Source: Bacilli bacterium
GTDB taxonomy: Bacteria; Bacillota_I; Bacilli_A; RF39; UBA660
Assembly (NCBI GenBank): GCA_036653735.1
Contig: JAVVTI010000002.1
Location: forward strand, 1-60,079
DNA: 60,079 nt
Reading direction: 5' to 3'
In this document: positions 1-60,079 of the stretch, one piece after another
Layout: each line of letters opens with the position of its first letter
How positions within the stretch are numbered: the first letter of the stretch is position 1
The notes under the pieces: model-generated
The model's database searches: none
The model's input: only the letters and a program-made list of their open reading frames with translations
What the model was told of the DNA's origin: nothing
Translations under genes and position numbers: made by a program

Positions 1-62
1 TGAGTGTATCATCTATATAAGAAAGAGGCAAATGAGTGTTTTTATAAATTAAGTATATTAAA

Positions 63-111
63 AGTTCTAAATTATTGAAAATGGTTTAATCATTTTCAAT
101 AATTTAGAACT
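63..111 (-). terminator. Long perfect hairpin (21-bp arms, 7-nt loop) just downstream of the pilin gene. Probable bidirectional intrinsic terminator.
   Basis: agttctaaattattgaaaatg (63-83) and cattttcaataatttagaact (91-111) are exact reverse complements. Flanks are T-rich on both strands. Confidence 0.6.
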
Positions 112-184
112 CTATTTTCTATTGATTATATAAAATTTAGTAATTGTTAACATAATTATTATAATTCAATTATATTTGAGACTT

Positions 185-565
185 TTAATTATCAGTTTTG
201 AAATCACCACATTGCATATTAACTTTAACTACATTACCATTTGAGAAAACAATGTTGCCAACACAATCATTACCTTTAAAAACTAAATCTTTTAAGTATT
301 CAGCTTTTTCTAACAGCTGAAGTGTTACTTCTCCGGTAAATGGAGCTTTTAGTGCACATTCCTTACCTGGAATAGGATATTCACAGTAGTCCTGGAAATA
401 CAATTCTCCTGCTTTTTTAACAAGATCAACTTGAGTATCAAAAGCCTTTTTTTGTGCTTTATTATATATTTTTAATACATTGGGCACAGCCATCGTAACA
501 ATTATACCTAGAAGAGCTATTACCGCTAATAGTTCTATTAATGTAAAACCTTTTTCTTTTTCCAT
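185..565 (-). CDS. Prepilin-type N-terminal cleavage/methylation domain protein (type IV pilin / ComGC-like pseudopilin)
   Basis: N-terminus MEKEKG|FTLIELLAVIALLGIIV is a class III signal with Glu at +5. A C-terminal Cys pair (C..C) is typical of the pilin D-region. Confidence 0.8.
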   Translation of the reverse strand: MEKEKGFTLIELLAVIALLGIIVTMAVPNVLKIYNKAQKKAFDTQVDLVKKAGELYFQDYCEYPIPGKECALKAPFTGEVTLQLLEKAEYLKDLVFKGNDCVGNIVFSNGNVVKVNMQCGDFKTDN

Positions 566-616
566 ATTATACCTTCTTTACTATTAAATTTTATTATAAT
601 AATTTATATTTGTCAA

Positions 617-853
617 CTATACATATTTGTCTACATTTTTTGGAACTTTATCATTTATAATCATATCAATAATTCTATCTTCCTTATCTTTAGAAACATC
701 TTTACCAGTTAAAGTACTTATTTCTGATATGATATCTTTAAGAACTGTTTTATCTTTGAAATTTCCATCTTGTAACTTCTTGGCAAGAGAAATTATAGTT
801 TCCTTATTAACCTTGGTTTTTTCTTCTATTTTATTAAATAATTCATTATCCAT
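617..853 (-). CDS. Stage VI sporulation protein F (SpoVIF/YjcC)-like small protein
   Basis: 78 aa: MDNELFNKIEEKTKVNKETIISLAKKLQDGNFKDKTVLKDIISEIS..GKDVSKDKEDRIIDMIINDKVP matches my recollection of the SpoVIF family pattern. The ATG at 853 has an AGGTGA RBS; the ORF-track start at 880 is TTG with no RBS. Confidence 0.55.
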   Translation of the reverse strand: MDNELFNKIEEKTKVNKETIISLAKKLQDGNFKDKTVLKDIISEISTLTGKDVSKDKEDRIIDMIINDKVPKNVDKYV

Positions 854-893
854 ATTTTCACCTAATATAATATATGGCAAATGCCTTTATAGG

Positions 894-2207
894 TTACTTA
901 TTCTCACCTTTATTTTTAAACTGGAGAATAATAGGCGTTCCTTTAAAATCAATGCTACTTCTAATTTTGTTTTCTAGATATCTTTTATATGAAAAATGAA
1001 TAAGCATTCTAGAATTAACTTCTATATCAAACCTAGGAGGTTTGATACCACTTTGATGACAAAAATATATTTTAGGTCTTTTATTTTTTACTATAGGAGC
1101 TGGGTTTTCAATATATGCATCAGTTATTATTTCATTAATAACCGAAGTTTTTACTTCTTTAATAGTATTTTCATATGAAAGAAGAACCTCAGGCATTAAT
1201 GTATGTATTCTCTTTTTAGTAAGGGCACTTAGAAAAACTATACTAGCCCATGGTAGGAATTGAAATTCATCTTTAATAGTTGCTGTCATTTTTTTTATAT
1301 ATTCTTCTTTTTCATCTATTAAATCCCACTTATTAACAACAAGTACTATGGCTTTTCCTGCTTCTAAAGCATATGATGCAATATGCTTATCATGTTCAAC
1401 TATACCTTCTAATCCATCAAGAACAAGTAAACAAACATCACTTCTATCTATTGCTTTCATACTTCTGATTAAGCTATACTTCTCAACAGACTCAAATATT
1501 CTTCCTTTTTTTCTAAGACCTGCTGTATCTATTAATATGTAATCACTTCCATTATACTTAAAAGGTGTATCAATAGCATCTCTAGTAGTTCCGGCTACAT
1601 CACTTACTATTACTCTTTCTTCATTAAGTAATGCATTTACTAAACTACTTTTACCAGTATTAGGTCTACCTATTACACAAAACTTTAACTTATTTTCATC
1701 TTCATCAATATAATTATTAAAATCTTTAGTAATAAAATTAAACATATCATTAATTCCAAAGTTTTGCTCACCACTAACTTCAAAGTAATCATCAAATCCT
1801 AACTTATAAAAATCATAAATATTATCTCTAGCTACTCTAGCATCAACCTTATTAATAGCTACTACTACCTTTTTTCCGCATCTTTTTAATTTGTCACGGA
1901 TAATTAAATCATTAGAAGTTATACCATCTTTTCCATCGACTACTAGGACAATAACGTCACTTTCTTCTATAGCAATATCTACTTGCATATTTACTTGCGT
2001 ATTAAAGTCTCCATCAGATAAATCAATACCTCCAGTATCTATTAAACCAAATGTTTTACCAAAAAAATCAACATTAGAGTATATTCTATCTCTTGTTACA
2101 CCAGGATGATCTTCAATTATAGCTTCTCTCTTACCAACTAGTTTATTAAATATAGTACTTTTACCAGTATTAGGTCTTCCAACAAGTGCTACAGTATATT
2201 TTTTCAT
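894..2207 (-). CDS. der: Ribosome-associated GTPase Der (EngA), with two tandem GTPase domains plus a KH-like C-terminus
   Basis: Two G1 motifs (GRPNTGKST at residues ~10 and ~181), DTGG/DTAG and NKVD/NKWD motifs, 437 aa. Confidence 0.95.
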   Translation of the reverse strand: MKKYTVALVGRPNTGKSTIFNKLVGKREAIIEDHPGVTRDRIYSNVDFFGKTFGLIDTGGIDLSDGDFNTQVNMQVDIAIEESDVIVLVVDGKDGITSNDLIIRDKLKRCGKKVVVAINKVDARVARDNIYDFYKLGFDDYFEVSGEQNFGINDMFNFITKDFNNYIDEDENKLKFCVIGRPNTGKSSLVNALLNEERVIVSDVAGTTRDAIDTPFKYNGSDYILIDTAGLRKKGRIFESVEKYSLIRSMKAIDRSDVCLLVLDGLEGIVEHDKHIASYALEAGKAIVLVVNKWDLIDEKEEYIKKMTATIKDEFQFLPWASIVFLSALTKKRIHTLMPEVLLSYENTIKEVKTSVINEIITDAYIENPAPIVKNKRPKIYFCHQSGIKPPRFDIEVNSRMLIHFSYKRYLENKIRSSIDFKGTPIILQFKNKGENK

Positions 2208-2302
2208 AAAAGACCCCTCCGTTTTCTAGAATAGAGTATAACATAAAATGAGAATATTATAAAGTTAAATCTCTATAAGTATTCTCACATGCATAATAAC
2301 TA

Positions 2303-2980
2303 TTATATATTATCTTGAGTAATTATCTTAACTTTTAGATAGTTTCGCCAACCATTGTTATCTGGTGTATCATCATTTCCATCTTTATAAACACCTAATA
2401 CTCTCCACTCAACATCTCCATTTTTAAGCCAGTTATTAACTTCTGTTCCCTTATATAAGCAATAAGGATTAGCTTCATCAATTGTAGTACAATCACAATC
2501 AAAACCAGCAGCTTTTTTTGCAGCAAGATCTTTACAAATTATATCAAGTAAATCACCACTTTTAGTAGAGCCGGTTTTTCCTTCCCAAATAGCTATATAT
2601 GAATTATTTAAATATCTTACTAAAACCTTTTTGTCATTCATATTAGATTTGTCTCTAGGATCAACTATACAATCTTCTTCAATTTGTCCACTCTTACATT
2701 TATCATCTGCTTTTAGATATCCTCCTACAAGTAAATCCTTAATAGGAACTTCTATCTCAGTTTTATTAGTACCAAGAGAATTAAACAGAGCCTTTCTATC
2801 TTGAGCATATACTTCTGCTGCTGACAAAATTAAATTCTTTTTTGATTCATATACCCTATTGTTAATATTCTTTACTATTAAAAATGTACTTGGTACCACA
2901 ATTAAAATCATTATACCAATAATAGCGATAACTGAGAGAATTTCAACTATTGTAAAGCCTTTCTTATTTAAACATTTCAT
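2303..2980 (-). CDS. Prepilin-type N-terminal cleavage/methylation domain protein (larger pilin-like protein)
   Basis: MKCLNKKG|FTIVEILSVIAIIGIMILIV class III signal with Glu+5. The motif LLVGGYLKADDKC..C resembles the other pilin-like ORFs in the window. Confidence 0.75.
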   Translation of the reverse strand: MKCLNKKGFTIVEILSVIAIIGIMILIVVPSTFLIVKNINNRVYESKKNLILSAAEVYAQDRKALFNSLGTNKTEIEVPIKDLLVGGYLKADDKCKSGQIEEDCIVDPRDKSNMNDKKVLVRYLNNSYIAIWEGKTGSTKSGDLLDIICKDLAAKKAAGFDCDCTTIDEANPYCLYKGTEVNNWLKNGDVEWRVLGVYKDGNDDTPDNNGWRNYLKVKIITQDNI

Positions 2981-3000
2981 AAACTTGTCCTCCTTTTATT

Positions 3001-3516
3001 TTATGAGATTTTAATCTTTCCACTAAACGTTTTACCCATATCTGCCCCTTGATTTCCTTCTATTTCTGCGTATGTAACGCTTAATGTATAAGTATGAGTA
3101 ATACCTTTATCTATAGATATATTATTTATAATACTCACATCACTTTGAGATGTAGGTATACTTGTTTTAGTAATATTTGCTCCTGTTTGTGTGCATGTTA
3201 AAGTATAAGTTAATAAATCTTTATTAACTAAAGTATTAACAAGTTCAGTCCATAAAATATTATATGACACTGCCTCATCACCATCGTTTTGAATACTAAA
3301 TGTCTTAGTTTGAGTCCAACCTGGGGATATTTTACTACCATTTATTGCATTAGTATCCATAAATTTAACTTTAAGTTCTTTAAAAGATACATTAATACTA
3401 CTAGTATTATTAATACCTAATATTTCGGTTTTATAAAAAGCATAAGAAAAGCCAATATAACCAAGTAATAAAGAAAATACTATGCCAATAATCAAAATAA
3501 TCTTTATTCTTTTCAT
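3001..3516 (-). CDS. Secreted beta-rich protein with a SipW-type (TasA/camelysin-like) signal peptide
   Basis: The hydrophobic N-terminus is followed by GFSYAFYKTE, which resembles the T-[FY]-A-[YF]-F-[ST]-D-x-E motif of SipW-dependent signals. The C-terminus ..EGNQGADMGKTFSGKIKIS resembles the N-x-x-QG...F-x-F end of TasA/camelysin-family proteins. Motif recall only. Confidence 0.4.
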   Translation of the reverse strand: MKRIKIILIIGIVFSLLLGYIGFSYAFYKTEILGINNTSSINVSFKELKVKFMDTNAINGSKISPGWTQTKTFSIQNDGDEAVSYNILWTELVNTLVNKDLLTYTLTCTQTGANITKTSIPTSQSDVSIINNISIDKGITHTYTLSVTYAEIEGNQGADMGKTFSGKIKIS

Positions 3517-3571
3517 AACTTATCTCCTATATTTAAATTATACTTTAAAAATATAATAAATTCAAGAAAAA

Positions 3572-3793
3572 TCATTTAGTTATATCAATTATTTTTGTAA
3601 TAATGTCAATTGTACTTAAAGCATTATCTATTTTATCAGTAACTCTTAAATGATGAACATCTTTCATTTCTTCTATCATTTCATTAATAGAAGATGCATC
3701 TCTATTAAGAATTTTATACCAAGAAGAGTTTTCTCTTAAATATTTTAAATATCTAGGATTTTCTTTTAACTTATTTTGCACAACTATATTCAT
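3572..3793 (-). CDS. YlbE-like small protein
   Basis: 73 aa: ..NPRYLKYLRENSSWYKILNRD.. matches the YlbE pattern (..P.L..FIR.NP.WYR.L.RDP). It lies immediately downstream of the YlbD-like gene, as in Bacillus. Confidence 0.55.
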   Translation of the reverse strand: MNIVVQNKLKENPRYLKYLRENSSWYKILNRDASSINEMIEEMKDVHHLRVTDKIDNALSTIDIITKIIDITK

Positions 3794-4147
3794 TTAATCA
3801 CTATAAAACCTATCTATATCCTTAAACTTAGTAGATTTACTCTCCTTTTCTTTCTTAGAATCATTTCTAAGTCCTGTTAAATCTTCTAAAAGAGAAACAG
3901 CTTTTTGAACAGTACTTAAATTACTTTGTAAATTATCAGGATTAATACCTTTTAATGAATTAATAATATTTTTCATATTAAAACTTGTTTCACTTGTTTC
4001 ACCAAGTAAAGCCCATACTTCAGAATTTTCACCATACATATCATAAGTTTCATATAATTGTTGATACGTATATTTCTTATCTAAGATATTCTTAGCAAAC
4101 TTAGGGTTACTCTTTATAAAAGTTTTAAACTCATCTAACTTACTCAT
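3794..4147 (-). CDS. YlbD-like putative spore coat protein
   Basis: MSKLDEFKTFIKSNPKFAKNI...YQQLYETYDMYGENSEVW resembles B. subtilis YlbD (..VEQFKTFVKKHPKLIKEV..WQEVYENWTVLGEDDEIW). The ATG at 4147 has an AGGAG RBS. Confidence 0.55.
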   Translation of the reverse strand: MSKLDEFKTFIKSNPKFAKNILDKKYTYQQLYETYDMYGENSEVWALLGETSETSFNMKNIINSLKGINPDNLQSNLSTVQKAVSLLEDLTGLRNDSKKEKESKSTKFKDIDRFYSD

Positions 4148-4191
4148 ATATACTCCTATTAACATAATATGCATATATTTATAATATTATC

Positions 4192-6726
4192 TTACAATTT
4201 AAACTCATCAAAGAAATCACTCATAGTTAGATTATCATTTATTTTAGTTTCTTTTAATACTGGATTTTCTTCTTTTACTTTATCATCATTAATAATATTT
4301 TCTTCTTTAGAAGTAATTGTTAATAAAACAGGCTTTTCTATGATATTAATTACATCTTTTTTAGTATATAAAGATCCTACTGATAATAAATCAGATATGA
4401 CAGTATCACTTGCTTTTAATTCATTTATTTCATCACTAACTATATTACAAATACTTTTAGATGAAGAATTAATTACATTTTTAATATAATATTTCTTACT
4501 TTTAGGACTCTTAATTAATAAAGAACCTTTTTTAGCTCTAGTAGTTTTTAATATCTCTATAATTTTAACTCTTTTACATGTATTTTTATCAGTAAAAATA
4601 GTAGCATAATCTTTTAATATATCTATGACAAAAGCACTTACTACAGCATCATCTTTAAGATTCATAAGTTTAACACCACTTGTTCTTAGACCAACAGTTG
4701 GGATTTCCTGTGTACTAAATTTAACAGCGTAACCATTTTTACTTACAGATAGTACTTGATCACCCATATTATCACTTACACTTACTACCTCATCGTTTTC
4801 TTTTAATTTAATACACATAATAGCTTTAGAGTATCTTTGGACTATTAAATCTTTTTGATATATTCTTTTTACCATACCTAGTTTAGTAAATATAGTAATG
4901 TAACTATTATTTTCATTAACTAGAGGCATAGATTTAATTATCTTTTCATTATCACTAATACTTACTATAGAACCAATAAAATCTCCTACATCCTTGTATT
5001 TAGTTTCATTTAAGTTTCTAAGAGGAACATATAAATAATTACCAAGAGAAGTAAATAATACAACTGTATTAACATTATTTAATTTATAAATGCTTTCTAA
5101 GTAATCTCCTTCTTTTAATCCAGTAGATTCTTTTTCATAAGCATTATAACTTTTAAGGGTTACCTTCTTTATATAACCAGCTTTAGAAATACAAACAATA
5201 TAATCATCTTTACTAATCATATCTAACTCATCTATTTCTATAGAAGTTATTTCATCATTAATAATACTTCTTCTTTTAGTTTTAAATTCATTTCTTACTT
5301 CTATTAACTCATTTTTCATTACTTCTTTTAATGCTTCTTCATCATTTAATATATGAGTTAATTCTTTTATTAAAATACATAGTTTATCATACTCTTCTCT
5401 TAATATAGTAACATCTGTATTAGTTAACTTATAAAGTTGCATCATAACAATAGCTTCAGCTTGAATACGTGTAAAATCATAAGTATCTACTAAATTATTA
5501 ATAGCATCACTTTTATCTTTACTTTTTCTTATTAAAGCAACTATTTCATCGAGTATATCCATTGCTCTAATGAAACCTTCTATTATATGTAAACGAGCAC
5601 TAGCATGATCTAAATCAAACTTAGTTCTTTTATGTACTACTTGCTTCTTATGTTCAATAAATGCATCAAGTGCCTCTAAAATACCCAAATACTTTGGTCT
5701 TTTATTAACTATAGCAACCATATTAAAAGAGTAAGTTACTTGCATATCAGTATTCTTAAGTAAATAATTAGTAATAAGTATTGCATTAGCACCCTTTTTA
5801 AGATCTAGAGCTATCCTTAACTCATCATTTTTATCGGATTCATCTCTTACCTCTACTATACCATCTATTTTTTTATTAATACGAATTTCTTCTATTTTCT
5901 TAATTATATTACATTTCAGAGTATCATAAGGAATCTCGGTAATAATAATTTGCTCATTACCTTTATTTTTAACTATTTCAAACTTACTTTTAACAACTAT
6001 TTTACCTCTACCTGTTTTATAAGCTTTTAATATCTCGGATTTACCTTCAATAATACCGCCTGTAGAAAAATCAGGTCCCTTAATAATATTAGTAATAGTT
6101 TCAAAAGAACAATCAGGTTTATCTATTCTTTTAATAGTAGCATTTATTACTTCTTCTAGATTATGAGCAGGTATATTAGTAGCATATCCAGCACTTATAC
6201 CAGATGCTCCATTAACAAGTAAATTAGGAAAGTTAGCTGGAAGTACAGTAGGTTCTTCTTGATCATCATCAAATGTAGGAGCCATATCAACAGTATTTTT
6301 TTCTAAATCTTTTAAAAGAACATTACTTATTTTAGTAAGTCTTGCCTCAGTATAACGCATAGCCGCAGGACCATCTCCATCAATAGAACCATTGTTACCT
6401 TGTATTTCTACTAGGAGTTCTCTTTGTTTCCACTTTTGAGATAAACGAACCATTGCATCATATACAGAAGTATCTCCATGAGGATGATAATTACCTATAA
6501 CATTACCAACAGTTTTAGCACTTTTTTTAGTTTCTCTATCATATGTATTTCTATCTTTATACATAGAAAAAAGTATTCTTCTTTGAACGGGTTTTAAACC
6601 ATCCCTAGCATCAGGGAGTGCTCTATCTTGGATAATATATTTAGAATATCTTCCAAAACGTTCTCCCATAATCTCTTCTAAAGAATATTCATATACTTTT
6701 TCTACTATTGTTTTCTCTTTTTTCAT
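4192..6726 (-). CDS. parC: DNA topoisomerase IV subunit A
   Basis: RALPDARDGLKPVQRRILFSMY and HPHGDTSVYDAMVRLSQ are present, and no GyrA-box (QRRGGKG) is seen in the C-terminal domain. It lies directly downstream of the B subunit. The ATG at 6726 has a GGTGA RBS. Confidence 0.82.
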   Translation of the reverse strand: MKKEKTIVEKVYEYSLEEIMGERFGRYSKYIIQDRALPDARDGLKPVQRRILFSMYKDRNTYDRETKKSAKTVGNVIGNYHPHGDTSVYDAMVRLSQKWKQRELLVEIQGNNGSIDGDGPAAMRYTEARLTKISNVLLKDLEKNTVDMAPTFDDDQEEPTVLPANFPNLLVNGASGISAGYATNIPAHNLEEVINATIKRIDKPDCSFETITNIIKGPDFSTGGIIEGKSEILKAYKTGRGKIVVKSKFEIVKNKGNEQIIITEIPYDTLKCNIIKKIEEIRINKKIDGIVEVRDESDKNDELRIALDLKKGANAILITNYLLKNTDMQVTYSFNMVAIVNKRPKYLGILEALDAFIEHKKQVVHKRTKFDLDHASARLHIIEGFIRAMDILDEIVALIRKSKDKSDAINNLVDTYDFTRIQAEAIVMMQLYKLTNTDVTILREEYDKLCILIKELTHILNDEEALKEVMKNELIEVRNEFKTKRRSIINDEITSIEIDELDMISKDDYIVCISKAGYIKKVTLKSYNAYEKESTGLKEGDYLESIYKLNNVNTVVLFTSLGNYLYVPLRNLNETKYKDVGDFIGSIVSISDNEKIIKSMPLVNENNSYITIFTKLGMVKRIYQKDLIVQRYSKAIMCIKLKENDEVVSVSDNMGDQVLSVSKNGYAVKFSTQEIPTVGLRTSGVKLMNLKDDAVVSAFVIDILKDYATIFTDKNTCKRVKIIEILKTTRAKKGSLLIKSPKSKKYYIKNVINSSSKSICNIVSDEINELKASDTVISDLLSVGSLYTKKDVINIIEKPVLLTITSKEENIINDDKVKEENPVLKETKINDNLTMSDFFDEFKL

Positions 6727-6735
6727 ATATATCAC

Positions 6736-8649
6736 CTACTTCTTTTTCTTAACTTCAAATTCATCTTCTAGTGAAAATTCAACATTTTCTTCTATCCATT
6801 CTTTACGAGGTTCTACTGCATCTCCCATAAGAACATCTACTCTTTTTTCAGCAAGAAGAGCATCATTTATAGCAACTCTTATTATACTTCTTGATTCATT
6901 GGACATAGTAGTTTCCCATAATTGATCAGCATTCATTTCACCTAATCCTTTATATCTTTGTATATTATAGTTTCCTTTATATGTTCTTTTGAAATCATTT
7001 AATTCATCATTAGTATTAAAGTATTTCTTATCTTTACCCATAGTTATTAAATAAAGAGGAGGCATTGCTATATATAACATACCTTGCTCTATTAAGGGTC
7101 TCATAAAACGATAAAAAAATGTAATCAAAAGGCACTGTATATGTGCTCCATCATCATCAGCATCTGTCATAATAATAACTTTACCATAATTACTATCTTC
7201 ATAATTAAAATCTTGACCAACACCTGCATTTATAGCATGAACAATAGTATTAATTTCTTCGTTTTTAAAAAGTTCGACAACAGATGATTTTTCACAGTTA
7301 ATTATTTTACCTCTTAAAGGAAGTATTGCTTGATGCTTTTTATCTCTTCCACTTTTAGCAGTTCCTCCAGCTGAGTTTCCTTCTACAATAAAGAGTTCAT
7401 TCTTCTTATGATCCTTACTTTGAGCTGGTGTAAGTTTACCAATTAATACTCTTTCTTTGTTTAGTTTTCCCTTACCACTTCTAGCTTCTTCTCTTGCTTT
7501 TCTTGATGCTTCTCTTGCATATTTACTCTTTAATGCTTTATCCATAATAGCTTTAGCTGCATTCTTATTCTCTTGTAAATAAAAGGTTAGTTTTTCATAT
7601 ATTAAACTTTCAGTTGCACTTCTTGCACTGGGAGTACCAAGTTTACCTTTAGTTTGTCCTTCAAATTCTAAAATACTTTCTGGTATTTTTAAACTAAGTA
7701 TTGCACTAAGACCCTCTCTTGTATCGTTTCCTTCTATACCATCTTTTCCTTTTAGTAGATTATTAGACTTAATATACTCATTAAAAACTTTAGTTAAGGC
7801 TGCTTTAAAGCCTACCTCATGAGTACCTCCATCAATAGTTTTAACATTATTAACAAATGATATAATTTTTTCACTATATTCATTAGTATACTGTAGAGCA
7901 GCATCAATTATAATACCACCTTTTTCACCATGAATATCAATTACAGGATTAAGTGTCTCTTTACTTTCATTAATTTTTTCTACAAAAGAAACAAGACCAT
8001 TATCATAATGATATATAACTTTTTTATTACTTTCCTCATCTTCTATTTGAGAAGTTAAAGTATTAATAAGAAATGAGCTTTCTTCCAAACGTTCACATAT
8101 TGTAGTAAAACTAAAATAAGTTGAGGTAAATATAGAACTATCAGGCATAAAAGTAATTCTAGTTCCTGTTTTTTTAGTAGTTCCAACTTCTTTTAAATTC
8201 TTATCAAGTTTACCACCATCTTTAAAAGATATTTCATGTATTTTACCATCTCTATATATTACAACCTTCATCCACTGTGAAAGGGCATTAACAACACTTG
8301 CTCCTACCCCATGAAGACCTCCACTTACTTTATATCCATCACTTTCAAACTTACCACCAGCATGAAGCATAGTAAATATAACTTCAGGTGTACTCATTCC
8401 ATTTTCATGCTTACCACATGGAATTCCTCTACCTTCATCCTCAATAGTAATACTCTTATCTTTATTAATACGAACATAAATATTAGTTCCATAACCATTA
8501 ATAACTTCATCAATAGCATTATCTATTATTTCCCATACCAAATGATGAAGTCCTCTTTTATCAGTACTACCTATATACATACCAGGTCTTTTTCTAACTG
8601 CTTCTAAACCTTGTAATATTTTTATTGATTTCTCATTATATGTATTCAT
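6736..8649 (-). CDS. parE: DNA topoisomerase IV subunit B
   Basis: GHKL ATPase and TOPRIM motifs (LEAVRKRPGMYIGS, EGNSAGG, PLRGKIIN, DADDDGAHI). Called parE because of the parE-parC order and the GyrA-box-less partner. Confidence 0.82.
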   Translation of the reverse strand: MNTYNEKSIKILQGLEAVRKRPGMYIGSTDKRGLHHLVWEIIDNAIDEVINGYGTNIYVRINKDKSITIEDEGRGIPCGKHENGMSTPEVIFTMLHAGGKFESDGYKVSGGLHGVGASVVNALSQWMKVVIYRDGKIHEISFKDGGKLDKNLKEVGTTKKTGTRITFMPDSSIFTSTYFSFTTICERLEESSFLINTLTSQIEDEESNKKVIYHYDNGLVSFVEKINESKETLNPVIDIHGEKGGIIIDAALQYTNEYSEKIISFVNNVKTIDGGTHEVGFKAALTKVFNEYIKSNNLLKGKDGIEGNDTREGLSAILSLKIPESILEFEGQTKGKLGTPSARSATESLIYEKLTFYLQENKNAAKAIMDKALKSKYAREASRKAREEARSGKGKLNKERVLIGKLTPAQSKDHKKNELFIVEGNSAGGTAKSGRDKKHQAILPLRGKIINCEKSSVVELFKNEEINTIVHAINAGVGQDFNYEDSNYGKVIIMTDADDDGAHIQCLLITFFYRFMRPLIEQGMLYIAMPPLYLITMGKDKKYFNTNDELNDFKRTYKGNYNIQRYKGLGEMNADQLWETTMSNESRSIIRVAINDALLAEKRVDVLMGDAVEPRKEWIEENVEFSLEDEFEVKKKK

Positions 8650-8703
8650 CCTAATTACCTCTTCTTTATAATCATAACATAAATTAAAAAAGACTGTAAA
8701 GTC

Positions 8704-9300
8704 TTATAAATCTAAAAACTCAGTTTCATCATTTTTATTCTTTGACCTATTAGCTTTATAAGTAGGTGCTTTTTCAATTAACTCACTTTTCTCTTTAAAT
8801 ACACTATCAATATCAGTATCATGACTAACTTCATTATTTAAACTCTTATATTGTTCTTCTGTAAGTAAACTGTCTATTTCAAAAGTTCTATCATCAACTA
8901 AATCCTTCATAAACTCTTTATTCTTACTATTTTTCTTACTGCCTTTTTTAAGAAGCAATCTATTAAATATAGATGGTAGAAAAAACATTCCTAGAGAATA
9001 GTAAGCACTTTTCCTATAAATAGATGATAGACGACCATTTACTTTAATAAATAAAACTATATTACCAATAGGAATAAATAAAAGTAAATAATAAAAAAGT
9101 GGTATACCTGTTATTTTAAGTAAAATATATAGATTATAAAATGGAATAAAAGCATAATATAATTTATAGTCTTTATCCTTAAATACTTTGTATAAAGATG
9201 TCATAATAAATACAACATATAAAACAGATAAACTATAAGATATAACTAAGAATATATTAATAACATTAATAAAATAAGTTGAAAAAAGAACATTTTCCAT
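8704..9300 (-). CDS. Multi-pass membrane protein (DUF5684-like) with an acidic C-terminal tail
   Basis: FIPFYNLYILLKITGIPLFYYLLLFIPIGNIVLFI resembles the DUF5684 signature. About 4 TM helices. Confidence 0.5.
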   Translation of the reverse strand: MENVLFSTYFINVINIFLVISYSLSVLYVVFIMTSLYKVFKDKDYKLYYAFIPFYNLYILLKITGIPLFYYLLLFIPIGNIVLFIKVNGRLSSIYRKSAYYSLGMFFLPSIFNRLLLKKGSKKNSKNKEFMKDLVDDRTFEIDSLLTEEQYKSLNNEVSHDTDIDSVFKEKSELIEKAPTYKANRSKNKNDETEFLDL

Positions 9301-9384
9301 ATAATCACTTTCCTTCTCTATTATTAATTTTACAATAAATTATTCATTAAATCAAATGATTTTTCTAAAAATACTTAAAAGTAC

Positions 9385-9413
9385 TTGCAAAATACCAAAA
9401 TATATATTAAAAT
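9385..9413 (+). promoter_or_regulatory. Sigma-A-type promoter for the tRNA-Ile/tRNA-Glu pair
   Basis: TTGCAA (9385-9390), a 17-nt spacer, then TAAAAT (9408-9413), about 20 nt upstream of the tRNA. Confidence 0.5.
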
Positions 9414-9433
9414 AGATTAGGTTTTCAAGAAAT

Positions 9434-9510
9434 GGGCTTGTAGCTCAGCTGGTTAGAGCGTTCGTCTGATAAGCGAGAGGTCGAAGGTCCAAGTCCTTCC
9501 AGGCCCACCA
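9434..9510 (+). tRNA. tRNA-Ile (anticodon GAU), CCA encoded, with an unusual C55 in the T-loop
   Basis: Cloverleaf read by hand: acceptor gggcttg/caggccc, anticodon loop ctGATaa, T-arm gaagg-tccaagt-ccttc. Confidence 0.9.
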
Positions 9511-9526
9511 TTTTTTTAAAACATAT

Positions 9527-9602
9527 GGCCTGTTGGTGAAACGGTTAACACATACGCCTTTCACGCGTACATTTATGGGTTCGAACCCCATACAGGTCAC
9601 CA
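9527..9602 (+). tRNA. tRNA-Glu (anticodon UUC), CCA encoded
   Basis: Acceptor ggcctgt/acaggtc (one G-U pair), anticodon loop ctTTCac, T-loop ttcgaac. Confidence 0.9.
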
Positions 9603-9612
9603 ATTAAAATAT

Positions 9613-9638
9613 AAAGCCCTTATATAAAGGGCTTTTAT
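9613..9638 (+). terminator. Intrinsic terminator after the tRNA pair
   Basis: aaagccctt-atat-aagggcttt hairpin followed by a T run. Confidence 0.7.
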
Positions 9639-9656
9639 TATATATATATATATATA
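9639..9656. repeat. (TA)9 dinucleotide microsatellite
   Basis: Nine uninterrupted TA units read directly. Confidence 0.9.
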
Positions 9657-9706
9657 TTAAATTATTTATGATTATAAATCTAAAATAAGAAAGGATGGAT
9701 AAATAA

Positions 9707-9943
9707 TTGTTAAAAAAAATAACGTATAGTGAAACTTACTTTACTAAAAATAGAAATAAGAAAGCAATTATTACAGATATAGATAATGAGGATTTTGAAT
9801 GTATTATAAATGAATTTCTTAGTAAAAAAGATAACGAATATGACTCTATATTATGTATGATAACAAAACCTAAAAAAATTATTAAAAAAGGTGACTTAGT
9901 AGAGTTTAAAATTAATGAAATTACAAAAATAGTGATAAAATAA
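9707..9943 (+). CDS. Hypothetical small protein (78 aa, TTG start)
   Basis: ORF with an AAGGA-like RBS about 11 nt upstream. No recognisable motif. Confidence 0.35.
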   Translation: MLKKITYSETYFTKNRNKKAIITDIDNEDFECIINEFLSKKDNEYDSILCMITKPKKIIKKGDLVEFKINEITKIVIK

Positions 9944-9947
9944 GAAT

Positions 9948-9977
9948 GAGACCGCGCTGGTACTTCAGCACGACCTC
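9948..9977 (+). other. Isolated GC-rich imperfect stem-loop in an otherwise AT-rich 350-nt spacer
   Basis: gagaccgcgctg-gtactt-cagcacgacctc, with 9 of 12 positions pairing. No U-tract follows. Confidence 0.4.
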
Positions 9978-10293
9978 ACTCATATACTTATATACTCTAT
10001 TTTAATTATTATATTAATTTTTTAAAAACACATTTAAATATTTAATGTTTGATTTATAATAATATTTTAAGGATTAAAGTCAAAGAAGAATTAAATAAAA
10101 TGGACTATTGTATATTGTTTGTAAAAGTATAAAGATGTGATAAAGGTTTTATTTACTTATAATTTTAAAGTAAAATAATAAAGTTTATTTTTTTGAACTT
10201 AAGTAATTAATAATATATAAAACATATAGTTATCCTATTAAATAGTGAAATAATATGATAAAATAGTAGTATAATTTATAGGGAGAAAGAATT

Positions 10294-11643
10294 ATGTTTG
10301 AAAATAAGAAGATTTTAATATTAGGTTTTGCTAAAAGTGGTTATGAGGCTGCTAAAGTATTAATAAAAAGAAATAATAATGTATTTATAAATGATAATAA
10401 AGATGAAAATAAAATTAATAAAGAAGAATATGAGGAGCTTTTAGCCTTAGGTGTTAATATAATACTAGGAAGTCATCCTGATGATTTACTTGATAATACA
10501 TTTGATTATTTAATTAAAAATCCAGGAGTACCAATAGATCATAAATATGTAATAAAAGCTCACCTATTAAATATTCCTGTTATAAATGAAATAGAAATAG
10601 CTTATGAATTAATGAAAAATAAAAATATTAAATATATAGCTATTACTGGTACTAATGGGAAAACTACAACAACATCTTTAATATATGAAATACTTAAGAA
10701 GGAGAATTTGCCTGTACATTTAGCGGGTAATATAGGTTTTCCTTTATGTTCTTTTGTTGATAAAGTTAAGAGTGATGATATTATTGTTATAGAAGTTTCA
10801 TGCCAACAACTTGAAAATATGGATAAGTTTAATCCTAATATAGGGGTAATTACTAATATAACAGAAGCACACTTAGAATTTATGAAGACACTAAGTCACT
10901 ATATTTATGTAAAAAGTAAATTATTATTGAATCAAACTACTAAGGATACTGCAATACTTAATAATAATGATAAGACTATAGGTGTTATAAGTAAGAACTT
11001 TAAATCTACTATAAAATATTTTTCATCTAAGAATAATATTAGTAAAGGATGCTATATAAAAGATAATTTTATATACTATAATAATGATATTATAATAAGT
11101 ATATTTGATATTAAATTAAAAGGTATTCATAACTATGAAAATATCATGGCATCAATTCTTGTAGCTAAAGAATTAAATATATCAGATGAAAACATAAATG
11201 ATGTATTAAGAAGCTTTAATGGTGTTGAACATCGTTTGGAATATGTAGCTATTAAAAATGGTATTACTTTCTATAATGATACTGAGGCTACAAATATTAA
11301 ATGTACTGAGACTGCTTTATCTTCTTTTGATAAGTCAATTATATTAATACTTGGTGGTTATGAAAGAAATCAGAATTTTAATGAATTATTACCATATATT
11401 AAAAATGTTAAAGCAATAATTGCTATAGGACAGTGTAAAAATAGAATAGAAATATTTGGAAATAATAATAATATAAATACCTACCCTTATGAGACTTTAA
11501 AAGAAGGCTTTAAAAAAAGTGTGGAAATAGCTGAAATTAATGATATAATACTATTAAGCCCTGCTTCTGCTTCTTGGGATCAATATGAAAAATGTGAAGA
11601 CAGAGGAAATGAATTTAAGAAGTATGTTCAAGAAATAAAGTAA
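10294..11643 (+). CDS. murD: UDP-N-acetylmuramoyl-L-alanine--D-glutamate ligase
   Basis: N-terminal Rossmann motif ILGFAKSGYEAAKVL, Mur ligase P-loop ITGTNGKTTT, 449 aa, GVEHRLE motif. Confidence 0.9.
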   Translation: MFENKKILILGFAKSGYEAAKVLIKRNNNVFINDNKDENKINKEEYEELLALGVNIILGSHPDDLLDNTFDYLIKNPGVPIDHKYVIKAHLLNIPVINEIEIAYELMKNKNIKYIAITGTNGKTTTTSLIYEILKKENLPVHLAGNIGFPLCSFVDKVKSDDIIVIEVSCQQLENMDKFNPNIGVITNITEAHLEFMKTLSHYIYVKSKLLLNQTTKDTAILNNNDKTIGVISKNFKSTIKYFSSKNNISKGCYIKDNFIYYNNDIIISIFDIKLKGIHNYENIMASILVAKELNISDENINDVLRSFNGVEHRLEYVAIKNGITFYNDTEATNIKCTETALSSFDKSIILILGGYERNQNFNELLPYIKNVKAIIAIGQCKNRIEIFGNNNNINTYPYETLKEGFKKSVEIAEINDIILLSPASASWDQYEKCEDRGNEFKKYVQEIK

Positions 11644-11659
11644 ACTTTATTTCTTATAT

Positions 11660-11734
11660 TGCCCCATGGCCAAGTGGTAAGGCAGCGGACTCTGACTCCG
11701 CTATTCATGGGTTCGAATCCTATTGGGGCAACCA
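11660..11734 (+). tRNA. tRNA-Gln (anticodon CUG), CCA encoded
   Basis: Acceptor tgcccca/tggggca, 3-bp D-stem gcc/ggc typical of tRNA-Gln, anticodon loop ctCTGac, T-loop ttcgaat. Confidence 0.9.
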
Positions 11735-11759
11735 AAATAATAAATAAGGAGAAATATAT

Positions 11760-13412
11760 ATGACTAACAAGGACTTAGCATCTTTAATATATCCAGATGT
11801 AACTAAAACAATAGAAGATTATGAAAGAATATATCCTCAAAGACAGTTAAAAGAGGGAGCTATAGTTACTAGGTTTGCTCCATCACCTACTGGTTTTGTG
11901 CATCTAGGTAGTCTTAGAACATCTTTTATAGCTAAGAAAGTTGCAGAAGATACATGTGGTATTTTTTATTTAAGAATAGAAGATACTGATGAAAAGAGAA
12001 GTATTGAAAATAGTGTTCAAGGAATAATTGATGATCTTACAAACTTTAATATTAATATAGATGAAGGTGTTACTAGTCAAATAGAAGAAAAAGGAATATA
12101 TGGTCCTTATACTCAAACTAAAAGACAAGAAATATATGATACTTTTGCTTACTATTTAATAGAAAATGACTTTGCTTATCCTTGTTTTTGTACTGAAGAA
12201 GAACTAGAAAATATTAGAAAAAGGCAAGAAGTAAGAAAAGATAGAATTGGATATTATGGAGATTATGCTAAATATAGAAATATTTCTAATGATGAAAAAG
12301 CTTCTTTAATTAAAAAGAATATACCTTATGTTATAAGATTAAAATCACATGGTGATTTTGAAAAGAAAGTATCTTTTATAGATGCAGTTCGTGGTAAAAT
12401 AGAATTTCCTGAAAATGATATGGATACTATTTTAATAAAAAGTGATAAAATACCTGTATATCATTTTGCACATGTAGTAGATGATCATTTAATGCGTACT
12501 ACACATATTATTAGAGGAGAAGAATGGATAAGTAGTACTCCAGTTCATATTGAACTGTTTAATGCTTTTAACTTCCCTATTCCTATATTTTGCCATCTAG
12601 GTCTAATAATGAAAATAGATGAAAATGGTATAAGAAGAAAACTAAGTAAAAGAAAAGATCCAGAAGCTGCTGTAAGTTTTTATCATAAAGAAGGATATCC
12701 TGTAGAAGCATTAAAATTATATTTAATGACAATATCAAACTCTAACTTTGAAATATGGATGGAGAATAATCCTAATAAAAGTATAAATGATTTTAAATTT
12801 GATTTTAAAAAAATAAGTGAAAGTGGTACTTTATTTGATATTAATAAATTAATTAATATATCAAAAGTATATATATCAAAACTTTCTGCTAATACATTAT
12901 ATGATGATATACTTTTATATAATAAAGAATATGATAAAGACTTCTATGAATTATTAAAAAATAATAAAGAATATACAATTTCACTTCTTAATATAGAACG
13001 TAATATACCTAGACCAAGAAAAGATATTTCTTGTTATAAAGATTTTAAAAAAGAACTAGGTTTTATGTATGATGAATTATTTTTAAGTCATGATTTTATA
13101 TTAAAAGACTTTTATTCTTATGAAATACTTGAAGATTATGTAAAAAACTATTATAATATAGAAGATGACAAGGATTTATGGTTTTCTAAGATAAAAGAAT
13201 TAGGTATAAAATATAATTTTTGTACTGATAATAAAGCTTATAAAGAAGATCCTAGTTTATATAAAGGTAATATATCTTCTTTATGTGAACTTATAAGAGT
13301 TGCTTTTACTTCAAGAACAAATACTCCGGATTTATATGAAATACTTAAGCTACTAAATATAGATACTATAAATAAGAGACTTCAAATGTTTAAAGAATAT
13401 ATGAATAAATAA
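11760..13412 (+). CDS. gltX: Glutamate--tRNA ligase (long, 550-aa form)
   Basis: RFAPSPTGFVHLGSLRT (HIGH region), LRIEDTD, PVYHFAHVVDDHLM..THIIRGEEW and KLSKRK (KMSKS). RIEDTD is the GluRS-type motif, not the GlnRS-type (RFDDTNP). Confidence 0.85.
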   Translation: MTNKDLASLIYPDVTKTIEDYERIYPQRQLKEGAIVTRFAPSPTGFVHLGSLRTSFIAKKVAEDTCGIFYLRIEDTDEKRSIENSVQGIIDDLTNFNINIDEGVTSQIEEKGIYGPYTQTKRQEIYDTFAYYLIENDFAYPCFCTEEELENIRKRQEVRKDRIGYYGDYAKYRNISNDEKASLIKKNIPYVIRLKSHGDFEKKVSFIDAVRGKIEFPENDMDTILIKSDKIPVYHFAHVVDDHLMRTTHIIRGEEWISSTPVHIELFNAFNFPIPIFCHLGLIMKIDENGIRRKLSKRKDPEAAVSFYHKEGYPVEALKLYLMTISNSNFEIWMENNPNKSINDFKFDFKKISESGTLFDINKLINISKVYISKLSANTLYDDILLYNKEYDKDFYELLKNNKEYTISLLNIERNIPRPRKDISCYKDFKKELGFMYDELFLSHDFILKDFYSYEILEDYVKNYYNIEDDKDLWFSKIKELGIKYNFCTDNKAYKEDPSLYKGNISSLCELIRVAFTSRTNTPDLYEILKLLNIDTINKRLQMFKEYMNK

Positions 13413-13428
13413 TTATATTCTTAACCAT

Positions 13429-13504
13429 GGCCCGTTGGTGAAATGGTTAACACACTGCCCTCTCAAGGCAGCATTCATGGGTTCAAGTCCCATACGGGTC
13501 ACCA
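13429..13504 (+). tRNA. tRNA-Glu (anticodon CUC), CCA encoded
   Basis: Acceptor ggcccgt/acgggtc, anticodon stem ctgcc/ggcag, loop ctCTCaa, T-loop ttcaagt. Confidence 0.9.
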
Positions 13505-13514
13505 ATAAATAAAA

Positions 13515-13541
13515 ATATTCCTTTATATAAAGGAATTTTTA
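13515..13541 (+). terminator. Intrinsic terminator closing the murD-tRNA-gltX-tRNA unit
   Basis: attcctt-tatata-aaggaat hairpin followed by ttttt. Confidence 0.7.
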
Positions 13542-13584
13542 TTATATAATTAGTATATTATTTTTAAAAAGAAGGAATCATTAT

Positions 13585-14382
13585 ATGAAAATATTTATTA
13601 CTGCTGATATGGAAGGCTTAAGCACTACTTCATCTTGGAATGATTGTAAGCCAGATAAAGAAGAATATAAAAAACATGTAGAAGAGTTAAACAAAGAAGT
13701 TTTAGCTGCCTGTAATGGTGCAATAAAAGCTGGAGCTAAGGAAATAGTTATAAGAGATGCTCACCATAATGCTGATAATATTGATATAAATATTTTACCT
13801 TCATGTGCATCATTAATAAGAGGATGGTCTGGTAGTCCTTATCTAATGGTAGATGGTATAAATAATACATTTGATGCATCAATATTTATAGGTTATCATA
13901 GTGCAGCATCAAAAAGTGGTAATCCTCTTTCTCATACGGAAACTAGAAAAATACAATATGTAAAAATAAATGATACTATAGCAAGTGAATTTATGATATA
14001 TAGTTATGCTTCATTATATAATCAAGTTCCTCCAGTATTTTTATCAGGGGATAAAATGCTTGTAGATGAAAGTAAATTACTTTATCCTAACTTAATAACA
14101 GTTCCTGTTAAAGAAGGAAGTGGTAATTCAGTAATATGTTATAATCCTAAAAATGTTCTTATTAATATAGAAAAAGAAGTAGAAAGATCATTAAAACAAG
14201 ACTTATCAGAGTACTTAACTTCCCTACCTATTAATTATAAACTAGAAATATGTTATAAAAACCATAGTGATGCTTATAATTACTCTTTCTTTCCTGGTGT
14301 TAAATTAATTAATGATAATACTCTAATGTTTGAAACTAATGATTATTATGAGTTATTAAGAGTCTTTAAATTCATAAGTTAA
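13585..14382 (+). CDS. Peptidase M55 family D-aminopeptidase (DppA-like)
   Basis: MKIFITADMEGLS.., ..IRDAHHNADN.., ..FIGYHSAAS.. align with B. subtilis DppA (MKLYMSVDMEGISG, NDSHSKMNN, FLGYHARAS). Confidence 0.8.
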   Translation: MKIFITADMEGLSTTSSWNDCKPDKEEYKKHVEELNKEVLAACNGAIKAGAKEIVIRDAHHNADNIDINILPSCASLIRGWSGSPYLMVDGINNTFDASIFIGYHSAASKSGNPLSHTETRKIQYVKINDTIASEFMIYSYASLYNQVPPVFLSGDKMLVDESKLLYPNLITVPVKEGSGNSVICYNPKNVLINIEKEVERSLKQDLSEYLTSLPINYKLEICYKNHSDAYNYSFFPGVKLINDNTLMFETNDYYELLRVFKFIS

Positions 14383-14397
14383 AAAGGAAGTGTTTAT

Positions 14398-15423
14398 ATG
14401 ACAAAGATATTTAATTGGAATAATATTATTAATCCTGATGAATTAAATGAAATAGTAGATGCTATTAAAGAAGGTAAACTTATTATATTTCCGACGGAAA
14501 CTGTTTATGGAATAGGTGCAAGTATATACAATGAAAATGCTCTTAAGAATATATTTATTACTAAAAATAGAGCTCAGGATAATCCATTAATAGTTCATGT
14601 TTCATCTATAGAAATGATAAGAACTATAGTAGAAAATATATCACCAGTAGAAGAAAAACTAATAAATACGTTTATGCCTGGGCCTTTTACTTTAATACTA
14701 CCAAAGAAAAGTAATATATCTCCTATTATAACTGCAAATAGTGAGTATGTAGGAGTTAGAATGCCAAATAATATAATAATTAAAACTATTATAGAAAGTA
14801 GTAATACTCCCCTAGCAGCTCCTAGTGCTAATTTATCTACTAAACCAAGTTGTACAACATTAAAAGATATATTAGAGGATTTTAATAATAAAGTAGAATA
14901 TATAATAGATGGTGGAGACTCTCTTATTGGTATAGAATCTACTGTAGTCAAAGTAATAAATGAAATTCCAGTTATTCTAAGACCAGGTAAAATTACTCCA
15001 GAAGATATTATAAAAGTAGTAGGAAAAGTTAATATTAGTAAAAACCTTAATAAATTAGCAACTGGTAATGTAGAATCTCCAGGAATGAAATATAAGCATT
15101 ATGCTCCTAAAAGTAAATGTATACTAATATATTCTAAAAATGAATATAAACTAATAGAAGAAATAAATAATAATATTATAGATAATACATATGTACTAGG
15201 ATTTATAGAACATAAGAATAAAATTAATACTACTAACTTCTATTCTCTAGGAAGTATAAATAACTTAGAAGAAATATCTCATAATATATTTTCATTACTT
15301 AGAGAAATAGATAGATTAAACCCTAATCTAATCATAATAGAAGGCGTTAAAAAGGAAGGTTTAGGTATAGCTATTATGAATAGATTAATTAAGTCATGTA
15401 GTCATAATTACATAGAAAAATAA
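14398..15423 (+). CDS. tsaC: L-threonylcarbamoyladenylate synthase (Sua5/YwlC type, with C-terminal Sua5 domain)
   Basis: FPTETVYGIGA, NPLIVHV, APSANLS and GIESTVV motifs. 341 aa. Confidence 0.85.
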   Translation: MTKIFNWNNIINPDELNEIVDAIKEGKLIIFPTETVYGIGASIYNENALKNIFITKNRAQDNPLIVHVSSIEMIRTIVENISPVEEKLINTFMPGPFTLILPKKSNISPIITANSEYVGVRMPNNIIIKTIIESSNTPLAAPSANLSTKPSCTTLKDILEDFNNKVEYIIDGGDSLIGIESTVVKVINEIPVILRPGKITPEDIIKVVGKVNISKNLNKLATGNVESPGMKYKHYAPKSKCILIYSKNEYKLIEEINNNIIDNTYVLGFIEHKNKINTTNFYSLGSINNLEEISHNIFSLLREIDRLNPNLIIIEGVKKEGLGIAIMNRLIKSCSHNYIEK

Positions 15424-15478
15424 AAGATAAATAATCTTTTATTTTTTAGTGATATACTATTAATAATCTTTCTTTTTC

Positions 15479-15928
15479 TTATACACAGTCTACGTATGTA
15501 TCATTTAAACATCTTAATGCACAAATACAGTTGATATTCATAGTAAATACTGAATCAGTAGCTACATAAGGATATACAGTACCTTCTTCTGCACAAGGTG
15601 CTAATGCTCTAAATGTAGCACAACAATTATTAATTTTTTCTAATCTAAATACACTTGTACAATCTGCTGGTGTAGTACTACAGTTTGCATTTGTTTTAGT
15701 AGTTGGTACTGACCATGGAGTTGAACAACATCCACAATATATCATAATAGGTCTAGTATTACAACATGTACATGTTTCACCACAACCAAGAACTGGTCTA
15801 TCACAGCAATTTAAGCAACATTCATTATTAACATTAGTCTGTATATTGCAAATAGTCTGTAGTATGTCAGCAATACAGCTATCACAATTACAATTACATT
15901 TACAATTAACTTTGCAATCATTACACAT
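15479..15928 (-). CDS. Cysteine-rich spore coat/exosporium protein of the CotY/CotZ (ExsY) family
   Basis: SVFRLEKINNCCATFRAL and NINCICALRCL match B. subtilis CotZ/CotY (SIFFRVEKLCDCCATLSIL, LGCFCAIQCL). The N-terminus is Cys-rich (CNDCKVNCKCNCNCDSC). The ATG at 15928 has an AAGGAG RBS. Confidence 0.75.
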   Translation of the reverse strand: MCNDCKVNCKCNCNCDSCIADILQTICNIQTNVNNECCLNCCDRPVLGCGETCTCCNTRPIMIYCGCCSTPWSVPTTKTNANCSTTPADCTSVFRLEKINNCCATFRALAPCAEEGTVYPYVATDSVFTMNINCICALRCLNDTYVDCV

Positions 15929-15955
15929 ATTAATCACTCCTTTATTATTCACTAA

Positions 15956-15984
15956 TAATTTATGTTATATGATTAATTAAGTGA
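15956..15984 (-). promoter_or_regulatory. Candidate sigma-K-type promoter upstream of the CotY/Z-like gene
   Basis: Minus strand reads cAC, a 16-nt spacer, then CATAAATTA. This fits the AC-16/17-CATAnnnTA consensus and sits about 28 nt upstream of the ATG. Confidence 0.3.
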
Positions 15985-16049
15985 ATGGTTTTACCTATTT
16001 AATGGATTTTTTCATAGATTTATTATATAATATATATAGGTGATAAGAA

Positions 16050-16361
16050 ATGAATTGGCAATATATAATAATAATTATAGTTTTAATAATAGTATCTATA
16101 GTAATTCTTAGGATTAATAAGAAAGACTTTTCTATTGAATTAAACAAATTGATACAATATTTAGGTGGTAAAGACAATATAATAAATGTAGAAGTTAATA
16201 TGTCTAGAGTTAAAGTTACTCTAAAAGATATATCTATTGTTAATAAGGAAGGCATTCAAAAATTAGGTGCTAAAGGTATAGTAGAAATTGATAATCAACT
16301 TAAAATACTATTTGGATCTGACTCTAAAAAACTTAAAAAATACTTAATTGACTTAAAATGA
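16050..16361 (+). CDS. Membrane-anchored PTS EIIB(Glc)-fold protein lacking the phospho-accepting Cys
   Basis: An N-terminal TM helix, then LIQYLGGKDNIINVEVNMSRVKVTLKD. The EIIB consensus is ..LGG..NI..v..C.TRLR..vkD, so Cys is replaced by Met here. Confidence 0.5.
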   Translation: MNWQYIIIIIVLIIVSIVILRINKKDFSIELNKLIQYLGGKDNIINVEVNMSRVKVTLKDISIVNKEGIQKLGAKGIVEIDNQLKILFGSDSKKLKKYLIDLK

Positions 16362-16381
16362 TAAATAATATCATTTTTTTT
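16355..16381 (+). terminator. AT-rich hairpin plus T-run after the EIIB-like gene
   Basis: aaaatgat-aaataat-atcatttt followed by ttttt. The stem is weak (AT-only apart from one G-C pair). Confidence 0.45.
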
Positions 16382-16386
16382 CATAT

Positions 16387-16403
16387 TTCGACAAACTACG
16401 ACA
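16387..16403 (+). promoter_or_regulatory. Candidate tandem Spo0A (0A) boxes upstream of the orphan histidine kinase
   Basis: TTCGACA (16387-16393) is the exact reverse complement of the 0A-box consensus TGTCGAA. A second CGACA core lies exactly 10 bp downstream (ctaCGACA, 16396-16403). Confidence 0.35.
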
Positions 16404-16426
16404 TTTAAATATGTTATATTTATATT

Positions 16427-17650
16427 ATGAAAAATATGAATATAATAGATTTAAATATTTTAAATATAATAATTATTACTTTTCCTATAATACTAAATAC
16501 TATAGTTATAGCATATAAGAAGATTATTAATGATAAAGAAAAAGAATTACTTATGGATATAGCTTTAGCTGCTTCTTTATATTTCTTAATAAGGGTTAAT
16601 ATTATTTCTAATATACAAGGACAAATCATAGTATGTTTAATTCCATTATTACTTTCTTTTTTATATAAAAAGAAAGCAATAATATTTATAATAGTCTTTA
16701 TACTATACGATCTATTAAATAGTATGATAAACCCAATATTATTAATTACTTTATTCTTATCTTATTTTATATTATATTATTATTACTTAAAAACTACTAT
16801 TACTAAAAGAAAATTTTTTATGATTTTTTACTTTATAACTGGTCTTTTTCTTATAATAAATTCATTTATATTTAAGTATGCATTTAATCTTTATAATGTT
16901 ATATTAATACTTATATTATCATACATTATTATTGAAATAGTATACTTCTTAATTAATAAAAGTGAGGAAGTATTATCTACCTATTTAACTTTCAAAGAAT
17001 TAGAAAAAGAAAAAACATTAAGGCTTTCATTATATAAAATGACACATGAAATAAAAAATCCTATATCAGTTATTAAAGGATTTTTAGATATGTTTGATTT
17101 TGATAATAAAAGAAGTATTAGGTACATAGAAATTATGAAAACAGAAGTAAATAGAACACTGGGTATATTAAATGATTTTTCTCAATTAAAAAATATTAAA
17201 ATAGATAAAGAACTAATGGATACTTCATTATTAATGGAAGAACTTAAATTCTTAACTATTCCATTTTTTAAAAAAAATCATATAAAATATCAATATTGTT
17301 ATGAAGAAGAAATTGTATTTGAAGCAGATTATAATAAATTAAAGCAAGTCTTAATAAATACGATTAAGAATTCTTTAGAAGCATTAAGAAATATAAATAA
17401 TGGTAATATTCTTATTAAAAATTATATTTCAAATGATTATGTTATATTTTCTATAATAGATAATGGAATAGGAATGGATAAAGAAACTTTAGATAATATC
17501 TTTACTCCATTCTTTACTACTAAAAGTGATGGAACTGGATTAGGTCTAGTTTTATCTAAAGAAATAATTGAAGCTCATAATGGTAAAATAAATATTAAAA
17601 GTATTATAAATAAAGGAACAACTATTAATATAATTTTACCACTTAATTAA
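16427..17650 (+). CDS. Orphan sensor histidine kinase with a polytopic membrane N-terminal domain
   Basis: H-box MTHEIKNPIS, N-box INTIKNSLEA, G1 DNGIGM, G2 GTGLGL. There are about 6 TM helices, no adjacent response regulator and no obvious SD. Confidence 0.8.
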   Translation: MKNMNIIDLNILNIIIITFPIILNTIVIAYKKIINDKEKELLMDIALAASLYFLIRVNIISNIQGQIIVCLIPLLLSFLYKKKAIIFIIVFILYDLLNSMINPILLITLFLSYFILYYYYLKTTITKRKFFMIFYFITGLFLIINSFIFKYAFNLYNVILILILSYIIIEIVYFLINKSEEVLSTYLTFKELEKEKTLRLSLYKMTHEIKNPISVIKGFLDMFDFDNKRSIRYIEIMKTEVNRTLGILNDFSQLKNIKIDKELMDTSLLMEELKFLTIPFFKKNHIKYQYCYEEEIVFEADYNKLKQVLINTIKNSLEALRNINNGNILIKNYISNDYVIFSIIDNGIGMDKETLDNIFTPFFTTKSDGTGLGLVLSKEIIEAHNGKINIKSIINKGTTINIILPLN

Positions 17651-17838
17651 TAATAATTATTATATCCATAATAGTATCCATTATTTACTGGAGGTACTTG
17701 ATATACTGGATATACAGGTCTTGGTCTGTAAGGATTAAATATAGCTACAGCTGCACCACCAGTTAAAGCACCAAGGAGAAATGGAAATGCAATGAATCTA
17801 TTATCTAAGTTATTATTATACATAAAAACCCCTTTCAT
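17647..17838 (-). CDS. Small hydrophobic protein with a Pro/Tyr-rich tail
   Basis: ..FIAFPFLLGALTGGAAVAIFNPYRPRPVYPVYQVPPVNNGYYYGYNNYY. Its stop overlaps the stop of the convergent kinase gene by 4 nt. Confidence 0.4.
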   Translation of the reverse strand: MKGVFMYNNNLDNRFIAFPFLLGALTGGAAVAIFNPYRPRPVYPVYQVPPVNNGYYYGYNNYY

Positions 17839-17861
17839 AAATATCTTATGAAAAAAATATT

Positions 17862-18692
17862 TTATTGTAGTGATGTTAACCTATAAAAGTTAATAGAAGG
17901 AGAATTATTAAGTCTAAAGTTATATTTTTTAGTACCAATACCACTTGTAATAAAAATTTCTACATTATTTTTAGTATAATGAGGTGCATAATATTTAATA
18001 CCGGACTCTAGAAGTATAGGACCATAAAAAGGTATTATAACACTTCCATTAAGAGCGTTACCACCTAGAATTAAATTTGGTTTTAAATCTTTACTAAGTA
18101 TTTTATCTATATTTTTATCATCATTTACAACAATTATATTATAAGTGTTTTCTTTTAAAATAATCTTATCATCATTCATAAGACCAGTTAAGGAGATTCC
18201 CTGCAAAGTATTTCTATATATAACTTCTTCTTTATTATCAATATTAATAAATGATGATGATGACATTATATTATCATACTGCTTCTTATTTTTATCCATA
18301 ATACCCGTTATATAATATGAACCCATAGTTGGATTAATCTTTTTTAGATATTTTATTAATAATTCTTCATTCTTAGATGTAAACTTTTTAATATTATACA
18401 TTAAATTACCACTAAAAATAACTATATCAGGTTTTACCTTGTTTATACTATTTACTATCTTATTTAATTGTTGCTTGTCTATTTCATTACTTAGAAGTAA
18501 ATCACCAAAATGAATAATCTTTACACCATTAAAATTATTACTAATCATTTTATTTTTAATATTATATTCTTTAGTAATAACTCCCTTAGTACCTATAAAT
18601 CTAGCATACAAAAAAACAATTATTATAAATAAAATAATTAGTATAACTATTTTTCTAAAATAATGCTTGCATTCTTGTTTTATATCATTCAT
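17862..18692 (-). CDS. Membrane-anchored calcineurin-like metallophosphoesterase-fold protein (YkuE/YpbG-like) with degenerate metal-binding motifs
   Basis: An N-terminal TM helix. IIHFGDLLLS, VIFSGNLMY and ITGIMDKN occupy the positions of the canonical D-x-H, GD-x-x-D and GNH(D/E) motifs. Confidence 0.55.
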   Translation of the reverse strand: MNDIKQECKHYFRKIVILIILFIIIVFLYARFIGTKGVITKEYNIKNKMISNNFNGVKIIHFGDLLLSNEIDKQQLNKIVNSINKVKPDIVIFSGNLMYNIKKFTSKNEELLIKYLKKINPTMGSYYITGIMDKNKKQYDNIMSSSSFINIDNKEEVIYRNTLQGISLTGLMNDDKIILKENTYNIIVVNDDKNIDKILSKDLKPNLILGGNALNGSVIIPFYGPILLESGIKYYAPHYTKNNVEIFITSGIGTKKYNFRLNNSPSINFYRLTSLQ

Positions 18693-19363
18693 AAATATCT
18701 CGTAACACTATATATTAAGGAAAATGTTAGAAAGTTATGTATGAAATGAATTAACACACTAGTATATATATTATTAGTTTTATAGTGCATAAAAGCGAGT
18801 GATACTCCTAATGAAGCATAAGGTATTAGATAAATTATTTTTAAAAAAGGAGATAAATCAGTTACTACATGTAAGAATGCAAATATAAGTCCTGAAGATA
18901 ATACAAAAAGCCATTTATTATTAATTACTTTCTTAAAACCAGCTCTAAATATAAGTTCCTCAGATATTGGTGCAATAAATACCATACTAATAAACGATAT
19001 TATTGGTGCTGATAGAATCATGCTTCTTGCAGCTTGTTCATTTCCAGCTAAACCACCAGGGAAAATAAATAAGTTGATTATTAAATTACTACTAAATAAT
19101 ACAAGCATACCAATAGCCCAGTATTTAATACCTATACCTAAATATTTCTTTCCATTTATTTTAAAATCTTTATAATCTTTAATTAAAGTATCCTTAAAAT
19201 AAAATATAAGCATGAATAAAAATAGTAAATTAGATATCATCATAATTAGGTGATCAGATAGTTTAAAATAATTAAGTAGTTTATCAAATAAGCCTGGTAT
19301 AACAAACATACTTCCTACCAAGCAAAATAAATAAATGAAATTATTAAAACACTTCTTAATCAT
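18689..19363 (-). CDS. CPBP family intramembrane glutamic endopeptidase (CAAX protease-like)
   Basis: EELIFRAGF, FAFLHV and HFIHNF motifs in a polytopic membrane protein. Confidence 0.8.
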   Translation of the reverse strand: MIKKCFNNFIYLFCLVGSMFVIPGLFDKLLNYFKLSDHLIMMISNLLFLFMLIFYFKDTLIKDYKDFKINGKKYLGIGIKYWAIGMLVLFSSNLIINLFIFPGGLAGNEQAARSMILSAPIISFISMVFIAPISEELIFRAGFKKVINNKWLFVLSSGLIFAFLHVVTDLSPFLKIIYLIPYASLGVSLAFMHYKTNNIYTSVLIHFIHNFLTFSLIYSVTRYL

Positions 19364-20568
19364 TTTGTTTCTCCATTAAATATAACTTTAATGTAACTTC
19401 TTTTACCTTTTTTAACCACTATGTAATCAAGATCATACTCTTTATAATTAACCTCATATGTAATATCAGTAATCTTATTATCATTAATAGTTATACCACC
19501 TTGCATTATTAAACGCCTTGCATCACTTTTAGAGCTACTTATATTTATTAATATTAGAAAATCTATTATATTTATAACTTCCTTTTTAATACTAATTGTT
19601 GGCATCTCACTATTATCATATTTATTATTAAATACATCCTCACTTGTTTTTCTAGCATTATCTGCTTTTTCTTCACCATGAACAAATTTAACTACTTCAT
19701 AAGCAAGAGTTTTTTGAGCATATCTTTTCTCAGGTTCTTTTTTAGTACTAACTTCTAAAGCATCAATTTTCTCTTTATCTAGAAAAGTAAATATTTTTAA
19801 ATATGAAATAACCATTTCATCATCAGTATTTACTAAATACTGATATATTTGATATGGAGTAGTTTTATTTTCATCTAACCAAAGAGCATTACCCTCACTT
19901 TTACCAAATTTATTACCATATTTATCTAGTACTAAAGGCATAGTGAAACCATAAACTTCTTTACCTGTTTTCTTCTTTATTAACTCTATACCAGAAGTAA
20001 TATTTCCCCATTGATCTGAGCCTGCAACCTGTAGGGTACAATTATATGTCTTATTTAAATATAAATAATCTAATGACTGTAATATCATATAAGATAATTC
20101 ACAAAAAGTAATACCATTATCTAATCTTTTCTTAACAATATCTTTATTAATCATATAGCTTACATTAAAAAACTTACCATAATCTCTTAAAAAATCTATT
20201 ACGTTTATATCCTTTATCCAGTCATAATTATTAACTATTTTAAAACCAAATAACTTTTCTACTTGTTTACTAAGAGACTTAACATTATCAAATAATTCAT
20301 CCTCTACTATAGTATCTCTCTCACTAGTAGGTCTAGGATCTCCTATTAATCCAGTTCCTCCTCCTATTAATAGAATAGGGTTATGTCCTGCATCTTTAAG
20401 TCTTTTAGATATCATAAAAGATGATAAATGTCCTAAATGTAAAGATTCTGCAGTAGGATCTGTTCCAATATAAAATGTTAAACTTTCATTATTAAGTTTA
20501 TCTTTTAAATTAGTGCCTGCACTATCTTTTATAAGACCTCTATATATTAAATCTTCATATATTTTCAT
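19360..20568 (-). CDS. tyrS: Tyrosine--tRNA ligase
   Basis: GTDPTAESLHLGHL (HIGH), KFGKSEG (KMSKS) and a C-terminal S4 domain (SKSDARRLIMQGGITIN). The ATG at 20568 has an AAAGGA RBS. Confidence 0.9.
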   Translation of the reverse strand: MKIYEDLIYRGLIKDSAGTNLKDKLNNESLTFYIGTDPTAESLHLGHLSSFMISKRLKDAGHNPILLIGGGTGLIGDPRPTSERDTIVEDELFDNVKSLSKQVEKLFGFKIVNNYDWIKDINVIDFLRDYGKFFNVSYMINKDIVKKRLDNGITFCELSYMILQSLDYLYLNKTYNCTLQVAGSDQWGNITSGIELIKKKTGKEVYGFTMPLVLDKYGNKFGKSEGNALWLDENKTTPYQIYQYLVNTDDEMVISYLKIFTFLDKEKIDALEVSTKKEPEKRYAQKTLAYEVVKFVHGEEKADNARKTSEDVFNNKYDNSEMPTISIKKEVINIIDFLILINISSSKSDARRLIMQGGITINDNKITDITYEVNYKEYDLDYIVVKKGKRSYIKVIFNGETK

Positions 20569-20581
20569 GTTTAATCCTTTC

Positions 20582-20609
20582 AAAAAAAGTCACTATTATT
20601 AGTAGTGAC
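20582..20609 (-). terminator. Intrinsic terminator after the YtxH-like gene, abutting the tyrS RBS
   Basis: Minus strand reads gtcacta-ctaataa-tagtgac followed by ttttttt. Confidence 0.7.
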
Positions 20610-20615
20610 AATTAA

Positions 20616-21041
20616 CTATTTAGAAGTCTTTTTATCTTTAGGTTCTTCTAATTTTTTAATTACTTCTTTAGCAACTTTTACTGTTTGTTGTCTAATTTCA
20701 TCTACTGTTTTTCTAATAACTGGTGTTCCTTTTTCTAGAGCATAATCATAGAGTTCATTTGCTTTTTTCTTTAATACTTCAGCCTGTTCTTTAGCTATAG
20801 ATAAAACTTTTTCTTTATCCATTTCACTTAGACCTTCTTTAATATCTTCTATTGCTCTACTTATCTTTTCTTGAACTTCAGAAGCATCCACATCTTTAAG
20901 TTTTATTACTAACTCATCCATTTTTAGTTTTAATTTCTTTCTAGTTTTACTTCCTTCTTCAGGTGCTAATAATACCCCTAATCCAGCTCCTAGTGCTAAA
21001 GCACCCAACATTTTAAATACTCCACATTTTTTCTTTTCCAT
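20616..21041 (-). CDS. YtxH-like general stress protein (N-terminal TM helix plus coiled coil)
   Basis: GALALGAGLGVLLAPEEGSKTRKKL is the typical YtxH signature. It follows a DUF948 gene, as in the B. subtilis ytxG-ytxH arrangement. Confidence 0.7.
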   Translation of the reverse strand: MEKKKCGVFKMLGALALGAGLGVLLAPEEGSKTRKKLKLKMDELVIKLKDVDASEVQEKISRAIEDIKEGLSEMDKEKVLSIAKEQAEVLKKKANELYDYALEKGTPVIRKTVDEIRQQTVKVAKEVIKKLEEPKDKKTSK

Positions 21042-21322
21042 TACTTATCAATCTCCTTTTCTTTATTTTTAAATATTTTCTTTATTCCATTACTAACAAA
21101 ATCAAAAATAGTATCTCCTAGCTTATTAACCTTATTAGTAACAAAATCAATTGTATCAAAGACTCCTTTAAGTGAATCAACTTTCTGTTGAATACTATCA
21201 ATCATCTTTTCAAGCTTTACCATATTATTTATAAGTTTAATACCTACTATAATACAAATAACTAGTAATATAGCAAGTAGTAAATAAATTAATATTGGTA
21301 ACACATCTCCTAGTACTTCCAT
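21041..21322 (-). CDS. DUF948 (YtxG-like) membrane-anchored coiled-coil protein
   Basis: A single N-terminal TM helix, then the ..INNMVKLEKMIDSIQQKVDSL.. pattern. The stop overlaps the next gene's start. Confidence 0.6.
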   Translation of the reverse strand: MEVLGDVLPILIYLLLAILLVICIIVGIKLINNMVKLEKMIDSIQQKVDSLKGVFDTIDFVTNKVNKLGDTIFDFVSNGIKKIFKNKEKEIDK

Positions 21323-21325
21323 ATT

Positions 21326-22066
21326 TTATTCCTCCTTATCATACATAGAATCTATTAGATTAAATAAATCATGTTCAAGTGTATTATCACTAATAGTTTC
21401 ATCAAAATTATTTTCTTTATAGCTTTCTTCAGCTTGTCCAATAGATATATTAGAATATGTAGACTTTCTATCAAGTATATCATTAACACTATTTTTTTCT
21501 TTAGCATTATTCAAATTACTTATTTCATTATTAACATCATTTACACTTTGTGATAAGTTATCATTCATCTTAGTTAAGGTATTTTCTAGTTCTTCTTCTA
21601 AAGAACCATAAGCTTTTCTTCTAACAATATCATAAGAGCTAGTATGCTCAATATTTACAGTTATATTTTCTTTTTTTTCAACTACTTCATCCTTTTTATA
21701 GTTTTTATCAAGAATTCCATATACTGGGGATATAACAGGACTCAACTTAAATTCCTTTTTAACAGTTACTTCTGGTGCTTTATAAGTATTAATTTCTTTC
21801 TTTTCCTCTACTACGCTTCTAGTTCTAGTCTTAACAGGCTCTTCATCTTCAAAGATAGGAAAATTAAATGTAGATTTACTTTGAAAAAGTTCTCTTTCAG
21901 AGTATTCTTCCCTTTTTGGTACTTCATCTTTTACTTTATGCTCTTCCTTTTTAAATGCAGGAATTTCTTCTACTTTTATTGTTTCAGTTTTAACATTACT
22001 CTTAGAACTATCCTCTACTTCTTCAACATCATAAAAAATGTTTTTTAATTTATTAAATAGACCCAT
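21326..22066 (-). CDS. Hypothetical acidic, low-complexity protein with an N-terminal amphipathic helix
   Basis: The start at 22066 (MGLFNKLKNIFYD..) is preceded by AAGGAG. The upstream extension in the ORF track overlaps the preceding gene. Confidence 0.55.
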   Translation of the reverse strand: MGLFNKLKNIFYDVEEVEDSSKSNVKTETIKVEEIPAFKKEEHKVKDEVPKREEYSERELFQSKSTFNFPIFEDEEPVKTRTRSVVEEKKEINTYKAPEVTVKKEFKLSPVISPVYGILDKNYKKDEVVEKKENITVNIEHTSSYDIVRRKAYGSLEEELENTLTKMNDNLSQSVNDVNNEISNLNNAKEKNSVNDILDRKSTYSNISIGQAEESYKENNFDETISDNTLEHDLFNLIDSMYDKEE

Positions 22067-22070
22067 GGTT

Positions 22071-22703
22071 TCACTCCTTCGTTTTTCCTTCATAATTATC
22101 ATACTTATCATAAACTTGTAGAAAGTCTTTATTACTTTCTTCTTCTTTTGGTTTATTAAATTCATACTTAGTAATTTTAGTCTCTACTAAGTCATCTTTA
22201 ATAATATTTTCAATAGATAAGTAATTATATTGAATAGATGAAAGTACATTAGAACAACTAACTAGACAACTTTTAATATCTTTCTCTTTTACTTTCACTT
22301 CTATTATAGCATAATTATACATCATTTCTACAAAAAAGTAACCATTATTTTGTAAAATATTTAAATAACCATCTTTATTATTAATATTAAATGTTTTATA
22401 GTATAAAGATTCTTTTATATTCTTGCATTCAATCTTAGTTTTATTATAATAACTTACTGCATCAACATACAAATAATATTTATCTTGATTATTAATAAGT
22501 ATATTATTAAAATCATCTATTTCTTTAATAGAAAAACCTCTAGGTAAATAATAACGATATCCTTTATTATTGGTATTATGAATTAATGTACTATTATTTA
22601 AAGAAGAACTTATAATACTATCATAATCCATATTATCTAAATTTTTTATAGTACAACCACTGCATATAATAGTAAGTATAACTAAAATAATTTTCTTTAA
22701 CAT
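22071..22703 (-). CDS. Probable lipoprotein or signal-anchored protein, function unknown
   Basis: MLKKIILVILTIICSGC.. is a signal peptide with a Cys-containing lipobox-like end. Confidence 0.5.
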   Translation of the reverse strand: MLKKIILVILTIICSGCTIKNLDNMDYDSIISSSLNNSTLIHNTNNKGYRYYLPRGFSIKEIDDFNNILINNQDKYYLYVDAVSYYNKTKIECKNIKESLYYKTFNINNKDGYLNILQNNGYFFVEMMYNYAIIEVKVKEKDIKSCLVSCSNVLSSIQYNYLSIENIIKDDLVETKITKYEFNKPKEEESNKDFLQVYDKYDNYEGKTKE

Positions 22704-22709
22704 TTTATA

Positions 22710-23336
22710 TTACTCCTTTGCTTCCTTTATTACTTTTATATAATTAATTTTATTTCCTTTATCAAAAAATTTCTTCTCATACTCTGTTTTATATATAGAA
22801 TCCTCATCATAAGAAATAGACTCTATACTATAACCATAATCTATAAAAGATTCTTTACTAAACTCAAATAAATTAATATTATCAGTTTTCATTTCAAGTA
22901 TACATTTCTTTTTAAATATAGAATCATACTTAATAAGAAAATCTTTACTAGTAAGTCTTCTTTTAATATGTTTCTTCTTAGGCCAAGGGTCACTAAAGTT
23001 TAAATAAATCTTATCTACTTCTTTATAAAATACATCATTAATATAAAATGCATCTAATACTATTAATTTGATATTATCTAAATTAAGTGTATCAAGCTTA
23101 GTACAAGCTTTTAATAGTACAGAAGGATACTTCTCAATTCCTATATAATTTATATTCTTATTATTAAGTGCTTTTGATATTAAAAAATTTCCCTTGCCAG
23201 TACCTATTTCTATTTCTATAGGATTATCATTATTAAATATTGTATTCCATATACCCTTGTATGAACAATAATTCATAAGAACATATGGACTATTATATAT
23301 ATCAGTTTCACTATTTTTAATATGCCTAAGTCTCAT
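22710..23336 (-). CDS. trmB: tRNA (guanine-N7)-methyltransferase
   Basis: IEIGTGKGNFL (SAM motif) and FSDPWPKKKHIKRRL (TrmB signature). Confidence 0.85.
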   Translation of the reverse strand: MRLRHIKNSETDIYNSPYVLMNYCSYKGIWNTIFNNDNPIEIEIGTGKGNFLISKALNNKNINYIGIEKYPSVLLKACTKLDTLNLDNIKLIVLDAFYINDVFYKEVDKIYLNFSDPWPKKKHIKRRLTSKDFLIKYDSIFKKKCILEMKTDNINLFEFSKESFIDYGYSIESISYDEDSIYKTEYEKKFFDKGNKINYIKVIKEAKE

Positions 23337-23404
23337 AAATTCACCCGTCCTTATATATTATACACTAAAATCACAATTTTTCATATATTATATTAGGTGA
23401 GAAA

Positions 23405-23764
23405 ATGAAAAGCAGAGATATGATGTATCAAAACTATCAAGCAGGAGCCTTTAATGCACCTCCTGGAGGATATCCTAATGCTCAAATGGGTCAACCTATG
23501 CAAATGCAACCTTATCCACAACAAGGACAAATGCCAATGCAAATGCAGGCGATGCCAAGTGGATATAATATAAATAGTCAATACCAAGCATATGGACCAA
23601 ATATGGTTCCAGAGCAAATGAATAATAATATGGAAAATGATATTGAACTTAAAATTAATCAAATAGAAAGAAAAATAATGAATATTGAATCAAGACTTAA
23701 AGCACTTGAAACTAGTAATATGAATATTGGAATAGAACAAAGTGATACAACTTATATGATATAA
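23405..23764 (+). CDS. Gln/Pro/Met-rich low-complexity protein with a C-terminal coiled coil
   Basis: AGGTGAG RBS. The sequence runs from PGGYPNAQMGQPMQMQPYPQQGQMPMQMQAMP.. to ..INQIERKIMNIESRLKALE, and a terminator follows. Confidence 0.55.
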   Translation: MKSRDMMYQNYQAGAFNAPPGGYPNAQMGQPMQMQPYPQQGQMPMQMQAMPSGYNINSQYQAYGPNMVPEQMNNNMENDIELKINQIERKIMNIESRLKALETSNMNIGIEQSDTTYMI

Positions 23765-23766
23765 AA

Positions 23767-23795
23767 ACAAGCAATAATGAATTGCTTGTTTTTAT
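23767..23795 (+). terminator. Intrinsic terminator
   Basis: acaagcaa-taatgaa-ttgcttgt followed by ttttt. Confidence 0.7.
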
Positions 23796-23844
23796 AACTA
23801 ATTATTTAAATTATTATATTTTTTATATTTTATATTATAATATA

Positions 23845-23873
23845 AAAAAGCAAACAATAAATTGTTTGCTTTT
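23845..23873 (-). terminator. Intrinsic terminator after tuf (usable in both directions)
   Basis: aaagcaaaca-ataaat-tgtttgcttt, with T runs on both strands. Confidence 0.75.
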
Positions 23874-23886
23874 ATAGTACATTTTA

Positions 23887-25056
23887 CTAAGCAATTATTT
23901 CAGAAACAACACCAGCACCAACTGTACGTCCACCCTCACGGATAGAGAATTTAGTACCATTTTCAATTGCTATCTTACTAATTAACTCTGCAGTTAAAGT
24001 TACATTGTCTCCAGGCATAACCATTTCAGTTCCTTCTGGTAATGTAAGTTCTCCTGTAACATCAGTAGTTCTAAAATAGAATTGAGGTCTATATTTACTT
24101 AAGAATGGAGTATGTCTTCCACCCTCTTCTTTACTTAATACATAAACTTCAGCTTTAAATTTATTATGAGGTGTAACGCTTCCAGGTTTAGCAAGTACTT
24201 GCCCTCTTTCAACGTCATCTCTATTGATACCACGAAGTAAAACTCCTGCGTTATCTCCAGCCTCAGCAAAATCTAATGATTTTCTAAACATTTCTATTCC
24301 AGTAACAACAGTTTTTTTAGTATCCTTAAGTCCAATAACCTCAACTTCATCATTAAGTTTTAATTGTCCTCTTTCAACTCTTCCTGTTACAACTGTTCCA
24401 CGTCCTGTAATTGTAAACACATCTTCAATACTCATTAAGAATGGTTTATCATTATCACGAACTGGATCTTCAATCCAAGCATCTACAGCAGTCATAAGTT
24501 CTCTAATAGCTTTTTCAGCTTCTGGATCACCTTCAATTGCTTTAAGAGCTGAACCCTTGATTATAGGAGTATTATCTCCATCAAATCCATATTCAGTAAG
24601 TAATTCACGAACTTCCATTTCAACTAGTTCTAAAAGCTCTGGATCATCTACCATATCAGTCTTATTAATGAATACTACCATTTTAGGTACACCAACTTGA
24701 CGTGATAATAAGATATGTTCTCTAGTTTGAGGCATAGGTCCATCTGTAGCTGAAACAACTAAGATAGCACCATCCATTTGTGCTGCTCCTGTAATCATAT
24801 TTTTTACATAATCAGCATGTCCTGGACAATCTACGTGAGCATAATGTCTTTTTTCAGTCTCATACTCAACGTGAGATGTATTAATTGTAATACCTCTTTC
24901 CCTCTCTTCTGGAGCTTTGTCTATATTTGCATATGAAACAAAATCACCAAAATATTTTGTAATTGCAGCCGTTAAGGTTGTCTTTCCATGATCTACGTGT
25001 CCAATAGTACCTATGTTAACATGGGTTTTTGAACGATCGAATTTTTGTCTTGCCAT
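23887..25056 (-). CDS. tuf: Elongation factor Tu
   Basis: [17 protein letters not shown] and NKTD motifs. Full-length similarity to EF-Tu, 389 aa. Confidence 0.97.
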
Positions 25057-25090
25057 TTGTATTTCCTCCTTTTTCTATACATACATATAT

Positions 25091-25119
25091 ATTTTACCTA
25101 ATACTCACAAGAATATCAA
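25091..25119 (-). promoter_or_regulatory. Candidate internal sigma-A promoter for tuf
   Basis: Minus strand reads TTGATA, a 17-nt spacer, then TAAAAT, in the fusA-tuf spacer. Confidence 0.45.
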
Positions 25120-25144
25120 GTATAAATAACAATATTTGACATTT

Positions 25145-27214
25145 TTACACATTATTCTTTTTAATTATCTCTGCTTCAATGCTTTTTGGCACTTGCTCAT
25201 AATGATCAAAGAACATTTGTTGTGTACCTCTACCTTGTGTATTACTTCTAAGAGAAGTTGTATAACCAAACATTTCAGAAAGTGGAACTAATGCTTTAAT
25301 ACATAAATTCTTACCTCTTGACTCATTTCCTAGTGGTTTACCTCTTCTTGAAGTTAAATCTCCCATTACAGTTCCCATAAATTCTTCAGGAACAATAACA
25401 TCAACTTTCATAATTGGTTCTAATATAACAGGTTTACACTTGTTTTTAGATTCCTTTAGTGACATAGATGCAGCTATTTTAAATGCCATTTCAGATGAAT
25501 CAACATCATGATATGAACCATCAAATAAAGTACATTTAACATCAATCATAGGATATCCAGCAAGTACACCACCTGCTAAAGACTCTTGCAATCCTTTATC
25601 AATAACAGATATATATTCACGAGGAACAACTCCTCCAACTATCTTATCAACAAATTCATACCCTGCATCTTTATTAGGTTCAAACTTAACCCAAACATGT
25701 CCATATTGTCCACGTCCTCCAGACTGTTTAATATATTTACCTTCACAGTCTCCTTCTTGAGTTAATGTTTCTCTATATGCTACTTGTGGTTTACCAATTT
25801 TAGCATCTACATTAAATTCTCTTCTCATTCTTTCAACAAGAACATCTAGATGAAGTTCTCCCATACCTGCAATTAGAGTTTGACCAGTTTCATGATCAGT
25901 TGATGCTCTAAATGAAGGATCTTCTTTAGAAAGTTTTTGAAGTGCTACTCCCATCTTCTCTTGATCAGCTTTACTATTAGGTTCTATTGCAAGCTGAATA
26001 ACAGGTTCTGGAAATATCATCTTCTCAAGAATAACTTGACTCTTTTCATCACAAAGAGTATCTCCAGTAGTTGTATCTTTAAGACCAACAGCTGCTGCTA
26101 TTTCACCAGCATAAACCTCAGTAATTTCTTTTCTTTGGTTAGCATGCATTTGTAAAATACGTCCAACTCTTTCTCTATTTCCATTAGAAGAATTCATTAT
26201 GTAACTTCCACTTTTTAATACTCCAGAATATACTCTAAAGAAAGTTAAATTTCCTACAAACGGATCATTCATTACTTTAAATGCTAAAGCACTAAAAGGT
26301 TCTTGATCACTTGCTTTTCTTTCTATAGGGTTATCTTTCATATCAATACCTTTAACAGCATCAATATCAAGAGGACTAGGTAAGTAATCTAATACAGCAT
26401 CAAGTGCTAACTTAATACCTTTATTACCAAGTGCTGTTCCACACATTACTGGAAAGAATTCAACACTAAGAACTCCCTTTCTAATAGCTGTTTTTAATTT
26501 ATCAATAGGAATTTCTTCACCAGATAAATATGTTTCCATAAGTTCTTCATCAAAATAAGAAACTGTTTCTATTAATTCATTTCTCTTAGTACTTACAATA
26601 TCTTTTAGATCATCAGGAATATCTATTTCTTTATACTCTTCTAATGCTCCTCCATCAAATTCATAAGCTTTCATACTAACTAAGTCAATTATTCCTTTAA
26701 AGTTATCTTCTGCTCCTATTGGCCATTCTATTGGTGCACTAGAAGTAGTTAATCTATCTTTTATACTATCTAAACTAAATTCAAAATTAGCACCCATTTT
26801 ATCCATCTTATTAGCAAATATCATTCTAGGTACTTTGTATTCATCAGCTTGTCTCCAAACTTGTTCTGTTTGTGTTTCCACACCAGCTTGAGCATCAATA
26901 AGTGCTATTGCACCATCAAGTACTCTTAAACTTCTTTCAACTTCTATAGTAAAGTCAACATGCCCAGGTGTATCAATTATATTTAATCTATAATTTTTCC
27001 AATGAACTGTAGTTGCTGCACTAGTAATAGTGATTCCTCTTTCTTTTTCTTGTTCCATCCAATCCATTTGACTTTCGCCATCATGGGTTTCTCCAATTTT
27101 ATGAGTAACTCCAGCATGAAATAATACACGCTCTGTAAATGTTGTCTTACCAGCATCAATATGAGCCATGATACCTAAATTTCGAAGTTTTTCTAACGAT
27201 ACGTCACGTGCCAT
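25145..27214 (-). CDS. fusA: Elongation factor G
   Basis: [25 protein letters not shown].., DTPGHVDF. The ATG at 27214 has an AAAGGAG RBS; the longer ORF in the track overlaps rpsG. Confidence 0.95.
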
Positions 27215-27227
27215 ATAATACTCTCCT

Positions 27228-27695
27228 TTACCATCTATAATGTGCAAAAGCCTTATTAGCCTCCGCCATCTTGTGTGTATCTTCTCTCTTCTTAACAGAA
27301 GCCCCTGTTCCATTTGCTGCATCCATAATTTCAGCAGCTAAATTCTCAGCCATTCCCTTACCTTTTCTAGTCTTAGAATACTGTACTAACCAGCGAAGAG
27401 CTAAAGCTTGACTTCTTTCATTTGTAACTTCCATAGGAACTTGATAATTACTTCCGCCAACACGTCTACTCTTTATTTCTAAAGAAGGCTTAATATTAGC
27501 AAAAGCACTTGTAAAAACTTCCATTGGATCTTTTGCAGTTTTCTTTTTTATAATGTCAAATGCATCATATAATATATTCTCAGCAATACCCTTTTTACCA
27601 TCTAACATAATAGTATTAACTAATTTAGTTATCATCTTAGACTTATAAACTGGATCTGCTAAAACATTTCTTTTTTCTGCTTGTCTTTTACGCAT
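27228..27695 (-). CDS. rpsG: 30S ribosomal protein S7
   Basis: 155 aa with a canonical S7 sequence (..[20 protein letters not shown]..). Confidence 0.95.
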
Positions 27696-27733
27696 AGTAA
27701 CTTTCCTTTCTTATTATTAATTATATTATTATA

Positions 27734-28144
27734 TTATTTAGGTCTTTTTGCACCATATTTACTTCTACCTTGACGTCTAGCATCAACTCCAGCAGTATCT
27801 AACGCACCACGTACAATATGATAACGACAACCAATAAGGTCTTTTACTCTACCACCACGAATTAAAACAACACTATGTTCTTGTAAATTATGTCCTTCAC
27901 CTGGTATATAACAAGTAACTTCTAAACCATTGCTTAACTTAACACGAGCATATTTTCTAAGTGCTGAGTTTGGTTTCTTTGGTGTCTTAGTAGCAACACG
28001 AGTACATACTCCTCTTTTTTGAGGTGAATTATAAGTAGTCTTACTTCTATCTTTAGAATTTACTCCTATTCCAAGAACTGGACTCTTACTATTTCTTTTC
28101 TTTTGGCCTCTTTTATTTCTAATCAATTGATTAATTGTAGGCAT
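27734..28144 (-). CDS. rpsL: 30S ribosomal protein S12
   Basis: MPTINQLIR.., [21 protein letters not shown]. The ATG at 28144 has an AAAGGAG RBS. Confidence 0.95.
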
Positions 28145-28235
28145 ATGTTTCTCCTTTCTAATACACACTTCCAGGTGTATCATATCTTATAATATAATTA
28201 AGCATTCACAAACAGGAATGCTCAAATATGAATTA

Positions 28236-28264
28236 ATAATACATCAAAAACACTCCATTGTCAA
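28236..28264 (-). promoter_or_regulatory. Sigma-A-type promoter for the rpsL-rpsG-fusA(-tuf) operon
   Basis: Minus strand reads TTGACA, a 17-nt spacer, then TATTAT. A 7-bp hairpin (agcattc/gaatgct, 28201-28222) lies in the leader. Confidence 0.5.
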
Positions 28265-28312
28265 GCAATATTTTTACTATTTATATATTATTCCTAAAAC
28301 TTATTTTAATGA

Positions 28313-28726
28313 TTACTCTACGTTATTATTATAACCATTACTAATGAAATCTTTACATTTTACATAAGGGTTGTATTTAAGAAACATATCATTAGTAACC
28401 TCTACATAACCTTCACATGCTTTATTATTGTCATCTACTAATTTATTAATATAACCTTTTGATTCTAGAACCTTGCTATTAATTATGATGGACTTCTTCA
28501 CAATGTCATCCATATCGTTCTTAATATATTTCTTAGCACCTTTTTCTAAATCATTAAGCATATTTTTATAAACACTACTAATAACAATATCAGTATTTCC
28601 ATTTACATTATTTTTTTTATATAAACCTAGTACTGTTATTAAAATAATAGATGAAATTAAACAAAATATAAAAACGCATATAAATATTATTTCAGACTGA
28701 AGACCCCAACCATTTTTATTATTCAT
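28313..28726 (-). CDS. Pilin-like paralog with a degenerate class III signal (membrane-anchored)
   Basis: The C-terminal half VLESKGYINKLVDDNNKACEGYVEV...YVKCKDF aligns with LLEKAEYLKDLVFKGNDCVGNIVF...NMQCGDF of the 185-565 pilin. In the N-terminus KNGWGLQSEIIFICV the Glu is one position out of register. Confidence 0.5.
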   Translation of the reverse strand: MNNKNGWGLQSEIIFICVFIFCLISSIILITVLGLYKKNNVNGNTDIVISSVYKNMLNDLEKGAKKYIKNDMDDIVKKSIIINSKVLESKGYINKLVDDNNKACEGYVEVTNDMFLKYNPYVKCKDFISNGYNNNVE

Positions 28727-28844
28727 TTCTAATCACCTTCTTAATTATATATTATTAAGCCTTTCTTTACAAGTATAAACGTATAAATAGAAATGTAATT
28801 ATTTATTTATAAGTTTATATAAATATTTTATTTATAATAATAAT

Positions 28845-29915
28845 TTATTTTAATATATTAGTATTATATATTAGAGTACTATAAAGAAATAATACATCTT
28901 GATTATTAAAATCAATATATTTATTAAGTAAATCACTATTAATATATCTTATATCAATTAATATAATTTTCCTATAAAAAGGAATGAGTAATGGAGCAAT
29001 ACTACTACCAAATGAATCTCTAAATATAACAAGTTCCTTATTATTATAAGCATTGTTATTAGAGATTTCTTCGTATGCACTACTACCACTTAAAAATACA
29101 TCATATGGGTCTATTCCCATTAGTTTATTTTCATTATATACTTTATCATATGTACTTTCAATATTATATAAAGAGGCTTCATCAAGTATTTTATTATTAT
29201 AATAAGATAAACTTTCACAAGGAATATTACTTGCTGCTTGATTATGAAAAGAACCACAAAAATTATTAAAAACATTTTTATTATATTTAAAATCATAATA
29301 ATCATTATTCATATCATTTAGTAATACTTTAACTACTTTTGATAATTTATCTTGTTTCCAGTGAGGATCAGTTAAATAATAATCATCAAGAGAAAGTACA
29401 TTAGAAATATCTATATAATTAAAGTTACTTAATCCTTTATTTATTTCTAAAAACATTTTATCATAGTCTATTTTTAAATATTTATCATTTACAAAATAGT
29501 TTTTATCAGGAATAATAGAATAATATACTTTATTATTCATTAAATATTTATTATATATACTATTTAATTTATTATTATTAATTCTTATAGCATTACTATT
29601 AAGAGGATATTCAATCTTAAATATATTATTATTTATTTCATACATATTATTAAAATCATAATTATTTAAAATCTTTGTACTAAAAAAGGATTTAACTTCT
29701 CTAAATTTATTTCTATATACCATTTGATCTGTTGAGTATTCATCCACTTCCTTAAAAAAACTACTATCTAATAATGATTTAATAGTTACTTTAGGAAATT
29801 GTTTTAATTTTCTTCTTTCAGACAAAGAAATATCACTATCCTTAGTAATAAAATTAAGGATTAAAAATACAAACAATATAAATACAAAAATTATTGATAA
29901 TATCTTATTTTTCAA
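28845..29915 (-). CDS. DHHW-family (AlgX/AlgJ/DltD-like) extracytoplasmic acyltransferase partner protein
   Basis: An N-terminal signal anchor, an LTDPHWKQD motif (DHHW variant), and a position immediately downstream of an MBOAT gene. Confidence 0.65.
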   Translation of the reverse strand: MKNKILSIIFVFILFVFLILNFITKDSDISLSERRKLKQFPKVTIKSLLDSSFFKEVDEYSTDQMVYRNKFREVKSFFSTKILNNYDFNNMYEINNNIFKIEYPLNSNAIRINNNKLNSIYNKYLMNNKVYYSIIPDKNYFVNDKYLKIDYDKMFLEINKGLSNFNYIDISNVLSLDDYYLTDPHWKQDKLSKVVKVLLNDMNNDYYDFKYNKNVFNNFCGSFHNQAASNIPCESLSYYNNKILDEASLYNIESTYDKVYNENKLMGIDPYDVFLSGSSAYEEISNNNAYNNKELVIFRDSFGSSIAPLLIPFYRKIILIDIRYINSDLLNKYIDFNNQDVLFLYSTLIYNTNILK

Positions 29916-29925
29916 ACTTAACCTC

Positions 29926-31323
29926 CTAAAATCTAAAATATAAAAACGGATTAAAAGTAGAGTCTACTAAATACGAAACAACTATAATAAATAATATAAT
30001 AAGTATAATTATTTCTAAAGTTTCATATATCTTATTAAACTTTTTACTAGATTTAATTTTAATACATAAGTTATTTAATAAAGGTAAACATCCTACTACA
30101 GAAATAGCCAATAAGACAAAGTAACTCTTAAAGTAATAAATGCTTTCTTCATTAATAAGTGGTATATCACGCATAAAAAACATACTTTTTAAATTAATAA
30201 TTATTTCACTTATACTTGATGAATTAAATATAACAAAACTTATTAGAACAATTAATAAAGTATATATATGATTAATTATCTTTTTATTTTCAAACCATTT
30301 ACCCCATAATGTTTTTTCTAATAGTAAGAATGTAGCAAAGAAAAGTCCCCAGATTATAAAGTTCCATGAAGCTCCATGCCAAGCCCCGGTTAAGGCCCAA
30401 ACTATTATAATATTTCTAATCCATTTTACTTTGCTACACCTATTACCTCCTAAAGGAAAATAAATATAATCTCTAAAGAAACTAGATAATGATATATGCC
30501 ATCTTCTCCAAAAATCTGTAACACTTTTAGCAATATATGGGTAATTAAAATTTTCTAAAAACTTAAATCCAAACATCCTACCCATTCCAATAGCCATATC
30601 ACTATAACCTGAGAAATCAAAGTATATTTGAAGTGCAAAAGAAATAGATACTATCCAAAACTGGAGTACACTTTCATTTCCTTTATTAAGTAATTCAATA
30701 AGTAATCCTAAATTATTAGCAAGTATTACTTTTTTAGAAAGACCTATAATAAATCTTTTAATACCATAAGCAAAATTTTCAAAAGAAATATCTTTCTTCT
30801 TTAGTTCAGACTTAATAGTAACATATCTTACTATAGGACCAGCTACTAGCTGAGGAAATAATGTAACATATGTAGTAAAATCTATAAAGCTTTTATCTGC
30901 TTTTACTGCACCTTTATATACATCTATTACATAACTAAGTATTTGAAATGTAAAAAAGCTTATACCAAGAGGCATTATTATATTTCTTAAACTAATATTA
31001 AAACTAAAAATACTATTAATATTTTCTATAAAGAAATTAGTATATTTAAAGTATATAAGAAGACCTATATTAAATATTAATGAAATAATAAAATATACTT
31101 TCTTTTTCTTATTTAGTTTATTTTTTTCTATTAATAATGCTACAAGATAATTTACTATGCATGAAAAAATAAGTAATAAAACATATATTCCTTCTCCCCA
31201 AAAATAAAAAAATAAACTAAATATTAATAAAGTTATATTTTTAAATTTTTTAGGTACTAAAAAATATACTAAAATTACAGTAGGAAGAAATATAAATAAA
31301 AATGATATACTAGAAAATAGCAT
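29926..31323 (-). CDS. MBOAT family membrane-bound O-acyltransferase (AlgI/DltB/PatA-like)
   Basis: Polytopic. WRRWHISLSSFFRDYIYFPLGGNR contains the conserved MBOAT His. 465 aa. Confidence 0.9.
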   Translation of the reverse strand: MLFSSISFLFIFLPTVILVYFLVPKKFKNITLLIFSLFFYFWGEGIYVLLLIFSCIVNYLVALLIEKNKLNKKKKVYFIISLIFNIGLLIYFKYTNFFIENINSIFSFNISLRNIIMPLGISFFTFQILSYVIDVYKGAVKADKSFIDFTTYVTLFPQLVAGPIVRYVTIKSELKKKDISFENFAYGIKRFIIGLSKKVILANNLGLLIELLNKGNESVLQFWIVSISFALQIYFDFSGYSDMAIGMGRMFGFKFLENFNYPYIAKSVTDFWRRWHISLSSFFRDYIYFPLGGNRCSKVKWIRNIIIVWALTGAWHGASWNFIIWGLFFATFLLLEKTLWGKWFENKKIINHIYTLLIVLISFVIFNSSSISEIIINLKSMFFMRDIPLINEESIYYFKSYFVLLAISVVGCLPLLNNLCIKIKSSKKFNKIYETLEIIILIILFIIVVSYLVDSTFNPFLYFRF

Positions 31324-31334
31324 AATTAATTTCC

Positions 31335-31799
31335 TTACTTAATCTTATTAAAATTATTTAATAGTTCTTTACTAAACTCATTATCCATAATAAGAATAAC
31401 TAGATTTCCTGAACTTTCTACTAAAACATTTTCCTCTTCAACTCCAACGCATATCCATTTTCTTGGGTTTACACTAGCTTTAATATCTTTTTTTAGTTTT
31501 AGAATATCTTGATCTTTTTTAGCTCTTAAGAGTACAACTGAGTGTGGAATAGATCCTACACCTGACTCACTAGCTAAAGCACTTTCAAACTCTATCTTAT
31601 CAGTGCCTAAATACTGACTAGCATTTTCTTTAGTTACCACAGTATTCATAAGCATCATAGGTTTCTCATCATCTTTAAGTGAAGAATAAACTTTAGTCAT
31701 TAAATCAGGTAATGTACCTTCAATATTCTTAACCTTTCCACAACCACTTAAAATAAATAGTCCACTAATAATACTAATTAAAATAATAATTTTTTTCAT
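31335..31799 (-). CDS. Lipoprotein (DUF4358-like), first gene of the MBOAT module
   Basis: Lipobox ILSGC. The size and pattern (..SIPHSVVLLRAK..LV.LIM..) resemble the DUF4358 proteins that accompany MBOAT/DHHW pairs (recollection). Confidence 0.5.
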   Translation of the reverse strand: MKKIIILISIISGLFILSGCGKVKNIEGTLPDLMTKVYSSLKDDEKPMMLMNTVVTKENASQYLGTDKIEFESALASESGVGSIPHSVVLLRAKKDQDILKLKKDIKASVNPRKWICVGVEEENVLVESSGNLVILIMDNEFSKELLNNFNKIK

Positions 31800-31889
31800 A
31801 AAATCTCCTTTTCTTTATAAAGTATATCATAACCAACTATATAAAACAATTATATTTTTCTCCTGTTTACTTATAGAATTATTATATAA

Positions 31890-31920
31890 TAAAAAAGAAC
31901 AAAATAGTAATTTTGTTCTC
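31890..31920 (-). terminator. Intrinsic terminator after rpoC
   Basis: Minus strand reads gaacaaaa-ttacta-ttttgttc followed by tttttt. Confidence 0.75.
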
Positions 31921-31927
31921 TTTATAT

Positions 31928-34900
31928 TTAACTTTCTAAGAATGTTTCTTCTAGTACTTCAGATGAATCACCACTAAGTAATTCTTTTTCAAGTTCTAAT
32001 TCAAGATTAGAATATTGTTTTAAACCAGTACCAGATGGTATAAGTTTACCTAGAATAACATTTTCTTTAAGTCCGCATAAGTTATCTACTTTACCTCTAA
32101 CAGATGCATCTGTTAAAATTCTAGTAGTTTCTTGGAACGATGCTGCTGATAAGAATGAATCAGTTTCTAAAGATGCCTTAGTAATACCAAGCATAATTAC
32201 TTGTCCCTTAGCAGGTACTTTACCAGCTAAAATAATAGGTTTATTAGCTTCTGTAAAGTCTCTTAAATAAACTGCTAATCCTTCAATAAACTCAGTATCT
32301 CCAGGATCTAAGATTCTTATCTTTTGAATCATTCTCTTAACAACTGCTTCAATATGTTTATCTGCCACATCAACACCTTGAGATTTATATACTTTTTGTA
32401 TTTCTTTAAGTATATATTCTTGAGCAGTAAGTGGATCAGTTACAGCTAAAAGTTCTTTAGGAGCAACACTTCCCTCTGTAAGAGCTTCTCCAGCTATTAC
32501 TTTGTCTTTAAGCGAAACCTTAACTCTAGAATTATAAAGTGTAACATGTTCTCTAGTTTCAATATCATTAGTAACATAGATAATATGTTTACCTTTTTCT
32601 TCTTCTATTTTAGTAACTACACCATTTATTTCTGAAATAGTTGCTTTAGCTTTAGGAGTTCTTGCTTCAAATAATTCTTCAACACGTGGAAGTCCAAGAG
32701 TAATATCTCCTCCTCCAGCAACTCCACCAGTATGGAACGTTCTCATAGTAAGCTGAGTACCAGGTTCTCCAATACTTTGAGCTGCCATTATTCCTACAGC
32801 TTCTCCTACTTCAACAATATTACCTGTTGCTAAGTTAGTTCCATAACATTTCTTACATAAACCTTTATGAGTTTTACAAGTAAGAATACTTCTTATTTCA
32901 AGTTTTGTAATTCCAGCTTTAACAATTCTTTCTGCAATAGCTTCAGTTACAAGTTCACCCTTTTCAATTATAGTTTCTTTAGTCTTAGGATCAACTACTT
33001 TTTGATTAGTAAATCTTCCTATAATTCTTTCATCAAAGTTTTCAATCTTAGCACCACTATTTTCATCAACAAAAGCTTCTATTGTAAGACCAGCTATAGT
33101 ACCACAATCTTCTTCTTTAATAATTAAATCTTGTACTACATCAACAAGTCTTCTAGTTAAATATCCAGCATTAGCAGTTTTTAATGCAGTATCTGCTGTT
33201 CCTTTTCTAGAACCATGTGTAGATAAGAAGAATTCTTGTACATCTAGTCCTTCTTTAAAGGAAGCAAGTATAGGTATTTCAACAGGAGTACCATCAGGTT
33301 TACTCATTATTCCACGCATACCTGATAATTGTACTAACTGAGTTTTATTACCTCTAGCTTTTGAAGTAAGAATCATAGAAAGTGGATTACTTAGATTCTT
33401 TCCAGCTAAATCAACAAGATCATCTTGTACTTTATCTCTAGCTTCAAACCATAATTTAACTATTTTTCCATGACGTTCTTCATCAGTTATTAAACCACGT
33501 TTAAACTGTTTATTAATTTGATCAACAGTCTTTTGAGTCTCTGCTATAATTATAGGCTTCTTCTCACTAATTATAATATCAGCTAATGAAAATGTAATAC
33601 CAGCTACAGTAGAATACTTAAAGCCAAGATTTTTAAGTTTATCAAGCATAATAGAAGTCTCAGTTGTCTTATATCTTTTAAATACTTGAGCTATTACTTT
33701 TTCTAAATCTCCTTTAATAAATGCTACAGTAGGTTCTCTCTTAGCAACTTCCTGTACTAAATTTAATCCTTTTTCTATAAAGAATTTATCAGGAGTAACT
33801 CCTTCTAGGTTTTCTTTAGTAGCTTCATTTATATAAGGATAACTATCAGGAAGTATTTCATTAAACTTAATCTTACCAACAGTAGTAACTAAATACTTAT
33901 CCTTTTGTTCTTCTATAAATACTTTATGAGTAAAACTTGATACTGGGATACATATTCTAGTATGAAGAGTTATCTCTTTTCTTTCATATGCCATTAAAGC
34001 TTCATTTTCATTTTTATAAGCTTTTCCTTCATGTTCTTCTCCAGGAGTTTCTATAGTTAAATAATAGTTTCCTAGTACCATGTCTTGAGATGGAGTTACA
34101 ATAGGTTTACCATCTTTAGGACTAAGAATATTATTAGCTCCGAGCATAAGAATTCTAGCTTCACTTTGTGCTTCAGCAGAAAGTGGTACATGAACTGCCA
34201 TTTGATCTCCATCAAAATCAGCATTAAATGCTGTACAAACAAGAGGATGTAATCTTATAGCTTTACCACTTACAAGTCTAGGTTCAAAAGCTTGTATACC
34301 AAGTCTATGAAGTGTAGGAGCACGGTTTAGTAGTACAGGATGTTCTTTAATAACATTCTCTACAATATCCCAAACTCTCTCATCTTGTGCATCAATTAAT
34401 TTCTTAGCACCTTTTATATTATGAGCAAGTTCTTGCTCTACAATATCATGTATTACATAAGGTTTAAATAACTCTAAGGCCATATCCTTAGGTATACCAC
34501 ACTCACTCATCTTAAGGTTAGGTCCTACTACTATAACAGATCTACCACTATAGTCAACTCTCTTACCAAGTAAGTTTTGTCTAAAACGACCTTGTTTTCC
34601 CTTTAGCATAGAACTTAAACTTTTTAATGCTCTAGCTCCACTTCCTTGAACACTTCTTCCTCTTCTACCATTATCAATTAAAGCATCAACTGCTTCTTGA
34701 AGCATACGTTTTTCATTTTGTACTATTATAGTAGGAGCTCCAAGTTCTAAAAGTTTCTTTAAACGATTATTTCTATTAATAATTCTTCTATATAAATCAT
34801 TTAAATCACTAGTAGCAAATCTTCCACCAGGAAGTTGTATCATAGGTCTTAACTCTGGGGGTATAACAGGTAAAGCAGATATAATCATCCACTCTGGTCT

Positions 34901-35563
34901 ATTACCACTTTGTATAAATGAAGATACACAGTCTAATCTTTTAACAAGTCTAATCTTCTTTTGACCAGTAGCAGTTTCCATATCTTTTCTTATTTGTTCT
35001 TCATCATGTTCTAGGTTTACTTCTCTAAGAAGTATCTCTATTGCTTCAGCACCCATACCTACAGAGAATGCATTACCATACTTTTCATAGTATGACCTAT
35101 ATTCTTTATCAGATAAAGTTTGTTTCTTTTCAAGAGGAGCAGTTCCTGGATCTATTACAATATAACTTACAAAATAAAGTACTTCCTCTAGATCACGAGG
35201 AGACATATCAAGAATAAGACCTATTTTAGGAGGTACACCTTTAGCATACCAAATATGAGAAACAGGAGTTGCAAGTTCTATATGACCCATTCTTTCTCTT
35301 CTTACTTTAGAACGAGTTACTTCAACTCCACACTTATCACATACAACATTTTTATATCTTAAACGTTTATATTTACCACAAGAACACTCAAAATCCTTAG
35401 TAGGACCAAATATTTTTTCACAAAATAATCCATCTCTTTCAGGTTTTAATGTCCTATAATTTATAGTTTCTGGTTTTTTAACTTCACCATAACTCCATGA
35501 TCTTATTTTCTCAGGAGAAGCAATTCCAATACGAATTCCTTCGAACATATTGACTTCCATCAT
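31928..35563 (-). CDS. rpoC: DNA-directed RNA polymerase subunit beta-prime
   Basis: [12 protein letters not shown] catalytic motif and a Zn-binding CSCGKY..C..CGVE. 1211 aa. The start overlaps the rpoB stop (TAATG). Confidence 0.97.
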
Positions 35564-38500
35564 TATTCTTCACTCCCTTCTTCATCTTCTAAATCAAGCA
35601 ACTCTTCTTCCATAAATTCTTCTTCTAAATTATTATCAAGTTCATCATCTTCTAGTAGTTCTTCATCTATAGTTTCATTATCTATTTTTTCTTCTATTAT
35701 GTTTTCTAAAGTACTATCAATAATCTTAGAAATTTTCTTTATAGGAGTCTTTTCTATAGTTTCTTCAGTAGTTTCTACTTTTTCTTTAATATTACCAATT
35801 TCATCTATAGTAACAGGAAGATCTTCATCATCTTCTTCTTCCTCAAGTTCTTTAAGTTCCTTAATTCCTTTATTAGTAAGTATAGATATATCTAAGCCTA
35901 ATGCTTGGAATTCTTTAATAAGTACTCTAAAACTCTCTGGTACTCCGGCATCTCCTATTGGTTTACCTTTTACAATAGATTCATATACTCTAACTCTTCC
36001 TATAACATCATCTGATTTAATAGTAAGAACTTCTTGTAATATATGAGCAGCTCCATAAGCATATAAAGCCCATACTTCCATTTCACCAAATCTTTGTCCA
36101 CCAAATTGTGCTTTTCCACCTAGAGGTTGTTGTGTTACAAGTGAGTAAGGTCCTGTTGCTCTAGCATGAAGTTTATCATCAACCATATGTATAAGTCTTA
36201 TCATATACATAACACCAACAGCAACTCTCATATCAAATGCATCACCTGTTTTACCATCATATAATACTGTTTTATAATCAGCATCAAGTCCAGCTTCTGC
36301 AGTCATATCAATTAAATCTTTTTCAGTAGCACTATCAAATACTGGCGTTGCAATATGTACATTTAACGATTTAGCAGCCATACCTAAATGTATTTCAAGT
36401 ATTTGTCCTAAATTCATACGTGATGGAACACCTAGTGGATTAAGCATAATATCTACTGGAGTACCATCTGGTAAATATGGCATATCTTCTTGAGGAAGTA
36501 TTAGAGAAACAACTCCTTTATTTCCATAACGACCAGCCATCTTATCTCCAACTTGCATCTTTCTCTTCTTTATAATATATACTCTTACTAACTTAGTAAC
36601 TCCCACTGGAAGTTCATCAGAGTTTTCTTTAGTAAATATTTGTACATCATGAACAACTCCACCACTACCATGGGCAACTCTTAAAGAAGTATCTCTTACT
36701 TCACGAGTCTTTTCACCAAATATAGCATGTAATAATTTTTCTTCACTAGTAAGTTCTTGCATTCCTTTAGGGGTAACTTTACCTACTAATATATCATTTT
36801 CTTTTACCTCAGTACCTATGCGTACTATACCATTTTCATCTAAGTTTTTACGAGCATCTTCACTTACATTAGGAATATCTCTAGTAAACTCTTCAGGTCC
36901 TAGCTTAGTATCTCTACATTCAGTTGCAGCATCTTCTATATGTAATGAAGTAAATACATCATCTTTAACTATTCTTTCATTAAGTATTACAGCATCTTCA
37001 TAGTTATATCCATTATATGTCATAAAGGCTACTACTACATTTTTACCAAGAGCAAGTTCACCTAAATCAGTAGAAGGACCATCTGCAATAGTTTGACCTA
37101 TTTTTACTTTGTCTCCTTTTTTAACAATTGGTCTTTGATTATAACAAGTCTCAGCATTACTTCTTTGAAAATTAAGTAAGTCATATGTTTTATCTTCTTC
37201 TTTAGAAGACACAACTATTTTCTTAGCATCAACATACTTAACTTCTCCTGCATTAGTTGCTAAAACAGTTGCACCAGTATCACGAGCAGCAGCATACTCA
37301 ACACCTGTAGCTACATAAGGAGCTTCAGGAATTAATAAAGGTACTGCTTGTCTTTGCATATTAGCACCCATTAAGGCACGATTAGCATCATTATGTTCCA
37401 AGAATGGTATTAATGATGTAGTAATGGAAACTATTTGATTAGGAGCAACATCAACATAATCAATTTTTTCCTTGCCTACTAATACATTTTCTCTTTCAAA
37501 TCTAGCAGGAACTATATCATCTATAATTTCTTTATTATCATTAACCTTTATAGTAGCTTGAGAAATACAGAAGCATTCCTCTTCATCAGCTGTCATATAT
37601 ACAACTTCATCAGTTATTCTAGCATTTACTACTTTACTATATGGTGTCATAATGAAACCATACTCATTAACTTTAGCATAAGAAGCTAAAGATGTAATAA
37701 GACCTATATTTTGTCCTTCTGGAGTTTCTATTGGACATATTCTTCCATAATGAGAACTATTAACGTCACGAACTTCCATTCCAGCTCTATCACGAGATAA
37801 ACCACCAGGCCCTAGAGCACTTAGTCTTCTCTTATCGTTAAGTTCACTTATAGGATTTATTTGATCCATAAATTTAGATAATTGACTACTACCAAAGAAT
37901 TCCTTTAAAGCAGCAGTAACTGGTCTAATATTAATTAAACTCTTAGGAGTAACAGTGTCTATTTCTTGCGTAGACATTCTCTCTCTTATAACACGCTCCA
38001 TACGAGCAACACCTATTCTAAATTGATTTTGAATAAGTTCTCCACCCTGTCTTACACGTCTATTACCTAAATGATCAATCTCATCATAAGAGCCTACTCC
38101 AAAATGAAGATTAATATAATATGAAATACTAGCATATATATCTGATATAGTTAAGCATTTAGTAGTAATACTTTGATCATTACCAATTACCTTAAGAATA
38201 GATTCATCATTATTAGAATAAACTAAAACTTCCTGAATCTTATTATAGCTATCAAGATCCTCATTAATCTTAACAGTTTTAAGTCCATAACCACTTTCAA
38301 ATATAGGTTTAAGAATTTCTAGAACATCTTTATTAACAACTGTACCCTTTTTAACTATAATTTCTTTACCTACTTTAATATTCTGTGCTAACTTATTATT
38401 AAGTAACCTATCAGTTACATTAAGTTTCTTATTAAACTTATATCTTCCTACTTTAGCTAGATCATATCTAAACTTATCAAAAAATCTTGTTACTAATTGA

Positions 38501-39258
38501 TTCTTAGATGAATCTAAAGTAGCAGGTTCTCCTGGACGAAGTTTCTCATAAATTTCTATTAAGGCTTCATCAGTATTCTTAGTACTATCTTTTTCTAGAG
38601 TATTAATTAAATATTCGCTCTCACCAAAAACCTCAAGTATATCTTCATCACTTGATAAACCTAGTGCTCTTAATAATGTAGTAATAGGAACTTTTCTAGT
38701 CCTATCTATTCTAACATAAAAAACCCCTCTAGCATCAAGCTCATACTCAAGCCAAGTACCTTTATTAGGTATTACTTCATTAGTAATAATCTCTCTACCA
38801 TTTTTATCAATTTCTCTCTTATAATAAATACTAGGAGAACGTACAAGCTGAGAATTGATTACTCTTTCTACTCCATTTATGATAAAAGAACCAGTATCAG
38901 TCATTAAAGGTAAGTCGCCTAAATAAACTTCTTGCTCTTTAACTTCACCAGTCTCATTAATGAAAAGTCTTGCTTCCACCTTAAGAGGAGCTCCATATGA
39001 AACTCTTTTCTCTTTACTTTCTTTAATAGAATATCTTGGTTCATCAAATGAATAAGAACCAAATTCAAGTGATAAAGAACCAGAAAAGCTTTCTACTGGA
39101 AAAATATCTTCAAATACTTCTTTTATTCCTTCCTCTAAAAATTTCTTATAAGAATCTTTCTGTATCTCCAAAAGATTCTTAAGTTCATAAGTGTCCTTAA
39201 TTTCAGAGAAATTTCTTCTTTCTCTATAGTCTCCAAATTTCTTTAATTTGTAAGCCAT
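35563..39258 (-). CDS. rpoB: DNA-directed RNA polymerase subunit beta
   Basis: The RRDR-equivalent [32 protein letters not shown] and the [14 protein letters not shown] motif. 1231 aa with a long acidic C-terminal tail. Confidence 0.97.
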
Positions 39259-39349
39259 TCTTTCACCCCAATTTCTAAATTTTTAAATAAATATTAATTC
39301 TAAGAATAAAACGCAGTGCAATAACTGATTTTACTACAAAACACCCTCT

Positions 39350-39955
39350 TTAGTCAAGTCTTTTCTTAGCACAAAATATAAAATATCCTTTATCTTTATA
39401 AATAAGATCAACTTTATAATAGTTTTCAAGTACTTTCTTAGTAGATAAAGCTCCTTGATCTTTTCTAATAACAAACCATACTTCACCTTCATCTGTTAAA
39501 TAATCTCTTGCTCCTACTAAAATATCTAAAACTATTTTTTTACCAGCTCTAATAGGTGGATTAGTAATAATAACATCATATTTACCAGTAACTGCCTCAT
39601 ATACATTACTAACAAATACTTTACTATTTACTTTATTTATATCAGCATTCATTTGTGCTAAATGAACACTTCTTTTATTAATATCAATTCCATCTACTTG
39701 TGAAGAAGTGATTTTACTTATAATAATACCTATAACACCATAACCACAACCTACATCAAGAATCTTTTTACTTGCAGAATTATATTTTAAATAAGTACTA
39801 ATAAGAGTTCTAGTTCCATAATCAATATAATTCTTAGAAAACACTCCATTATCACTATAAAATATAAATGATATATCATTATAAATAAACTCTATTTTTT
39901 TAAGATTACTTTTAATATCATTATTAGTAAAATAATGATCTGTAGAACCTACCAT
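39350..39955 (-). CDS. Class I SAM-dependent methyltransferase (RsmC / B. subtilis YbxB-like)
   Basis: ILDVGCGYGVIG (SAM motif I) and ITNPPIRAGK (N-methyltransferase NPPxxxG motif). It occupies the same position between rplL and rpoB as ybxB in Bacillus. Confidence 0.75.
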   Translation of the reverse strand: MVGSTDHYFTNNDIKSNLKKIEFIYNDISFIFYSDNGVFSKNYIDYGTRTLISTYLKYNSASKKILDVGCGYGVIGIIISKITSSQVDGIDINKRSVHLAQMNADINKVNSKVFVSNVYEAVTGKYDVIITNPPIRAGKKIVLDILVGARDYLTDEGEVWFVIRKDQGALSTKKVLENYYKVDLIYKDKGYFIFCAKKRLD

Positions 39956-40572
39956 CTTTTAGAAAACCTTCCTAAATCAACAATATTTTCTTTTTTAAAT
40001 CTCCTTATATTATAATCTTCTACTTCACTAGATTTATCATAGAAACTTTTAAATACTTCGCCGTCTCTATAATGCATATTAGTTACATTATAGTTAAAAG
40101 TTTCATAAGGAATAACTTCATTATCACTCTGGTAATAATGAGTCTTCTTGTCTACTACTTCTGTAATCTTAACATCAAACTTCTTACCAATACTATCACT
40201 TTTTAAGAATATAAAACTCTTAACATCAAATACGGGATTTCCATTCTTATCTTTATGATACATACCCTCTATTATATTAAAAACTTCATAATCTGAATTA
40301 TTATCACGAGTAGAAGATGGCAAAAAATAATATACTATACCTTTATTGTACAGCATAATATTATTTTCATCATCTACAGTAGTTGTAGGATTTCCCTTAT
40401 TTTCTAGTTTAATAAGTTTTTTAAATAAGTTCCTAGTAAGTAAAAATATAGCACAATTTCTATCTATATAAGAAGAAATAAACTTATAAGAACTTCTATC
40501 ATTTCCGTCATTTCCTTTTAGATTTTCAGATAATAAGAGCATATTTTTATTATTCAATATATATCTTATCAT
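39949..40572 (-). CDS. Hypothetical protein (207 aa), no recognisable motif
   Basis: Strong AGGAGG RBS and a 7-nt overlap with the downstream methyltransferase gene. No signal peptide. Confidence 0.6.
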   Translation of the reverse strand: MIRYILNNKNMLLLSENLKGNDGNDRSSYKFISSYIDRNCAIFLLTRNLFKKLIKLENKGNPTTTVDDENNIMLYNKGIVYYFLPSSTRDNNSDYEVFNIIEGMYHKDKNGNPVFDVKSFIFLKSDSIGKKFDVKITEVVDKKTHYYQSDNEVIPYETFNYNVTNMHYRDGEVFKSFYDKSSEVEDYNIRRFKKENIVDLGRFSKRW

Positions 40573-40588
40573 ATTCCTCCTATGGTAG

Positions 40589-40616
40589 GCAAAAAAGCCT
40601 TTATTAAAAAGGCTTA
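40589..40616 (-). terminator. Intrinsic terminator or attenuator after rplL
   Basis: Minus strand reads aagcctt-tttaata-aaggctt followed by tttttt. Confidence 0.7.
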
Positions 40617-40620
40617 TTTA

Positions 40621-40986
40621 TTAAACTAATTCTACTGTTGCTCCAACTTCTTCAAATTTTGCTTTTAATTCATTAGCATCATTTAATTTTAAGTTTTCTT
40701 TAACATTTCCACCATTATCAGCAACATCTTTTGCTTCTTTAAGACCTAAACCAGTAATTTCTCTAACTAATTTAATTACTTGTAATTTTTGTCCTCCAGC
40801 ACTAGTTAATACCACTGTTTTAGTAACATCTTCATCAACTACTGCTTCAGCAGGTGCTGCTGCAACTGCTACTGCAGATGGATCAACTCCAAATGTTTCT
40901 TTCATCATGTCTACTAATTCTTTTACCTCAAGAATAGTACTTTCCTTTAAACTTTCAATAATATCTTTATTTGATATCTTAGCCAT
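40621..40986 (-). CDS. rplL: 50S ribosomal protein L7/L12
   Basis: 121 aa with an Ala-rich hinge AVAVAAAPAEA and a C-terminal ..LKEAKDVADNGG.. Confidence 0.95.
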   Translation of the reverse strand: MAKISNKDIIESLKESTILEVKELVDMMKETFGVDPSAVAVAAAPAEAVVDEDVTKTVVLTSAGGQKLQVIKLVREITGLGLKEAKDVADNGGNVKENLKLNDANELKAKFEEVGATVELV

Positions 40987-41492
40987 TATGCTTCTCCTCC
41001 TTCTTTCTCTAATTTTTCAGCATACATATTCAATCCAATACTTAAATTTTTAACATGCTCTATTAAGCCTCCAGCAAACATTGTAAGTAATCCCTCCATA
41101 CTTGGAATAGTTGCATAAGTATTAATAACATTAAGATCAAGAATTTCATTATCTAAATAACCAACTCTTACCTCAAGTGCTTTATGATCCTTAGCAAAAT
41201 TACAAACAAGTTTAATAGGTTCAATAATATCATCAGCAAAAACATAAATATTAGGTCCTGCCATATACTCACTTAAATCTATTTTATTAGCTTTAAGTGC
41301 TATATCCATTAAAGTATTTTTATATACTTTAATTTCAGCATTACTTTTTTTAAGATTACTTCTTAGTGATTCAATTTCACTAACAGTTAAGCCTTGATAA
41401 TTTAAAAGTAAAAACAACTTATTAGATTTTAATTTCTTTTCAATCTCACTAACTGTTTCTTTTTTTAAATTCAAACTTTTAGTACTTGCCAT
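40986..41492 (-). CDS. rplJ: 50S ribosomal protein L10
   Basis: MASTKSLNLKKETVSEIEKKLK... The GGGAGG RBS precedes the ATG at 41492. It lies upstream of rplL. Confidence 0.9.
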   Translation of the reverse strand: MASTKSLNLKKETVSEIEKKLKSNKLFLLLNYQGLTVSEIESLRSNLKKSNAEIKVYKNTLMDIALKANKIDLSEYMAGPNIYVFADDIIEPIKLVCNFAKDHKALEVRVGYLDNEILDLNVINTYATIPSMEGLLTMFAGGLIEHVKNLSIGLNMYAEKLEKEGGEA

Positions 41493-41623
41493 ATTTCCTC
41501 CCTTACATATTAAAAGCTTCCACAAGGAAGCCTTATTTAAAAGTGCTTCCTAAGCAGGATTTACTTTACACCTGCTGTCTTTGGATAACTTTTCATGTCT
41601 TTTTAATTATAATATATAATTAC
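41493..41623 (-). promoter_or_regulatory. rplJ (L10) leader with alternative hairpins (putative L10(L12)4 autoregulatory attenuator)
   Basis: 131-nt structured spacer between rplA and rplJ. It contains cagcaggtgtaaagtaaatcctgct and aaggcttcc-ttgt-ggaagctt hairpins, plus a competing upstream ggaagc. Confidence 0.55.
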
Positions 41624-42319
41624 TTATTTGTCAAAAGAATTTTTATCAACTTTAAGTCCAGGACTCATAGTTGAAGAAATACTAATGTTTTTAATAAATT
41701 CACCTTTAGCTGTTGTTGGTTTATTCTTAACTACTTCGCGATACAAAGCAATAAAGTTTTCATCAAGACTTTTTTCATCAAATGACAATTTACCAATAAT
41801 AGCATGAACATTTCCAAAAGAATCATTTTTGAATTCAACTTGACCTTTTTTAATATTAGTAACAGCAACTTTTACATTATTAGTAACTGTTCCTAATTTA
41901 GGATTTGGCATCAAACCCTTAGGTCCTAATATCTTACCTATTTTACCAAGAGGTACCATTATATCAGGAGTTGCTACAATTGCATCAAAATCAAACCAAG
42001 ATTCCTTAGAAATCTTTTCAATTAATTCTTCTCCTCCTACATAATCAGCTCCTGCTTCATTAGCTTCCTTAACCATAGATTTAGTAAGTACTAAAACTTT
42101 TTTAGTCTTACCAGTTCCATGAGGAAGTACAATAGAACTTCTAACATTCATATCTGTCTTCTTAGCATCAATATTTAATTTAAATGCTACATCAACAGTC
42201 TCATCAAACTTTCTTTTAGATATTTCCTTTAGTAATTTAATCGCTTCATCTTTAGAATAAACTTTGTTCTTTTCTAAACTCTTAGAAGCTTCCACATAAT
42301 TTTTTCCATGTTTCTTCAT
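41624..42319 (-). CDS. rplA: 50S ribosomal protein L1
   Basis: 231 aa with a canonical L1 sequence (..FDETVDVAFKLNID.., LPHGTGK, GPKGLMPNPK). Confidence 0.95.
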   Translation of the reverse strand: MKKHGKNYVEASKSLEKNKVYSKDEAIKLLKEISKRKFDETVDVAFKLNIDAKKTDMNVRSSIVLPHGTGKTKKVLVLTKSMVKEANEAGADYVGGEELIEKISKESWFDFDAIVATPDIMVPLGKIGKILGPKGLMPNPKLGTVTNNVKVAVTNIKKGQVEFKNDSFGNVHAIIGKLSFDEKSLDENFIALYREVVKNKPTTAKGEFIKNISISSTMSPGLKVDKNSFDK

Positions 42320-42345
42320 AGTTTAACCTCCTTGTGGTATATTTT

Positions 42346-42948
42346 TTATTCTTTATCTTTGTCTTTGTCATCATCTGCAGAACTTTGTTCTGTAGTTTCA
42401 ACTTCAACTTTAGCATTATCTTTAGCTGCTTCTTGCATTTCAGTAAGTTCAGCATCAAGTTTAGCCATTTCAGCTTCAGCTTCAGCTGCTTCAGCACCTT
42501 GCTCTTTAAGCTCAGCATCATTAATACCTTTAACAGCAATACCCATATTTCTAGCAGTACCAGAAATAGTGTTCATTGCATTTTCAATATTATCAGTATT
42601 TAGATCTGGTAACTTAATCTCAGCTACACGTCTTAAATCGTCTTTAGTAATTGTCGCAACAACTTCATTCGCTCCCTTAACACTGCCCTTTTTAAGTCCA
42701 GCAGCTTTAAGTAAAAGTGATGCAGTTGGTGGAGTCTTTAAAACAATATCAAAACTCTTATCTTCATAAATAGTAACTTCAGCTGGAATAACTTCACCCA
42801 TTTTATCACGAGTAGCATCATTATACCTTGAGCATAGGTCTTGCAAATTAATTCCTAGTGGACCAAACGCAGTTCCAATTGGTGGGGCTGCTGTTGCTTT
42901 ACCTGCCTCTATTTGAATCTTTACTATTTTAAATACTTTCTTTGCCAT
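42346..42948 (-). CDS. rplK: 50S ribosomal protein L11 with a C-terminal extension of about 60 aa
   Basis: MAKKVFKIVKIQIEAGKATAAPPIGTAFGPLGIN.. is canonical up to ..ARNMGIAVKG, then the Ala/Glu-rich tail follows. The ATG at 42948 has a GGAGG RBS. Confidence 0.9.
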   Translation of the reverse strand: MAKKVFKIVKIQIEAGKATAAPPIGTAFGPLGINLQDLCSRYNDATRDKMGEVIPAEVTIYEDKSFDIVLKTPPTASLLLKAAGLKKGSVKGANEVVATITKDDLRRVAEIKLPDLNTDNIENAMNTISGTARNMGIAVKGINDAELKEQGAEAAEAEAEMAKLDAELTEMQEAAKDNAKVEVETTEQSSADDDKDKDKE

Positions 42949-43020
42949 GAAAAACACCTCCTACTTGTTTATTTTTCAGGTTCTTGGTAATAACGAATAT
43001 TACTTCTCCCAACGAAATTA

Positions 43021-43049
43021 ATAATAACATATTTTTAATACTTTTACAA
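43021..43049 (-). promoter_or_regulatory. Candidate sigma-A promoter for rplK-rplA
   Basis: Minus strand reads TTGTAA, a 17-nt spacer, then TATTAT, in the nusG-rplK spacer. Confidence 0.4.
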
Positions 43050-43078
43050 TTATATTATTAAATTTTATATTATATTCC

Positions 43079-43633
43079 TTAATTCTTAGTTATTTGTAGC
43101 ATATCTACTTCTACTGGAGTCTCTTGTCCAAATAAATCTATAAGTACACTTAACTTCTGATTCTCATCATCTATTGAATCTATTTTACCGTACATTCCTT
43201 TAAATGGTCCATCAATAATACATACTGAATCACCTAAAATAACATTTGTATCAACTACTTTATTTGTACTTTCAACATTTGCTAGTATCTTATCAACTTC
43301 ATGTGGTAAAAGAGGCGTTGGTTTAGCACCCTTTCCACTAGAACCGATAAATCCAGTAACTCCTGGAGTATTACGTACTACATACCATGCTTCATCAGAC
43401 ATAATCATTTCCACTAATACATAACCAGGAAACATTAGTTTAACTTTTTCCTTCTTAACACCATCTTTAATTTCTATTTCTGTTTCAACAGGTAAAATAA
43501 CTCTAAAAATATTATTTTCCATACCCATACTTTCAGTACGCATATCTAAATTTTCTTTTACTTTACTCTCATGACCAGAATATGTATTAACTACATACCA
43601 TAATTTCTGATTTTCTTCTTTTCTCTCGTCCAT
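43079..43633 (-). CDS. nusG: Transcription termination/antitermination factor NusG
   Basis: WYVVNTYSGHESKVKENL (NGN domain) and a KOW motif (GDSVCIIDGPFKGMYGKI). Confidence 0.95.
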   Translation of the reverse strand: MDERKEENQKLWYVVNTYSGHESKVKENLDMRTESMGMENNIFRVILPVETEIEIKDGVKKEKVKLMFPGYVLVEMIMSDEAWYVVRNTPGVTGFIGSSGKGAKPTPLLPHEVDKILANVESTNKVVDTNVILGDSVCIIDGPFKGMYGKIDSIDDENQKLSVLIDLFGQETPVEVDMLQITKN

Positions 43634-43812
43634 TATTTAATAAGCCCCCTTAAAAATGCAAATGAAACATCAAGTCCAAAAAAGAATAATGCAAAAAATA
43701 CTATCATTGCTATACATATAGCAGAATATTTAGCTAATTCCTTTCCTTTAGGAAAATGACTCTTCTTTACTTCGCTAACTACACCAGCAAAGAATTCCTT
43801 AATTTTTCTCAT
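43633..43812 (-). CDS. secE: Preprotein translocase subunit SecE
   Basis: 59 aa with a single TM helix: MRKIKEFFAGVVSEVKKSHFPKGKEL.. The GAAGGAG RBS precedes 43812. It lies upstream of nusG. Confidence 0.8.
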   Translation of the reverse strand: MRKIKEFFAGVVSEVKKSHFPKGKELAKYSAICIAMIVFFALFFFGLDVSFAFLRGLIK

Positions 43813-43932
43813 CTCTACTCCTTCAAAAAAAAACACTTTTGTTTCGTGTATATATACTATATCATAAAATTATATGCATTACAACTATTTTTAATTGAAA
43901 ATTTTAAATAATAAGTTTATATAATATATATT

Positions 43933-43960
43933 TCATATGTTAAAAAAAGTAGAATACATT
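43933..43960 (+). promoter_or_regulatory. Candidate sigma-E-type promoter upstream of sigK
   Basis: TCATATG, a 13-nt spacer, then AATACATT. The recalled consensus is kmATAww-(about 14)-CATACAnT. It sits about 20 nt upstream of the ATG. Confidence 0.3.
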
Positions 43961-43979
43961 TAATTAGTAAGGAGAATCT

Positions 43980-44669
43980 ATGTTAAAAAAAATACTTAAC
44001 TTTTTAAAAACAATGCATATATTTACTACAAGTTATTCTATAAATGTTTTTCCAGAACCTTTAAAATTAGAAGATGAGGAAAAATATATAAAGCTTGCTA
44101 AAAATGGTGATAAACATGCTAGAAATGAACTTATAGAGCATAACTTAAGACTAGTAGCTCATATTGTAAAGAAATATGATAATTATAAGGAATCTTCAGA
44201 TGATCTTATTAGTATTGGTACTATTGGCTTAATAAAAGGAATAGACACATATGAACTTGGTAAAAAAGTAAAACTAAGTTCATATATAGCAAAATGTGCT
44301 GAAAATGAAATTCTTATGCATATAAGAGGGAATAAAAAGAATTTACATAATATAAGTTTAAATGAATGTTTAGGTAGAGATAAAGATGGTAATGAAGTAT
44401 CTTTTATAGATGTAATAGAACAAAAGAATAAAGATATTCATGATACAATATATCTTAAAGATAATATTCATATGTTAAAAGATTTTATTGATATATTAAA
44501 TGATAGAGAAAAGAAAATAATAACATATAGATATGGTTTATATAATAATAATGAATATACACAAAAGGAAATAGCATCTATGTTTCATATAAGTAGAAGC
44601 TATGTATCTAGAATAGAAAAAAGAGCATTAATTAAAATGCTCCGTGAATTTATAAAGAAAGATATTTAA
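43980..44669 (+). CDS. sigK: Sporulation sigma factor SigK (pro-sigma-K, uninterrupted)
   Basis: YSINVFPEPLKLEDEEKYI, ARNELIEHNLRLVAHIVKKY, ENEILMHIRG and GRDKDGNEVSFIDVI match B. subtilis SigK rather than SigE. An N-terminal pro-peptide of about 18 aa is present. Confidence 0.85.
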   Translation: MLKKILNFLKTMHIFTTSYSINVFPEPLKLEDEEKYIKLAKNGDKHARNELIEHNLRLVAHIVKKYDNYKESSDDLISIGTIGLIKGIDTYELGKKVKLSSYIAKCAENEILMHIRGNKKNLHNISLNECLGRDKDGNEVSFIDVIEQKNKDIHDTIYLKDNIHMLKDFIDILNDREKKIITYRYGLYNNNEYTQKEIASMFHISRSYVSRIEKRALIKMLREFIKKDI

Positions 44670-45359
44670 CTATACTAGCTTAGGTCCAAATGTATCATTA
44701 TATTGTTTACTTACTCCACATACATTTTCAGTTATTACTATTTTATTACTTTGCTCTACATTTGCAAAACCATCAAAAACTTGATTATATGTAGAAACTA
44801 TATTTGCATTGCCTATTATTTGTCCTACAATACTTTGTCCTAAAACATTAGCTTTTACTGGACTTTGTGCAGTAAAGAAATACTTAGAAGACTTACCCAC
44901 AAGAGCTCCTACATTACTTATTCCTTCTACTACACCCTCAATATTACATTTATCAACTTCACCATTCATTGTACCAGCTAAAATTCCTACATTATCTTTT
45001 CCTTTAATCATAGCATTTTCTATATCTAACTCATATACATTAAAAATTGTATTCTTACAGCAATTAAATAATCCTACATTATTTTCACTTTCTCTATTAA
45101 TAAATAAATCTTTAATTAAATGTTTATATCCATAAAATTCTACTAGTTCACCCTTAAGATCAATAGGCTCAAAACCTTTATATAATTCTTTATCTTTATT
45201 ATATTCTTCTAGAAATTTGAAGTAACTACTGGCATATCTATAACTATCTATATCATGAAAAAATAAATTTCCAAAAAGATTAATAGTATGATTTTCATTT
45301 TCCTTTAATCCTCTTATCTTTTCTAAATCTTCAATATAATAAATATCTATAACGCTCAT
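44670..45359 (-). CDS. GLUG-motif-like repeat protein (no signal peptide), co-oriented 3 nt downstream of ileS
   Basis: NVGLFNCCKNTIFNV..IKGKDNVGILAGTMNGEVDKCNIEGVVEGISNVGALVGKS resembles GLUG/beta-helix repeats (recollection). Confidence 0.45.
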   Translation of the reverse strand: MSVIDIYYIEDLEKIRGLKENENHTINLFGNLFFHDIDSYRYASSYFKFLEEYNKDKELYKGFEPIDLKGELVEFYGYKHLIKDLFINRESENNVGLFNCCKNTIFNVYELDIENAMIKGKDNVGILAGTMNGEVDKCNIEGVVEGISNVGALVGKSSKYFFTAQSPVKANVLGQSIVGQIIGNANIVSTYNQVFDGFANVEQSNKIVITENVCGVSKQYNDTFGPKLV

Positions 45360-45361
45360 AT

Positions 45362-48300
45362 TTAATTTACCTTTCTCATCATAACAGTGTAATTAAATTC
45401 ATCTTCTATTTCTTTAATAAAATCATATTTTTGATTATTATCAAATGTAGCAAGTAGTTCTTTTTCTATTTCCTTTTTATATGAATTTATTATATCACAT
45501 AAATCTTTATTATTAGATATTATATTAATATATATTCTATCTTCTACATTAAATAGTGCTTCTTTTCTTAGAAGCTGGCATGTTCTTACTATTTCTCTAA
45601 AGACTCCTTCACGCTCTAGCTCTTTAGTAATATGAGTATCTATTACTACAAATTTATTATTATTTTCCTGTGCATCAAAACCTTCTTTAGAAGATAAATT
45701 GAGTTCTACCATATCATTAGTAATAAAGAATGGCACATTATTAATAATGATTTTCTTATTAACAACATCTTCTATGTTCATATTTTTAATAGTTTTAGCA
45801 AAATCATTTATAGATGAACCTAATATAGGACCACACTTCTTATAATTAGGTTTTAATTCTATATTCATATAAATACTTAGGTCATCTTCAAAACATACTG
45901 TTTTAACATTAAGTTCTTCATTAATAATACTAGAAAAATCATTTAAAAGTTCTTTACTCTTACCATCTAATATAATCTTACTAATAGGTTGTCTTATTTT
46001 AATCTTCGCACTTTCTCTACAAGCTCTACCTAGTACAACAATATTTTTTACTTCTTCCATCTCTTCTTCAAGTTTATTATTTATAAATTCTTCATTACAC
46101 ACTGGAAAATCACTTAAATGAACACTTTCTTCGCCAGTTAAATTAATAAATATTTCATCTGCTATAAATGATGAAACGGGTGCTATTAATTTACATATAC
46201 CACAAAGAACTTCATATGTTACTTTATAAACTGCATTTTTATTCATAGATGACGATGTAGCCCAAAATCTTTTTCTATTTCTTCTTATATACCAGTTAGA
46301 CAAATCATCAATAACAAAAGATGATATACTTTTTACTACTCTATTTAAATCATATTCATCATAAGCCTTAGTAACATAATCTACCAAATTATTATATTTA
46401 CTCATTATCCATAAATCTATTAATTCATAATCTTTTTTAGTAGCTAATAGAAATTCTTTATCTAAATTATCAGCATTAGCATACATTTCAAAAAAACTAT
46501 ATGTATTTTTAAGACTACCAAAAAATTTACTTGTTACATCTTTAAGGCCATCTTCATCAAATTTAATAGGAAGCCAAACTGGTGAAATATACGGTAAATA
46601 CCATCTTATAGCATCTGAACCATACTTTTCGATTAGACCAAATGGCTCTATAGAATTTCCTTTACTTTTGTGCATCTTTTTACCATATTTATCTAGAAGT
46701 AATTCATTAACAAGAACATTTTTATAAGGGCTCTTTCCTGTTAAAAATACACTTATTACCATAAGAGAATAGAACCACCCTCTTGTTTGATCAATTCCCT
46801 CTGCGATAAAATCAGCTGGAAACTGACTATCAAAAAGTTTTTTATTCTCAAATGGATAATGATATTGACTAAATGGCATAGATCCACTATCAAACCAACA
46901 ATCAATTACGCTTTTTACACGTGTCATCTTTTTACCACATTTATCACAAATAATACAAATGTCATCTACAAATGGGCGATGAAGATCTATATCTTCATCA
47001 TTTATTTCTTTAATAGAAAGTTCTTTAAGTTCTTTGATAGAACCAATCATATGATCATGACCACATGAGCATCTCCATAAAGGAAGAGGTGTACCCCAGT
47101 ATCTATTACGAGAAATAGCCCAATCATTTAAGTTTTCAAGCCAGTTGCCAAATCTCTTTTCACCAACATATGATGGATACCAAGATACTGTCTTATTAGC
47201 TTTTATAATTTTATTTTTTATCTTTGTAATTTCTAGATAGAAAGATGGTTTACTACAGTATATTAAAGGACTGTTACATCTCCAACAATGGGGATAATTA
47301 TGTAGCATCTTTTGTTTCTTAAATAATAAGTTATTTTCTTTTAAATATTCAATTACTTTTATATCCGCATCAAATACAAGCATATCTTTCCAAGGACCTT
47401 CTGCATATAAACCCTTTTCATTAACTGGATTTAATAGAGGCAGATTATATTTTCTTCCTACTTTAGAATCATCTTCACCAAAACAAGGTGCAATATGTAC
47501 TATTCCAGTTCCACTATCTACTGTTACATATGAATCACAACATATGAAGAATCCTTTTTTATCTACAGGAAGAAAATCTAAAAGTCTATCATACTCTTTA
47601 TATTCAAGAGTTTTACCTAGAAATTCACTTTTCACTTCATATTCATCAAATAAAGTGCTTACTAATTTCTTGGCAACTATATAAGAATTATTATGAGATT
47701 CTACCTTTACATATACTTCATTTGGATTAACACATAACCCAGTATTTGCTATTAATGTCCATGGGGTAGTAGTCCATACCAGTAAATATGTATTTTCATT
47801 TTTAAGTTTAAATGGTACTGTTACAGTAGTAACAGTAATCTCTTTATATCCCTGAGCTACTTCATGAGAAGCAAGACCTGTTCCACATCTAGGACAATAA
47901 GGTAATATCTTTTGGCCCTCATAGAATAAGCCTTCATCAAAAAACTTCTTAAGTATATACCACTCTGTTTCTATATACTTATTATCATATGTAATATACT
48001 TGTTTTCCATATCAATAAATTGACCCATTTCTGTAGTAAGTTTCTTAAATGCTTCCTCATTCTTCCAGACGTTTTCTTTACATTTTATATTAAACTTATC
48101 TATACCATACTTTTCAATATCACTTTTATCACTAAAACCTAATTCTTTTTCTACTTGTACCTCAACTGGAAGACCATGAGTATCCCAACCTATCTTTCTA
48201 AGTACTTTGTTACCTTTCATAGTTCTATATTTACAAAAACTATCTTTTAACATTTTAGCTAGCATATGATGAAGACCAGGATAGCCATTAGCTGTTGCAG

Positions 48301-48436
48301 GACCATCATAAAAAACAAACATCTTCTTATCATCTTTAGTATCTATGCTCTTTTGAAAAATATTATTTTCCTCCCAATATAGACTCATGTCCTTTTCATT
48401 TTCACTTACTTTTTTATTATTTAACTTCTTATACAT
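45362..48436 (-). CDS. ileS: Isoleucine--tRNA ligase, type 2 (eukaryote/archaeal-like long form)
   Basis: 1024 aa. PATANGYPGLHHMLAKMLKD (HIGH-type), KMHKSKGN (KMSKS), WTTTPWTL (editing domain). No C-terminal Zn-finger of the type-1 form was seen. Confidence 0.9.
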   Translation of the reverse strand: MYKKLNNKKVSENEKDMSLYWEENNIFQKSIDTKDDKKMFVFYDGPATANGYPGLHHMLAKMLKDSFCKYRTMKGNKVLRKIGWDTHGLPVEVQVEKELGFSDKSDIEKYGIDKFNIKCKENVWKNEEAFKKLTTEMGQFIDMENKYITYDNKYIETEWYILKKFFDEGLFYEGQKILPYCPRCGTGLASHEVAQGYKEITVTTVTVPFKLKNENTYLLVWTTTPWTLIANTGLCVNPNEVYVKVESHNNSYIVAKKLVSTLFDEYEVKSEFLGKTLEYKEYDRLLDFLPVDKKGFFICCDSYVTVDSGTGIVHIAPCFGEDDSKVGRKYNLPLLNPVNEKGLYAEGPWKDMLVFDADIKVIEYLKENNLLFKKQKMLHNYPHCWRCNSPLIYCSKPSFYLEITKIKNKIIKANKTVSWYPSYVGEKRFGNWLENLNDWAISRNRYWGTPLPLWRCSCGHDHMIGSIKELKELSIKEINDEDIDLHRPFVDDICIICDKCGKKMTRVKSVIDCWFDSGSMPFSQYHYPFENKKLFDSQFPADFIAEGIDQTRGWFYSLMVISVFLTGKSPYKNVLVNELLLDKYGKKMHKSKGNSIEPFGLIEKYGSDAIRWYLPYISPVWLPIKFDEDGLKDVTSKFFGSLKNTYSFFEMYANADNLDKEFLLATKKDYELIDLWIMSKYNNLVDYVTKAYDEYDLNRVVKSISSFVIDDLSNWYIRRNRKRFWATSSSMNKNAVYKVTYEVLCGICKLIAPVSSFIADEIFINLTGEESVHLSDFPVCNEEFINNKLEEEMEEVKNIVVLGRACRESAKIKIRQPISKIILDGKSKELLNDFSSIINEELNVKTVCFEDDLSIYMNIELKPNYKKCGPILGSSINDFAKTIKNMNIEDVVNKKIIINNVPFFITNDMVELNLSSKEGFDAQENNNKFVVIDTHITKELEREGVFREIVRTCQLLRKEALFNVEDRIYINIISNNKDLCDIINSYKKEIEKELLATFDNNQKYDFIKEIEDEFNYTVMMRKVN

Positions 48437-48650
48437 TTGTATTTCCTTTCTTAAAAAATAAAAAAGTTATCATAAGGAGCATATTATGCGGTACCATCCT
48501 TAAAATAACTTAATTTTTTATAACGCATACCTGCGGTTTATTTAACATAAACATCATCAAGAGTGATACATATATATTTTATTATTAGTTTACACCAAAC
48601 ACTAACTCTCTTAAATATAAAAACATATAACGTCTCTTTCATTTGATTTA
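48437..48650 (-). promoter_or_regulatory. T-box riboswitch leader of ileS (candidate specifier AUC = Ile)
   Basis: Minus strand carries an AGAGAG bulge plus a TGGTGTAAA distal loop. ATC-A lies at 48565-48567 next to CTCTT, which can pair with AAGAG. The T-box sequence GGATGGTACCGC is at 48488-48499. A terminator helix (gttat..aagga / tcctt..ataac) followed by ttttttatttttt spans 48453-48509. Confidence 0.8.
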
Positions 48651-48655
48651 AATAA

Positions 48656-48684
48656 ATTATATATTATAAAATACACATTGTCAA
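48656..48684 (-). promoter_or_regulatory. Consensus sigma-A promoter for the ileS T-box leader
   Basis: Minus strand reads TTGACA (48684-48679), a 17-nt spacer, then TATAAT (48661-48656). Confidence 0.65.
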
Positions 48685-48719
48685 ATCATACCTAATTTAT
48701 TTTTAATAATTTTTAGTCT

Positions 48720-49079
48720 CTAATCACAAACTAAAGTAGGTTTAAATTCATAATTAGGTTTACCATCTTCTAAAGGTTTTTTAACTATTAATTCTATTTT
48801 AGTTTTAGTTGTATCACAACTCTTATTAGTATTAGGATTAACAAACATAGAAGTATCATGTCCTATTCTTTCTTTCATTTCCTTAATAGTAGTAGAATAA
48901 ACACCTTCTTTAAGGGTAGTCTTACCTGTTATATAACTATCATAAATCAAAGTTCCATAAGAAACTAGTTTATCTTTAAGCTCATCATACTTAAAACTTT
49001 TATCAGTTTCCTTAGAACATCCTCCTAAAAACATTAAGCAAACAAATACCAAAACAAATATTACTTTACTTTCCTTCAT
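48720..49079 (-). CDS. Lipoprotein, translationally coupled to the upstream Gly/Cys-repeat protein gene
   Basis: Lipobox FLGGC. The ATG lies inside the last 14 nt of the upstream ORF (ATGAAGGAAAGTAA). A C-terminal Cys pair (..KSCD...LVCD) weakly resembles the pilin-like ORFs. Confidence 0.65.
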   Translation of the reverse strand: MKESKVIFVLVFVCLMFLGGCSKETDKSFKYDELKDKLVSYGTLIYDSYITGKTTLKEGVYSTTIKEMKERIGHDTSMFVNPNTNKSCDTTKTKIELIVKKPLEDGKPNYEFKPTLVCD

Positions 49080-50898
49080 AACTTATTTCCACCTTTCCTT
49101 TTCCTGAATTTTTAGTTAGTGATGTATCTGCAAAAATTATATCAGCACCTTTTACGGTAGTTCCTCCATTTCCTGGTTTACCTGGTGTAGTACATGTACT
49201 ACAATAACAGCTATAATATCCACCATAGGAAGCACATCCTCCCCCACAAGTTGAACAACCACATGAGTATGTTGGTGCCCATCCATTACATCCTCCTCCA
49301 CATGTTTGACAGCTTTGGACAACAGGACTATAGGACTTACATCCTCCTCCACATGTTTGGCAGTAACAATAATATGTTGGATATCGACTTACACAAGTTT
49401 TTACTAGGCCGTGGCAACCTCCAGCCGCATCTATTCTTGAGCAAGTAGTGTTCCATGAAGCACAGCCTCCGCCGCATGTAGAACAATTGCATTTATAAGT
49501 TGAATTCCAAGCAACACATCCACCTCCAGAACTAGTACAATTACAGTCATAAGTTGATGCATACGAGTTACAACCACCTCCACATGTAGAACAATTGCAA
49601 GAGTAGGTATCATTATATGAAATACATCCCCCACCACATGTAGAACAATTACATTCGTAATTATAATCAGGGCTAGAACCACCGCCTCCACCATTTATGC
49701 CATTAGAGCCTGCTCCAGCACCAGAACTTGTTCCTCCAAGTGCATCTCCAGAACCACCAATGCCTCCATTAGGACCTCCACCACCTCCTGCAATTTTAGC
49801 AAGTTCTATATTATTTAATTTAATAGTAGTAGCTCCACCTCCATAATATTTACCAGAGCCTCCACCACCAGTTCCATCTTGCCCACCAATCAATAATTTT
49901 AATTCTTGTCCTTTAGATAGGTAAATAGAAAATCCCTTTGTATCACCTGCTCCACCATTACCAGCTCCAGCAGATCCTGAAGCAATTATATTATAATGAC
50001 CACTATAAGGTACTACGTAGGTTTGCTCACTTGAAGAATATTCAAGCTTTTTCTTAAGTATTACTTGACACTGAGTGTCAGCATTTACATTACTTACTGT
50101 TATTGTATTACCTTCTAAAGTTATTGCTTTCTTATCATTACATTTTATATATGGATTATCTACATTATAAGAATTATCTATTACTTTAAAATCCTTAAAT
50201 ACAGCATTTTTATTAGGCTCTACTATAATCTCTTTTACATCAGTAGTAGCTCCTATAATATTTAAAGAAACTTTATAATTTTTAATTGTAAAGAATTCCA
50301 AACTACATTCAAGTGGATAAGAAGTGATTTTAGCAGATAAAGTATTATTTATATACTCAACACTTCCTCCATTGCAGGAAGAAAGCAATTCATAATTACC
50401 AGTTTTAGGAATGTTAGTTACCAAGGATCCGTCTAATCTAATTGAATTAAAAATAATATCAGCTTGATCATCAAATAAATAAGGATCTTTTGGAGTACCA
50501 CTTCCTTTTACCTTAGAATCTCTATTAACAAATGCTGTTTGTCTACCAAAAGAATTACTATTAATATCCTTATTTCTTACTATATTACCTGAAGCATCAA
50601 TAAAATAAACTTTATTATCAATAGCCTTGTCATTAAAAAGTGACTCTCGCTCATTGTACAAATAAGTACTAATATTATTACCACTTATTAAAAGAGTTTT
50701 ATCATATTCATCTTTAGTAAGTAAACTTGTATTACTATTAAAATTAGCTCCTTTATTATAAATATTATTATAATATGTATTTAAAACAGTATCTTTATTC
50801 TTATATGTAAATCCAGTTGATGCATAAACATAAGTACTCATAAAAAACATAGTAATAATCATTAAAATATAGGTGAATGTTTTTCTATTCTTATTCAT
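49066..50898 (-). CDS. Secreted multi-domain protein: signal peptide, beta-rich region, poly-Gly (Gly_rich/ALK-GRD-like) domain and about 8 tandem Cys-rich CxCxxCGGGC repeats
   Basis: The ATG at 50898 has a GGAG RBS, and the protein starts MNKNRKTFTYILMIITMFFMSTYVYA|S. The Gly-rich core runs YVVPYSGHYNIIASGSAGAGNGG...LLIGGQDGTGGGGSG..YGGGATT...AGGGGG. The repeats are read directly. Confidence 0.75.
   Translation of the reverse strand: MNKNRKTFTYILMIITMFFMSTYVYASTGFTYKNKDTVLNTYYNNIYNKGANFNSNTSLLTKDEYDKTLLISGNNISTYLYNERESLFNDKAIDNKVYFIDASGNIVRNKDINSNSFGRQTAFVNRDSKVKGSGTPKDPYLFDDQADIIFNSIRLDGSLVTNIPKTGNYELLSSCNGGSVEYINNTLSAKITSYPLECSLEFFTIKNYKVSLNIIGATTDVKEIIVEPNKNAVFKDFKVIDNSYNVDNPYIKCNDKKAITLEGNTITVSNVNADTQCQVILKKKLEYSSSEQTYVVPYSGHYNIIASGSAGAGNGGAGDTKGFSIYLSKGQELKLLIGGQDGTGGGGSGKYYGGGATTIKLNNIELAKIAGGGGGPNGGIGGSGDALGGTSSGAGAGSNGINGGGGGSSPDYNYECNCSTCGGGCISYNDTYSCNCSTCGGGCNSYASTYDCNCTSSGGGCVAWNSTYKCNCSTCGGGCASWNTTCSRIDAAGGCHGLVKTCVSRYPTYYCYCQTCGGGCKSYSPVVQSCQTCGGGCNGWAPTYSCGCSTCGGGCASYGGYYSCYCSTCTTPGKPGNGGTTVKGADIIFADTSLTKNSGKGKVEISYEGK
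49192..49653 (-). repeat. Coding tandem repeat with a period of about 48 nt (16 aa) and 8 units, some degenerate
   Basis: Units are YxCNCSTCGGGCxSYxxT (x2), ..CNCTSSGGGC.., ..CNCSTCGGGC.., one irregular spacer unit, then ..CYCQTCGGGC.., CQTCGGGC, CGCSTCGGGC and CYCSTC. A conserved core aattgttctacatg recurs in three units. Confidence 0.9.
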
Positions 50899-50987
50899 AT
50901 ATTTACTCCTATTTATATTATAAAATATATTTATGTTTTTTTCAATCATTATTTGATTTTTACTAATAAAAAATCATATGTTTTATT

Positions 50988-51347
50988 ATGAGTAGTGAAC
51001 TAAAGAAACTTTCTTTTGAAAAAATAATATGGGTAGTTTTTATAATTATAAGTTTACTTAATATTTATGGAACTTCTTTATTAGAAGAGTATGCTAAAAC
51101 AAAGGATTCAACTGATAAACTAACTGCTAAGAAGATTTTTATATTTACAGTTATAGTATCCTTTTTAATATATGCATACTTTGTATATAGAAATTATAAA
51201 CAATTAAAAGAAAACGAAAGAAATAATAAAGATACTAAACTTTATTATATAAGATTTATTGGAAGTTTACTAATAATAGCAGGGGTATTATTTATATTAT
51301 ATTTTCAAATATTTGAACCGGATTTAACAGGTTCACCAGCTATATAA
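50988..51347 (+). CDS. Small 3-TM membrane protein, function unknown
   Basis: Three hydrophobic helices. Divergent from the Gly/Cys-repeat gene. Confidence 0.5.
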   Translation: MSSELKKLSFEKIIWVVFIIISLLNIYGTSLLEEYAKTKDSTDKLTAKKIFIFTVIVSFLIYAYFVYRNYKQLKENERNNKDTKLYYIRFIGSLLIIAGVLFILYFQIFEPDLTGSPAI

Positions 51348-51357
51348 TAGTGCTTTT

Positions 51358-51963
51358 CTATCTAATACATACTTTATATTTATTCTTAATTCTTACTAAA
51401 GTATTTTCTATAGATCTTTTATCTTTATTAAGAATTTCAGCTATCTCAGTATTTGTCATATTTTTAAGTTTTAAATTAAACACTTCTTGTTCATAAGCTG
51501 TTAAACTCTTTTTAAGTTCATCTATTAGATACGTTGCATATTCTTTTTCTTCTACTTTTTTAGATGGATCACTATTATTATCATTAAATACTTCATAAAG
51601 AGATACATTATCATCAAGTATATTATTGTCTAATGAGAGTGATTCATTTAAAAATTTATTTTTATTTCTTTTAGCACTTCTTATATATTGTCTAATATTT
51701 GTTTCTATACAAACGGATGCATAAGTATAAAAAGTAACATTCTTCTTTTTATCAAAAGATTTCATAGCACTTATTAATCCAATAGTACCTTCTTGTATTA
51801 AATCACTTTTATCAACACCACAAGAAGAAGCATAAAGCATATTATATGAAGATATCTTATCTATTAGGGGTTTATATTTACTGATTAATAAAGTCTTAGA
51901 ATCTTCATTACCCTCATGTACTAAAAATAAACATTCATTATCATTTATATTCTTATAATCCAT
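51358..51963 (-). CDS. sigH: Sporulation/transition-state sigma factor SigH-like
   Basis: DLIQEGTIGLISAMKSFDKKKNVTFYTYASVCIETNIRQYIRSAKRNKNKFLNESLSLD aligns with B. subtilis SigH (DIVQEGMIGLYKSIRDFKEDKLTSFKAFAELCITRQIITAIKTATRQKHIPLNSYASLD). It lies downstream of rlmB, as in Bacillus. Confidence 0.75.
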   Translation of the reverse strand: MDYKNINDNECLFLVHEGNEDSKTLLISKYKPLIDKISSYNMLYASSCGVDKSDLIQEGTIGLISAMKSFDKKKNVTFYTYASVCIETNIRQYIRSAKRNKNKFLNESLSLDNNILDDNVSLYEVFNDNNSDPSKKVEEKEYATYLIDELKKSLTAYEQEVFNLKLKNMTNTEIAEILNKDKRSIENTLVRIKNKYKVCIR

Positions 51964-51964
51964 T

Positions 51965-52663
51965 TTAATCCTTTGTCTTTAAGACTTCATATATCATAAT
52001 ACCAGCTGCAACTGAAGCATTTAAACTATTAATTTGACCATTTAAAGGAAGAGATGCTATAAAATCACATTCTTCTCTAATAATATTTTTAAGTCCTTTA
52101 CCTTCGCTGCCTATTACTAAAACAGTTTTACCTTTATAATCTATTTTTTCATAGGGCGTACCAAAAGCATCAGTACCTATAATCCAAAAACCTTTCTTTT
52201 TAAGTTTTTGAAGACTACTTCTTAAATTAGCTACTTCACAGATTTTAGTATTAATTAAAGCACCTGCTGATGTTTTCATAACAGTTGCATTAACTGCTGC
52301 AATTCTTTTATTAGGTATAATTATATAGTCTACTCCAGCACATTCGCAAGTTCTAATTATTGCACCAAAGTTATGTGAATCTTCTATATGATCAAGAACT
52401 ACTATAAATGAAGCTTTATCAGACTCTAAAACATCATCAAAAGACTTAAAATGATATTCAGAAATATCTAAAACTATACCTTGTGAATTAGTAGATACTA
52501 ATTTATCTACTTTTTCTTTAGTTTCATAAATAGTCATAATATCTTTAGACTTTATATTATGTAAAATCTCCTTATCATCGAAATCTTTATATAAATAAAT
52601 CTTCTTTATTAAATTATCTTTCTTTAATAGCTCTTTTGCAACATTTTTACCATATACTAACAT
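51965..52663 (-). CDS. rlmB: 23S rRNA (guanosine-2'-O)-methyltransferase RlmB (YacO, SpoU/TrmH family)
   Basis: HNFGAIIRTCECAGV, VIGSEGKGL and SLNASVAAGIMIYE are the SpoU motifs. Confidence 0.85.
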   Translation of the reverse strand: MLVYGKNVAKELLKKDNLIKKIYLYKDFDDKEILHNIKSKDIMTIYETKEKVDKLVSTNSQGIVLDISEYHFKSFDDVLESDKASFIVVLDHIEDSHNFGAIIRTCECAGVDYIIIPNKRIAAVNATVMKTSAGALINTKICEVANLRSSLQKLKKKGFWIIGTDAFGTPYEKIDYKGKTVLVIGSEGKGLKNIIREECDFIASLPLNGQINSLNASVAAGIMIYEVLKTKD

Positions 52664-52732
52664 TTAAAAGCCCTCCCAATAAACAATATCATAACATATT
52701 TTAGCAAATAAACCTACAGGAAATAAAATATA

Positions 52733-53242
52733 TTATAAAATTTCTTCTAATTCATTAACACTTGTTATAACACTAAATACTTTATTATCAATAAATTTTT
52801 CTTTACTTAAAAAATCTATAAACTCAAGAAATTTATCATAGAAATGATCATAATTAAATAATACTATCTTACCATTAACATTATTAGTAAATACTCCCAT
52901 TATAGAAGTAAATAACTCATTTTGAGTACCAAATCCACCAGGTAAAACAAGTATAACATCACACTTCATAAAATATGATAACTGATCAAATATACTATCA
53001 CATATAATTGTAGTAGTCTCCTTATAGTTACTATCATCTAATTCTCTACTAAGAATATCTTTAATAGCTCCATTATTTTCTATGCATGATTGATAAAGTC
53101 TTTTCATCATACCAGTTTTTCTTGCTCCCATATATATTTCATAATTTTTATTTATACATACTTTTGCTACATTAGTACTAAGAGCATAATACTTACTATT
53201 TACACACTCACTTGATGAAAGAGCAATAAATATTTTTTTCAT
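52733..53242 (-). CDS. LOG family (TIGR00730) nucleotide phosphoribohydrolase-like protein
   Basis: PGGFGTQNELFT (PGGxGTxxE motif). 169 aa with a Rossmann-like fold. Confidence 0.7.
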   Translation of the reverse strand: MKKIFIALSSSECVNSKYYALSTNVAKVCINKNYEIYMGARKTGMMKRLYQSCIENNGAIKDILSRELDDSNYKETTTIICDSIFDQLSYFMKCDVILVLPGGFGTQNELFTSIMGVFTNNVNGKIVLFNYDHFYDKFLEFIDFLSKEKFIDNKVFSVITSVNELEEIL

Positions 53243-53245
53243 AGT

Positions 53246-54145
53246 TTACTTACCTCCAGATATATCTTTTTTAGCACTTGTTGCAGCAATTGCTCCATCA
53301 GATGCTGCAGTTACTATTTGGTATAGTCCTTTATCAATAGCATCTCCACAAGCATAAATACCTTTAACACTTGTTCTCATACTATCAGATACTTCTATAT
53401 AACCTTTATCATTTATAATATCTATTTTATTTAAAAAATCAGTCATAGGCTCAAAACCTATATATACAAAAATAGCTTTTACATCTATTTCTCTTTTATT
53501 ATTTAGTACAACAGAACTAATTTTATCATTTAAGAGATTAACTGTTTCAATATCAAAAGGCTTGATAATTTCAATATTCTTACACGCTTTAGCATTATTA
53601 ATAAGTATTTCATCTGCTCTTAATGTATCATTTCTATTAATTATATATACTTTACTACATATATTAGCTAGGTATACTCCTTCTTCAAAAGCAGAATTTC
53701 CTCCACCTATTACTGCTACTGGTTTATTCTTATAAAGAGCAGCATCACATATAGCACAGTAACTTATTCCTTTACCAGTTAAATTAAATTTCTTTTCTAT
53801 ATTAGGCTTTTTCTTTTGTCTTCCAGTACATATTATAATAGTTTTAGTTTCATAAGTACTATTAACTGTTTTAACAATTTTTTTACTCTTAAGATTCTCT
53901 ATATCTATTACTTCTTCTATTTTATATTCTATTTCTTCATTTAAAATATGTTCAAACATTTTATATGCTAAATCAGGTCCACTTATATTATCGTATCCAA
54001 TAAAATTATCAACTATATTAGTAGAGTTAATAAGACCACCTGGGGCACTCTTTTCCAAACATAAAACTTTAAGACCACTTCTTTTTGCATATACTGCAGC
54101 ACTCATTCCAGCTGGTCCCATTCCAATTATTATACAATCATACAT
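53246..54145 (-). CDS. trxB: Thioredoxin reductase-family flavoprotein
   Basis: IIGMGPAGMSAA (FAD motif), CAIC redox-active dithiol, GGGNSAFEE. 299 aa. Confidence 0.85.
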   Translation of the reverse strand: MYDCIIIGMGPAGMSAAVYAKRSGLKVLCLEKSAPGGLINSTNIVDNFIGYDNISGPDLAYKMFEHILNEEIEYKIEEVIDIENLKSKKIVKTVNSTYETKTIIICTGRQKKKPNIEKKFNLTGKGISYCAICDAALYKNKPVAVIGGGNSAFEEGVYLANICSKVYIINRNDTLRADEILINNAKACKNIEIIKPFDIETVNLLNDKISSVVLNNKREIDVKAIFVYIGFEPMTDFLNKIDIINDKGYIEVSDSMRTSVKGIYACGDAIDKGLYQIVTAASDGAIAATSAKKDISGGK

Positions 54146-54159
54146 AAATATTTCTCCCT

Positions 54160-54975
54160 TTAAAAGTTTTTAACTTTTTCCTTATCCTTAGTATTATATA
54201 AATCATTAAGTGCTGGTTTTTTAGATTGTATCATAATAAGTATAAAACCAGCAAAGAATAATATAATACTAACTACTTGTGCTATTTTAAAACTACCTAA
54301 CATAAGACTATCAGTTCTTAAGCTTTCTATTACAAATCTACCTACTGAGTACCACATTAAATATGTTCCTACTTGTTGACCAAGTCTTATATATTTGTAA
54401 TGCCTAATAGTTAATATGAATATAGCACCTAAAACACACCATAAACTTTCAAAGTAAAAGGTAGGAACTCGGTATAATCCATCAATAAGCATTCCATTAA
54501 TTACAGCACTGGGTATAAATAACTTATGAAGTGTTTCAAGTGAAGTAACAGGTCCATAGGCTTCACTATTAAAGAAATTACCCCATCTACCTATTGCTTG
54601 AGCAATAAGAACAAAAGGTACTGCTACATCTAGTACTCTTAATACACTTACTTTATACTTTTTACAATATATTAATATAGTAAAGAATCCAAAGATTAAT
54701 CCTCCATGCATAGCAAGTCCACCATGCCATACTTTAAGTATCTCTATAGGATTAGCAGCATAGTATTCCCACTGAAAGGCAACATAATATAACCTAGCTC
54801 CTAAGAAACCAAATATAACACACCAAAATATTAAATTAACCATAAATGTCTTATCAATACCAAACTTATAGGATTCTTTAACAATAAAAATACTTGCTAA
54901 AATAATGCCTATTATTATAAAGACACTATACCAAGTTATATTAAAATATGATGTACTAATTATATTAGGATTCAT
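54160..54975 (-). CDS. lgt: Prolipoprotein diacylglyceryl transferase
   Basis: GARLYYV, HGGLIFG and GRWGNFFNSEAYG motifs in a polytopic protein. Confidence 0.9.
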   Translation of the reverse strand: MNPNIISTSYFNITWYSVFIIIGIILASIFIVKESYKFGIDKTFMVNLIFWCVIFGFLGARLYYVAFQWEYYAANPIEILKVWHGGLAMHGGLIFGFFTILIYCKKYKVSVLRVLDVAVPFVLIAQAIGRWGNFFNSEAYGPVTSLETLHKLFIPSAVINGMLIDGLYRVPTFYFESLWCVLGAIFILTIRHYKYIRLGQQVGTYLMWYSVGRFVIESLRTDSLMLGSFKIAQVVSIILFFAGFILIMIQSKKPALNDLYNTKDKEKVKNF

Positions 54976-55364
54976 GCGTTATTCCTCTTAATAGGTTCTA
55001 CTATTAAAGAGTTAAGAATAATTTTCATAATACTTATAAATATTGCTATAAAAAAAGGTACAAGAAAACCCTCTATTATAAAGTTGCTTCCTAGTATTAA
55101 TGAAGTAATTTTAAGCACAAGTACATTTACAATAGGATATAAAATTCCTAGAGTCATAATAGTTATAGGAAGCATTACTATAGTAAGTATAGGTTTAATA
55201 GTAGCATTAAATACACTTATTAAAGTAGATGCAAGTAGTGCATACCAAAAGGATGATATATAAAACCCTTTAAATAAAACACTAGCAAGTAATAGTACTA
55301 ATGCAAAAACAAACATCTCCAAAATAATTTCAAATATTATATTAATAACTTTCTTTTCTTTCAT
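54972..55364 (-). CDS. Phage_holin_4_2 / YvlD-like 4-TM membrane protein
   Basis: ..LISVFNATIKPILTIVMLPITIMTLGILYPIVNVLVLKIT..IIEGF.. matches the family pattern. The ATG at 55364 has an AAAGGA RBS. Confidence 0.6.
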   Translation of the reverse strand: MKEKKVINIIFEIILEMFVFALVLLLASVLFKGFYISSFWYALLASTLISVFNATIKPILTIVMLPITIMTLGILYPIVNVLVLKITSLILGSNFIIEGFLVPFFIAIFISIMKIILNSLIVEPIKRNNA

Positions 55365-55436
55365 AAAATATCCTTTCATAACTATTATAATATAAAACCC
55401 TTAAAGATAAAAGTACTTTTAAACAATTAATATATA

Positions 55437-57590
55437 TTAATTAAAAAATGTCTGTAATAAAGTCTTTCTCTTACTAGAATATAAATTCTCTACACTTTCA
55501 TTAATACTATCTATAGTACCTATTAAATATAACTTTTTCTTAGCACGGGATACCCCAGTATATAGTAGTTTATTATATAACATTCTTCTAAAAGAAGAAG
55601 AAAGTATAATAACAGTATAATCATACTCACTGCCTTGACTCTTATGAATACTTATAGCATATGCTAAAGTAAATTTATCATAATCACCTTGTCTATATGT
55701 AACTATTGTACCACTATAATCAATAAATACTTCCTCCTGTACTATCTTTCTAATATAACCAATATCTCCATTAAATACATTGTTTTCTACATCATTTACA
55801 AGTTGAAGAACTTTATCATTTTCTCTATATCTTTTACCATAATAAAATAATTCTTTCTTATTAATATCTTTAGGATTAAATATACTTTGCATAAAGCTAT
55901 TAATATTATCTATACCATTTATTCCACTATACATAGGTATTAATACTTGAAAATTATCTAAGGATACTTTCTTACTTATTATATCATCACATATATCCTT
56001 TAAATGTTCTTTAGTATTTTTATCATTAGATTCTATAAACATAAAATCATTATAATTATCAAACTTACTAAAATTAACTTGGTTCTTTATATCTATAGCA
56101 AAATCTATTATATAACTTCCTTCTTTTGCTCTATATATTTTATTTAAAATACACTTATTAATAATCTCACAATTAATAAGATCACCTAGTACATTACCAG
56201 GAGCTATAGAAGGAAGTTGGTTATTATCTCCTACTAGAATTATCTTAACATTATCTTCAAGTGCTTTAAGTAAACTTTGCATAAGAAATACATCTATCAT
56301 AGAACTTTCATCTACTATAATAAATTTTACTGTAGACTTATTTTTTTCATTAGTAGAAAAAGCTTTAGTTTCTTTATTCCAGCCTAAGAATTTATGAATA
56401 GTACTTGCTTTAATTAAAGTAGACTCAGCAAGTCTTTTAGAGGCTCTTCCAGTAGGAGCAAGACATGCTACATCATAGAAATAATTACAATGGGTTAGCT
56501 GTTCATATATATTAAGAATAGCCTTAATGATAGTTGTTTTACCAGTACCAGGTCCTCCACTTATAATGAAAAAATTATTTATAATAGAACCTTTAATAGC
56601 ATTAACTTGCTCACTATTAAATACTATATTATTATTCTTTTCATATAAAGATATTAAATTATTAAGTTTAACTGTGTCATAAGAGTCTTGTAGTTTTTTA
56701 CATAGCTTAACTCTTAGTGAAATATATTCTTCTGCTTTATAATAATCATATAAAGTAATATAACTTCCAACTGCATATATTCTTTTAAGACTTACTAAAT
56801 CATTTAGATACATTTTAAAATCACTTGTATTAATATTTTTACTAAAATATCTATTTACATTTATATAAATATTTTCTATAAGTGCTACAGTATTACCTGT
56901 TTTAATGCAAATTTCATTAGTAACAAACTCTATTAAAGCATAGATTCTGTTTTTAGATTTCTCTTCATTCTTTTTAAGAAATATACCATCTAACTTATCA
57001 AACTTAATATCATCCTTTAATATGTATATATCGCTTTCTATTATATTAGTAATATTACCCATATATTTACTAACTAAATTAAGGGATTCTTTAGTAGTAA
57101 AACCTAAGGAACTAAGGTACATAATAGTTTCTTCTTCTTTACCTATTTCTTTAAGTTTACTTCTTAAATCTAGCAAACGTCTATTACTTAATACAGTTGT
57201 GGGTATATCACTACTATCATTCTTAAGTACTTCTAAAGTCTTTTCTTTATATAATTCAGTTAATTTCTTGGCTGTTTTAATACCTATTCCTTTGAAAATA
57301 CCACTACTTAGGTAAACAACAATTCCATCTACATCTGTTGGAATCTTAACCTCGTAGCTACTAGTATTAAACTGATAACCATATTTACTATTATCAGCAA
57401 AATTTCCATGTAAAATATAGTCTGTATCAAGTTCTAATTTAATAAATACCCCAGTAATAATAGCACACTTACCAATATACTCCTTACCTTCATCAAAATT
57501 AGTATCTTTAACCTTAAAAACTGCAACACAAAAACCACTTCCTGTGCTACATATAATTTTCCTAACGTTTCCAGATATAAAATTTTCCAT
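55437..57590 (-). CDS. recD2: ATP-dependent RecD2-like DNA helicase (RecD/TraA family, YrrC-like)
   Basis: Walker A GGPGTGKTT, Walker B VDESSMID, and a C-terminal AISIHKSQGSEYD. Confidence 0.85.
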   Translation of the reverse strand: MENFISGNVRKIICSTGSGFCVAVFKVKDTNFDEGKEYIGKCAIITGVFIKLELDTDYILHGNFADNSKYGYQFNTSSYEVKIPTDVDGIVVYLSSGIFKGIGIKTAKKLTELYKEKTLEVLKNDSSDIPTTVLSNRRLLDLRSKLKEIGKEEETIMYLSSLGFTTKESLNLVSKYMGNITNIIESDIYILKDDIKFDKLDGIFLKKNEEKSKNRIYALIEFVTNEICIKTGNTVALIENIYINVNRYFSKNINTSDFKMYLNDLVSLKRIYAVGSYITLYDYYKAEEYISLRVKLCKKLQDSYDTVKLNNLISLYEKNNNIVFNSEQVNAIKGSIINNFFIISGGPGTGKTTIIKAILNIYEQLTHCNYFYDVACLAPTGRASKRLAESTLIKASTIHKFLGWNKETKAFSTNEKNKSTVKFIIVDESSMIDVFLMQSLLKALEDNVKIILVGDNNQLPSIAPGNVLGDLINCEIINKCILNKIYRAKEGSYIIDFAIDIKNQVNFSKFDNYNDFMFIESNDKNTKEHLKDICDDIISKKVSLDNFQVLIPMYSGINGIDNINSFMQSIFNPKDINKKELFYYGKRYRENDKVLQLVNDVENNVFNGDIGYIRKIVQEEVFIDYSGTIVTYRQGDYDKFTLAYAISIHKSQGSEYDYTVIILSSSFRRMLYNKLLYTGVSRAKKKLYLIGTIDSINESVENLYSSKRKTLLQTFFN

Positions 57591-57666
57591 ATAAAAATTA
57601 TAACACGAAAAAAGAAATAAACAAGTGTTTTAGTTAGATGTGGTTAAAAATTGCCTATTATTAAAA

Positions 57667-59163
57667 TTATCCTTTAATTAGACTTTTACCACTCATTTCT
57701 TTTGGAGTTTCTAAATTAAATATATCTAAAATAGTAGGTGCTATATCAGCAAGAGAACCAGTATGTTTTAATACATATTCTTTATTAGTAATAATAAAAG
57801 GTACTTTAGATGAAGTATGACTTGTTACAGGTAAACCATTTTCATCTATCATATATTCACAGTTACCATGATCAGAAGTAATAATAAGTTCATATTCATT
57901 ATTTAGTTTTTCATATATTTTACCTATACATGTATCACATATTTCTATTGCCTCTATAGTAGCTTTTAAATTTCCAGTATGACCAAGCATATCAGGAGCA
58001 GCAAAGTTTACTAAAATAAATTGAGTATTACTTTCCATTAGTTTAAGAACTTCTAGAGTGATTTCCTTAGTACTCATTTGTGGCACACTATCATAAAAAT
58101 CTACATCTTTAGAAGGTACAAGTACTTTCTTATAATTATCAAAATCTATTTTCCTACTACCATCAAAGAAATATGTAACATGAGCATATTTCTCAGTCTC
58201 AGCTACTCTTCCTTGAGATATACCACAGGAAGATAAATACTGTCCTAAAGTATTTAAGGTTTCATGTGATTCTATGGCAAAGGGAAGTCCTTTGTATATA
58301 TTAAATATAGATGCCATCTTTAAATTATTAAATTCTTCATGTTTAAACTCTTTAAAATCTTTATCAAGTAAAGCTGTAAGTAGTTGTTTCATACGTTCTG
58401 GTCTAAAATTAAAAAATATTATACCATCATTTTCCTTTATATTACTTTCTTTATCAATAATGCTTGGCAAAATAAACTCATCACTAATATTTTCTTTATA
58501 TGACTCTTCAATAGCTTCATTAAAATTATTATAGCTTTTTCCATCACCATAAACAATAGCATTATATGCCATAGAGGTTCTATCCCAGTTTCTATTTCTA
58601 TCCATAGCATAATATCTTCCTGTAATAGTACCAACTTTACATTCTTTTATATTCATAATATAAGTTTCTATTTCTTTTAGATATATTAAAGCACTACTTG
58701 AAAAACAATCTCTTCCATCTGTAAAAAGATGAAGATATATATTTTTAATTTGTTTATCTTTAACTAAGTCAATACATGCTTTAATATGTTTCACACTAGA
58801 ATGAACTCCTCCATCAGAAAGAAGACCAACAATATGTAGTGATGAATTATTACTTATAGTATGTCTAACTACTGAGAGTAACTCTTCATTATTAAAGATT
58901 TCCTTATTATCTATATTTTCATTAATAATAGATAAATTCTGTTTAACACATCTTCCACTACCTATTGTTAAATGACCAACTTCAGAGTTACCTACTTGGT
59001 ACATAGGAAGACCAACTGCTTCTCCTGATGCTTTAAGTTGTAAGTTTGGGTATGTACTACTAAGCATGTTATACACAGGTGTATTTGCTAGTTTAATAGC
59101 ATTACCCTTTTCTTCTTTTCTAATACCAAATCCATCTAATATTAATAATATAACTTTTTTCAT
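57667..59163 (-). CDS. gpmI: 2,3-bisphosphoglycerate-independent phosphoglycerate mutase
   Basis: VILLILDGFG, GNSEVGHLTIG, HLFTDGRD and TSDHGN motifs. The ATG at 59163 has a GAGGAG RBS. Confidence 0.9.
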   Translation of the reverse strand: MKKVILLILDGFGIRKEEKGNAIKLANTPVYNMLSSTYPNLQLKASGEAVGLPMYQVGNSEVGHLTIGSGRCVKQNLSIINENIDNKEIFNNEELLSVVRHTISNNSSLHIVGLLSDGGVHSSVKHIKACIDLVKDKQIKNIYLHLFTDGRDCFSSSALIYLKEIETYIMNIKECKVGTITGRYYAMDRNRNWDRTSMAYNAIVYGDGKSYNNFNEAIEESYKENISDEFILPSIIDKESNIKENDGIIFFNFRPERMKQLLTALLDKDFKEFKHEEFNNLKMASIFNIYKGLPFAIESHETLNTLGQYLSSCGISQGRVAETEKYAHVTYFFDGSRKIDFDNYKKVLVPSKDVDFYDSVPQMSTKEITLEVLKLMESNTQFILVNFAAPDMLGHTGNLKATIEAIEICDTCIGKIYEKLNNEYELIITSDHGNCEYMIDENGLPVTSHTSSKVPFIITNKEYVLKHTGSLADIAPTILDIFNLETPKEMSGKSLIKG

Positions 59164-59248
59164 TTTTATTCTCCTCTTACATAAGATTAACACATATCTA
59201 ATATTTAATAAATAAAAAAAGAACTATATATATAATTCCTTTACTTAT

Positions 59249-59539
59249 TTATTTTATATTTTTTTCTTTAGTTACTTTAGTTTCTTTAGTTTTCTTAGTT
59301 TCTTTAGTTTTCTTAGTATCTATAACTTCTTCTTCAGGTTTATTAATATTAAGAACATCTTTTCCTTTATAGAAACCACAAACAGTACAAGCTCTGTGTG
59401 GAGCTAATGAAGCACCACAATTAGTACATGTTGTTATAGTAGGAGCATCCTTCTTTAAATGAGTCCTTCTTATTCTTTTCCTTGTCTTACTTATCCTTCT
59501 AGCAGGTAAAGCTCCAAATAAACAAATATTTAATTTCAT
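59249..59539 (-). CDS. rpmF: 50S ribosomal protein L32 with N- and C-terminal extensions
   Basis: Core ..LPARRISKTRKRIRRTH...CTNCG....HRACTVCGFYKGKDV (Zn ribbon). A GGAGG RBS precedes 59539. 96 aa, against about 57-60 aa typically. Confidence 0.85.
   Translation of the reverse strand: MKLNICLFGALPARRISKTRKRIRRTHLKKDAPTITTCTNCGASLAPHRACTVCGFYKGKDVLNINKPEEEVIDTKKTKETKKTKETKVTKEKNIK
59281..59316. repeat. Perfect 18-nt x2 tandem duplication inside the rpmF tail
   Basis: tttctttagttttcttag (59281-59298) is repeated exactly at 59299-59316. It encodes the KTKETK repeats. Confidence 0.9.
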
Positions 59540-60012
59540 TTTTCTTCCTCCATATCTAGTATATTTTTTAAATCCTCTAACTGATTAGTCTTTATATTAT
59601 CAGTTAAACTCCATCCATCACCACTTGTTTTTATATGTATATTCTCTTTAACAATATGATTTGGCTTTTCTAAGATTATATTCTCCCACAAAATCGGTAA
59701 AATATCAAGTGTATTTCCAATTATTTTTACATTTTCATACATATTTTCATTATTTTCACCAATAGTACAGTTAATTTTAATATTAAAAGGATACATAACC
59801 TCCTCTAAAGATAGATCACAAAGTAACACCATAGTACCTGTAGCATTAATAAATATGTTATAAGTTCCATAATCTATAAAAGATATCTTACCTTGTACTT
59901 TAGTACTTTCAAGTCTTTGTATACCAGCAGCTTTAAGTAAAGTATCATCAATAACTAACTTTTCATCAACTATAATATCTTCATTTTCTATATTATCTAA
60001 ATTAATAATCAT
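59536..60012 (-). CDS. YceD/YlbN (DUF177) family protein, upstream partner of rpmF
   Basis: Size (158 aa), acidic composition and the conserved position overlapping the rpmF start. Sequence motifs were not individually verified. Confidence 0.55.
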   Translation of the reverse strand: MIINLDNIENEDIIVDEKLVIDDTLLKAAGIQRLESTKVQGKISFIDYGTYNIFINATGTMVLLCDLSLEEVMYPFNIKINCTIGENNENMYENVKIIGNTLDILPILWENIILEKPNHIVKENIHIKTSGDGWSLTDNIKTNQLEDLKNILDMEEEK

Positions 60013-60079
60013 AAGCTCCTCCTTATATAAGATTATACATTCTATTTACATTTTTTACAAGAATTATAATATTTTATTA

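Follow-up and report, generated by a model that had tools for sequence, protein, structure and literature searches.

The question raised by this locus is what kind of exported protein carries 32 cysteines in a run of short repeats amid glycine-rich sequence, and what it would do with a lipoprotein encoded by the overlapping gene. We analyzed a window of 60,079 nucleotides from a contig of an uncultured gut Bacilli bacterium. The main coding sequence (49066..50898, minus strand, as are all the features of the cassette; P0001) is intact and encodes 610 aa, with an AGGAG Shine-Dalgarno sequence (50906..50910) 7 nt before the ATG at 50898. A promoter-like site ahead of it (50917..50945; TTGAAA-17-TATAAT, 11/12) is a consensus match only, and the number of promoter-like sites in the region was not above that in shuffled controls. 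Reading of the N terminus predicts a Sec-type signal peptide at aa 1 to 26 (50821..50898; MNKNRK, a hydrophobic core, and VYA|S), so that the intact ORF and this signal bear out the preliminary description of a Gly-rich, Cys-repeat protein with an export signal. Also borne out was the placement of the ATG of a lipoprotein gene within the last 14 nt of the main gene (overlap at 49066..49079): the partner CDS (48720..49079) encodes 119 aa, with a signal peptide at aa 1 to 20 and a lipobox Cys at position 21. The overlap indicates cotranscription and coupling, as had been proposed, but does not imply the 1:1 stoichiometry that had been read into it. On balance, we favor the reading that this gene pair is a conserved surface-protein cassette found in uncultured gut Bacilli with small, low-GC genomes and that a glycine-rich domain (GRD) bearing a disulfide hairpin stalk works with a lipoprotein.

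Upstream of the cassette lie genes for a SpoU methylase and a sigH-like sigma factor, and downstream lies ileS; the sigH and ileS flanks are as first described. The cassette had also been said to occupy the place of rpmG-secE; however, a secE-like ORF is retained beside nusG (43633..43836), and the cassette therefore does not replace secE. Likewise, the reported GC spike is real (0.39 to 0.41, versus about 0.25) but not noteworthy. GC content in the main CDS is 0.44 at first and 0.64 at second codon positions, whereas GC3 is at background (0.15, versus 0.10 to 0.15 in the neighbors); the spike is an effect of amino acid composition, namely, Gly and Cys codons.

We asked what the glycine-rich part is. 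The relevant Pfam family, PF12810, is now named ALK_LTK_GRD (formerly Gly_rich) and has a gathering threshold of 24.5 bits. A match of the window protein to this family had been set beforehand as the test of the proposed analogy, and the outcome for that protein was negative: the full sequence had no Pfam match at an E value of ≤1, and the Gly-rich segment, taken by itself or after excision of the insert, had no match to PF12810 or any other Pfam family at an E value of ≤10. Its homologs gave a different result. PF12810 matched six of eight at an E value of <1 (best, 1.2e-8), three of them above the gathering score (P0003, 26.4 bits; P0004, 35.7 bits; P0006, 28.8 bits), and P0003 is 33% identical to the window protein over 98% of the query (E = 4.7e-84). 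The window protein is too divergent for the PF12810 HMM. Structure comparison pointed to the same family: in a Foldseek search of the AF2 model against the PDB, the 21 best matches were all ALK/LTK GRD or TG domains (E values of 5e-5 to 3e-4, probability of 1.0, 117 to 155 aligned columns, 21 to 28% identity), and these were the only matches at an E value of ≤0.001. When a profile of 30 family GRDs with the insert excised was searched against the whole PDB, only ALK chains were matched, Caenorhabditis elegans SCD-2 (7LIR) with an E value of 2.8e-6 and human ALK with one of about 0.04. These results support the assignment of the Gly-rich part as an ALK/LTK-GRD-type domain, indirectly, as the window protein itself is unmatched; in this form, the analogy drawn at the outset holds. 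A search of BFVD structures returned phage proteins annotated as "glycine-rich domain," "minor tail," and "tail fiber."

The first part of the domain (aa 286 to 413; 49660..50043) comprises TNF-like strands and Gly-rich motifs and corresponds to profile positions 7 to 176 of PF12810 in the homologs. The AF2 model is confident only at about aa 270 to 375 (pLDDT of 70 to 83 for about aa 270 to 370) and at aa 595 to 610, where the final GRD strand (pLDDT of 78) aligns with the ALK segment "...GHGEVNIKHY." The Gly runs of the GRD are present and nearly invariant in the family, and the model leaves aa 375 to 578 below a pLDDT of 50. Because neither the Cys region (pLDDT of about 22, no confident structure) nor the Gly-rich motifs were modeled with confidence, the lattice of polyglycine-II helices and the stalk discussed below are not seen directly. 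Ahead of the GRD, an N-terminal region with 4 Cys (aa 27 to 285; 50044..50820) matches no named family. It is beta-rich from about aa 98, with DSSP strands of the AF2 model spanning aa 98 to 290 (pLDDT of 50 to 76), and it is homologous to the N-terminal part of P0003 and P0004; its sole Pfam match was a weak one to DUF7451 (E = 0.014).

The Cys-rich module had been described as the C-terminal end of a two-domain fusion. Instead, 41 more residues follow it (aa 570 to 610; 49069..49191; TTPGKPGNGG...GKGKVEISYEGK, ending in KVEISYEGK), and this last part of the GRD is conserved in all homologs. The PF12810 match ends at about profile position 176 of 243, which coincides exactly with the start of the Cys region. 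That the match stops at this point and that a conserved strand resumes after the repeats show that the module is an insertion rather than a fusion. By sequence, the insert appears to expand one loop between two Gly-rich motifs of the GRD. It spans 156 residues (aa 414 to 569), of which 20% are Cys and the remainder mostly Gly, Ser, Thr, and Tyr, and its composition provides no hydrophobic core. The count of 32 Cys within 154 residues was confirmed (aa 416 to 569, first to last Cys), and both the consensus and the irregular unit CSRIDAAGGCHGLVKTCVSRYPT agree with the first description. The repeat period, given earlier as 16 residues, is 18 (spacings of 18, 18, 18, 41, 17, and 18), with an ascending unit consensus of Y-x-C-N-C-S-T-C-G-G-G-C-x-S-[YW]-x-x-T. 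In place of about eight tandem repeats, we found seven full or near-full units and an invariant terminal half unit. With the four cysteines of a unit lettered a to d, the ascending arm (49444..49659) consists of four 18-aa units with the pattern abcd, abcd, ab-d, and abcd. It is followed by the irregular segment, or tip (49375..49443; 3 Cys), the sole part of the insert with several charged residues. The descending arm (49192..49374) has the pattern abcd, -bcd, and abcd and closes with the half unit abc- (YSCYCSTC).

No named family in Pfam, NCBIfam, or PHROG covers this module, as had been anticipated, and the family that combines a GRD with a Cys insert is uncharacterized. TRF detected no DNA-level tandem repeat in the module, and where different units have the same residue, they use the same codon in only 53% of cases. 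Together, these results indicate that the repeats are old and have been kept at the protein level.

Such a density of cysteines could reflect either disulfide bonds or metal binding. Counted over the GRD and its insert together, Cys residues come to an even number in 47 of 49 representatives with less than 50% pairwise identity (binomial P = 2e-12), a parity that, as a feature of sequence, favors disulfides over Cys4 metal sites. Alternatively, each CxCxxCGGGC unit might form a Cys4 or Cys3 site for Zn, Cu, Cd, or Fe-S, and the protein would then sequester or sense metal at the surface in the manner of a metallothionein or a Giardia VSP. There are indeed four Cys per 18-aa unit, the CxC and CxxC spacings are typical of metallothioneins and zinc knuckles, and CxxCGGG resembles the zinc motif of DnaJ, CxxCxGxG. 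In addition, 31 of the 47 even counts are multiples of 4, and the host organisms are probably anaerobes, in which extracellular thiols could stay reduced. However, for 16 of the 49 representatives the Cys count is 2 mod 4, as are the values of 46, 18, and 26 given by window-type repeats, and such counts do not fit a set of sites that are all Cys4. Only 3 Cys are present in the invariant terminal unit; His, Asp, and Glu are nearly absent from the insert (1 His, 3 Asp, and 1 Glu in 156 aa), and the insert matched no metallothionein or zinc finger family even at an E value of ≤10. Furthermore, loss of a single Cys is always accompanied by a loss in the mirror unit, as expected for a lost disulfide but not for independent metal sites. 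We therefore regard metal binding, one of the roles suggested in the preliminary description, as distinctly unlikely. The insert would instead be held together entirely by disulfides. Parity shows that cysteines are paired, not which are partners. Counting against disulfides are the probable anaerobic life of these organisms and the failure of a search of the 60-kb window to reveal an extracytoplasmic disulfide oxidase.

The pattern of Cys losses suggests how the arms would be joined. Each loss of Cys a or Cys c in one unit is matched by loss of the complementary Cys in its mirror unit, and no uncompensated loss was observed. In the window protein, ascending ab-d is mirrored by descending -bcd; P0006 and L013 each pair -bcd with ab-d, and P0009 and L011 pair ab-d with -bcd. 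Such compensation speaks for a hairpin stalk of two arms, with a tip that varies. Eleven of the 14 members with window-type repeats have as many ascending as descending units (4/4 in the window and 5/5, 2/2, and 1/1 in others); our parser scored the exceptions as 3/2, 3/2, and 4/5. For a different repeat type, GxNTC, 17 of 18 proteins carry equal copy numbers before and after the largest gap (7 of 8 if only nontrivial cases are considered). The tip itself differs from member to member of the family in both length and sequence, and in 13 of the 14 members it contains an odd number of Cys. Less favorable to the hairpin was a simple test for palindromic module order across the insert halves, with mixed results: just 14 of 43 rows, many of them near-identical cluster members, had a negative rho.

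We conclude that the insert probably folds back on itself as a disulfide-stapled, two-armed hairpin stalk. In the proposed arrangement, the four ascending units would pair antiparallel with the four descending units. The resulting rigid stalk would hold the short variable tip (CSRIDAAGGCHGLVKTC...) away from the GRD. More tentatively, this cystine-ladder hairpin may be a previously undescribed architecture, in which mirror 18-residue units would be cross-linked between the arms a-c' and c-a' and probably b-b' and d-d', although the partners of b and d are guesses. Its length would change by whole unit pairs, and a hypervariable tip would project from a polyglycine-lattice domain; together with its dedicated lipoprotein, it would constitute a new class of bacterial surface recognition module.

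The gene pair is conserved in rare MAGs of uncultured gut Bacilli/"Mollicutes," in which the Cys-rich repeat insertion is 50 to 290 aa long, no fewer than four repeat types are found at one and the same GRD site, and window-type repeats number from one to five unit pairs. Paralogs occur within one MAG (L012, L013, and L015) and in tandem (L019 and L021). The main gene is also present in a strain 99% identical in DNA; the seven amino acid changes and a 5-aa indel between the two strains are all located in the GRD, and the first 310 codons have none. Such variation, in a gut habitat, could mean that the Cys repeats are a protease-resistant, fast-varying coat or spacer without a specific ligand, serving antigenic or phage-evasion variation as in Giardia VSPs and mycoplasma variable lipoproteins, with the GRD as a mere scaffold. 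That explanation overlaps ours rather than excluding it, and it seems rather unlikely to us. Neither the first unit nor the terminal half unit varies in window-type repeats, and mirror units keep their pairing, which suggests a defined architecture rather than a loose spacer, and the scaffold domain binds ligands in both settings in which it has been characterized, ALK and phage fibers.

We next consider the partner. The N terminus reads MKESKVIFVLVFVCLMFLGG|C, with the lipobox FLGG|C, which fits the pattern [LVI]-x-[GAS]-C, and the lipobox Cys is invariant in the partner family alignment except in two members that have a TM anchor instead. Cys88 and Cys118 are also invariant, in line with disulfide formation. 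Lgt (PF01790, E = 1.2e-66) is encoded in the window at 54160..54975. One or two lipoprotein homologs adjoin the GRD gene in at least 12 loci, at which the other neighbors differ, and the homologous gene pairs are spaced by -1 to +11 nt. The partner has no detectable relative by sequence or by fold (best Foldseek match, E = 0.16), and hhalign comparison with the pilin module gave a probability of 1.9%; its role is accordingly deduced from adjacency. The partner would be a membrane-tethered, disulfide-containing lipoprotein made together with the gene 1 product, which it would bind outside the membrane, either retaining it at the surface or assisting its folding and oxidation. A tether or folding helper that binds the gene 1 product is its most likely role.

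For gene 1, we consider a surface ligand-binding or adhesin module likely. The product would be a Sec-exported protein whose C-terminal half consists of a TNF-like and polyglycine domain, and the tip, perhaps with the Gly-rich face, may be the site of ligand contact, an analogy drawn from the hypervariable distal loops that phage adhesins of the gp38 and gp24 types carry. Many relatives point to another mode of display, in which the module would be grafted onto a type IV pilin and carried on a filament. The PF07963 prepilin motif (G|F-T-L-x-E ahead of a hydrophobic helix) is present in five of eight close homologs, 43 of 156 listed relatives have a prepilin-like N terminus (by regular expression), a T2SSE ATPase gene and a pilin gene lie near one homolog, and the window itself contains pilin-like genes at 185..565 and 2303..2980. 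The window protein has no prepilin signal (RKT-FTYILMI has no Gly at -1 and no Glu5, and PF07963 gave no match); its Sec signal peptide would take the place of the pilin module. Among the roles suggested at the outset, a disulfide-cross-linked protein and an adhesin fit best.

Another reading, of which an exosporium fiber was an early version, is a structural fiber of the spore coat or exosporium, with Cys cross-links between molecules as in CotY, ExsY, or CdeC and with expression during sporulation, given the adjacent sigH-like gene. The protein is rich in Cys, Gly, and Tyr, YlbD_coat is encoded in the window, and Spo0A, GerA, and Cse60 are encoded near homologs. To our knowledge, however, coat and exosporium proteins are made in the mother cell cytoplasm without export signals, whereas this protein has a Sec signal peptide and a lipoprotein partner and many homologs have prepilin signals. 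Adjacency to sigH is not kept in the homologs, even Cys counts fit pairing within a molecule, and no match to coat or exosporium families was obtained in Pfam or NCBIfam. A spore role is therefore very unlikely.

The phage-like matches raise the further possibility that gene 1 encodes a tail fiber tip, a phage receptor-binding protein that has been domesticated or is cryptic, and gene 2 its assembly chaperone; the two would be a prophage remnant or part of a tailocin-like particle. Phage tail and fiber proteins often have GRD-type domains, PHROG families match the homologs, and the gene order resembles that of Pam3 gp24-gp25, in which a GRD fiber gene is followed by a small helper gene. However, a search of 2.9 million viral contigs revealed no relative. 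Housekeeping neighbors surround every locus and differ among loci (ribosomal, proS, ftsY, or murJ genes), with no phage structural or lysis genes nearby. The products carry Sec, prepilin, or lipoprotein signals that phage virion proteins lack, and GC3 matches the host genome. We consider a phage origin of this kind highly improbable and retain the surface-protein cassette as our reading.

Several known systems resemble parts of this cassette. Beetle antifreeze beta-helices, Giardia VSP CxxC repeats, and the bovine ultralong CDR-H3 are all built of Cys-dense, hydrophobic-poor short repeats with regular disulfides, and in the bovine CDR-H3 a two-stranded stalk presents a variable tip. None has sequence or profile similarity to the insert, whose unit is 18 aa with the spacing C-x-C-x2-C-x3-C and whose context, an insertion in a polyglycine domain, differs. 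The ALK/LTK GRD (PF12810; 7LIR, 7LRZ, 7NX1, and others) shares the domain start, Y-x-V-P-x-x-G-x-Y ... G-A-x-G-G, the interleaving of TNF-like strands with Gly runs, and a G-x-G-x-V-x-I end strand. The domain described here is bacterial, however, and belongs to a secreted or pilin-anchored protein rather than to a receptor kinase, and ALK lacks the Cys-rich repeat insertion at profile position ~176 of 243.

Modular type IV pilins, such as Streptococcus sanguinis PilB (vWA) and PilC (lectin), are described as adhesin carriers in the quoted passages of PMC8179133. Many members of our family likewise have a prepilin/pilin module, then Ig-like domains, and a C-terminal binding module, whereas the window protein has a Sec rather than a class III signal and the genes lie outside pilus operons. 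The combination of GRD and Cys insert is absent among the pilin architectures quoted in that source. Phage tips are similar in another respect. Pam3 gp24 has a TNF-like and glycine-rich domain with a hypervariable distal tip, and the gene next to it specifies its chaperone (PMC9608196). Pam3 gp24/gp25 (7YFW), S16 gp38 (6F45), and this cassette all use a glycine-rich scaffold for hypervariable loops and have a small helper gene directly downstream. Structure search places phage tail proteins in the same domain class, although the direct Foldseek match to 7YFW was weak (E = 0.6) and the genomic context here is cellular. The partner lipoprotein has no similarity to gp25 or Tfa chaperones. Whereas phage tips present several short loops, the protein described here would present one very large, disulfide-rich repeat hairpin. 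If the more tentative model is correct, a cystine-ladder module displayed on type IV pili or directly on the cell would be the cellular equivalent of phage receptor-binding tips and, in bacteria, an analog of the stalk-and-knob design of antibodies.

The main gene (49066..50898, minus strand) is an intact reading frame of 610 codons, with an AGGAG 7 nt ahead of its ATG and a promoter-like TTGAAA-17-TATAAT sequence at 50945..50917 (minus strand). A longer frame starting from an ATG at 50949 is unlikely, as it has no ribosome-binding site. The product begins with a predicted Sec-type signal peptide (amino acids [aa] 1-26; MNKNRK, a hydrophobic core, and VYA/S), followed by an N-terminal region of 259 aa that is beta-rich from about residue 98 in an AlphaFold2 (AF2) model, a Gly-rich segment (aa 286-413), a Cys-rich segment (aa 414-569), and a 41-residue tail (TTPGKPGNGG...GKGKVEISYEGK). 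No LPXTG-type sorting motif could be recognized at the C terminus by reading the sequence, and Pfam and NCBIfam searches returned no match to cell-wall-binding domain families. The GC content of the region holding this gene and its neighboring lipoprotein gene (the cassette) is 0.39-0.41, against about 0.25 in its surroundings, and the preliminary description had singled out this spike. The spike is real, but it consists of Gly and Cys codons: the excess appears only at codon positions 1 and 2, and GC3 is 0.15, like that of ileS, rpoB, and other neighbors. Because GC3 is at background, the spike is not a sign of foreign origin, and we ruled out horizontal transfer as a reading of it.

The Gly-rich segment had been likened to the ALK/LTK-type glycine-rich domain (GRD; Pfam PF12810, ALK_LTK_GRD), a domain familiar from animal receptor kinases and, at the level of structure, from a few phage fibers. 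To our knowledge, its relatives in cellular bacteria are annotated merely as “hypothetical” or “glycine-rich domain” proteins. Taken literally, the comparison failed for the window protein itself, which matched no Pfam or NCBIfam model, whole or in pieces, even at an E value of ≤10. Three independent lines of evidence nonetheless support the analogy. First, PF12810 is matched by six of eight family members, three of them above the gathering score; the homologs P0003 and P0004 are 31-33% identical to the window protein over 98% of the query (E = 4.7e-84 and 6.1e-74). Second, an AF2 model built from an eight-sequence alignment (mean pLDDT 41.9; about 22 in the Cys region) was confident at aa ~270-375 and in the last strand, and the best 21 Foldseek matches in the PDB were all ALK/LTK GRD structures (E = 5e-5 to 3e-4), the sole PDB matches with E ≤ 0.001. 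The model also matched predicted viral structures labeled “glycine-rich domain-containing,” “minor tail,” and “tail fiber” proteins. Third, a profile built from 30 family GRDs after removal of the Cys segment retrieved only ALK chains from the whole PDB (Caenorhabditis elegans SCD-2 [7LIR], E = 2.8e-6; human ALK, ~0.04), aligning the family's terminal “...GNGkvkIsy” with the ALK sequence “GHGEVNIKHY.” By homology and model comparison, then, the Gly-rich part is an ALK/LTK-type GRD; its Gly runs, which AF2 left unresolved, would form a polyglycine-II lattice.

In the homologs, the PF12810 alignment extends from position 7 to ~176 of the 243-position profile, ending where the Cys segment starts, and conserved final strands come after that segment. 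A match that stops at the Cys segment, with conserved strands beyond it, identifies the Cys repeats as an insertion that interrupts the GRD between two Gly-rich motifs. The two-domain fusion with a C-terminal Cys module that was originally proposed must accordingly be abandoned, as the repeats lie inside the GRD and the 41-residue tail lies beyond them.

We searched 1.84 billion cluster representatives exhaustively with HMMER and a family profile, obtaining 6806 matches at E ≤ 1e-3, 517 at E ≤ 1e-10, and 59 at E ≤ 1e-30. Among 156 listed relatives, 61 contain at least 10 Cys per 100 aa and 43 have a prepilin-like N terminus. All 16 Cys-rich members examined carry the Cys-rich stretch at the identical site, with differing repeat types. 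The window type, CNCSTCGGGCxSYxxTY, is found in just about a dozen representatives; the types NCSSCYxGxNTC.../CKTGxNTCxYGCD and SCGCxTYxSCxxS occupy the same insertion site, and further types also occur. The window-type motif is present in about 8 of 185,579 species-representative genomes, all of them uncultured metagenome-assembled genomes (MAGs) labeled Bacilli, Mycoplasmatota, Tenericutes, or “Clostridium sp.”; one is labeled Muribaculaceae, which looks like a binning or labeling problem. Family members also occur in human-gut metagenome contigs. Source annotations of the family read “hypothetical protein” and once “general secretion pathway protein G.”

The family profile also picks up several giant proteins, 4,000-7,000 aa long (P0011 [7069 aa], P0026 [6659 aa], P0033, P0058, P0081, and others), in up to nine separate stretches, mostly of the pre-GRD region plus the GRD; judged from these matches, the GRD class occurs in very large surface proteins too. 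Paralogs are found in tandem at two loci (L019, 2160..5950; L021, 4001..7741), and one MAG holds three copies (L012, L013, and L015); Cys-insert types and the irregular middle segments (tips) differ among paralogs, as expected of a diversifying gene family. The only complete chromosome, of 1.53 Mb (CP091739.1; locus L008, 5980..7060), has a copy that is out of frame inside the Cys repeats (...CGGGCKHILQNIAVTVKDVGADV...), because either a frameshift has made it a pseudogene or the long-read consensus is wrong within the repeat.

From its first to its last Cys, the Cys-rich segment of the window protein contains 32 Cys in 154 residues. Its composition is 20% Cys, then chiefly Gly, Ser, Tyr, and Thr, with aliphatics nearly absent; the insert includes 1 His, 3 Asp, and 1 Glu. 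The units recur every 18 residues (spacings of 18, 18, 18, 41, 17, and 18), not every 16, the figure first reported alongside a consensus that itself spans 18 positions. No tandem repeat was detected in this segment at the DNA level, and residues identical between different units use the same codon in just 53% of cases, which argues that the repeats are old and kept at the protein level. RiPP/lanthipeptide-type modification of the S/T/C-rich repeats was considered and rejected, since no modification enzymes lie near any locus and the product is a 610-aa exported protein.

Units so rich in Cys could form a metal-binding module or be joined by disulfides. We counted Cys over the GRD plus insert in the 49 representatives whose GRD is complete and that have at least 8 Cys; 47 of the 49 gave an even number (binomial P = 2e-12), and 16 gave a number equal to 2 mod 4. 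Window-type members have 32, 46, 20, 18, 26, 26, 28, 12, and 24 Cys; one further member, on a 1.9-kb contig, has an odd count. Even counts that are not multiples of 4 would be predicted by complete intramolecular disulfide bonding and not by independent Cys4 metal sites. Metal binding is disfavored by this parity, and also by the loss of Cys in mirror pairs.

The two ends of a segment inserted into a folded domain have to meet again. In the window protein, four ascending and four descending units flank an irregular segment with three Cys, and other window-type members have 5/5, 2/2, or 1/1. The two numbers are equal in 11 of 14 members, the remaining three being parsed as 3/2, 3/2, and 4/5, and 13 of 14 have an odd Cys count in the irregular middle. 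We labeled the Cys of each unit a-b-c-d (C-x-C-x2-C-x3-C) and compared units inward from both ends of the insert. Neither the first unit (abcd) nor the last half unit (abc-) varies. Wherever a regular unit lacks Cys a or c, its mirror unit always lacks the complementary Cys: ab-d is paired with -bcd in the window protein, in P0009, and at L011, and -bcd is paired with ab-d in P0006 and at L013. No uncompensated loss of a or c was seen among the compared members. By our rough estimate, three or four independent mirror losses would arise by chance with a probability of ~1e-4 or less. These paired losses point to a-c' disulfides linking the mirror units of a putative antiparallel hairpin. A bonding scheme of a-c', c-a', b-b', and d(i)-d'(i+1), which is speculative, would explain both the terminal unit without d and the odd Cys of the tip.

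For the GxNTC repeat type, 17 of 18 proteins carry as many motif copies before the largest gap as after it, and the same balance holds for 7 of the 8 with more than two copies. In one homolog, P0053, the order of module types is visibly palindromic; a cross-half k-mer rank correlation for palindromic order gave mixed results and no general support. Unit counts around the tip and mirror Cys patterns were more informative than this correlation.

Comparison with a sister strain (L023) revealed where the protein varies. Over L023 3001..4183 and window positions 49715..50898, the strains are about 99% identical in DNA. The first 310 codons contain four synonymous and no amino acid changes, while all seven amino acid changes and a five-residue indel fall in about 70 GRD codons, a hot spot of 12 substitutions in 210 nt compared with about 0.3% elsewhere. 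Either diversifying selection or recombination caused this hot spot. The whole Cys-repeat region of this strain is a 100-N scaffold gap (4185..4283) and its protein is deposited as “partial,” so it was set aside as a source of copy-number variation. Because assemblers fail on this segment, the family is probably undercounted in MAG catalogs.

A second gene accompanies the GRD gene. The lipoprotein gene (48720..49079, minus strand; 119 codons) starts 14 nt before the main-gene stop codon and encodes the lipobox FLGG/C; lgt (54160..54975) and a thioredoxin-reductase-like flavoprotein gene (53246..54145), both on the minus strand, are a few kilobases away. Homologs of this partner, 29-43% identical and with invariant Cys88 and Cys118, directly adjoin the GRD gene in at least 12 loci, in one or two copies, usually downstream, at spacings of -1 to +11 nt. 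The partner also lies beside GRD genes with other repeat types, at L022 and, more weakly, at L021. Other neighbors differ by locus (a ribosomal protein operon, ftsY, proS, and murJ). Since the neighbors vary while the pair stays, gene order across loci indicates that the two genes form one unit whose place beside sigH and ileS is incidental. Nor does the cassette stand in for secE: a secE-like ORF, together with nusG, is still present further along the window. A perfect TTGACA-17-TATAAT at 48656..48684 (minus strand), between the lipoprotein stop codon and ileS, is probably the ileS promoter, in which case the cassette would be its own transcription unit. An Rfam scan of 48300..51400 found no family; in particular, no T-box before ileS reached the gathering threshold. 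Divergent from the cassette is a 119-aa ORF with several predicted transmembrane segments (50988..51347, plus strand); it has weak, subthreshold membrane-family matches and is kept in the sister strain but absent beside the cassette elsewhere.

This context bears on two further explanations. A phage remnant is disfavored: the genomic context and GC3 contradict it, and the family was not found in viral contigs. A YlbD_coat homolog (3794..4174, minus strand) points to a spore-former; a spore-coat role for the cassette is disfavored by the export signals and by the lack of conserved sigH adjacency.

No relatives of the partner were detected in Pfam, NCBIfam, PHROGs, or the PDB, and a search of a 5.8-billion-protein index returned only the partner itself; its homologs came from tblastn of the loci. 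A single-sequence AF2 model (pLDDT 62.9) has one helix and several strands or a small sheet and gave no fold match (best E = 0.16). A motif common to the partner and pilin modules (“...L..L...G.....NP.T....C”) raised the idea of a lipid-anchored pilin-head domain, which was unsupported: the hhalign probability against pilin modules was 1.9%, and PDB profile matches were to signal peptides only. Some partners (L003 [11873..12304], L011, L013, and L015) have a transmembrane anchor replacing the lipobox, a CxC-rich linker, or both. These short linkers by the membrane anchor (CKCECKC, CNCNCE, KECPTCECP, and KECPKCEECKSCE) echo the “CNC” of the repeat unit and may be sites of contact or disulfide exchange with the main protein.

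Five of eight close homologs and many distant ones begin with a PF07963 prepilin motif and pilin module, often with Ig-like domains between that module and the GRD; in the window protein and the P0003 group, an ordinary signal peptide stands at the N terminus instead. The window encodes two type IV pilin-like proteins of its own (185..565 and 2303..2980, both minus strand; PF07963, E = 8.8e-8 and 2.8e-5), suggesting that the organism makes a type 4 filament. Their genes are scattered among housekeeping genes (der/engA-like GTPase, gyrA/gyrB-like), next to a 171-aa membrane-anchored, beta-rich ORF of no family (3001..3516, minus strand). A pilin gene is located just upstream of the cassette in L022 and L005, joined there in L022 by a T2SSE ATPase gene.

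The cassette therefore encodes an exported GRD-class protein that bears a giant Cys-rich insertion and whose gene is inherited together with a lipoprotein gene. We infer with fair strength that the insertion is fully disulfide bonded and would form a hairpin stalk that lengthens and shortens in unit pairs. By analogy, the stalk may present a variable tip for ligand recognition. The changes in the GRD between strains and the lineage variation in repeat type and number are consistent with a recognition surface under diversifying pressure; a variable coat with no ligand, which overlaps with this recognition model, is possible and would be of modest interest. Most tentatively, the lipoprotein might tether the secreted protein at the membrane surface and/or aid its folding and oxidation there. 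The structural claims rest on sequence statistics, and the function is putative. If correct, the hairpin ladder would be a new, simple principle for building a stalk that is rigid, resists proteases, and can be adjusted in length, all with no hydrophobic core, and a candidate engineerable scaffold; it predicts from sequence which Cys pair. The locus shows that a clade of uncultured gut Bacilli employs the GRD as a scaffold to carry a large, modular, probably disulfide-rich insertion; the domain often sits on type IV pilins and always has a small lipoprotein as its partner. The cassette would be a candidate adhesin or receptor-recognition system in poorly known, small-genome members of the human gut microbiota.

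The GRD class and the modular-pilin idea are already known. In view of the absence of family models, the “hypothetical” annotations, and limited full-text searches in which no literature on these features was found, the Cys-repeat hairpin insertion, the several repeat types found at its site, and the obligatory lipoprotein partner appear to be undescribed. Modular pilins, as outlined in PMC8179133, display a binding module grafted on a pilin, and the prepilin-bearing family members are modular pilins in that sense. The GRD itself belongs to the domain class of phage Pam3 gp24 and S16 gp38, in which a conserved Gly-rich stem carries hypervariable distal loops that bind receptors; the Pam3 fiber depends on a chaperone that the adjacent gene encodes (PMC9608196).
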